Positions 1 through 41,041 of a stretch of DNA of 41,041 nt are shown here, piece after piece. Position numbers and translations under genes: made by a program. Below the pieces are notes generated by a model. That model was given only the letters and a program-made list of their open reading frames with translations. It was not told where the DNA came from and made no database searches. Each line of letters opens with the position of its first letter. The first letter of the stretch is position 1. The DNA comes from Nemertoderma westbladi (lineage: Eukaryota > Animalia > Xenacoelomorpha), in NCBI GenBank assembly GCA_032718475.1, contig JAUCBJ010002542.1, forward strand, positions 1 through 41,041. Reading direction: 5' to 3'.

Positions 1-1
1 A

Positions 2-3000
2 TACAAGGCTCGAACCAACGATAGGAGAGAACAGGTTGCCAAGACTCCTCCTCAGTCTCCTAACAGAATGCACGGAAGAAAGACCGAAGAAAGAACGAGA
101 GTGCATCAAGTTACCCAAGGTAAAGTGAGTAACATCAAACCAAACTGTGCGCTGTGCGACGGGCCCCACCGTTTGAGTGCGTGTGCTGAATTTCTAAAGA
201 AATCCCTTGTAGACAGACGTGCAGTCATGTGGGATAAGCGGTTATGCTATAATTGCCTCAGATCAGGACACCAACGGCGAACCTGTTACTCCGACGTAAA
301 GTGTGCAAAGTGTGGCGCGAAACATCACATCTTGTTACACAGTGAGTTCGAACGAGACAACCCGAGTCAGGTAAGTGAGCCCGAACTACATGTCCAATTC
401 AGTGATGTAAATGACACTGATCAAGAGTCTGAGATGGAAGGATTCTATACTGACGAATTCTCCGACGCCAACGAATCCTGTTACCTAATAAATACCGCAG
501 TGTATCGAGCACTTACTTACGAAAAGGACACCGACAATGAGTTTCCCCCAACTACTTTTGCCAGACAACCATCTTGGAAAGCTCCAACTTCCAACGTAGG
601 AATCAGAGAATTTCCTGTAGTGCAGGTAAGAGTTCACGGTCCTAACAAAAGTTACATAGTGAACGCCCTCCTTGACTCCGGCAGCACAGGAACATTCATC
701 GATCAAGAACTAGCCGAAGATATCTTTGCTGGACAACCCAAATTCCGGACTAAATTGAATATGTCAGGAATTATGCAGGTTTGGAAATCTACCCTAACGG
801 CAGATTACTATGTAGGTGTGTTGTCCACCCCCCAGGATAAATTAGGAGCACAAGGTATAAGGTCGGTAAAAATGGTGGCTATAAAGAACTTCGCTACTAC
901 CCAAGCAGATCTTTATAATTGGGACGAGGATGAGAGCATCCAACAGCTTAAGATACCTCGATTCCAGACAGATTATCCTGGAGTGCAAATACTCATCGGC
1001 CAAAACGCGCATGAGGCGCTCGAGACATTGGAGAAACGGCCTGCTCAACCGCAGCCACTGCAAACCTATGCGGTAAGAACTAGAGTAGGTTGGTACTTTA
1101 CTGGCCCTTCCCGCAGAACTCTCGAAGAGAGAATGCCACAAGAACGAATATACCAAGTAAACGATTGGGAAGTGGAGAGCAGTGAGGTGGACGAACTAAC
1201 TGAGGGAACACCATACTCCTCAGATAATGACGACATCTACCAACTCTTCGATGAAGAGAACACAATCGACCTACTTACAGAAAACAAAACGTGGAAAAAC
1301 CAGGTGAACCTATGTCAACTGATTCGCCCATCGGGACCCATTGATTACAATGACGAACTAAATGATGAGATAGAGCGCTACAACGCTAGAACTCGGGACG
1401 AACTCGCCGTACGATTCTTTACTCAAGAATTGGTAGAGCCCAATTCATACGATAAGGCCCTATCGATAGAAGAAGAAAGAGCCAAGCAAATCCAGGAAAC
1501 AACTACCCGTTTTTTAAAAGATCAAGGTAGATATGAAATCGGCCTACCATTTCGAAAACGAGAACCTAGATTTATAAATAACAGACCCTTGGCAGAGAAA
1601 AGAATCACTCAATTACATCGACGCCTTACGGCTAACGCTTCAGCTAAAGAAATGTACCAAACTCAGTTGAAGAAATTTATTACAAAGGGATACGCGGAGC
1701 GAGTACCGGAAGGAACACCAGTAACTGAGAGAACGTATTACTTAACACATCATTACGTTCCCAAACCCGGTAAACCCCATGAAGTACGAGTCGTATTCGA
1801 TGGCTCTGCTCTATATATGGGCCAATCCCTCAATTCCGAGTTGTTACCAGGACCCAACTTACTCCAATCCTTGTTGGGAATACTTTTAAGATTAAGACAA
1901 TATTCCATCGCGTTCGCCTCCGATATAGAAGGAATGTTCTTACAAGTCAAGGCGCTGGATAGAGATAGAGACAGCCTGAGATTTCTGTGGTGGCCTGAAG
2001 GAGATCTCAACCAGAAACCGGTAGAGTACTGGATGACCATCCAGGCTTTTGGGATCATATCAAGCCCTTCCAACGCCTGCTCCGTGGTGCGGACCACTGC
2101 GAATGACAACCGAGACGCCTTCTCAAAAGAGGTGATAGACAACATCAAGCGTAATATATACATGGACGACAATTTAAGGTCCCTTCCATCAGTAGAAGAA
2201 GCCATTGATGTCGCGAAAGGAACGGTAGAGTGTTTGAAAAGAGGTGGATTTCGACTGACGAAATTCACCAGCAACTCCCGTGAGTTTCTGGAAGCGATAC
2301 CGGTAGAAGACCGAGGAACGAAAGATCTAGACTTAATAAAGGACGATCTTCCAGAAACCAAGACGCTTGGCTTGAAGTGGGACACCGAAAGAGATATCCT
2401 GTTTTTTCAGCTAAAACAGCGAGATAATCCAGTTCGGACCAAACGGATTTGTTTAAGTATCCTGAGCACTTATTTCGACCCATTGGGATTTATTAGCCCA
2501 GTTATATTGATTGCTCGGAGTTTAGTACAACAAATGTGGCTTGAAAACCACTCATGGGACGATCCACTTAAGGGAGAACTGTTAAAGAAATGGATGAAAT
2601 GGGAAGATTCTCTACCTGCCATCGAGAGCTTTGTAATTTCCCGTGCATATTTTGGTCATGTTCTTCCTACGTATTCCTATCAACTCCATGTGTTTGGAGA
2701 CGCCAGCGACATGGGAATAGGTATAGTAGCATATCTGCGAGTCGAAACTCCGGATGGAATCAAAGTCGCCTTGGTTACCTCTAAGGCATTGATTAACAAC
2801 AAGTTAAAGGTTCCTCGAGCGGAGTTAAAAGCGGCTTTATACGCTACAGCCATCGGCCGGAACGTAACAGAACAAATCGACTATCCACTGGAGAAAACTG
2901 TTTATTGGACCGACGCTTTACTCGTGTTGGAGTATATAACCAATGAAGTCTGTCAGTTCAGCGTTTTTGTTACTAACAGGGTAGCTATTATTCTTAGTCG

Positions 3001-4774
3001 CACAAAGATAGATCAATGGAGACATTGCCCTGGTACGATTAATCCAGCCGATATCGCCTCCAGGGGAGCGACTCCACAGGAACTGATAGATACTCCAGAC
3101 TGGTTGGGTGGACCCGACTTCCTGAGTAAGGAAGAGGATGAATGGCCTCCTCACCTTACTACGGCGGAGATTAGACAAGCCAAGGGAGCGGAGAAAGTCA
3201 AACCTAAAACCCGGGCGAGTAAATCGAAGTTATTTAAACCGACGATCGATCTATCTGTATTGCATACTTCCGGAAACGATGCTTCGGATCCACAATCCCT
3301 CGCCACAAATAAGTCTGTTGTGGAAATTAGAGATAGAGATTGGAAATCTGGAACACCAGACGTCTCGCAAGGAATCTCACCCCTGCTGCAGAGAGCAATG
3401 CATCACTACAGTTCCTGGAATCGGCTCTGTAAAGCCGTCACATATTTAAGGCGATGTTTTCATCATCACTACTCCAGGACGAAGACCATTAGTGATACCG
3501 CTCCATTGACATCTGCGCAAGTTCATGTTATTAAAAATTTACCCAAATATAAGACATCCGACCGGTTTCTAAAGGAAAAAATCAGTTACCAGGAGCATGA
3601 AGAAACCAATAAGCAGATACTGAGACTCCTGCAATGCTATGAGGATTCCGATAAGTATTTCCTGTTGTTGAGAAATCCGCAGATGCGCTTAAGGGATCGC
3701 TTCTCTAGCACAATGATAGATGGGTTAATACGTGTTGGAGGAAGGCTCACCAATGCGCCATTATCCTTTGACACTAAATTCCCCATACTCATTAGAAATC
3801 TTGAAGTACAAATCAAGATGATTGTAGATGTTCACAGTAAACTTTATCATGCTGGTAGAGAACGAGTTCTTAGCGAAATTCGAACTCGCTATTATTTTGA
3901 TAAACCCCGTAGAGCTCTGAACCAAGTTCTTAGGAACTGCATACCCTGTAGGAAAGCATTCAGTAGGCCTTTAACACAGCGAGAGGCAGAATTACCTAGG
4001 GAACGAGTAAGCTTCTATGAACCACCTTTTACTAATACTGGTGTAGATTTATTTGGCCCTATTGAAGTATATCGTGCTAGGACTATAGTCAAGAGATGGT
4101 GTGTCATCTTCGTATGCATGACTTGTAGAGCCATCCATCTCGATATGGTGAACGATCTATCTACCAACAGCTTCGTCTTAAGTTTACGCCGACAGATCGC
4201 TCGCTTCGGGACGAGTAATACCATGAGATCGGATAAGGGAACGAACTTCATTGGTGCCAACAACGAAATCCAGGCTTACGTGAAGGACTGGAACCAAAGA
4301 CAGGTGGACGATCAGCTAAGGATAACAGCGTCTAGCTGGACCTTCAACGCCGCCGACGCCCCTTGGTGGGGAGGAAGTTGGGAGAGATTAATTAGAAGTG
4401 TCAAGACCGCATTTCACTTTATAGTGCCATGCCGCGCGTATCTCACCGACGAACTTTTGCGGACATTAATGGAGGAAATAGCTGCCTATCTCAACGAGAG
4501 ACCGCTTATGCCAGTCTCATCGAGTCTCGATTCCCTGGAAGCGCTAACACCCGCGCACTTCCTACTGAAGAAACCTGTAGCCATGCTCCCACGATCGGAG
4601 ATTACCGACGGAGACGAATACTGCCGTCGAACTTGGCAACTTATGCAGTTGCTATCCCGTCGTTTCGCTGACCATTTCGAGAAACATTATCTGCCCACGC
4701 TACAACTTCGAACTAAGTGGTACAGAAGCAGACAGGTCGTATCATCGAGACTCCCATCTCGGATGATGGTTTAG
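2..4774 (+). CDS. pol: BEL/Pao Gag-Pol polyprotein (5'-truncated by window; C-terminus frameshifted)
   Basis: Frame is open from base 2 (first ATG at 68). Knuckles CALCDGPHRLSAC, CYNCLRSGHQRRTC and CAKCGAKHHILLH. Protease LLDSGS. RT motifs VRVVFDGS, SDIEGMFLQ and YMDD. Pao RNase H motifs HVFGDAS, PRAEL and NPADIASRG. Integrase HHCC (HSKLYH...CIPC) and DDE (GVDLFGP, RSDKGTNF, GGSWERLI). Confidence 0.96.
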   Translation, partial: YKARTNDRREQVAKTPPQSPNRMHGRKTEERTRVHQVTQGKVSNIKPNCALCDGPHRLSACAEFLKKSLVDRRAVMWDKRLCYNCLRSGHQRRTCYSDVKCAKCGAKHHILLHSEFERDNPSQVSEPELHVQFSDVNDTDQESEMEGFYTDEFSDANESCYLINTAVYRALTYEKDTDNEFPPTTFARQPSWKAPTSNVGIREFPVVQVRVHGPNKSYIVNALLDSGSTGTFIDQELAEDIFAGQPKFRTKLNMSGIMQVWKSTLTADYYVGVLSTPQDKLGAQGIRSVKMVAIKNFATTQADLYNWDEDESIQQLKIPRFQTDYPGVQILIGQNAHEALETLEKRPAQPQPLQTYAVRTRVGWYFTGPSRRTLEERMPQERIYQVNDWEVESSEVDELTEGTPYSSDNDDIYQLFDEENTIDLLTENKTWKNQVNLCQLIRPSGPIDYNDELNDEIERYNARTRDELAVRFFTQELVEPNSYDKALSIEEERAKQIQETTTRFLKDQGRYEIGLPFRKREPRFINNRPLAEKRITQLHRRLTANASAKEMYQTQLKKFITKGYAERVPEGTPVTERTYYLTHHYVPKPGKPHEVRVVFDGSALYMGQSLNSELLPGPNLLQSLLGILLRLRQYSIAFASDIEGMFLQVKALDRDRDSLRFLWWPEGDLNQKPVEYWMTIQAFGIISSPSNACSVVRTTANDNRDAFSKEVIDNIKRNIYMDDNLRSLPSVEEAIDVAKGTVECLKRGGFRLTKFTSNSREFLEAIPVEDRGTKDLDLIKDDLPETKTLGLKWDTERDILFFQLKQRDNPVRTKRICLSILSTYFDPLGFISPVILIARSLVQQMWLENHSWDDPLKGELLKKWMKWEDSLPAIESFVISRAYFGHVLPTYSYQLHVFGDASDMGIGIVAYLRVETPDGIKVALVTSKALINNKLKVPRAELKAALYATAIGRNVTEQIDYPLEKTVYWTDALLVLEYITNEVCQFSVFVTNRVAIILSRTKIDQWRHCPGTINPADIASRGATPQELIDTPDWLGGPDFLSKEEDEWPPHLTTAEIRQAKGAEKVKPKTRASKSKLFKPTIDLSVLHTSGNDASDPQSLATNKSVVEIRDRDWKSGTPDVSQGISPLLQRAMHHYSSWNRLCKAVTYLRRCFHHHYSRTKTISDTAPLTSAQVHVIKNLPKYKTSDRFLKEKISYQEHEETNKQILRLLQCYEDSDKYFLLLRNPQMRLRDRFSSTMIDGLIRVGGRLTNAPLSFDTKFPILIRNLEVQIKMIVDVHSKLYHAGRERVLSEIRTRYYFDKPRRALNQVLRNCIPCRKAFSRPLTQREAELPRERVSFYEPPFTNTGVDLFGPIEVYRARTIVKRWCVIFVCMTCRAIHLDMVNDLSTNSFVLSLRRQIARFGTSNTMRSDKGTNFIGANNEIQAYVKDWNQRQVDDQLRITASSWTFNAADAPWWGGSWERLIRSVKTAFHFIVPCRAYLTDELLRTLMEEIAAYLNERPLMPVSSSLDSLEALTPAHFLLKKPVAMLPRSEITDGDEYCRRTWQLMQLLSRRFADHFEKHYLPTLQLRTKWYRSRQVVSSRLPSRMMV

Positions 4775-4977
4775 TGCGCTCGGTAGAACTCGTCGTCATG
4801 CGGCGTAACTTCAAGAAGCCAGGCATAATCTTTGAGACGCAACAACTCAACCGCCCAGTTGGTCGTTTATGTTTACTGGAAAGAGACAGAGAACTCTCCG
4901 GAAACTATGGAAGGCAAGACACTCTTCCCACGACCACCTCCCTAATTCCTCAAACATCTAGGGACTCCCCAATGTGA
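4734..4977 (+). pseudogene. Out-of-frame C-terminal remnant of the BEL integrase tail (DUF5641-like)
   Basis: GRIIETPISDDGLVRSVELVV...RPVGRLCLLE is the usual end of BEL Pol. It lies in a different frame from the upstream LQLRTKW, and the usual intervening GD-V-L...W-LG segment is absent, which indicates a frameshifting deletion near 4730. Confidence 0.85.
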
Positions 4978-5491
4978 TACGTCTGGAGTGGGTGCATGAC
5001 TATATTATTCTATCTATTTTTATTATATTTTTATATGCGAACATTATTATGTACTTTATTATAATCGTTTTTATTCAATTTTATTTAGTAGAAGGTTATT
5101 TTAGATTATTTGGTAGATTAGTGCAATATATTAGTGTTTATTACGTAATTACATATATATAATATATATTTAGTGTGACGGCGAGAAATAATTTTTTCTC
5201 TTTCCTTACTGTCCGTATCATATTATAAATACGTGACTACAGTAAGATGAAATGTCCGTACTTATTAAAGTACAATAAAGCCACTACTATATTTAAGTAT
5301 TATTGGTAGGCAGAGTATTAGGAATGCAAAGTTCAGATCCTCGTGTCTCGGCTAAACCAAGCTCTGGGTAGACCTTGGAAACGACTTGCCTCTTCACACT
5401 GACATTGCTTCGTGCGATATTGCTCTTCTACCTTATATTAAATAATACATATAGTAGCGTGATGTCCCTCTAACAGTAGCGTAAAACGCAA

Positions 5492-5815
5492 ATAAATCTG
5501 TTAAACCTTTGACCATCTGTAATTCTAGTCGATTAAGATATCGCGGCATCCACCGATATACTTGAAAGACAAATTCTAGAATCAGTGGTTAACGTCCCCA
5601 GACAAGTTCTGGAATAAATCGGTGCCCATCTTAAATATTAATTTAATATTTATTAAAATCTGTAAAATTCAGATCCTTTAAAATTTCTAGTCAATTAAGA
5701 TATCGCAGCACTTACCGATACTCTTAAAAGACAATTTTATAGAATTAAGGATCCTAAGTCCCCAGACATGCTCTGGAATAAAAATTGTGTCAATTTTAAC
5801 ATCAAATAATAAAAT
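5492..5815. repeat. Diverged tandem duplication, ~162-bp unit, 2 copies
   Basis: ttctagtcgattaagatatcgcggcatccaccgata...gtccccagacaagttctggaataaa (from 5523) versus ttctagtcaattaagatatcgcagcacttaccgata...gtccccagacatgctctggaataaa (from 5685). Confidence 0.85.
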
Positions 5816-6418
5816 TCACGGGAATAAATTTAAATTCATATCTTGGATGAATTTCATAAATTGTCATTTTGTGCAATTTATAACATTCCCAAAATTCCAT
5901 TAATTAATAGATCATGGGAGCGGAGATTCATCCTATTGAGTGTATTAGAGTGCGAGAATCTCCAACATATAGTCAATAGCCGATAAAAATTTAATAAAAT
6001 CATGCATAGAGAGGATATTGACAATTAAAGAATTACTATTAAATAGCATTCCAGATCTGTATGCATGAGAATTACCCCAATTCTACCGCTAGCTTTCCAT
6101 AATGTCACCATAGCAACACCCACGCTAGAATTAGAAGCAAGTTAAAAGAACAATAGAAAGCTTGTCCCATTGCCTAGCATAGAGAATGCATAGCATACTG
6201 TTAGTATCCAAGGATACACAGTAATAACGTGACATTCTGGAAGGCACTGACTAACGGACAAATGGCCTGTATGTGTACAATTGGTGACAGTTGTGTGGAA
6301 TTTGTGCGTTTATAGGTGAATGTTACTGCTAAAGTATGTTTACAGTAGCTAGTCGCAATTGTGAAAGTAACCCAACTCTCCTATAGAAAGAACCTAAAGT
6401 GGATCCAAGCCTTTGGGA

Positions 6419-6561
6419 CGGACAGTGGAGTGACTTGTGCCGGTTATCGTTGTCGTGCTGTTGCTACATGTTGGCGTAAACACCGCGACGACGGTACATC
6501 GGCGCTGAGAATCCCACTGTCTGGGGGCAACGAGAGGTAGGCAGCGATGCCCGCTAGCCTA
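6419..6561 (+). other. Long imperfect RNA hairpin (6419-6523) plus small hairpin (6538-6561) upstream of ATG 6604
   Basis: Pairings read by hand: cggacagtgg/ccactgtctg, gtgccggt/atcggcgc and tatcgttgtcgtgctgtt/aacaccgcgacgacggta. Most non-Watson-Crick pairs are G.U on the + strand. Second stem is taggcagcg/cgctagccta. Confidence 0.75.
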
Positions 6562-6874
6562 AACATAAACTCATTTTGATATTAATAAACTCAGATAGCA
6601 GATATGACGGAGTTGATAGAAGATGATCTTGGTATTAGGGAGCGATATACTCTACCTTTACAAGCATTTGTGGATAGCTTAATACGCGGTGAAGCCGATC
6701 CAACCATTACGGAGGACGATGGTCGTTATATCGAACCGCCGATGTCCCAAGAGCAACTTGCGCGTGAATTGGACTATCAAAAATTCACCGCTCGCTATAT
6801 GAATCGTAATGGTACGTATATGGACTTCTTAACTACCGGCCATCCTATCGATTTACATGATACGGACGATGTAG

Positions 6875-9091
6875 ACACAGAAAGGGAAATGGTTCTATTT
6901 AAATATAAACCAAAACGATAAACCGAGAATAGAACACGAAAATTCTATTCGTAACAGACTGGAAAGAGAAAACGTTGAAGAACCGGATAAACGCATCGAC
7001 TTCAACGACTACCTGGAATTTTTTAGAGAAACTTATCTCAACATCGCCAGTCAGCAGAACCTAGAGACTCGATATCCTCAAGGTATACATCATGACCCTA
7101 TGGTAGAACTTTTAGGTCCACTACCTGTTATCCCGGATAGTTTTGAACAAATGGAAGAATATTGCAAAACTGGAGAACGATCACCCGCGTTTCCTCTACA
7201 GGACGTACGTCTTTGGTATTATTGTGACGAATGCCCTAGACCCAACCAACAAACTGAAAGACATAAACATCCGCGGAGACGTTGCACTAAACACAGCTTT
7301 ACACGTTATACTTACGGGAGTTTCGAGCGAAACCTGTTCGACGTATCACCTACGATCGCTCGTCTTAAACGATCACTGAATAAACCCATGATCAGAGTTC
7401 CGGAATACTCGGTCAGGCCTCCTCATTCCCTAGTGAGACCTCAAACTCTTGATCCTAACAGTATCACTGATCCTCCCGAACTATATTCCCTGTTCAAAGA
7501 CTTAGTGTTACCCGAACAATTAATCGGTGGTGCTCCGGTAGTGGGTTCGTTAGACATTCGCCCCTCCTACTTAGCCAGATTGGGACGCGGGCAGCTAATA
7601 TCGCCATTTGATCCTTACAATCGTCCAGGATTAAACCCGATGCAACCCGCCACGGAAGTCGAGGAGAGCGTTATAAGAAATGCTTTAGACGCTATTCGAC
7701 AGAAGATCGGAAAGGGAACACAAGATTGTTTAGAGAAACGTAAATTACGACAACAAGTCCAATCGGTGAAGGAGTTAGCCTTGCCACAGTTCGATAGAGA
7801 AATCCAAAACCTTGAGGAGGACATTGAGCTTGGACGCACGTATTCTCTACAAGAGTTTCTAGATGAACACTTACAGAGACAAGCGGAAGAAAATCTACTC
7901 GAGGAGAAACACACGAAAATGGACGAGAGAGAAGAAGCCGCTTTAGCCCAACCCGAAGCTCAAATCCTTAAGACAGATCTCTACTCTAAAACCGTCCGTC
8001 ATCCCTCGATGATTCCACATTTCGGAGACAAACTCTTCGCGACGATACAACCTCAACTGGTTGATATCAGTACAGGATCGCAAAATCTTATCGCTGACAC
8101 CCCTATGTTACAGCGTCCGCCAATCGAGGCCGCTCGTGTTGACGGTATACTCGTTGAACCTCCGGACAATCGAGCGGATCTTGTCCGTCGTATGGTACAC
8201 GATGTCAACATACGCGCTAGACCTTTACAGAACTCGTTTTATGGGATTAAAGACCACCCTTATTACGTTAATCTGACTCAATATTATATGGTAAAACCAG
8301 AAGACCCGACGCATAATTTAAAGTTTCTACCACTAATAAATCCTCTAGACATTGTCGAACTCGAACAATTGCAGAAACATCTGGATCAGTTAGTAAAGGT
8401 AAACTCATTTAGAAAACCATATAACATTTCTCGAATCGAGAAGGATATAGAACCTCCTTATAATCTCGATGGATTTATTAAAACTCGATTAGTCCATTGG
8501 AATCTAGATGTATTATTTGAAGAAGAGAAAATACAAAGATATGGAAATGTGGAGACGTATACCACTCGGCACATGAAGTATAGTGATCTCCCTGACGCTA
8601 ACCAATGCGCCACCTTGTGGCATCCAGTAGGGATGACCCTAGAGAACGCCACCAAGGAGTGGAATGAAACTCTTAATGTTATTGAGATGTATGGAGTTGT
8701 CACCTACGATAATGAAGGTAGCGTTCCGGTCAGAGAACTAGGAACTACGCGAATGATCCACATACGCGGATTAGCTGGTTCTACACACGTGTTTACTCGA
8801 GCGTGTTCCGACGTGATTGATTATTCCTTTGAAACTCTCACCGAAACACAAAAGAATCTCCGACATGGACAATTCGACCTCGCGCAGCGTTACGTCATTG
8901 ACACCGAACGCAAACTGGCCATGGGTATCGATGGATCGATGTTACCCCAGCCCGTACTCGAGATGTTGTTCAACGAAAGAATCCTTAAAATCGGCTCAGC
9001 TGTTTATGGAGATCTCCAAAACGACTTTCGGAATATGGAGAACATTCCATACCCTTTCGTTGATACTCAGCTGATTGCTCCCTGGGCATAA
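6875..9091 (+). CDS. Central segment of accessory ORF (Cys/His cluster, charged helical region, N-terminal half of DEDDy exonuclease-like domain)
   Basis: 663-aa ORF from ATG 7100, open upstream to 6875. Contains CDECP...HKHPRRRCTKH, an E/K/Q-rich helical stretch, and the Exo I and Exo II motifs near its end. Confidence 0.7.
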   Translation, partial: TQKGKWFYLNINQNDKPRIEHENSIRNRLERENVEEPDKRIDFNDYLEFFRETYLNIASQQNLETRYPQGIHHDPMVELLGPLPVIPDSFEQMEEYCKTGERSPAFPLQDVRLWYYCDECPRPNQQTERHKHPRRRCTKHSFTRYTYGSFERNLFDVSPTIARLKRSLNKPMIRVPEYSVRPPHSLVRPQTLDPNSITDPPELYSLFKDLVLPEQLIGGAPVVGSLDIRPSYLARLGRGQLISPFDPYNRPGLNPMQPATEVEESVIRNALDAIRQKIGKGTQDCLEKRKLRQQVQSVKELALPQFDREIQNLEEDIELGRTYSLQEFLDEHLQRQAEENLLEEKHTKMDEREEAALAQPEAQILKTDLYSKTVRHPSMIPHFGDKLFATIQPQLVDISTGSQNLIADTPMLQRPPIEAARVDGILVEPPDNRADLVRRMVHDVNIRARPLQNSFYGIKDHPYYVNLTQYYMVKPEDPTHNLKFLPLINPLDIVELEQLQKHLDQLVKVNSFRKPYNISRIEKDIEPPYNLDGFIKTRLVHWNLDVLFEEEKIQRYGNVETYTTRHMKYSDLPDANQCATLWHPVGMTLENATKEWNETLNVIEMYGVVTYDNEGSVPVRELGTTRMIHIRGLAGSTHVFTRACSDVIDYSFETLTETQKNLRHGQFDLAQRYVIDTERKLAMGIDGSMLPQPVLEMLFNERILKIGSAVYGDLQNDFRNMENIPYPFVDTQLIAPWA

Positions 9092-10810
9092 GGTCGAGGT
9101 TTCTTCCGCACCAGGTATGCTAATACGTCTAGCAACATTACAAAGGTGCAACGAACTTCCATCGGACATCTTGCCTTTCAGGAATACGGATGGAATTTCA
9201 AAGTCGGAAATCCCATCAACTATCAACAAGTATACGGAGACCATTATTCTCGATTATACTTTGATGGACCATTGACCGCACCTGGCGCCGTGTATAGCTT
9301 CATGAGTGTTCCACTCCGTCCCTCCTTAGCTATCTACACGATCTTTGAAAACACCGCACTTTCCGGTTGGCTAGCCGATGTGTGCAGTTGTACTATATGC
9401 GCCCATCCATTAATACTTGGGACCAAACTCGCTAAGCTAGTTGAACATAATAAATTCATCCGCTTCGAATGTTTCCGGCGATTTTTAACCCTGTTCCGCA
9501 ACGTGGATAGCCAATTTAAAGACCGCGCTTTGACCAAGCTCAGCCTAAGAAACTCAGCTGCAGAGAAGTTAGATAGCGCTGGATTTGCCATTTTCAAGGA
9601 GATTTGTATGTCGAACTTACACTCCTCTGTTATACAAAGACCTCGAATCCCCACAGGTTATTCTGTCGTGGAAATTCAGACAATAGGTCCACTTGAAGAG
9701 ACAGACACGCCCACCTCAGCTATGCACTGGGAAGACGAACCAATATGCCTAGAATCTGAGGAGATTCAGCCTATCGCCCCCCGGAACAGCGACAACGATT
9801 ACATCCTAGAATGGTATCAAGGTCCACAGTGTCTCACTGCGTACGATTATCGACATGCCAACTATGTTTCTCGGCAACGTTGTCGGTTATGCGCATCGAG
9901 AGACCATGTTACGCCCATGGACACAAACGTCCGCTGTTCCTATTTCCAAGAACAACCGACGATGGAAATTTATTGCGCATATTGCAGACTCAATAACTTG
10001 CATATTTTTGCGGTTTGCCCTCAATTTATGACTCAATGTCACCATTGTCAACTAAAGGGACACGCCAGTTTCGATTGCCCTTTTAATCACGATTTGGAAA
10101 GCGTAGATGAAATGATCACACTACGTTACATCAGAGCTTGGGAAGCGAACGCCGATTTACATTGTGATTCGCGCCATCGCTATTATCCCGGACGCGCTTA
10201 CGAAGGAGTTTATGCGTTCCATCCTAATCTATTCGCTTCTGTCGAACAGAAATCACGCATATCGAGTTACGAACTACTGAAGCACGTCGGAGAATGTATT
10301 TCAACCAAATTCGTACGCAAATTTCTCAGGAGTGTTAATCCTAGCGACCTTCATTCCTATAACTTAATCAATTATATCCGTCAGGATCCGGACTATGGAG
10401 ACTTATTTGTTAACTCACACCCCGAGTTACAGGAAGTATATCGACGGCCTTACGAATACCGAGCCCGCGAACGCGAGTTGGAAAGAACCATTAAACCCAG
10501 GAGGTTTCTGACTGCCTATGGTCCACCCACGGCTCTCGTTCAGACCACTCGTAAAGGACCCGTAAGAGCGGCTGTCCTAAAACGCGCTCTCAAGGCCGTT
10601 AGACCCCTCTCCCCCGACGTTGATGTCAATCAACCCGGCACTTCGACTGGCGGATACACCGACCATAATCCTACACCCTCTGATGCAATCACATTGCACC
10701 CTTCACCCAGGAGTTATAGCCCTCCTTGTAAAGTGGCTCGCCCCAAAGAGAAAAGGACTCTGGCCAGCTTTAAAAAACTGCGTAAACGCCGTCCGCGCAA
10801 GAAAGACTAA
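9092..10810 (+). CDS. C-terminal segment of accessory ORF (Exo III region, zinc knuckles, NLS-like tail)
   Basis: In frame with the upstream ORF across one TAA (APWA*GRGFFRTRY...). Contains an exact CX2CX4HX4C knuckle, CHHCQLKGHASFDC. Confidence 0.7.
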   Translation, partial: GRGFFRTRYANTSSNITKVQRTSIGHLAFQEYGWNFKVGNPINYQQVYGDHYSRLYFDGPLTAPGAVYSFMSVPLRPSLAIYTIFENTALSGWLADVCSCTICAHPLILGTKLAKLVEHNKFIRFECFRRFLTLFRNVDSQFKDRALTKLSLRNSAAEKLDSAGFAIFKEICMSNLHSSVIQRPRIPTGYSVVEIQTIGPLEETDTPTSAMHWEDEPICLESEEIQPIAPRNSDNDYILEWYQGPQCLTAYDYRHANYVSRQRCRLCASRDHVTPMDTNVRCSYFQEQPTMEIYCAYCRLNNLHIFAVCPQFMTQCHHCQLKGHASFDCPFNHDLESVDEMITLRYIRAWEANADLHCDSRHRYYPGRAYEGVYAFHPNLFASVEQKSRISSYELLKHVGECISTKFVRKFLRSVNPSDLHSYNLINYIRQDPDYGDLFVNSHPELQEVYRRPYEYRARERELERTIKPRRFLTAYGPPTALVQTTRKGPVRAAVLKRALKAVRPLSPDVDVNQPGTSTGGYTDHNPTPSDAITLHPSPRSYSPPCKVARPKEKRTLASFKKLRKRRPRKKD

Positions 10811-10880
10811 CTGTTTAGAGTATTTACGTATATTAGAAACTGTGATTTTTGTATATTTATAGACTTGAATCCCATTTTCT

Positions 10881-11520
10881 GGGAGCGGTGTAAAAGCTTT
10901 TGCGGATATAATCAGTCCCCCTGCCCGCAAAGTACCGTTGTAGGTGTTTTAACGGACATAAAAGTCATTCTTCTATATGTGTGCTTTGGCGGACATGGTA
11001 AGGCACAAAACCCGCAATGCGTCAAATTCTCTAGCACAGTGTAGCCTTGATGATTCAGATTACGACATCTAACAGCTGGTTGCTGGCATGGAAACGGCCG
11101 TTGGACACATGGTTCTTTGTTTCAGCTTAACAGCCAATCAGAGCGATTTTTACTGTCGATGTGGAGATATTCTACAGATCGTGCTAGCAGGATTCAGTCT
11201 TATAGTTTTCTGTGTTATAGTTTTGTTGTTTCTATCTAGGCCAAGAACACCGGCTCTAGAGTCAATTCGTTTCAGACTTTAGAAGAAACATTAGTAGGCT
11301 TAGATTATAGAGCATATAACTGTTACCGGCCCAATTATCAGCGCAGTAGCGCAGCGGTACAATCTTATATTGTTATAATCTTAACCTACCGTCTTAATGC
11401 TTTTTACTGTTGTTATTGTTTCTATCTAGTTGGTTGAATATTATTATTTGGAGAACATCTATAAAGAACCCAAATTTCCCAATTTTCTTGATACACTACA
11501 GGTTAGAGAGACAGGTTACA
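10881..11520 (+). repeat. Candidate polypurine tract (10881-10888) and 3' LTR (10889 to ~11520)
   Basis: GGGAGCGG then TGTAAAAG. AGCCAATCAGAGCG CCAAT box at ~11132, CATATAA at ~11313 and TATAAA at 11460. Ends in TTACA at 11520, giving a 5-bp terminal inverted repeat. An alternative end is CTACA at 11500. Confidence 0.55.
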
Positions 11521-12095
11521 TATAGCGATTGCGACTTATATTATCGTGGTTTGTAGTGAGTTTAATGCTATTTGATAGGCACTACATGAGTCAATTGCTG
11601 TTCTCTTTATATATGATAAAATTCATTGACGGTCGGCAGATTAGTGTGCAGTATTGTGTGGTACCGGTAGTGTGCATGATTGTGGCTGCTAACTAAGCAT
11701 TTCCTAAAGAATGCGCCTCATACGTGAATCATAAGCCTTACAGTCTTACAGTTGTGTTTAGTATAAGTCATATCTCTGTTTATCTAGATAGAGCGTCACG
11801 TCCTAAAGGAACTGTTAATATTTCCCGAAAGTGAATAATACTCGTCAGAAATTATTTATTAACGATCAATCGAATAATACAGTAAGCTTACACTGCAATA
11901 ATAAAATCTAAGCCCCATCCGAATCCAGTCTCCCGGGTATATCCAGCGGGTGAATGGACGCGCACTAGGCTGGCTTCGGCTAATGTTGTGTTTATTGGTA
12001 TTAAATACTTGTCATTTACTAAAGTCTATTTATAAACCAAAAGACATATAAATTTTGGCAGGTTAAACTGCTAAAGGTCTTCAAAAGCGCGTACA

Positions 12096-15000
12096 GTGTC
12101 CCTGATTAATGTTTGTGTCCCTGATTAATGTTTGTGTCCCTGATTAATGTTTGTGTTCCTCATTAATGTTTGTGTCACTGATTTATGTTTGTGTCCCTGA
12201 TTAATGTTTGTGTTCCTCATTAATGTTTGTGTCACTGATTTATGTTTGTGTCGCTGATTAATGTTTGTGTCCCTGATATATGTTTGTGTCCCTGATTAAT
12301 ATTTGTGTCCCTGATTTGTGTTTGTGTCGCTGATTAATGTTTGTGTCCCTGATTAATGTTTGTGTTCCACATTAATGTTTGTGTCACTGATTTATGTTTG
12401 TGTCCCTGATTTATGTTTGTGTCCCTGATTTATGTTTGTGTCCCTCATTAATGTTTGTGTTCCTGATTAATGTGTGTCCCCCATTAATGTTTATGTCCTT
12501 GAGTAATGTTTATGTTCCTCATTAATGTTTGTGTCCCTGATTAATGTTTATGTCACTGATTAATGTTTGTGTTCCACATTAATGTTTGTGTCACTGATTT
12601 ATGTTTGTGTCCCTGATTAATGTTTGTGTTCCTCATTAATGTTTGTGTCACTGATTTATGTTTGTGTCGCTGATTAATGTTTGTGTCCCTGATATATGTT
12701 TGTGTCCCTGATTAATATTTGTGTCCCTGATTTGTGTTTGTGTCGCTGATTAATGTTTGTGTCCCTGATTAATGTTTGTGTTCCACATTAATGTTTGTGT
12801 CACTGATTTATGTTTGTGTCCCTGATTTATGTTTGTGTCCCTGATTTATGTTTGTGTCCCTCATTAATGTTTGTGTTCCTGATTAATGTGTGTCCCCCAT
12901 TAATGTTTATGTCCTTGAGTAATGTTTATGTTCCTCATTAATGTTTGTGTCCCTGATTAATGTTTATGTCACTGATTAATGTTTGTGTCACTGATTAATG
13001 TTTGTGTCCCTGATTAATGTTTGTGTTCCACATTAATGTTTGTGTCACTGATTTATGTTTGTGTCCCTGATTTATGTTTGTGTCCCTCATTAATGTTTGT
13101 GTTCCTGACTAATGTTTGTGTTCCTGATTAATGTGTGTCCCCCATTAATGTTTATGTCCTTGAGTAATGTTTATGTTCCTCATTAATGTTTGTGTCCCTG
13201 ATTAATGTTTATGTCACTGATTAATGTTTGTGTCACTGATTAATGTTTATGTCACTGATTAATGTTTGTGTCACTGATTAATGTTTGTGTCCCTGATTAA
13301 TGTTTGTGTCCCTGATTAATGTTTGTGTCCCTGATTAATGTTTGTGTTCCTCATTAATGTTTGTGTCACTGATTTATGTTTGTGTCCATGATTAATGTTT
13401 GTGTTCCTCATTAATGTTTGTGTCACTGATTTATGTTTGTGTCGCTGATTAATGTTTGTGTCCCTGATTTATGTTTGTGTCCCTGATTAATATTTGTGTC
13501 CCTGATTTGTGTTTGTGTCGCTGATTAATGTTTGTGTCCCATATTTATGTTTGTGTCGCTGATTAATGTTTGTGTCCCTGATTTATGTTTGTGTCCCTGA
13601 TTAATGTTTGTGTCCCTGATTTATGTTTGTGTCGCTGATTAATGTTTGTGTCCCTGATTTATGTTTGTGTCGCTGATTAATGTTTGTGTCCCTGATTAAT
13701 GTTTGTGTCCCTGCTTAATGTTTGTGTCCCTGATTAATGTTTGTGTCCCTGATTTATTTTTGTGTCGCTGATTAATGTTTGTGGCCCTGATTTATGTTTG
13801 TGTCCCTGATTAATGTTTGTGTCCCTGATTTATGTTTGTGTCCCTGATTAATGTTTGTGTCCCTGATTAATGTTTGTGACCCTGACTAATGTTTGTGTCC
13901 CTGATTTATGTTTGTGTCCCTGATTAATGTTTGTGTCCCTGATTTATGTTTGTGTCGCTGATTAATGTGTGTGTCCCTGATTTATGTTTGTGTCCCTGAT
14001 TAATGTTTGTGTCCCTGATTAATGTTTGTGACCCTGACTAATGTTTGTGTCCCTGATTTATGTTTGTGTCCCTGATTAATGTTTGTGTCCCTGATTTATG
14101 TTTGTGTCGCTGATTAATGTTTGTGTCCCTGATTAATGTTTGTGTCCCTGATTAATGTTTGTGACCCTGACTAATGTTTGTGTTCCTGATTAATTTTTAT
14201 GTCACTGATTAATGTGTGTCCCTGATTAATGTTTGTGTCCCTGATTAATTATTGTAAACCTGATTAATGTGTGTCCCTGATTAATGTTTGTGTCCCTCAT
14301 TAATGTTTGTGTTCCTGACTAATGTTTGTGTCCCTGACTAATGTTTGTGTTCCTGATTAATTTTTATGTCACTGATTAATGTGTGTCCCTGATTAATGTT
14401 TGTGTTCCTGATTAATGTTTGTGTCCCTGATTAATGTTTGTGTCCCTGATTAATGTTTGTGTCCCTGATTAATGTTTGTGTCCCTGATTAATGTTTGTGT
14501 TCCACATTAATGTTTGTGTCACTGATTAATGTTTGTGTCCCTGATTAATGTTTGTGTCCCTGATTAATGTTTGTGTCCCTGATTAATGTTTGTGTCCCTG
14601 ATTAATGTTTGTGTCCCTGATTAATGTTTGTGTCCCTGATTAATGTTTGTGTTCCACATTAATGTTTGTGTCACTGATTTATGTTTGTGTCCCTGATTTA
14701 TGTTTGTGTCCCTGATTTATGTTTGTGTCCCTCATTAATGTTTGTGTTCCTGACTAATGTTTGTGTTCCTGATTAATGTGTGTCCCCCATTAATGTTTAT
14801 GTCCTTGAGTAATGTTTATGTTCCTCATTAATGTTTGTGTCCCTGATTAATGTTTATGTCACTGATTAATGTTTGTGTCACTGATTAATGTTTGTGTCCC
14901 TGATTAATGTTTGTGTCCCTGATTAATGTTTGTGTCCCTGATTAATGTTTGTGTTCCTCATTAATGTTTGTGTCACTGATTTATGTTTGTGTCCCTGATT

Positions 15001-17595
15001 AATGTTTGTGTTCCTCATTAATGTTTGTGTCACTGATTTATGTTTGTGTCGCTGATTAATGTTTGTGTCCCTGATTTATGTTTGTGTCCCTGATTAATAT
15101 TTGTGTCCCTGATTTGTGTTTGTGTCGCTGATTAATGTTTGTGTCCCATATTTATGTTTGTGTCGCTGATTAATGTTTGTGTCCCTGATTTATGTTTGTG
15201 TCCCTGATTAATGTTTGTGTCCCTGATTTATGTTTGTGTCGCTGATTAATGTTTGTGTCCCTGATTTATGTTTGTGTCGCTGATTAATGTTTGTGTCCCT
15301 GATTAATGTTTGTGTCCCTGCTTAATGTTTGTGTCCCTGATTAATGTTTGTGTCCCTGATTTATGTTTGTGTCGCTGATTTATGTTTGTGGCCCTGATTT
15401 ATGTTTGTGTCCCTGATTAATGTTTGTGTCCCTGATTTATGTTTGTGTCGCTGATTAATGTTTGTATCCCTGATTTATGTTTGTGTCGCTGATTAATGTT
15501 TGTGTCCCTGATTTATGTTTGTGTCCCTGATTAATGTTTGTGTCCCTGATTTATGTTTGTGTCGCTGATTAATGTTTGTGACCCTGACTAATGTTTGTGT
15601 CCCTGATTTATGTTTGTGTCCCTGATTAATGTTTGTGTCCCTGATTTATGTTTGTGTCGCTGATTAATGTTTGTGTCCCTGATTAATGTTTGTGTCCCTG
15701 ATTAATGTTTGTGACCCTGACTAATGTTTGTGTCGCTGATTAATGTTTGTGACCCTGATTAATGTTTGTGTCCCTGATTTATGTTTGTGTCCCTGATTAA
15801 TGTTTGTGTCGCTGATTAATGTTTGTGTCCCTGATTTATGTTTGTGTCGCTGATTAATGTTTGTGTCCCTGATTAATGTTTGTGTACCTGATTAATGTTT
15901 GTGTCCCTGATTAATGTTTGTGTCACTGATTAATGTTTGTGTCCCTGATTTATGTTTGTGTCGCTGATTAATGTTTGTATCCCTGATTTATGTTTGTGTC
16001 GCTGATTAATGTTTGTGTCCCTGATTTATGTTTGTGTCCCTGATTTATGTTTGTGTCGCTGATTAATGTTTGTGGCCCTGATTTATGTTTGTGTCCCTGA
16101 TTAATGTTTGTGTCCCTGATTTATGTTTGTGTCGCTGATTAATGTTTGTGTCCCTGATTAATGTTTGTGTACCTGATTAATGTTTGTGTCACTAATTTAT
16201 GTTTGTGTCCCTGATTAATGTTTGTGTCCCTGATTAATGTTTGTGACCCTGACTAATGTTTGTGTCCCTGATTTATGTTTGTGTCCCTGATTAATGTTTG
16301 TGTCCCTGATTTATGTTTGTGTCGCTGATTAATGTGTGTGTCCCTGATTTATGTTTGTGTCCCTGATTAATGTTTGTGTCCCTGATTAATGTTTGTGACC
16401 CTGACTAATGTTTGTGTCCCTGATTTATGTTTGTGTCCCTGATTAATGTTTGTGTCCCTGATTTATGTTTGTGTCGCTGATTGATGTTTGTGACCCTGAC
16501 TAATGTTTGTGTCCCTGATTTATGTTTGTGTCCCTGATTAATGTTTGTGTCCCTGATTTATGTTTGTGTCGCTGATTAATGTTTGTGTCCCTGATTAATG
16601 TTTGTGTCCCTGATTAATGTTTGTGACCCTGACTAATGTTTGTGTCGCTGATTAATGTTTGTGACCCTGATTAATGTTTGTGTCCCTGATTTATGTTTGT
16701 GTCCCTGATTAATGTTTGTGTCGCTGATTAATGTTTGTGTCCCTGATTTATGTTTGTGTCGCTGATTAATGTTTGTGTCCCTGATTAATGTTTGTGTACC
16801 TGATTAATGTTTGTGTCCCTGATTAATGTTTGTGTCACTGATTAATGTTTGTGTCCCTGATTTATGTTTGTGTCGCTGATTAATGTTTGTATCCCTGATT
16901 TATGTTTGTGTCGCTGATTAATGTTTGTGTCCCTGATTTATGTTTGTGTCCCTGATTAATGTTTGTGTCCCTGATTTATGTTTGTGTCGCTGATTAATGT
17001 TTGTGTCCCTGATTAATGTTTGTGTACCTGATTAATGTTTGTGTCACTGATTTATGTTTGTGTCCCTGATTAATGTTTGTGTCCCTGATTTATGTTTCTA
17101 TCCCTGATTAATGTTTGTGTCCCTGATTAATGTTTATGTCACTGATTAATGTTTGTGTCACTGATTAATGTTTATGTCACTGATTAATGTTTGTGTCGCT
17201 GATTAATGTTTGTGTCCCTGATTAATGTTTGTGTCCATGATTAATGTTTGTGTCCCTGATTAATGTTTGTGTACCTGATTAATGTTTGTGTCCCTGATTA
17301 ATGTTTATGTCACTGATTAATGTTTGTGTCACTGATTAATGTTTGTGTCACTGATTAATGTTTGTGTCCCTGATTAATATTTGTGTCCCTGATTTATGTT
17401 TGTGTCGCTGATTAATGTTTGTGTTCCTGATTAATGTTTGTGTCCCTGATTAATGTTTGTGTTCCACATTAATGTTTGTGTCCCTGATTAATATTTGTGT
17501 CCCTGATTTATGTTTGTGTCGCTGATTAATGTTTGTCTCCCATGTTTATGTTTGAGTCCCTTATTGATCGGTGTCCCTGATTAATGTTTGTGTCC
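12096..17595. repeat. Satellite/minisatellite, 19-bp unit GTGTCCCTGATTAATGTTT, ~290 copies, with higher-order repeats
   Basis: Directly visible tandem array with recurring variants (TGATTTAT, GTCGC, GTCAC, TTCCTCAT). Confidence 0.99.
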
Positions 17596-17772
17596 ATCCC
17601 CAATGATTAAAATTTGTTATTAGTGCTTCCACAAATACAATCATTGAATATAATCCTATAACAGTTTACAATGAACACAAACAACCTAAATAAAGTTTGA
17701 TCATTGTTTTATTTGATTTCGTACTATTTCCTTAGAATCACTTCAAGTGTACTGGTAACAATGATCACAAGC

Positions 17773-18300
17773 CTATGGCGCAGTAGCAGTAAAGAATGCG
17801 CTACTCCAATCAACTTGCCCATCTGCTCCGAGAGGATTATTCTCCCAATTAGTATCACAGGCTCCATCGCAGCATTGCAACTGGCAGGCCACCTGGGGAT
17901 CTTCTAACATACTCTTTAAAGCATTTGCAGCACTCGCCATAGCGTTTGCAACCTCTGTATCATCATCTTCACCAGCACATTCAGCCTCAGATATTGATTT
18001 ACACTGACCGTTCAACACATCTGTCACACACATAACAAACCCCACATTCATGAGTATGTTGGCATCTACTTCCTTCATCTTCCCCCCTACTAGAGTCGAC
18101 ATTGTCATGCACTTCGCGCAATCTTCTGCAGTTACCTTCGGTACTGCATCAAAAAGCAATTTAACCGCCTCATCTTGAATTTGGGAATTGTCAGATTTTA
18201 TTACAAAAGTTAAACCTTCTTCACAAGTTGCGCCTTCACAAACTGAGTTAACGAAAATATCACAAAGACATACCACGATTAATAACTTGAGGTTATCCAT
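17773..18300 (-). CDS. Small secreted cysteine-rich protein (175 aa), possibly a divergent Ly6/three-finger-like fold
   Basis: ATG in aagaATGG context. Hydrophobic signal peptide LLIVVCLCDIFVNSVCEG. Spaced cysteines ending CQLQCCDGACDTN. Single exon. The fold assignment is a guess. Confidence 0.7.
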   Translation of the reverse strand: MDNLKLLIVVCLCDIFVNSVCEGATCEEGLTFVIKSDNSQIQDEAVKLLFDAVPKVTAEDCAKCMTMSTLVGGKMKEVDANILMNVGFVMCVTDVLNGQCKSISEAECAGEDDDTEVANAMASAANALKSMLEDPQVACQLQCCDGACDTNWENNPLGADGQVDWSSAFFTATAP

Positions 18301-18441
18301 TCTTGTAAGGTGTTGTGTGGAATATTTAATTCTTTATACAGTAAATTATTTTTGTTATTAGATTAAATAGGGTTAAATACAATATTATTTGGAACCTATT
18401 ATCTTTGATAAATACTACAGTGATTAAAAATATACGACAAT

Positions 18442-19760
18442 ATACTACTACTACTACGATCGGCATGCTGCATTGCAGCTGCATTATATATATATTTATT
18501 ACATTAAGAATGCTGTGTCGGCCTATCGACAAAATTGCGCCCCACAACTCCCTATCACCCATGACATTTGATAGATCATCCGCATCTTCAAGGCTAGTGT
18601 CCTTTAAGATGCGTCTCAAGAAAATCATGGGCTGTCCTCCATGCTTACTCACTCCATGAGGCCGCCAAAGCACAAGATTATGCATTGCCTGGTCCTCACG
18701 GCGAACGCATTGTCTGCAAAGCGGAGGAGGCTTTGTTCTAGTGCCATGCTCGGGCGAACCAATGAGACACATCCAATGCTATATACTGTAGTGTGTGGTT
18801 GGCGATGTGTACATTGTACTTGACACAGTGAACCCGGTGTAGCATTTTTGTGAATGTGCCATCCAGAGATTTGGTGTCCTCAGCAGTTAGAGCCCATCAT
18901 GGACTCACACAGAGGAGTACTGGAACTACTGTGAAAACTGCTCTAAATAATCGGACCTTAAGTTTCGAGGAAAGCCCATTCAAGGCTCCCCATGCCTTTC
19001 CCTTACGTATTCGAAGGTCCTCATCTGGTTTCCGGATCCATGATCCCAGGTAACAGAAATCGTCCACATGCGCAACCATTCCAACCTTGGAGCTTATGCT
19101 CATCCGGTCAGAGACTTGCTGAGGACTTTCAAAGTTAACAGTCAAAATTTGGGTCTTTTTGGAGTTAACAAAAAGACCAACACTATAAGCATCCTGTTCT
19201 AATGACCTGAGGAGCTGGTGGCTCCCTCTAGTGATTCTGAGAGTACTCCTAAGTCATCAGCAAAGTCTAGATCAGTTAAGCACTTGGCTGGGTTTCCTCA
19301 ATTTCAGGAGCCAGTAGGTGGGAGTTACCATCACCCCAACATCATTATGATGATCTATGGACATGCGTAGAACATAGTCAACCACAACCACAATTATGAA
19401 TAAGAATGGTACAAATGTGTCTCCCTAGAGGACTGCCCTTAACACTTCAAATGGTTCTGTGTCACCGTCAACAGTAGACACAAATGTCGTCGAACCATCG
19501 TATACTGATCTGTTGCTGTAATAATTTCATCAAGAATCCCATATAATAAAAGTATGGTGAACATACGTGGCGTGAGACTGAATCAAAGTCCTTGAAGAAG
19601 TCAACAAGGATAGCCAGACAGCCAGATGCCTGTCTTTCTTTTTTGATAACTCTTCAATTATGCGTAATTCTTAAGTGAAAAAATGGGCTCCATGGTCACA
19701 CGACTACGACCTTTTACGGAACCAATTCTGATTTCTACGTAGCAGTCTCTCAATGGGTTA
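18442..19760 (-). mobile_element. Degenerate 5'-truncated non-LTR retrotransposon (RTE-like RT and C-terminus)
   Basis: Minus-strand fragments LLRRNQNWFRK, VL*GDTFVPFLFIIV..DYVLR, LTDLDFADDL, DFCYLGSWI, KVRLFRA and LVLWRPHG...MGDRELW. Stops and frameshifts present. (TAG)n tail near 18442-18457. Confidence 0.9.
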
Positions 19761-21009
19761 ATAACTCATTTATGAACTACTGTATGACGTGTCACGTCAC
19801 ACAGATTATTCTGAGTCATTACGGTTATGTCCAACTCCGCCGATTCTCCGCTCCACATCATTTGTATTGCATTTATAAAACATAATTTTACAGTATAAAT
19901 CATCAGGCTCTAAACAAAATTTTCTATGACTGTATGAGCAGTGAGCGCAGTCAGTGAGCTTGATACACTTATATACCGGTAGGTACTGTAATATTATTCA
20001 CAATTCGTTTACTTTTTATCTTTGATTGATTACCTCTTTCTGTCAGACTGCTGTTCACTTCTTATCTGCTTATCTGCCTATGTACAGTACAAATGTACTC
20101 GTACTGTAATTCGTCATTCAATAATAATGAATACTGTACTGTATGCATTGTATACCGGTCTGCCGGTACGATAGATACAGCGATAGACATATAGACGATG
20201 ACGATCCATGTTGTAAACTGTTGTAGCTGTTACATAGCCTACATACCTGCATGCATACAGCAGTACAGTCAGACAGTACAGCAGCAGATTGCTAGATTGA
20301 TATTGTTATGATTGATGAATATTCAGATATTATTATTTGAAATTGTTCCGAGATTGCTTTATTATTATTCAGTTATTATCAGATTATTATTAATAATTAT
20401 TATTATTAGTCCAGTAGGCCTACTGGCCTAGGCTGTTTGTGTTAGTAGGCCCTATTCAGCTATTACCTGATTACTGTATTAATACTGTACTGCTGTAGGC
20501 TGGTAGGCCTAATATATTACAGCAGTCAGGCAGTACAGGGTGAGGAAGCTAAACTTCAGAACTTATATCTTACATCAGCATACTCATACTGCAGTACTGC
20601 TGTCAGCTGTACTGGCATAATATTCAGATACACCGGTTGCCGGTATTACAGTATTAAGTTTAGTAGGCCTATGTCAGTATGTAGTAGGCCCACCGCCACC
20701 CACTGACCCACCATTCTGTTCTGCTATTACTGTATTAGGTCCTACTGACAGACTGAAATATCAGCATTAGCAGGTGATTTCAGTTAGCAGATTAGGCTGT
20801 TAGGAGGGTCCCCTATCTGCCTATCTATTTGACACTAGTGTCTACAGGCTGACAGGTCTAGGCGGCTAGGCCTATATATCTGTATATACACTGATAGCTA
20901 CTGACATACAGGTACGTTACATATACAATACAGCAATACTACTGCAATAATAGAGAAAACCCATAAATGGATTTTTTGTTAATTTATTGATTTCTATATT
21001 TTTGACAAA

Positions 21010-21340
21010 TACACAGACAGACTGACAGTGACAGACCAAGAGACATGGAGAGAGAGATAGACAGTTTAGATTTCGTCAAATCAGAAAAGTTACATATTAC
21101 AGTATTAATACAAATTTAATAGGCAGATAGCAGATAGGCCTACTATTAATACAAATTCTAAATAGTCTGATAGCAGGATAGTTCTGTAGTTTGTGCACTT
21201 TCTTAAATTTTAGCGGACAGACAGACATAATAACAGACTGACTGACTGACAGGTAGACAAAAGTGAAAACCGACATCGTAAGTGAAATCATCGGCAAGTA
21301 ATGAGTAAAACACCCCTTACTGCCTTACCAAAAAAATTGG
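21010..21340 (-). mobile_element. Possible DINE-1/Helentron-like non-autonomous element fragment
   Basis: Minus strand shows a T-run, then a short inverted pair (ggcagtaa...ttacttgcc), then (GTCA/GTCT)n microsatellite. Based on architecture only. Confidence 0.3.
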
Positions 21341-22010
21341 GTGGTGTGGTTTATTTATTTAGTTATATTTCTTGACAGACCGATATGTTAACATTGGGCC
21401 CATTTTTTTTTATTTTGTTCACAAAGAAACCCTTTTCCGGGGGGAACTCCCCCCAGAACAATAAACAATAGTCTTGCAAAATGATTTAGAAATAGAAATA
21501 ACACAAATAAGTGATATATTCTATATTCTATATACAGATATATATACCGGTACTCCTGGTAGGCCTATTTGGTCTGGCCTAATGCTTTTCAATGTAAAAT
21601 TTGGAAGCCTATAGGAGCGGACCAACTTTCCGTAGTATATTATACTCCTGGTATTTGGTCCCGTCTTAAGTAATCAATTATACTGAATGTACTGCAGTAC
21701 TGTACGTCTTCATTAATTGATTTCATTCAGTTGGTGTGTTGTGGTAATCAGATGTCGTATTGGCAGATTGGAAGAACAAACAGCTGGCCTTGAAGTAGGA
21801 TAAGTCTGGCAATACTGGAATAGCAAGTGATGTTCAGTATCAGTACTATACTATTAATATTTAGCTGGATCAAATTATTAATTACAGGTCCTGACCTGAG
21901 GGACCTGACATGAATATGTGGCCGAGATTAATGACAGTGGTAGTGGTACAGTACAGCAGTAAGTGTACAGTAAGCAGCAAGCAGGTAGTCTTAACTTTAA
22001 GGTTTTAACA

Positions 22011-22182
22011 TTGCCACCCCCCGAAATAGTATTTGGTCCGCAGACCAAGTACCAGTATATGGCCGTTTATTGACTTTGCTGCTTTGATTAGATTTGTTAA
22101 TTTTGAGTCTGCACCCCCCCCCCCCCCCCCCCCCCCTTCTGGCTCTGACCTCTCCGCTTGTGAAATTCTGGCTACGCCACTG
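22011..22182. mobile_element. hAT-like MITE end fragment
   Basis: ctggctacgccactg at 22168-22182 (reverse complement CAGTGGCGTAGCCAG) preceded by a poly-C run, as is typical of hAT-type MITE termini. No convincing partner TIR found. Confidence 0.45.
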
Positions 22183-22554
22183 GTCTGACGGGTACTGTCT
22201 GTCGACCTGATCTATAGGCCTAGTGTTGATTTTTTTTAAAAATAGTTTGATCAGTTTGAATAGCCTAAAGCAGTGAAGCCTACAACCAGACAACAAGGCT
22301 GCAAGAAAGACTGCACAATTGAATTGACATATCTCATTTTCGATTTCTGGACACTACAACGCCCCGAACCGAACGAACAATTGGCATCAATCGATTCTCA
22401 ATAGCCAACACTGCAATTACAATATACCGTGGCACTTTCTGCCTATAGGCATATGCGTTACATGTATAAAAAAATACATTCAATTTAAAACAAAAGGTGA
22501 AACAGATTCCGAATTTGCTTCTTTGTTCTTCTCATTTCGCATACGGCTGTCAGG

Positions 22555-23275
<721 letters not shown>

Positions 23276-23533
23276 TCTATATTATAGTCGGTTTATATTT
23301 AATTTTTAGTGGAAGAGTATTATTTATTTATTTATGGAGCGGGTAATTTATTATATGCGGCGCCCGTGAAAAATTAGACTTATCGATATCTAAGTTATTT
23401 TAATATAATAATATATTGAGGAAGGTGGCCAGTTATCTTTATATATAATTGTAAGAACCTAATAGAATGCTGTTAATATTTAATAATTAATATTGATACT
23501 CTTCCACTAGCTACTTAGATAGCTCGCTAATTA

Positions 23534-23557
23534 AATAAACGTTTTGTCCTCAATAAA
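23534..23557 (+). terminator. Candidate Rab6 polyadenylation signals
   Basis: AATAAA at 23534 and 23552, about 260 nt after the stop, with a GT-rich stretch at ~23638-23665. Confidence 0.45.
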
Positions 23558-24974
23558 TCCGACGAAGAAACGCAACCCATGCGAACGTGTTCGACCCTCA
23601 CTCACTTTCCTATAATATATATTAATTCCCTTTTTTTATGGTTGTGTTTTTTCTTGGTGTAATTTATTGTATTACAGTTCAGTGGAGGAGTATAAATTTG
23701 GAATTGTTTAATAAGTTAATTTTAATTTACTTTCATATGTTCCATTTATGAAATTATCATCCATGTCCGTATATTTGAAAGCCTCTATTTTCGCAACAAT
23801 TCCTTGTAATACTAATTGAACCCACAATCAGTATGTTGGCTCAGCAATTTGTTGATTCAGTTTTGAATCAGTCTTATAAATTCCGTTGACGAGAAATGTC
23901 GATGCGTCGACGCACAAGTAGTTTGTTATCGATAAATAACGAATTTGCTTTGGGGTGGGGTGGGTAGCACCCCCCCCCCCCCCCTATTTTGCAAATTTTC
24001 AAAAAACCTTTTTTTATCCTATCTGGAGCCGAATTTAATTGAGAGTTCAAATCTGCAAGCTGTTTTCTCATATCTTTTCTCAAACTCAAGTTATTACCCA
24101 AAACGTAAAAGCTAGTCTGATTTTTGCCTTCGAGCAGCACTATATTTTACAATTGTTTTCATAAAAAAGTCTCTCACGGTACAGACAGATTAGTGTTTAA
24201 ACCGTTTGGACCGTAAAACGTTTGAAGCGGGATCCCGAAGTATAAATAGTGAAGTAAATTTGTTGAATATTTGATAAATAGATGCAACAGAACGGTGGAG
24301 TGATAATCCCGGAAAACCTGAAAAGTCAGATCCCATTAAAACACTAGTACAGATATGAAAAAAATTGCTAACAAGTTGTTTTACAAGTTATATATTTAGG
24401 AAGCATGAATAATTTCGTTGAATTTCAATCATTGTTGACAAAATTATTGTTGAGCAAAAAAATATGGTATTATCTAAAATAGCGGGAAGGTTTGTATTGT
24501 TCCTTAAACTTTAAACACCCATATCTCAGAATGACGTTTTTTCATTAAAAAATATTGTCATTCCTTAATTGATAACCCTTAATAAATAAAAGCGCCCTTC
24601 CCTTAATTGGTAATTCAACATTGAGACGAGATATTAATTCGCCGAGATGGGATTTGCGTGTAGCGAGGTAATTTTTGTGGGTTTTTGATGTCGACAAATC
24701 TAATGGGCTGGCTGAAATACCATCGTTTAGTGGAGAATCTGTGTTAATAAGCTTCAGAATGTAACAGCCAAACGATAGTAAAACTTAGTAAATTATTATA
24801 CAAATTTAATTTGCTGAAACTAAATGGGTAACTATGTAGTAGTGCGTAATTCAGTCAATCAATAGTCATTAGAGTAAAGTTTGGTATCAAAAAATTTGGG
24901 TATGATCTCATCAATAATTACATTGTTGCTATGTAAAATCCATGTTGCTACTAGGAAAGAAACATGAAATTAAA

Positions 24975-25170
24975 GTGTGGGGCGAGCCACGAAAGTAAGC
25001 GAGCTTAGCATACCGATACCACTAACTCAATCGATGTGTCTGTCGTTCTGTTGTGTCCAATTTTAAACGTCAATAACTCAGCCAAATCTTATCGAAATCT
25101 ATCCAAACTTAGCACACGTGTAGTCTGGCCAAAGTTTAGAAATTTTCCAAGTTGAATTTGCGTGTGGCCT
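24975..25170 (+). mobile_element. Possible DINE-1/Helentron-like element fragment
   Basis: gcgagc...gcgagctt, then a degenerate (GTCT) tract, then caataactcagccaaatcttatcgaaatctatccaaacttagcacac, which resembles such elements' core. Weak evidence. Confidence 0.3.
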
Positions 25171-25415
25171 TCGAGAAGCAGTTATAAAGAAGCAGAATAT
25201 CAGTTAATTAATTAAATTAAAATTAAAGAAGTTGGTTAGGGTAAAAACAGCATTTTCAACATGAATTTTAATGGAAATAAATTTATTTATAGTATAAGAT
25301 ATGAATAATATACTTAAACATTATACAGCTGTAATCCCCATACCACATTCCATTATAGTTTTTAATTAGTTCGAGTTCCCCGTCAGTTGTCGCTCTACAC
25401 TAGCTCCCTTATTTC

Positions 25416-25550
25416 AATAGGAAATATAGGCTATCTTTTTGGAGTTATTTTCTGAGTATTTGGAGTCTTTTTGGAGTTATTATAGTTGTTTTCTCATTTA
25501 ATCACCAGGGCAGAAATATAACTCTAAAAAGATAGCCTATATTTCCTATT
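25416..25550. mobile_element. 135-bp MITE/foldback with ~39-bp terminal inverted repeats
   Basis: aataggaaatataggctatctttttggagttattttctg versus cagaaatataactctaaaaagatagcctatatttcctatt (1 mismatch, 1 indel). Confidence 0.8.
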
Positions 25551-25679
25551 TACGATGAATGCCCTAAAATCGGCTTGCCGCGGACTGAATGTTTTCCCTT
25601 ATTTCAAGACATCCTTGCTATTGCCTAGCCTAACTGGGATATATACAGTCCAACTACCAGCTCACCACTACTCATTAGG

Positions 25680-25725
25680 CAGCAATGTAATGAGCCAGAC
25701 TACAGCAATGTAATGAGCCAGACTA
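25680..25725. repeat. Perfect 23-bp tandem duplication
   Basis: cagcaatgtaatgagccagacta x2. Confidence 0.95.
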
Positions 25726-25770
25726 ATAAGAGAGCTTAACCTTGCTTATTGTGTTTGGCTGAGTATTTAA

Positions 25771-26861
25771 CACGTTAGCTGCGGATTGAGCACCGGTGCA
25801 CAATTCGTGTTTTAACTTTACTGCGGCAGGTTTTACTCCCTGACAACTTCTTACTGCGGATTGAGCACCGGTGAACATGACCTGTACAACCCTGTAGTCC
25901 GGACCTATTTTGGCTTGACTAACCCTTAGTGCGGAGGCTATAAGTTGAGCACCGGTGCTCAAATACATCAGCTGTTGTCATATTCGGTATCTGTGACCTT
26001 TGTATGACTCATATATATATTTTTTTTTGGGTTTGTGCACCGGTGCACAATCCGCACTACACAAGTGCCAGTGCGGATTGAGCGCCGGTGCTCAATATTT
26101 TCACTTATATAAATATGGCGGGATTTTTAAAAATGCTCTACTGTAGCATTAGCATTTCTGCTATTAGGCCTATTTGATTTAGTTTACTCATTATTAGTTC
26201 AGCAATAACTGTCTTGTTTACTTTTCATGTATTAATTTATATTACATGATCAAATGTGCTGTAACAATAACAATGTTATTTGATATTGTTTTACTTTATA
26301 AATGTTTTAAACCCAAAATAATTTATGGTGGTTGGGGGGGGGGGGGGGGGTGGGGGGGTCGTTAAACTGCAAACATTATCTACTATGGGGTTACCCCCTG
26401 AGATTTCGAAAGTGGCCAAAAGTAATAGTGATGTTTAATAAGTTTACTAATGTGATGGGATAATTATTGGTACAGTTTTGGAAATTGTTAACCCTGTAAG
26501 AGTAAAATCATAAAAATATATAAAATTTCGATGAAATTCAAACCACTATCTCTGGCCTGGAAGGAGCTATTGAGATGCGGTTTTTTCTATGGTGGTTCTC
26601 CATTGTCTTATAAATACAATGATTGTGAATTTGAGCACCGGTGCCCAAAGGAATTCCCACAAAATGTAATTAACAAAAAGTAATTTGTTGAGCACCGGCG
26701 CACAATCTGCAGTTGAGGAACTGCACAGGAATGTTCACCGGTGCACAATCCGCACTAACTAAACGCCAAGCTTCAAATCTTGCCGCAGTCATGGAACAGC
26801 AGATCCGGTGCACAATCCGCAGTAACAAAGAACCAGTGGTTTCGGAGCCGCTGCTAACGTG
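25771..26861. mobile_element. Non-autonomous piggyBac-type DNA transposon (1,091 bp)
   Basis: TTAA on both sides (25767-25770 and 26862-26865). TIRs CACGTTAGCTGCGG / CCGCTGCTAACGTG (13/14 match). Nine subterminal near-palindromic TTGAGCACCGGTGCACAA-type motifs. No transposase ORF. Confidence 0.88.
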
Positions 26862-27999
26862 TTAATCGTGATTCTTTAGAATAATTAGCTAAATAATTTC
26901 GTTGAGGCGTTGACATGATAAATTAATATCTCATTATCAATCAATACTATCAGCATCTTTAATTATTTTTGTTATAAATTTGTGCCGTTTGTTTATTTGA
27001 GAATCACTTCCAGTTGTATTTTGTGTTATATTAAAAATAAATATAACATATTATTTTTAAAAAACAAATTTCCTGATAATACCTGCCCTTCATCAATCCT
27101 GTGTCCGCCTTTGGGTTGGGGTGGTGCAGATTAAGAGGGAGGTTGAAGGGATGGGGGGGGGGGGGTCTTTATTCCCCTCTCTTTAATCTACTGGTGTTTG
27201 TTTAAATTTCTTAAATACCGAGTTTGTGATACAGTAGAATCGCTCAATGTTAATCTGTATCTCATAACTAAACCTCGTGCTGCGCGAAGGCCTCACGAAC
27301 GTGTCAATATAGTCAACATTTTTGGAGTAGGGGAACGTCGCTATACGCGCGGTAAATAAAATATCTCAAGTATAGTGAAAATATTGTTCTACATTATTTA
27401 CCATGGAATAAATAATTATTATTACTTTAATTTTATATATTTGTAGCTCTATTTCATTATTTTATCTCACACTATTAATATCCCATTATCTGTCTTATCA
27501 TTCTCGGCATTTAAAAATTTGCTAACACATTTCAGTATACAATGAAGAATCTTTTATATTCATCAATCGCAAATCACAACTAATTTTATCAGTACTGTAT
27601 TAGGATAACTACATATTATATTAGGTACTCCATCTCGTCCTTGCCTTGTTTAAAATCTAATTTAATAAGCTATTAAACGATAATATAAATAATACTTACG
27701 ACACCGGTAATAATTTTATTAATTAATTTCATTGCAAAATTAACATAGAAACCAATGTTGGACTGACAGTCAGTAATTATAAATCATATTCCTAATTTTA
27801 ATATAGATTTAAATATGAATAATATTACATTAAGTTAATTCACTACTTATTAGGCCTACTAATGTAGCACAATCATTTGTGTAATATTTAATTAAACATT
27901 ATTAGTAGTATCATAAGCAGCCCCAATGTAGCTATAAATTGAGCTACTTTTGTGACCATTCTAGAGATTCTACAGTTTGTTTCTTACGGTAATTTAGTT

Positions 28000-30900
28000 T
28001 TAATTGCACCACTTCTCGTCGCTGTTGTCATAGCAATCGCGTATACCGTCGCATCTCCAGCCAATCGGAATACACCTCGAGCGGTCCGAACACGAAACCT
28101 CGGCGCTCGGCAGACAGACTACTGGTGTGGCGCAACCGAGTTCGTCTTCACCGCCGGCACAGTCTGGCACAGAGTTACAACGGCGGTCGTAGGTGAGGCA
28201 CTTAATCTCGCTCGCACATGGGTAGTAGGTTGTCAGACACTTAGTTGGGCATCCGACTTCGTCTGACTCGTCGCCGCAATCTGCCGTACCATCACAAACC
28301 CACGACTCTATAATACAAGCGGAGCCGTCCAAACAACCCTTGTAACCAGGGTTACAGTGCAGCGTCGGAGTGGGTGACACTGCCACATTGTCGTCAATGT
28401 CACAACCAACTTCGTCGCTTGCATCCTTGCAGTCAATGAACTTATTGCAACGGCCTGATATATGAACACATTGAGGCAACATTTGACATTGAAATTGGTA
28501 AGTAGTGCATTTAACAAACAGTGGGCGAGTTGCTGGTGTATTGTGGTGGTTTGTGTAAGTTGTAGTTGGAATTGTAGTAATGGGCATTGTCGTTGGTGTT
28601 GTTACTTGTAGATTTGTTGTTGACATGACTTCTAGTGTTGTCGAATATTGCTGAGGAGTTGTGGTTTCATCTGTAGTGCTTGGACACTCAAGTTCGTCCT
28701 CACTGTCTTCACAATCGAACATTCCATCACATATCCAACCTAGTGGTATGCATTTCCCGCTGCTGCATCGGAACTCACCATCGTAGCAAACTACATCATC
28801 GCAGTTGCTTTCATCGGTACCGCTGGCACAATCTGAATAACCATCGCAGCGCCATGCACGAGGTATGCAATCTGATATGTCCAATGAACCATTGATGCAT
28901 TGGATAGCATCATTAGGACAAATAGTTGCTGCTGTGTTAGGTGTTTCTGCTGGGGTAGTGCTACTAATTAATGTAAATGTTTTATTACAGTTGATCTCAT
29001 CGGACATGTCACTGCAGTCATCATCACCGTCGCATACCCAGTCAAGAGGGATGCATTTCCTCAAATTATGACAGGTGAACTCAGTTTCGGTGTTACATTC
29101 CACGTCTGGACATTCCTTTTCATCTGACGCATCCGAACAGTCGTCATCTCCGTCGCAAACCCAAAGCGCATGGATACAGTTTCCACTTAAGCAACTGAAT
29201 TCAGTTTCATTGTTACACAGGCCCTCGGGACAATCATGTTCATCTGAAGCATCTAAACAGTCAAAATCTCCATCACAAATCCATAATTCGGGAACACAGT
29301 TTCCATTTCCGCATTGGTGTTCCCCTAAATTGCACTCACTTGAAGTACAATTATTCTCATCGCTGCCATCAACGCAATCCTGAAATGAATCACAAACCCA
29401 TGCTATAGGGATGCAGAGTGAAGACTGGACACACTCAAAATATTCCTCATCGCAACCATTATTGGGTGAGGGATTACTATCTTCGCAACCATATTCATCT
29501 GCCCCTTCAATGCAGTCACTCATCCCATCACATTTCCACTCTATAGGAATGCAAAGGAACCCGTCCCCGCAACTAAACTGTGTTGAGTTGTTGCATTCAA
29601 TAGTAGGTGGACAAAGAGTCTCATCTGATGAATCGTGACAGTCGCTCACTCCATCACAGATTCCATTAGAGGGTACACATAGAACCTCGCCATCATTAAC
29701 GCAAATTAAACCATCATCACAAGGTAGCAGACACTCCACTGCGGCTCCAATAAGCACACCAGCGGCTGACACCCTCGAAACACATTCACATTCTTGCTCC
29801 CCATAAGGAACTATCATTCCAATGCTTAAGATATGATTCTCAAATAAACAGGTGTAATCTTCACATACCGGGCAACATTCTCCAGTGTGATATACTATAT
29901 TTCCACATGTTGGATCTATGTCGCATTCAAACTCACATGATGAACCTGATCTCTCAATTTCAATATAAACATCGCGCAAAATATCTTTAAGAATCTCTTC
30001 GTAATCCCGAATTACATTCGCGGTGTATTTCAACAGACGCAAAAGGTTATAAGAGTCAGTAATCTCCATCATATCGTGTTCACGAAAGACTCCAAATATA
30101 TTCTTCAACGCAATTCCGGTTGTTTTTCTGTTCTCAATTTTGCTATCATACACATTCTGAACATCATCATCGGAAGTACTCGGAATATTTTTGCATCCAA
30201 ACATCATCACTGCCAACTCCTCATTCAACTCATGTATTTCTTCGATAATGCTCTTTAGTTCCTGGTTGATAAAGTCAACCCTTATTTGTACAATATAGAG
30301 GGAATTTGAAAAATTATCTATTGTGCTATCTTCAGTAATAATGGCGATTTTTGTGAACAATTCCTGTGTTGCGGTTATTAAGATATTTACATCAATTTCG
30401 TTCTGCTGTTTTGGCCGCAACGAAATACCATACAATGATAAAAAACTATCAAATAATTCTAAATTATCCTTTAAAGTTAGTAATTGCTGAAAGAAATATG
30501 CGTATCGATTTATACTGTTGTGGTTGTCATTTTGCTTTCCACTAAAACTGCCTAAAGTGTTGCTGCGATCCATATCAGCCATGATTTCCTTAATATCTTC
30601 ATATACGTTTCTGACATGTATATTGGATGCCTCCAGATTCCCACTTATAGCTCTCATTCGTGTCTCCAGCTTATAAACTGCATCAGAAAATTCTATCTGC
30701 GAATCTCCGCAATTTTTGCAAAGTGCCTCATCACTATCATCTCGGCAATCGGTAACCCCATTGCAAATGTTTTCAAAGTCAATGCAATCTCCATTAACGC
30801 ACTGACCTTGAGGACATTGCTGTAGGCAGTCGATTTCATCCTCACCACCTTCACAATTGTAAAACCCATCGCAAATAGCAAATTCATTGACGCATTTCCC

Positions 30901-31887
30901 ATCGGTGCAAGTAAAATCGGTGGAGGTACAATTGCAATCGATTTCATCTGAATTATCAGAACACTGCGAGATTTTATCACACTTCTTATGCAAGTTTATA
31001 CACTCCCCACTCCTGCAAGTGAACTGTGTAGTTGCGCATTTATTATCAGTACACGCGAACTCATCTTGCCCTGACGGGCAATCCTTAACAAAGTCGCACC
31101 AGTGACTGGCTGGGATACACGGGCCATGAATAACATCACAAGGTACTTCTTCGTATTGGCACTCTACGCAAAATAACTCGTCCTCCCCACCCGAACAATT
31201 TTCTATTCCATCACACCTTGCGGAATCTTGATAGCAATGCCCGTTGTTACATGCCCGGGCGCCCTCGGCACACAACCCATTGCAATTTAGTTCATCGTCA
31301 GCTTCTCTATCCGCATTAGATAAACAATCGACTAAGCCGTTGCACCTAAATATATTATCGATACAGCTCCCATTGCCGCATTGGAATTTGAATGGACCGC
31401 ATGCAATACCAGTGCAATTCGCTTCATCACTGGCATCAACACAATCAGCAAATATGTTGCATCGTTTGGCAATAGGTAGACACTTACCATCAGAAACGCA
31501 GTTAAATTCCAAAACAGCATCACAATGTTCGTGAGCTGCATTCAAATGAACATTTGTTGATTGGATTAACAACGATGTTGATGTAAAGGAAGTTTCATGC
31601 ACTGCCTCGTGAACCTCATTGGCCACATGCGGAGTTGGAGAGTTGCTAATTTTAATAACCGGTATCGTTACCTGAGAGGTCATGTTGTAATTCACAGGGG
31701 AGGTAGTCACAGGCGGTGTTGTTGACGTAGCTTTGATATCAGGATTTATTGCTACTATTGGAATGCCGTTACTCACAGACGAGGTAATCACTGATGGTGT
31801 CGATGAGTTTTCGACTGGATATTGTGACCCAAATGTTGTCGCATTTGATTGCTTGTTGGATATTTTAGTTCTATTTCCATCAGAGGT
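28000..31887 (-). CDS. Terminal exon (3,888 nt) of a secreted LDL-receptor class A repeat protein
   Basis: Acceptor ttatttttCAG|ACC at 31888/31887, in frame with the 1263-aa ORF. Architecture: Ser/Thr-rich region, 7 LDLa repeats, ~260-aa helical region, vWC-like GECCPVC module, 8 LDLa, Thr-rich linker, 4 LDLa, stop. No YWTD, TM or NPxY. Confidence 0.92.
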   Translation of the reverse strand, partial: TSDGNRTKISNKQSNATTFGSQYPVENSSTPSVITSSVSNGIPIVAINPDIKATSTTPPVTTSPVNYNMTSQVTIPVIKISNSPTPHVANEVHEAVHETSFTSTSLLIQSTNVHLNAAHEHCDAVLEFNCVSDGKCLPIAKRCNIFADCVDASDEANCTGIACGPFKFQCGNGSCIDNIFRCNGLVDCLSNADREADDELNCNGLCAEGARACNNGHCYQDSARCDGIENCSGGEDELFCVECQYEEVPCDVIHGPCIPASHWCDFVKDCPSGQDEFACTDNKCATTQFTCRSGECINLHKKCDKISQCSDNSDEIDCNCTSTDFTCTDGKCVNEFAICDGFYNCEGGEDEIDCLQQCPQGQCVNGDCIDFENICNGVTDCRDDSDEALCKNCGDSQIEFSDAVYKLETRMRAISGNLEASNIHVRNVYEDIKEIMADMDRSNTLGSFSGKQNDNHNSINRYAYFFQQLLTLKDNLELFDSFLSLYGISLRPKQQNEIDVNILITATQELFTKIAIITEDSTIDNFSNSLYIVQIRVDFINQELKSIIEEIHELNEELAVMMFGCKNIPSTSDDDVQNVYDSKIENRKTTGIALKNIFGVFREHDMMEITDSYNLLRLLKYTANVIRDYEEILKDILRDVYIEIERSGSSCEFECDIDPTCGNIVYHTGECCPVCEDYTCLFENHILSIGMIVPYGEQECECVSRVSAAGVLIGAAVECLLPCDDGLICVNDGEVLCVPSNGICDGVSDCHDSSDETLCPPTIECNNSTQFSCGDGFLCIPIEWKCDGMSDCIEGADEYGCEDSNPSPNNGCDEEYFECVQSSLCIPIAWVCDSFQDCVDGSDENNCTSSECNLGEHQCGNGNCVPELWICDGDFDCLDASDEHDCPEGLCNNETEFSCLSGNCIHALWVCDGDDDCSDASDEKECPDVECNTETEFTCHNLRKCIPLDWVCDGDDDCSDMSDEINCNKTFTLISSTTPAETPNTAATICPNDAIQCINGSLDISDCIPRAWRCDGYSDCASGTDESNCDDVVCYDGEFRCSSGKCIPLGWICDGMFDCEDSEDELECPSTTDETTTPQQYSTTLEVMSTTNLQVTTPTTMPITTIPTTTYTNHHNTPATRPLFVKCTTYQFQCQMLPQCVHISGRCNKFIDCKDASDEVGCDIDDNVAVSPTPTLHCNPGYKGCLDGSACIIESWVCDGTADCGDESDEVGCPTKCLTTYYPCASEIKCLTYDRRCNSVPDCAGGEDELGCATPVVCLPSAEVSCSDRSRCIPIGWRCDGIRDCYDNSDEKWCN

Positions 31888-32229
31888 CTGAAAAATAATG
31901 TAATTTTTCTCTATTATTAATAATGTAATTATAATTAATTATCTTTAACCGAAAATTAATGGAAACATTATCACTATTTACTCAAACATAATAATTTTAA
32001 TAATATTATTAGAACACACAACACAGTAACACAAATTCAGTTTTGTAAAGTGCCCTTACGGGTATTAGTGATATATTTTTTTTAGTAACTCGAACGTAAT
32101 TATCTAGGTTTACTTTCATACTTTTTATTATTTTATATTTCATTTATGTTCCATTAAGCCATAATATTAATATAATTATTATATTAATCAATATAACGAA
32201 ATATATTTTATTTTTAAATAGTTTCTTAT

Positions 32230-32292
32230 CTGTTTCCCATCTGAAGTTTGGGGGTTCAGCTGGTGTGGTACAACGCCCTCATCTTGCCCTAT
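32230..32292 (-). other. 63-nt exon-like segment with non-canonical (AT) donor
   Basis: Acceptor ttcttcttgttacaaTAG|ATA, then 21 open codons (IGQDEGVVPHQLNPQTSDGKQ), ending CAG|ATAAGA. Phase 0/0, matching the flanking exons. GC-richer than its surroundings. Confidence 0.5.
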
Positions 32293-32823
32293 CTATTGTA
32301 ACAAGAAGAATAAAGTTCGACGTACTATATTATTTCTCTAAAAGCGAACACTTGTTTGCTGTATTATTTCCCTGAAAGGTGATTTTTATGGTTTTGTGAA
32401 ATACATTAAGTTCCAGTTGATTGTCAATCAACGTGCAAAATCTCAGGCTTTTAGATTATTTTTATAGATACAGAACATATTGTTAGTGACAAGTGACGAA
32501 AGATATCAGTCAACGATTGTATAATTGAATGATTGTGCATTTACCAAATTTTCCGACACGGCTAATTCATTTAGTGAATACATTTACTGACTACAGACGC
32601 TAAAGTCGAAAGTCGCGCGTATGTTCATCGTTTGAGGGAACTACACCCCAGGACCCATCAACTTCACTTATACGTACTGTAAATGATAGACCCACTTCGT
32701 CTCTAGGGAAAACGAAGCAAAATAACAACTGATTACACCAAAAAATAAAACTGTAACAACACTTATTCTATTGACATTAGTTTATTGTTTTAGTTAGAAT
32801 AACGTGGCATCGGTTATGTTACC

Positions 32824-33310
32824 GTTATGTTACCGGTACAGTATATGGTTGATAGCCGATATTGATGACGGTGAAACAATGTTACCGGTCTGCACTAAAA
32901 CTGGGTAACTAGCTAACTGAATCACAAACCGGTAACGGGGGGTAATATATGATTGATATACCAATATTGCTTCACCTCCTACGCTACTTTGGCCTGTTAC
33001 CTAATGGATGCTCTCCTGTGCCCTATCACGTGCTTTCCTCCCCCCTATTCGCTAATTACCTACTTCTCACCCTTGCACTCTCTGGGAGTGTTTCCCCTCT
33101 GCTGCTAGCCTCTACTAGCTGTGTCCTCCGAGGTGGTTTGACCTCTAACCTTCCTTTGTGTGTGGCTTCGGGGCTTGTGTTGCCCCCCCCCCCCAAATGC
33201 TGGTTGTGATACGAGATTAATATTGCTAATCTCGTATCTCCAACATATTGCTGAAAATGCCACTATCCCATTTGCTGGAGGGTAATGAAGTGGAATTGAA
33301 TCCGCTTACA
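32824..33310 (-). repeat. 3' LTR (shared core)
   Basis: Matches 38724-39185 with about 6 substitutions, a 34-bp indel (32881-32914) and a poly-C length difference. Exact distal end unresolved. Confidence 0.92.
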
Positions 33311-33729
33311 CTCCCCCCCATGCTATCTTCCCGGTGAGAAGATAGCATCAACCTCAAGTGCGTTTCAATTCCGCTGGAACCCGATCTACTATCGGGTGTA
33401 GGGTGGAGTTCTTTTCTCGGAGTCGGCTTTCCAGGCCGCTCCCTCTGGGTATGATATTGCTACCCCTTCTTGGTGCAATCGCAACCTATGTTGCACCAAG
33501 ACATCTGACGTCTCTTTTCGAGACAATTGTGGACTCCTCTCACACAATTTTAAAAACCCTCACCCTGATACTCACTCTAACCTCACTCTACTCTATCTCT
33601 TATGGACCCTATCGTCCCTTGCTCTCTCTCTTACTGCTCGCTCTCCACATTTCAATTGCACTCCTCTCACTTCCTTACGCGCCAACACCTCCTTTCCATA
33701 CTTCCCTCGTACTCCTCTCATACTCCTCT

Positions 33730-34550
33730 CGGAACTTACCCCAGTCCATCGGCTTGTGGCAGACAAGCCTCATGTGCTGGCCCATCGCCACTGCTCCACA
33801 ATGTCCTGTGCCCGCTCCGTGCTCCCCCCGGAACTTGCCCCAGTTCATCGGCTTGTGGCAGACAAGGCCCATGAGCTGGCCCATCCCCACTGCTCCACAA
33901 TGTCCTGTGTTCTCAACCACTCCCAAAGTGCCAATTTTCCTTAGTCTTACCCCTGTCTGTGCTATCATCCTATCTACCTTGCTACTTACTTCTTACTATG
34001 TACCCTACTAGTACTATGCTATGCCTACATACTCTTTACTTTCTTACTACGTGGCGCTCTTGGTGCCCACAACTTCTAACTTGGTACTATGTACCCTAAT
34101 ACTGCTACTACCTACATAATGCTACTACCTAATACCTACATACCACACCCTTCACTCTCTCACTACGTGGCGCTTTAGGTGCCCACAACCCCTCTGCTAC
34201 TACCCCTATGGTATACCTACATACCATACCCTCTACTCTCTTTCTACTTGGCGCTTTCGGTACCCACAACCCCTCTGCTCTCTTTTTACGTGGCACTTTC
34301 AGTGCCCACAACCTCTAACTCTCTCGGTACAATGTACCCTGCTACTCTGGTACTATGTACCCTGCTACTACTCTCGTGGTATGTCTATATACCACACTCC
34401 CTAACTTCTAACTTCTAGCTTCTTACTCTTACTAACTTCTACTAACTTTCTAACTTCTTACTTCTTACTAACTCTTACTAACTTTCTAACTACTACTTAC
34501 TATCTAACTATCTACTACTATTACTTTCTAACTTTCTACTATCTCGCTAC
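33730..34550. repeat. Repeats in the element's 3' non-coding region
   Basis: 99-bp tandem unit (33730, 33829). Four copies of tacgtggcgct..ggtgcccacaac (~34047, 34163, 34244, 34287). CTAACTT/CTACT low-complexity tract at 34400-34550. Confidence 0.85.
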
Positions 34551-34828
34551 TTATTTTATTATTTGCTTTTACTTATTATTTATATTATTTTATTATATTT
34601 TGTGTAGGAAGGGCGTCTCGCTCTCATTCCCACCCCCCTCAGTCCAACATATTGGACGACTAAACTGTAAATTCTAGGATTCCTCGATCTTCCATCGATT
34701 CTTCCAGCAGGCACTTTCCCACTGCCCCCTTGTAGGTCCTCTTATCCTTCGCCCCACTCTCCTTGTCAATTCCAACTCTCTAGGAATTGATTCTCCCTCT
34801 TCCACCACCCTAAAATCGGGTCTTTCGG

Positions 34829-35622
34829 TCATCTTCTTGATTTCCTCATGGTCCCCTGGCAGCAAAATGCCACCCTTATTTCTCTGGAACTATCCTCTAT
34901 CCTTTCACCACGCTCCACTATGCATGGTTCCAGATCCATACCCAACTCCTGGTATCCTTCCCCGGACCGCTTCTCACATGGGACCTCCCCATCGCCCGTC
35001 TCTGGTTTCTCCTCTACGTCCTCAATGGTGCCTGATGTCATGCACCCTGATGTCTCTGACACCCTGAGTGGAATCTTGGTTTTAATTGGGCCGCTAAGCG
35101 TCCATCCGAACGGCGTGAGAATCGCCGTCGGATCCCGCTGCTTATTCTCTCCGAATATTGTCCTTACTCTCTTGTGGGCTGTCGGACAATCCATTCCGAC
35201 TATGATGGATACCTTCGAGATGTCCACTTCTGGTATTGAGAAATCGATTTCGTCCAGGAACCGGTATTGTTCGACCTCGATCCTGGTGGGTCTCCTGGCA
35301 TTTATATTAATCGATTCTATAATCTGTATGGGGTCGATGGTCACCCCATAATCACATCCTGGTGCTATTGCTGATATCTCGCACCTTCCCGTCCTCATCT
35401 CCAGGACCTCATCCTTGCTCGAGATAGTAGTTACTGCCATCCTACTCGGCCTCGTCTGTAACCCTCCTCAGCCACCCAATTCTCCACCAGCATGAAGGCT
35501 GCTCCGCTGTCGACCAGCATCAATGTTGTGACTGATCGGCCGCCCTTTCCTGATATCCTCACTGGTACTACCCCGAGTAGTACTTTCCTCTTTCTTCTTG
35601 CTCCTGTCGTGCTCATAGCCAT
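34829..35622 (-). pseudogene. BEL-type aspartic protease, frameshifted
   Basis: VLLGVVPVRISG...LMLVDSGA in 35431-35622, continuing in another frame as VSIIVGMDCPTAH...AILTPFGWTLSGP. Parallels VVQVRV...LLDSGS...ILIGQN...TRVGWYFTGP of the first element. Confidence 0.88.
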
Positions 35623-35629
35623 TTTTTAG

Positions 35630-38487
35630 CCTCCAGTCTCATCGTCTCCTATCGGTGTTTCTCTACACTCTCCAGATCTGTGTCCCTCTACCACGCATCA
35701 ATGACATAGTCCGTTTGTATCTGCGTAGGCTACCCGATCTTTTTTAGGCAACACTTGCCAATGCTTACAACTCATGGTCTTATGTGTTCCATCCCTATGC
35801 AATTGACATTCGTATTCTGAATTGTAGCGCTCCCTGTATAGCCCTTCACGTATTGCGCGCAGATTCATATCTACCGGTTTAGTGCCTTGGCCATTTGGAC
35901 TCGGCCTACTGGGTGTGTTGGGATTATATTTGTTCGTGTTGTCATTTTGTTTCTGTCCCTGCCACGGTGTGGCCCTACTCCCAGCTAACTGTGGACTTGT
36001 AGTCCCCTGTGTGGCCGCATGTGGTAGCGACTGTCTTACTCTCGGGAATGCATCTGCCGGATTATGTTCGGGTTTAGGCCTGTTGTATTCGGTCTTCAGC
36101 GCCTTCCCCAAACTATCCTCACTGTAGACTGGGTCTGTAATCAACTCTGCTTCATAGTTGAGGAAGTTTGACATTTCTTCTAGGTCCGGTTCCGCACCTT
36201 TCTTCTCCCGAGTGGAGAAGGCGATCTTCCTCCATTTGTTCCTTAGCCAGATTGGCAGTGCCTGCGCTATTGTGGTGATGTTATTTGATGCGTTGAGTTC
36301 GTATGGCGCATCTAGCGTCTTTAGCACGATGAGCGCCTTATATACGGCAGCTATATCCCGTCGGGAAGTTTCTCTTCGATCCCCTCTCCTGTTCTCGTCC
36401 TTGTACCGGTACCCCTCTCCCGGCGTATGGTATATCTCGCCAGGCTGCGTCACTCCAGGGCGATGGCAATCTCCCGGAGTTTGACCCCACTGACTCTCCA
36501 ACTCCATCTCTATTACCGACGGTTCGCTATCCGTCCTCGCTCTCCGGTCGCTCGTAGCAACGATTCTTCTTTTCTCTTCACTTGTTCTCTCTTCAGTGTA
36601 GCGTTCCCGCTCATGAGATCTCTCTTCGACCTCCTGGTTAAACTCCACTGTTCTTCTTCCGTTATCCGACTGGGCTCGACATCTCGTCGCTCGCCCGCTC
36701 ACGGCGCCAACCTCTCTCTCTCTCTCTCTAGCCGGTTGGACGCTGCTGAGGATACTCGTAATCCCCCTACTATTCTCTGTCGTCGGATGCCGCGGTTCAC
36801 CTAACTCGCCCCGCGCATTATCCGCCGACCCTCGTGGGACATTCTCTGCCCCCCCTCCCCCCCCCACTCTCGCCACTAATCTCTCGTCGTGGGGCGCCCG
36901 TAGCCCCCCCCCCCCCTCGCCACCTATTACTTCACTATCTCCTATTTCGCTTCTACGCCCCTCTCTAGTCGACGTGCTATCTCTACTGCGGCTGGGTCTA
37001 TTCACCCCCGCCTCTCCCTCTACCACTGCGTGGCCTTGCAAGCTCTTGTCGGGTTGACTCACCCCCGCTCTTCCCTGCCTAACTACGTGGCCTCGCAGGC
37101 TCCCGTCGGGGTGACTCACCCCCGCTACTCCCTGCATACTAACTACGTGGCCTTCCAGGCTCTCGCTGGTCGGACCACCTATGTTTGCTGCGTTCGTGTT
37201 AATAGCACCGTTATCAACAATATTATTGCCAAAATTATTTGAATTATTTAAATTATTTTGTTCGGAATTCGGAATATTGTTTAAATTATCTTGTATATTT
37301 AAGTTAGAATTAGGATTATTTTGTTCGTTTGAATTAAAGTTGTTATTTAGATTATTTTGTGCGTTTAAATTAGGGTTATTATTTTGTATATTTAAGTTAG
37401 AATTATTATTTTGTATATTTAAATCAGAATTATTGTTACCGGGTAAAAGATTATTTCCTGCAATGAAAGTTTGGTTAGGGTTGTCTACTACGGTACTATT
37501 AATGTTAATGCCCTCTAACGTATTATTATAATACGTTCTACAGTTACAGTTACTAACGTACTACAGTTCTTCGCCACCCTTTCGGCCCTCTCTCTACATT
37601 CCCTCGCCAACTCTCTCTCTTTCTCTAACAACGCAGTTCCCTCTTCCAACTGCCTCTCTAATTATTTCTGGTCTAGCGCCACCATGTCTAGTTGACACGC
37701 CAGATCTATCTCCAACACCCTTCTTGCTTTCGCGGAGGATGTAGCGGACTTATAGATTGCGATGGACTCTCGTCGCCTCTCTGTCCTACTAACTTTCCCC
37801 CACTTTCTGGGGTTCTCGCTAACCGACGAGACCGAATCCTCGGGGTTAACCTCGGGTTCGCCCTCGTGCGGATCCGCCCAACCCACTAACTTAATTCCCC
37901 TAGCATCCACTAAGTACGGCCCTACGTACACTACTTCAGGCCCCATAACCCCAGATTGCCACAGTTTGAACAGTTCGGTGGTGACCCCCCTCGCTCTCTC
38001 ACTCGCCAGTTCTCCCTGTCCAAAGCGGACTAAATACCGGAAATGTTTGTTAGACTCACCTAGCCTTTGGTGTAACTTAGGCTGGTCTACCCTCTCTGGA
38101 ATCCTTCAGTAGTTTCTTCGTGGCGTTGTAGGCCCGTCGTAGACGATCACTCGTCCCGACGTCTTCTTCGCCGACTCCTCCACCTCTCCTGGTTCGGCGT
38201 CGTACCGGCGGCCCCACCGTCGCCGTTCCGGTGGGCCGTCCGATGCCCTCGGCCTGTGGCTGGCCGGCAACTTCGGTACTCCGACCGCCGTCGTGCGTAA
38301 ACTCGTCTCCCGCTCGTGGTTGACGGCTGCCCTCCGCTTGGGGTACCGGATCGTCCCTCGTCGGTGAATCCGGCGTCGCAGGTTGATACCGTCGCGTCGC
38401 GGCCTCACGGATCGTTTGGTTGGTATCGTCCGGGGTCTGTGGCGGCGTTCTCTCTCCGTCTGATAATCGGGGTTCTCCTGTGCTCAT
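35630..38487 (-). pseudogene. gag: Decayed BEL-type gag with Asn-rich insert
   Basis: IAQALPIWLRNKWR...FLNYEAELITDPVYS capsid-like motif. Knuckles CQLHRDGTHKTMSC and CH*CVVEGHRSGEC, the latter broken by TGA. The frame of ORF 35698-37137 is open upstream to 37560 through an Asn-rich tract. Upstream pieces (37662-37946, 38077-38487) are separated by stops and shifts. Confidence 0.82.
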
Positions 38488-38723
38488 CTTCTTCCTCTTA
38501 TTCTTGCAGTCACAGTTTGATGGCAGTTGGTCGATTGTTTCACTGTGACGGGATCAGAGATCCCGACTGGGTAGGTTGCTATAAGCGTCACCGCAGGCTT
38601 TAAGATGGTGTTACTGGTAGCTTGGCCGAGGCCGTTGGATAAAAGCGTTCAGAGTTTTGATGTTATTTCTTGGTCTTGTAATATGTACAATAATAGCACA
38701 ATTAATATGATGGCAGATGAAAT

Positions 38724-39185
38724 GTTATGTTACCGGTTCAGTATATGGTTGATAGCCGATATTGATGACGGTGAAACAATAACTGAATCACAAACCGGTA
38801 ACGGGGGGTAATATATGATTGATATACCAATATTGCTTCACCTCCTACGCTACTTTGGCCTGTTACCTAATGGATGCTCTCCTGTGCCCTATCACGTGCT
38901 TTCCTCCCCCCTATTGGCTAATAACCTACTTCTCACCCTTGCACTCTCTGGGAGTGTTTCCCCTCTGCTGCTAGCCTCTACTAGCTGTGTCCTCTGAGGT
39001 GGTTTGACCTCTAACCTTCCTTTGTGTGTGGCTTCGGGGCTTGTGTTGCCCCCCCCCCCCCCCCCCCCCAAATGCTGGTTGTGATACGAGATTAATATTG
39101 CTAATCTCGTATCTCCAACATATTGCTGAAAATGCCATTATCCCATTTGCTGGAGGGTAATGAAGTGGAATTGAATCCACTTACA
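38724..39185 (-). repeat. 5' LTR (shared core)
   Basis: Starts TGTAAGTGG on the minus strand at 39185. Direct repeat of 32824-33310. Confidence 0.92.
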
Positions 39186-39363
39186 CACCGAGACGGGATT
39201 AGCGTTATGTTTCCCCCTCGGTCTCGATAGACATACGCACACACACCCAAACCACCCAACGTATCATTTGCATTCCGTTAATTACATATAATTCGAATTA
39301 ATTATTGATTATTATATACTATGTTGTTGTTGTTTACATTAGATATTAAATCATTGATCTCAC

Positions 39364-39627
39364 CTCATTTGAGATATCAAAACTATGAAGGAGTTGAGCC
39401 TCGCTTGCTTTGTTGTTATTATCATTGGGGTAAGTTGTGTGGTGAGCAGGCGGAGTTGGAGAAACAGGTGAGACGTCGTCATCAGCTGAGTCATAGATTA
39501 GATTTACCAGTTGATCTAACAGACTTCGTCTCTCATTGTTGACCCCCAATCCATAAACGGGACCGATTCCCAATAATCCTAATATAACCACCAACGTTAA
39601 ACGCATAACAATTAGTTTGTCTTCCAT
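39364..39627 (-). CDS. First coding exon (88 aa, signal peptide) of the LDLa-repeat gene
   Basis: MEDKLIVMRLTLVVILGLLGIGPVYG signal peptide. Consensus donor GAG|GTGAGA at 39364/39363, phase 0, matching the phase-0 acceptor at 31887. Joined product is about 1,383 aa. Confidence 0.78.
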
Positions 39628-41041
39628 TATTAATATTACCGTATTAACAAACCTCAGTTACTCATCCACAAAGAGCCTATAGTACGCTGTTTCAGCTACT
39701 TTATAACAATAACAGTAGGCCTAAGTGTGATATTATTAGTGTCGCCGGTGTTTGTTGTTTATGTCCCAAACACCAAATTTTATAAAAAAAATATCATGGT
39801 TTGCCTACCGTACCGAATGCAGGCCATTGATAGGCCTGTCAATGTAATGCAAATAGAATTATAATGCAGTCATGGGGCCTACCAGTAAGAAACAATTTGT
39901 TTGGGATGTTTTAAAAAAACAAATATAGTTAGTTAATTTTGAATGTAAGTGTTCTATTTAACGTAATGAATGTACCAAACTCCACTTTTTAACACTTCTA
40001 GTCCGAAGGTTTAAATTTTTAACCAGAAAACTTAAAGATTTATTTCAGAAAATATAATAATTACTGTTAGTAGTTACAGTAGCTACGGTTGAGTATAATT
40101 GTGTATTATTACTTGGTTGTTTTTTATTTCTACATAGTAATAACCCCGGGTCAATATACTGTACGCCAACTTGTAGGGCTCACATTACTGCTGTCTGCAG
40201 GACATTAATATCTGTCGTGATTGCAAGTTGGCCTAATATAACTGTATGTTTACAATTAAATGTGTGCTAACCTAATACCAACAATATCAGTGCAATATTT
40301 AGGCAATTAAAGAGTGGTGATAATTACATATCTTACCCGTCGTAAAGGCAGTAATTTCAAACATCTGCCTGTCAATTCATGATTTCGGTATTAAGTTAAC
40401 CGAAAGCGGTCCTACATAATTTCTTCATGGTACGCCCTATACGAGTAATTCACGTTAAATATATATCGTTGCATTTATTGATAGACGTAGACTGTAAGTA
40501 GAATCGGAAACAATTTCACTGTGCTCCAATTGTATGCGGTGATTTTACAAATTATTACCACCGAATGCCGGTGAAATATTCTTTTTGAATAAAACTACAT
40601 GGGCTTTATTTCATACGTTAAGGCTCGGTACGGTCGGCTTTTAAATAATCATTCAGACGCATTGGTAAATAAAAACAAACAAAAATAAAAACAAATAAAA
40701 ATAAAGCTTTACTGTATCCTCCTTGAATCGCTTAGCCTACCAACCTAAAACATACTTTCAAGTTTCAATTTTACAAAACCGAAATATTTTCATCTCGAAC
40801 CAAGTCCAACAACGCTCTACAAAGTAAGCAGGAGCAAAATGGAACTCAACAACAACAGCAACCAAAGGAATGACTGCTAGAGGTCTGACTAAGCGGACCT
40901 AATAATCTGCCGCGTATCCAGGAATTTCCGACAAATTGACAGACACATTTGACAGACAGCCAGACAGACATAAGCGTATATTTTTTTACAAGTTTTTGTC
41001 CGATCGGTAGAGCACCTATATGGGGAAATTATCACAAAAAT

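Follow-up and report, generated by a model that had tools for sequence, protein, structure and literature searches.

Structure of the element

The window analyzed here is a stretch of 41,041 nucleotides of Nemertoderma westbladi DNA (GCA_032718475.1, contig JAUCBJ010002542.1, positions 1 to 41,041, forward strand). It holds a degenerate copy of a BEL/Pao LTR retrotransposon of high copy number in which pol, a spacer, a third gene of ~4.2 kb, a polypurine tract, and an LTR follow one another in that order (Table 1). This copy is broken in three places: at the tail of pol, at a frame change (6875 to 6921), and at a stop codon (9089 to 9091).

Table 1. Features of the element and its flank in the window
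Feature	Position	Strand	Remarks
gag-pol frame, BEL/Pao	2..4774	+	5′ end beyond window; Pfam and translation
Broken integrase tail, remaining DUF5641	4735..4977	+	Frame other than that of pol; stop 4975-4977; three-frame view
AT-rich noncoding spacer	4978..6603	.	High-copy cover with frequent indels
Third gene, 5′ piece, 105 aa	6604..6921	+	Frame differs from remainder; presumed part of same gene
Third gene, middle piece	6875..9091	+	~560 N-terminal residues, then exonuclease start; TAA 9089-9091
Cys/His cluster (CX2C...H.H....C..H)	7223..7294	+	From sequence alone
Predicted DEDDy-type 3′-5′ exonuclease domain, X at stop	8660..9400	+	Profiles and alignment
Third gene, 3′ piece	9092..10810	+	Exonuclease end, acidic linker, knuckles, basic tail
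Three Cys/His knuckles	9881..10078	+	One canonical CCHC, two variant
Basic C-terminal tail	10772..10807	+	Sequence
Polypurine-tract-like CTGGGAGCGG	10879..10888	+	Adjoins LTR
3′ LTR, 1,207 nt, TGTA...TACA	10889..12095	+	Start shown, end probable
19-nt satellite array, 290 copies	12096..17595	.	Adjoins LTR

A triple Cys/His motif in Gag is a feature of BEL/Pao elements (Belpaoviridae), and the translated gag-pol frame has three such motifs at residues 49 to 113, together with protease, reverse transcriptase (YMDD), RNase H, and integrase. The Pfam matches to BEL/Pao pol (PF05380, E value = 3.4e-36; PF17921, E value = 3.9e-7; DUF5641, E value = 0.011) come in an order that fits PR-RT-RH-IN, with a weak match for the aspartic protease. 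A preliminary description of this DNA had named BEL/Pao as the carrier, and the pol with its PF05380 match agrees. The end of pol is itself disrupted, its DUF5641 tail running on in another frame. Behind it, the spacer contains a diverged direct repeat of 96 nt (5523 to 5618 and 5685 to 5782), and a possible splice acceptor is offered by the AG dinucleotides immediately 5′ of the ATG at 6604.

The polypurine tract followed by TG in that description was also found: CTGGGAGCGG precedes a TG at 10889 that is a true repeat boundary, where three contigs (run X5) begin to match the window at exactly this position after 556 to 1,368 unrelated letters. The LTR had been placed at 10889 to 11520; its start stands, and its end at 11520 was rejected because family cover continues to 12095 (...GTACA), where the 19-nt satellite starts. 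Family contigs covered the LTR region in all four runs up to the bin at 12056 to 12102. The LTR probably ends at 12095, and the satellite array is the probable insertion site of the element.

Copy number and linkage of pol to the third gene

Contigs covered positions 1 to 12050 in 30/30 bins in all four runs, with 87,143 contigs aligned in one run; pol, spacer, third gene, and LTR are all very high-copy. The third gene is thus not a single-copy host gene, since the entire unit belongs to a very high-copy family, and its place between pol and the 3′ LTR is supported by the continuous family cover and the LTR boundary. We consider the identity and position of the third gene, as originally proposed, to be very probable. 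Alternatively, a second element would comprise the third gene together with the LTR that starts at 10889, and the BEL/Pao LTR would begin just behind pol, near 4990, where a purine-rich run is followed by TG (~4983 to 4993); TATAAA occurs at 5224 and AATAAA occurs at 5274. Consistent with such a layout, no single contig bridging pol and the third gene was found among the aligned family contigs. However, cover was unbroken from pol onward in every run, and upstream of ~4990 none of the 24 loose ends examined (of 2,896) marked foreign DNA; the loose ends within the spacer resemble, by eye, variants of the window. The sole demonstrated foreign junction is that at 10889, and the list of open reading frames shows no second gag or pol between 4978 and 10889. 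A second element is therefore quite improbable.

Frames, parts, and conservation of the third gene

Three open reading frames had been read as one continuous frame. The first (6604 to 6921) lies in a frame different from that of the other two, which an in-frame TAA separates, so taking them as a single gene entails a frame change plus this in-frame stop. Twenty-five contigs of run X2 diverge from this copy at 6906. Within the family, the frame of the third gene is conserved, which speaks for selection: among family contigs ~11% divergent, gaps occurred in 0/18 pieces of the third gene versus 17/33 noncoding pieces (P value = 1e-4), and 11 of the 12 listed indels sit in the noncoding part, which makes up 24% of the sequence. 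The variant classes drew on 33 of 40 contig rows (the 7 outside the two main frames were dropped), a set too small and too selected for dN/dS.

The N-terminal 559 residues matched no Pfam family, and Atlas scores for them reached only 0.75, none useful; the Cys/His cluster in Table 1 is a possible zinc site. Near the other end, the preliminary description had counted three CCHC knuckles. Three Cys/His knuckles are indeed present, but only the third is a canonical CX2CX4HX4C (first, CX2CX4HX9C; second, CX2CX5HX4C), and their Pfam match to zf-CCHC_3 (E value = 0.08) lies under the cutoff. The basic tail was likewise found and appears NLS-like. The third gene is not env-like, having no signal peptide or transmembrane anchor by hydropathy (maximum 19-residue KD values, 1.27 and 0.46, with no hydrophobic segment).

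Evidence for a DEDDy-type exonuclease domain

All the peptide motifs previously quoted for the exonuclease were found, at 8696 to 9304. One of them, PLT....VYSFM, had been taken for ExoIII; the ExoIII helix is instead IYTIFEN. The motif residues are Asp 8708 and Glu 8714 (ExoI), Lys 8987 and Asp 9011 (ExoII), and Tyr 9335 and Glu 9347 (ExoIII). In an alignment of 22 rows, the only invariant or near-invariant columns were the D and E of ExoI, the K and D of ExoII, and the Y of ExoIII, and the window domain has all five. The fourth acidic residue, in ExoIII, is Glu in the window and in its homologue P0004 (see below) and Asp in all 20 reference rows, a replacement that could lower or abolish nuclease activity.

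An independent profile, built from 16 bacterial PF01612 domains of genomes chosen by an unrelated 17-mer, matched residues 685 to 735 at 10.2 bits (as high in 0/1000 shuffles), and a profile-profile comparison gave a probability of 92.9% (E value = 3.8e-7, 0/150 column shuffles). Significant profile matches span only the ~50 residues that surround ExoII, the multiple alignment being the basis for ExoI and ExoIII. Together, the independent profile, the profile-profile match, and the aligned ExoI, ExoII, and ExoIII residues support the DEDDy assignment. None of the three results named in the preliminary description as refuting it appeared in the window, outside which the 5′ LTR lies. The window protein gave no Pfam exonuclease match even at an E value of 1 and reached no curated cutoff. 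Of 18,950 NCBIfam models, RNase D matched the domain best (E value = 0.012, under its curated cutoff). Among PDB sequences, a single-sequence search with the nuclease found nothing, and three profile searches were weak: one gave RNase D last of 12 matches (E value = 2), the second nothing relevant, and the third EXD2 alone (E value = 1.2). Pfam also gave no HRDC match behind the nuclease, although it equally missed the nuclease itself, and no dUTPase match on the element.

An unguided structure model of the protein failed, with a pLDDT of 31.5. A guided model reached a pLDDT of 61, and its neighbors included diDNase (Z = 12.4, the highest), WRN and Klenow (both Z = 10.8), and TbRND (Z = 9.4); this model is circular, 20 of its 22 input rows being known DEDDy domains. 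A profile search of 301 genomes yielded five matches, and three of the four checked were DEDDy proteins, which is not independent evidence because the profile included P0005. An hhalign match to L001, a fungal-type element with a DEDDy domain, was discounted as support, since L001 had been picked by the window's own motif.

A homologue and the search for relatives

A search among 1.84 billion proteins found one homologue, the unbroken P0004 (E value = 7e-6; on a contig of 9,449 nt), in which exonuclease, three knuckles, and basic tail follow one another as in the window. The two proteins are ~30% identical, and both keep the D-x-E, D, Y, and acidic last residue. Their knuckles align (0/1000 shuffles as high), and those of P0004 resemble retroviral nucleocapsid (E value = 1e-4). 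Against PF01612, P0004 scored 11.9 bits, compared with a curated cutoff of 23.6, and all three of its listed Atlas matches with a family were PF01612, which we treat as a lead only. A likeness seen by eye behind the knuckles and another before the nuclease were rejected, as 992/1000 and 243/1000 shuffles, respectively, scored as high. A tree united the two (99/98) on long branches; lacking animal references, it is uninformative on origin.

Word-index searches for homologues, over limited length ranges and with the last two scoring ~8,000 candidates, returned nothing new. No relative turned up when viral contigs were scanned with P0004, its domain counterpart in the window, pol, and alignment A4, nor were relatives found in genome contigs and plasmids. 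Among phages there were 11 records, which we treated as chance matches (the 10 listed had an E value of 0.8).

Proposed function and alternatives

We propose, at somewhat under even odds, that the product of the third gene is a DEDDy-type 3′-5′ exoribonuclease with zinc knuckles that acts in trans against host silencing RNAs. Catalytic activity in the family is by itself probable; counter-silencing as the job of the gene is a tentative assignment. The gene would have a message to itself, probably a spliced one, in the usual manner of ORF3s, and the basic tail would carry the protein into the nucleus. The knuckles would hold single-stranded RNA, and the D-E-D-E/Y site would bind two metals and strip nucleotides from the 3′ end. 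With antisense small RNAs or their precursors as substrates, the nuclease would trim or destroy in trans those host silencing RNAs that target the element. By analogy, RNA binding by trypanosome RNase D comes from its CCHC domain, which also boosts small guide RNA cleavage (PMC7797062). In bdelloid rotifers, DEDDy ORF3s show no clear link with copy number and their carrier elements are still covered by small RNAs (PMC5408684), both of which count against counter-silencing. We are doubtful of a bolder reading, in which a BEL/Pao lineage encodes a DEDE-y subfamily of its own, with knuckle grips, that removes the piRNAs or siRNAs directed against the element and was acquired independently of the rotifer and gypsy cases. 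If true, such a small-RNA-destroying nuclease would account for the family's very high copy number and would be an enzymatic counter-defense gene of an animal transposon.

It is rather unlikely that the same protein instead trims the 3′ ends of the element's own genomic RNA, primer, or cDNA intermediates as the element replicates. Such a role has been suggested for the rotifer ORF3s (PMC5408684) and, in Dada DNA transposons, for their DEDDy domain (PMC3706591), and both the DNA-acting diDNase and WRN among the best neighbors of the guided model and the nucleocapsid-like knuckles of P0004 would suit it. However, packaging a protein encoded by a separate gene outside Gag-Pol takes an additional step, and described BEL/Pao elements replicate without such a gene (PMC8742986).

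An unlikely reading is that the protein is a noncatalytic RNA-binding module, like EXD1 or Egalitarian, serving element RNA as an adaptor for its nuclear export or its transport, in a role like that of CERV of Cer1. In Cer1, export of the gRNA involves a nuclear accessory protein (PMC10309623), and the ExoIII Glu of the window and P0004, the basic tail, the knuckles, and the unexplained 560-residue N-terminal part are in keeping with an adaptor. The motif residues are nevertheless kept between proteins only ~30% identical, which suggests selection on a metal site. Proofreading for reverse transcriptase, the weakest of the putative functions in the preliminary description, is very improbable: although the family A polymerase proofreading domain belongs to the same family (Klenow in the guided model), the exonuclease is not fused to reverse transcriptase, and nothing points to unusual fidelity (pieces of the family differ by ~11%, a figure that mixes age and error rate).

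Comparison with known systems

The arrangement had been thought possibly unreported, but DEDDy ORF3s are already in print for bdelloid gypsy-type elements: they were described in the Juno and Vesta LTR elements and in Athena/Terminon by Rodriguez, Kenefick, and Arkhipova in 2017 (PMC5408684), who raised the same ideas of 3′-end processing and mut-7-like silencing. We found no DEDDy-type extra gene described for BEL/Pao in the literature. What is new here is the BEL/Pao carrier, the size of the third gene, and the motif variant; neither this type of gene nor the hypotheses about it are new. If our reading is right, DEDD-type nuclease genes entered the env position in BEL/Pao as well as in gypsy-type elements, and repeated capture argues for a general advantage of the nuclease to LTR elements. 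Moreover, with a frame-conserved gene in a family of very many copies and with an unbroken homologue, the question of 2017, the activity and substrate of ORF3, becomes testable.

Like the Juno and Vesta ORF3s, the window gene is a DEDDy gene that occupies the env position downstream of pol, with no transmembrane segment and an altered acidic motif, its function being predicted. Juno and Vesta, however, are gypsy-like and dUTPase-bearing with a DEED motif, whereas the window element is BEL/Pao, has no dUTPase match, and shows D-E-D-E; its gene also differs in its ~1,400 codons, three knuckles, and long unassigned N-terminal part. With the Belpaoviridae (PMC8742986; de la Chaux and Wagner, PMC3118150), it shares the Gag-PR-RT-RH-IN order, PF05380, and a polypurine tract of ~10 nt. 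Its LTR of ~1.2 kb is at the top of their 0.2- to 1.2-kb range, and the element, assuming a 5′ LTR equal to the 3′ LTR, would exceed 13.3 kb, compared with a profile of 4.2 to 10 kb; its third gene is a predicted nuclease, whereas described Belpaoviridae third genes are env-like.

Among other nucleases, Trypanosoma brucei RNase D (TbRND; PMC7797062), which acts on small RNAs, likewise has a DEDD-type exonuclease followed by CCHC fingers. TbRND is cellular and mitochondrial, and the window has a 180-residue linker between nuclease and knuckles; the likeness noted is one of architecture. EXD2, WRN-exo, Nibbler/MUT-7, EXD1, and Egalitarian (the PF01612 group) share the motif order and the predicted fold with the window domain, although sequence matches lie under every cutoff. 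Dada DNA transposons also carry a DEDDy domain (PMC3706591); theirs is part of the transposase with an intact DEDD in a DNA transposon, whereas that of the window is a separate gene with D-E-D-E in a BEL/Pao element.

Coding capacity of the element and its surroundings

The contig opens with a BEL/Pao element in which a third gene of about 4.2 kb lies between pol and the 3' LTR (see table). Protease and DUF5641 matches in the gag-pol frame were weak in Pfam; its translation contains three Gag Cys/His motifs and YMDD, and a three-frame view places the remaining DUF5641 of the broken pol tail in another frame, to 4977. The preliminary description had read the third gene as a single frame of about 1,400 codons. 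This holds only if two breaks are bridged: the two longer ORFs have a common frame but are separated by a TAA (9089-9091), and the shortest is in a different frame. The peptide motifs quoted for the gene were all found in the translation. We found no membrane anchor in the third-gene protein and, in Pfam and the Atlas, no family explaining its N-terminal ~660 residues.

Features of the window, with position, strand and basis
Feature	Position	Strand	Basis or remarks
BEL/Pao gag-pol, start missing	2-4774	+	PF05380 E 3.4e-36; integrase H2C2 E 3.9e-7
AT-rich spacer, 1.6 kb	between pol tail and 6604		ORF map
Third-gene ORFs	6604-6921, 6875-9091, 9092-10810	+	ORF map
19-nt satellite	12096-17595		290 copies, 88% matches; adjoins LTR; also at depth in runs
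Cysteine-rich protein, about 175 aa, probably secreted	17773-18300	-	single exon; no Pfam family
Rab-family GTPase, presumably Rab6-like	22616-23275	+	intronless, possibly retrocopy; Ras E 4e-59
Clustered short inverted repeats	25416-26789		possibly MITE remains
Uninterrupted 1,312-codon frame	28000-31938	-	19 LDL-receptor class A matches; coiled-coil-like middle
Second, smaller LTR element	32824-39189	-	direct repeats 32824-33314 / 38724-39189, 90% identical; G-rich PPT at 3' LTR
Hydrophobic 221-codon frame	33346-34011	opposite to second LTR element

Together with the host range of BEL/Pao elements (PMC8742986), the frame with LDL-receptor repeats suggests that the host is an animal. The second LTR element holds broken gag- and protease-like frames, BEL-like by eye, for which Pfam gave no support; no RT or integrase ORF was seen in it and no TGG-type PBS after its 5' LTR.

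Identity of the predicted exonuclease

When 1.84 billion proteins were scanned in full with HMMER, a single one matched the third gene's nuclease: the unbroken ENA protein P0004 (648 aa, E 7e-6; 31% identity across 150 residues), in which nuclease, three knuckles and basic tail follow one another in the same order. P0004 reaches 11.9 bits on PF01612; as a lead, the clusters nearest to it in the Atlas belong to PF01612, and the top one (0.86) carries CCHC knuckles. We then compared the third-gene protein with a profile of the 16 top-scoring of 25 PF01612 matches from 11 bacterial genomes, reached via an unrelated 17-mer. Residues 685-735 matched at 10.2 bits (E 2.5e-5, one comparison), a score reached by none of 1,000 shuffles (313 scored, maximum 4.9), and pol gave no match. 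In profile-profile comparison with the bacterial set, the window sequence and P0004 together reached a probability of 92.9% (E 3.8e-7, 50 columns, 0/150 shuffles) and the window sequence alone 58.7%. The top NCBIfam model for the protein was RNase D (E 0.012, far below cut-off).

A 22-row alignment has five invariant or near-invariant columns (D17, E19, K110, D118 and Y226), and the window sequence carries each of these residues; at the ExoIII Asp position, the window and P0004 have Glu. On this alignment ExoIII is IYTIFEN, not the PLT...VYSFM proposed earlier; the motif reads D-E-D-E with Tyr. The claim of a DEDDy exonuclease is supported by an independent profile and by the invariant motif residues, but the last Asp is Glu and single-sequence searches of Pfam and PDB returned no match for the nuclease domain.

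An alignment-guided model (pLDDT 61, pTM 0.63) had solely DnaQ-like nucleases as top structural matches, with Z scores of 12.4 for diDNase, 11.2 for RNase D and Nibbler and 10.8 for WRN. Its best Foldseek E value was 2.3e-3 (RNase D, EXD2; none under 1e-3), and against pithovirus 3'-5' exonucleases E was 2e-4. Because 20 of the 22 alignment rows are known DEDDy domains, the model indicates compatibility and is no independent proof; an unguided model gave no usable fold. L001, another DNA stretch, picked up through the window's motif, holds part of a fungal-type transposon (6575-10884), in which DUF6729 is accompanied by a canonical DEDDy domain (PF01612 E 3.6e-8).

Linkage of the third gene to the element

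Six public runs from four studies contain all or part of the stretch. All 30 bins of 1-12050 were covered in 4/4 runs (three samples), and 87,143 contigs of one run aligned there at all identity levels, their summed depth not being a copy number. This cover excludes a single-copy host gene. The contigs are too short to span both pol and the third gene; in other copies, the linkage of the two is deduced from the continuity of the cover. Joints in the DNA runs mark family copies deleted for RT (1233-3009), integrase (3198-4840), part of the third gene's start (6631-6841) or its entire nuclease region (6966-9731).

Within 10740-12130, three contigs of one public run (X5) align from exactly 10889, preceded by 556, 982 and 1,368 unrelated letters, as expected of LTRs, either 5' or solo, that differ in their flanking DNA. 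This start lies directly behind the polypurine-tract-like CTGGGAGCGG and agrees with the LTR of 10889-11520 described earlier; the end does not, since family cover extends beyond 11520, as far as the bin that ends at 12102, in 4/4 runs. The candidate LTR closes with GTACA at 12095, where the satellite begins. We infer a 3' LTR of 1,207 nt (10889-12095), its start observed and its end inferred because no PBS-entering contig was among 24 of 251 loose ends listed. Near 4990 lies a purine run with TG, accompanied by TATA and poly(A)-like motifs; these would suit a BEL/Pao LTR directly behind pol, with the third gene and the 10889 LTR forming a separate element; however, no foreign junction appeared there among 24 of 2,896 loose ends listed, and we consider this arrangement very unlikely.

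Signs of constraint on the third gene

The selection test covered the 64 pieces listed, which are the longest among roughly 159,000. The third gene (18 pieces, 4,184 bases) had 461 substitutions and 0 gaps; non-coding sequence had gaps in 17/33 pieces, with 57 gap letters in 4,001 bases (Fisher P 1e-4, indicative, the pieces being tool-selected and non-independent), and pol in 2/13. Among 12 of 66 indels listed, 11 fell in the non-coding 24% of the sequence, 1 in the third gene and 0 in pol. In the substitution classes (33 used of the 40 listed), all 10 third-gene changes private to the window copy alter a residue, and those also found in some family contigs are for the most part silent (third gene 3/4, pol 13/17). 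Judged from these alignments, the pattern fits a gene constrained in the family and decaying in the window copy; the point at which 25 contigs of one run diverge from that copy, 6906, falls within the frame change.

Possible function

Expressed from its own message, the protein would bind RNA through its zinc knuckles, trim 3' ends by two-metal catalysis and be brought into the nucleus by its basic tail. The RNA binding is proposed by analogy with trypanosome RNase D, whose CCHC domain provides binding and increases small guide RNA cleavage (PMC7797062, available part).

We tentatively favor counter-silencing as the gene's job, because BEL/Pao elements in general can replicate without such a gene, it is not joined to Gag-Pol, and it has a fold group in common with MUT-7/Nibbler and EXD1. 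Nibbler has a small-RNA role. Small-RNA roles of mut-7 and EXD1 are described in the accessible text of PMC5408684, which for bdelloid DEDDy ORF3s discusses both mut-7-like silencing and 3'-end processing. The boldest reading, an element-encoded small-RNA nuclease, is doubtful. Processing of the element's own ends is unlikely, and a non-catalytic RNA adaptor is quite unlikely; proofreading is extremely improbable.

Comparison with known elements

DEDDy ORF3s with a DEED motif, unlike the window's D-E-D-E with Tyr, occur in the bdelloid Juno and Vesta elements and Terminons (PMC5408684, accessible text), the known case as cited in the available parts of PMC6431247, PMC5718144 and PMC6338049; Dada DNA transposons also have a DEDDy domain (PMC3706591, in part). 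The words "nuclease" and "exonuclease" do not occur in the available main text of the BEL/Pao paper PMC3118150, and we found no BEL/Pao exonuclease gene in the open literature; Repbase, GyDB and subscription journals may have entries. The ICTV profile gives BEL/Pao gag, pol and env-like genes and 4.2-10 kb (PMC8742986), whereas the window element would exceed 13 kb if its 5' LTR equals the 3' one. The finding is real and is a new version of a known kind of gene: in a BEL/Pao family of >13 kb, the env position is taken by a DEDE-y nuclease gene with knuckles and a conserved frame, seen here in a dead copy.
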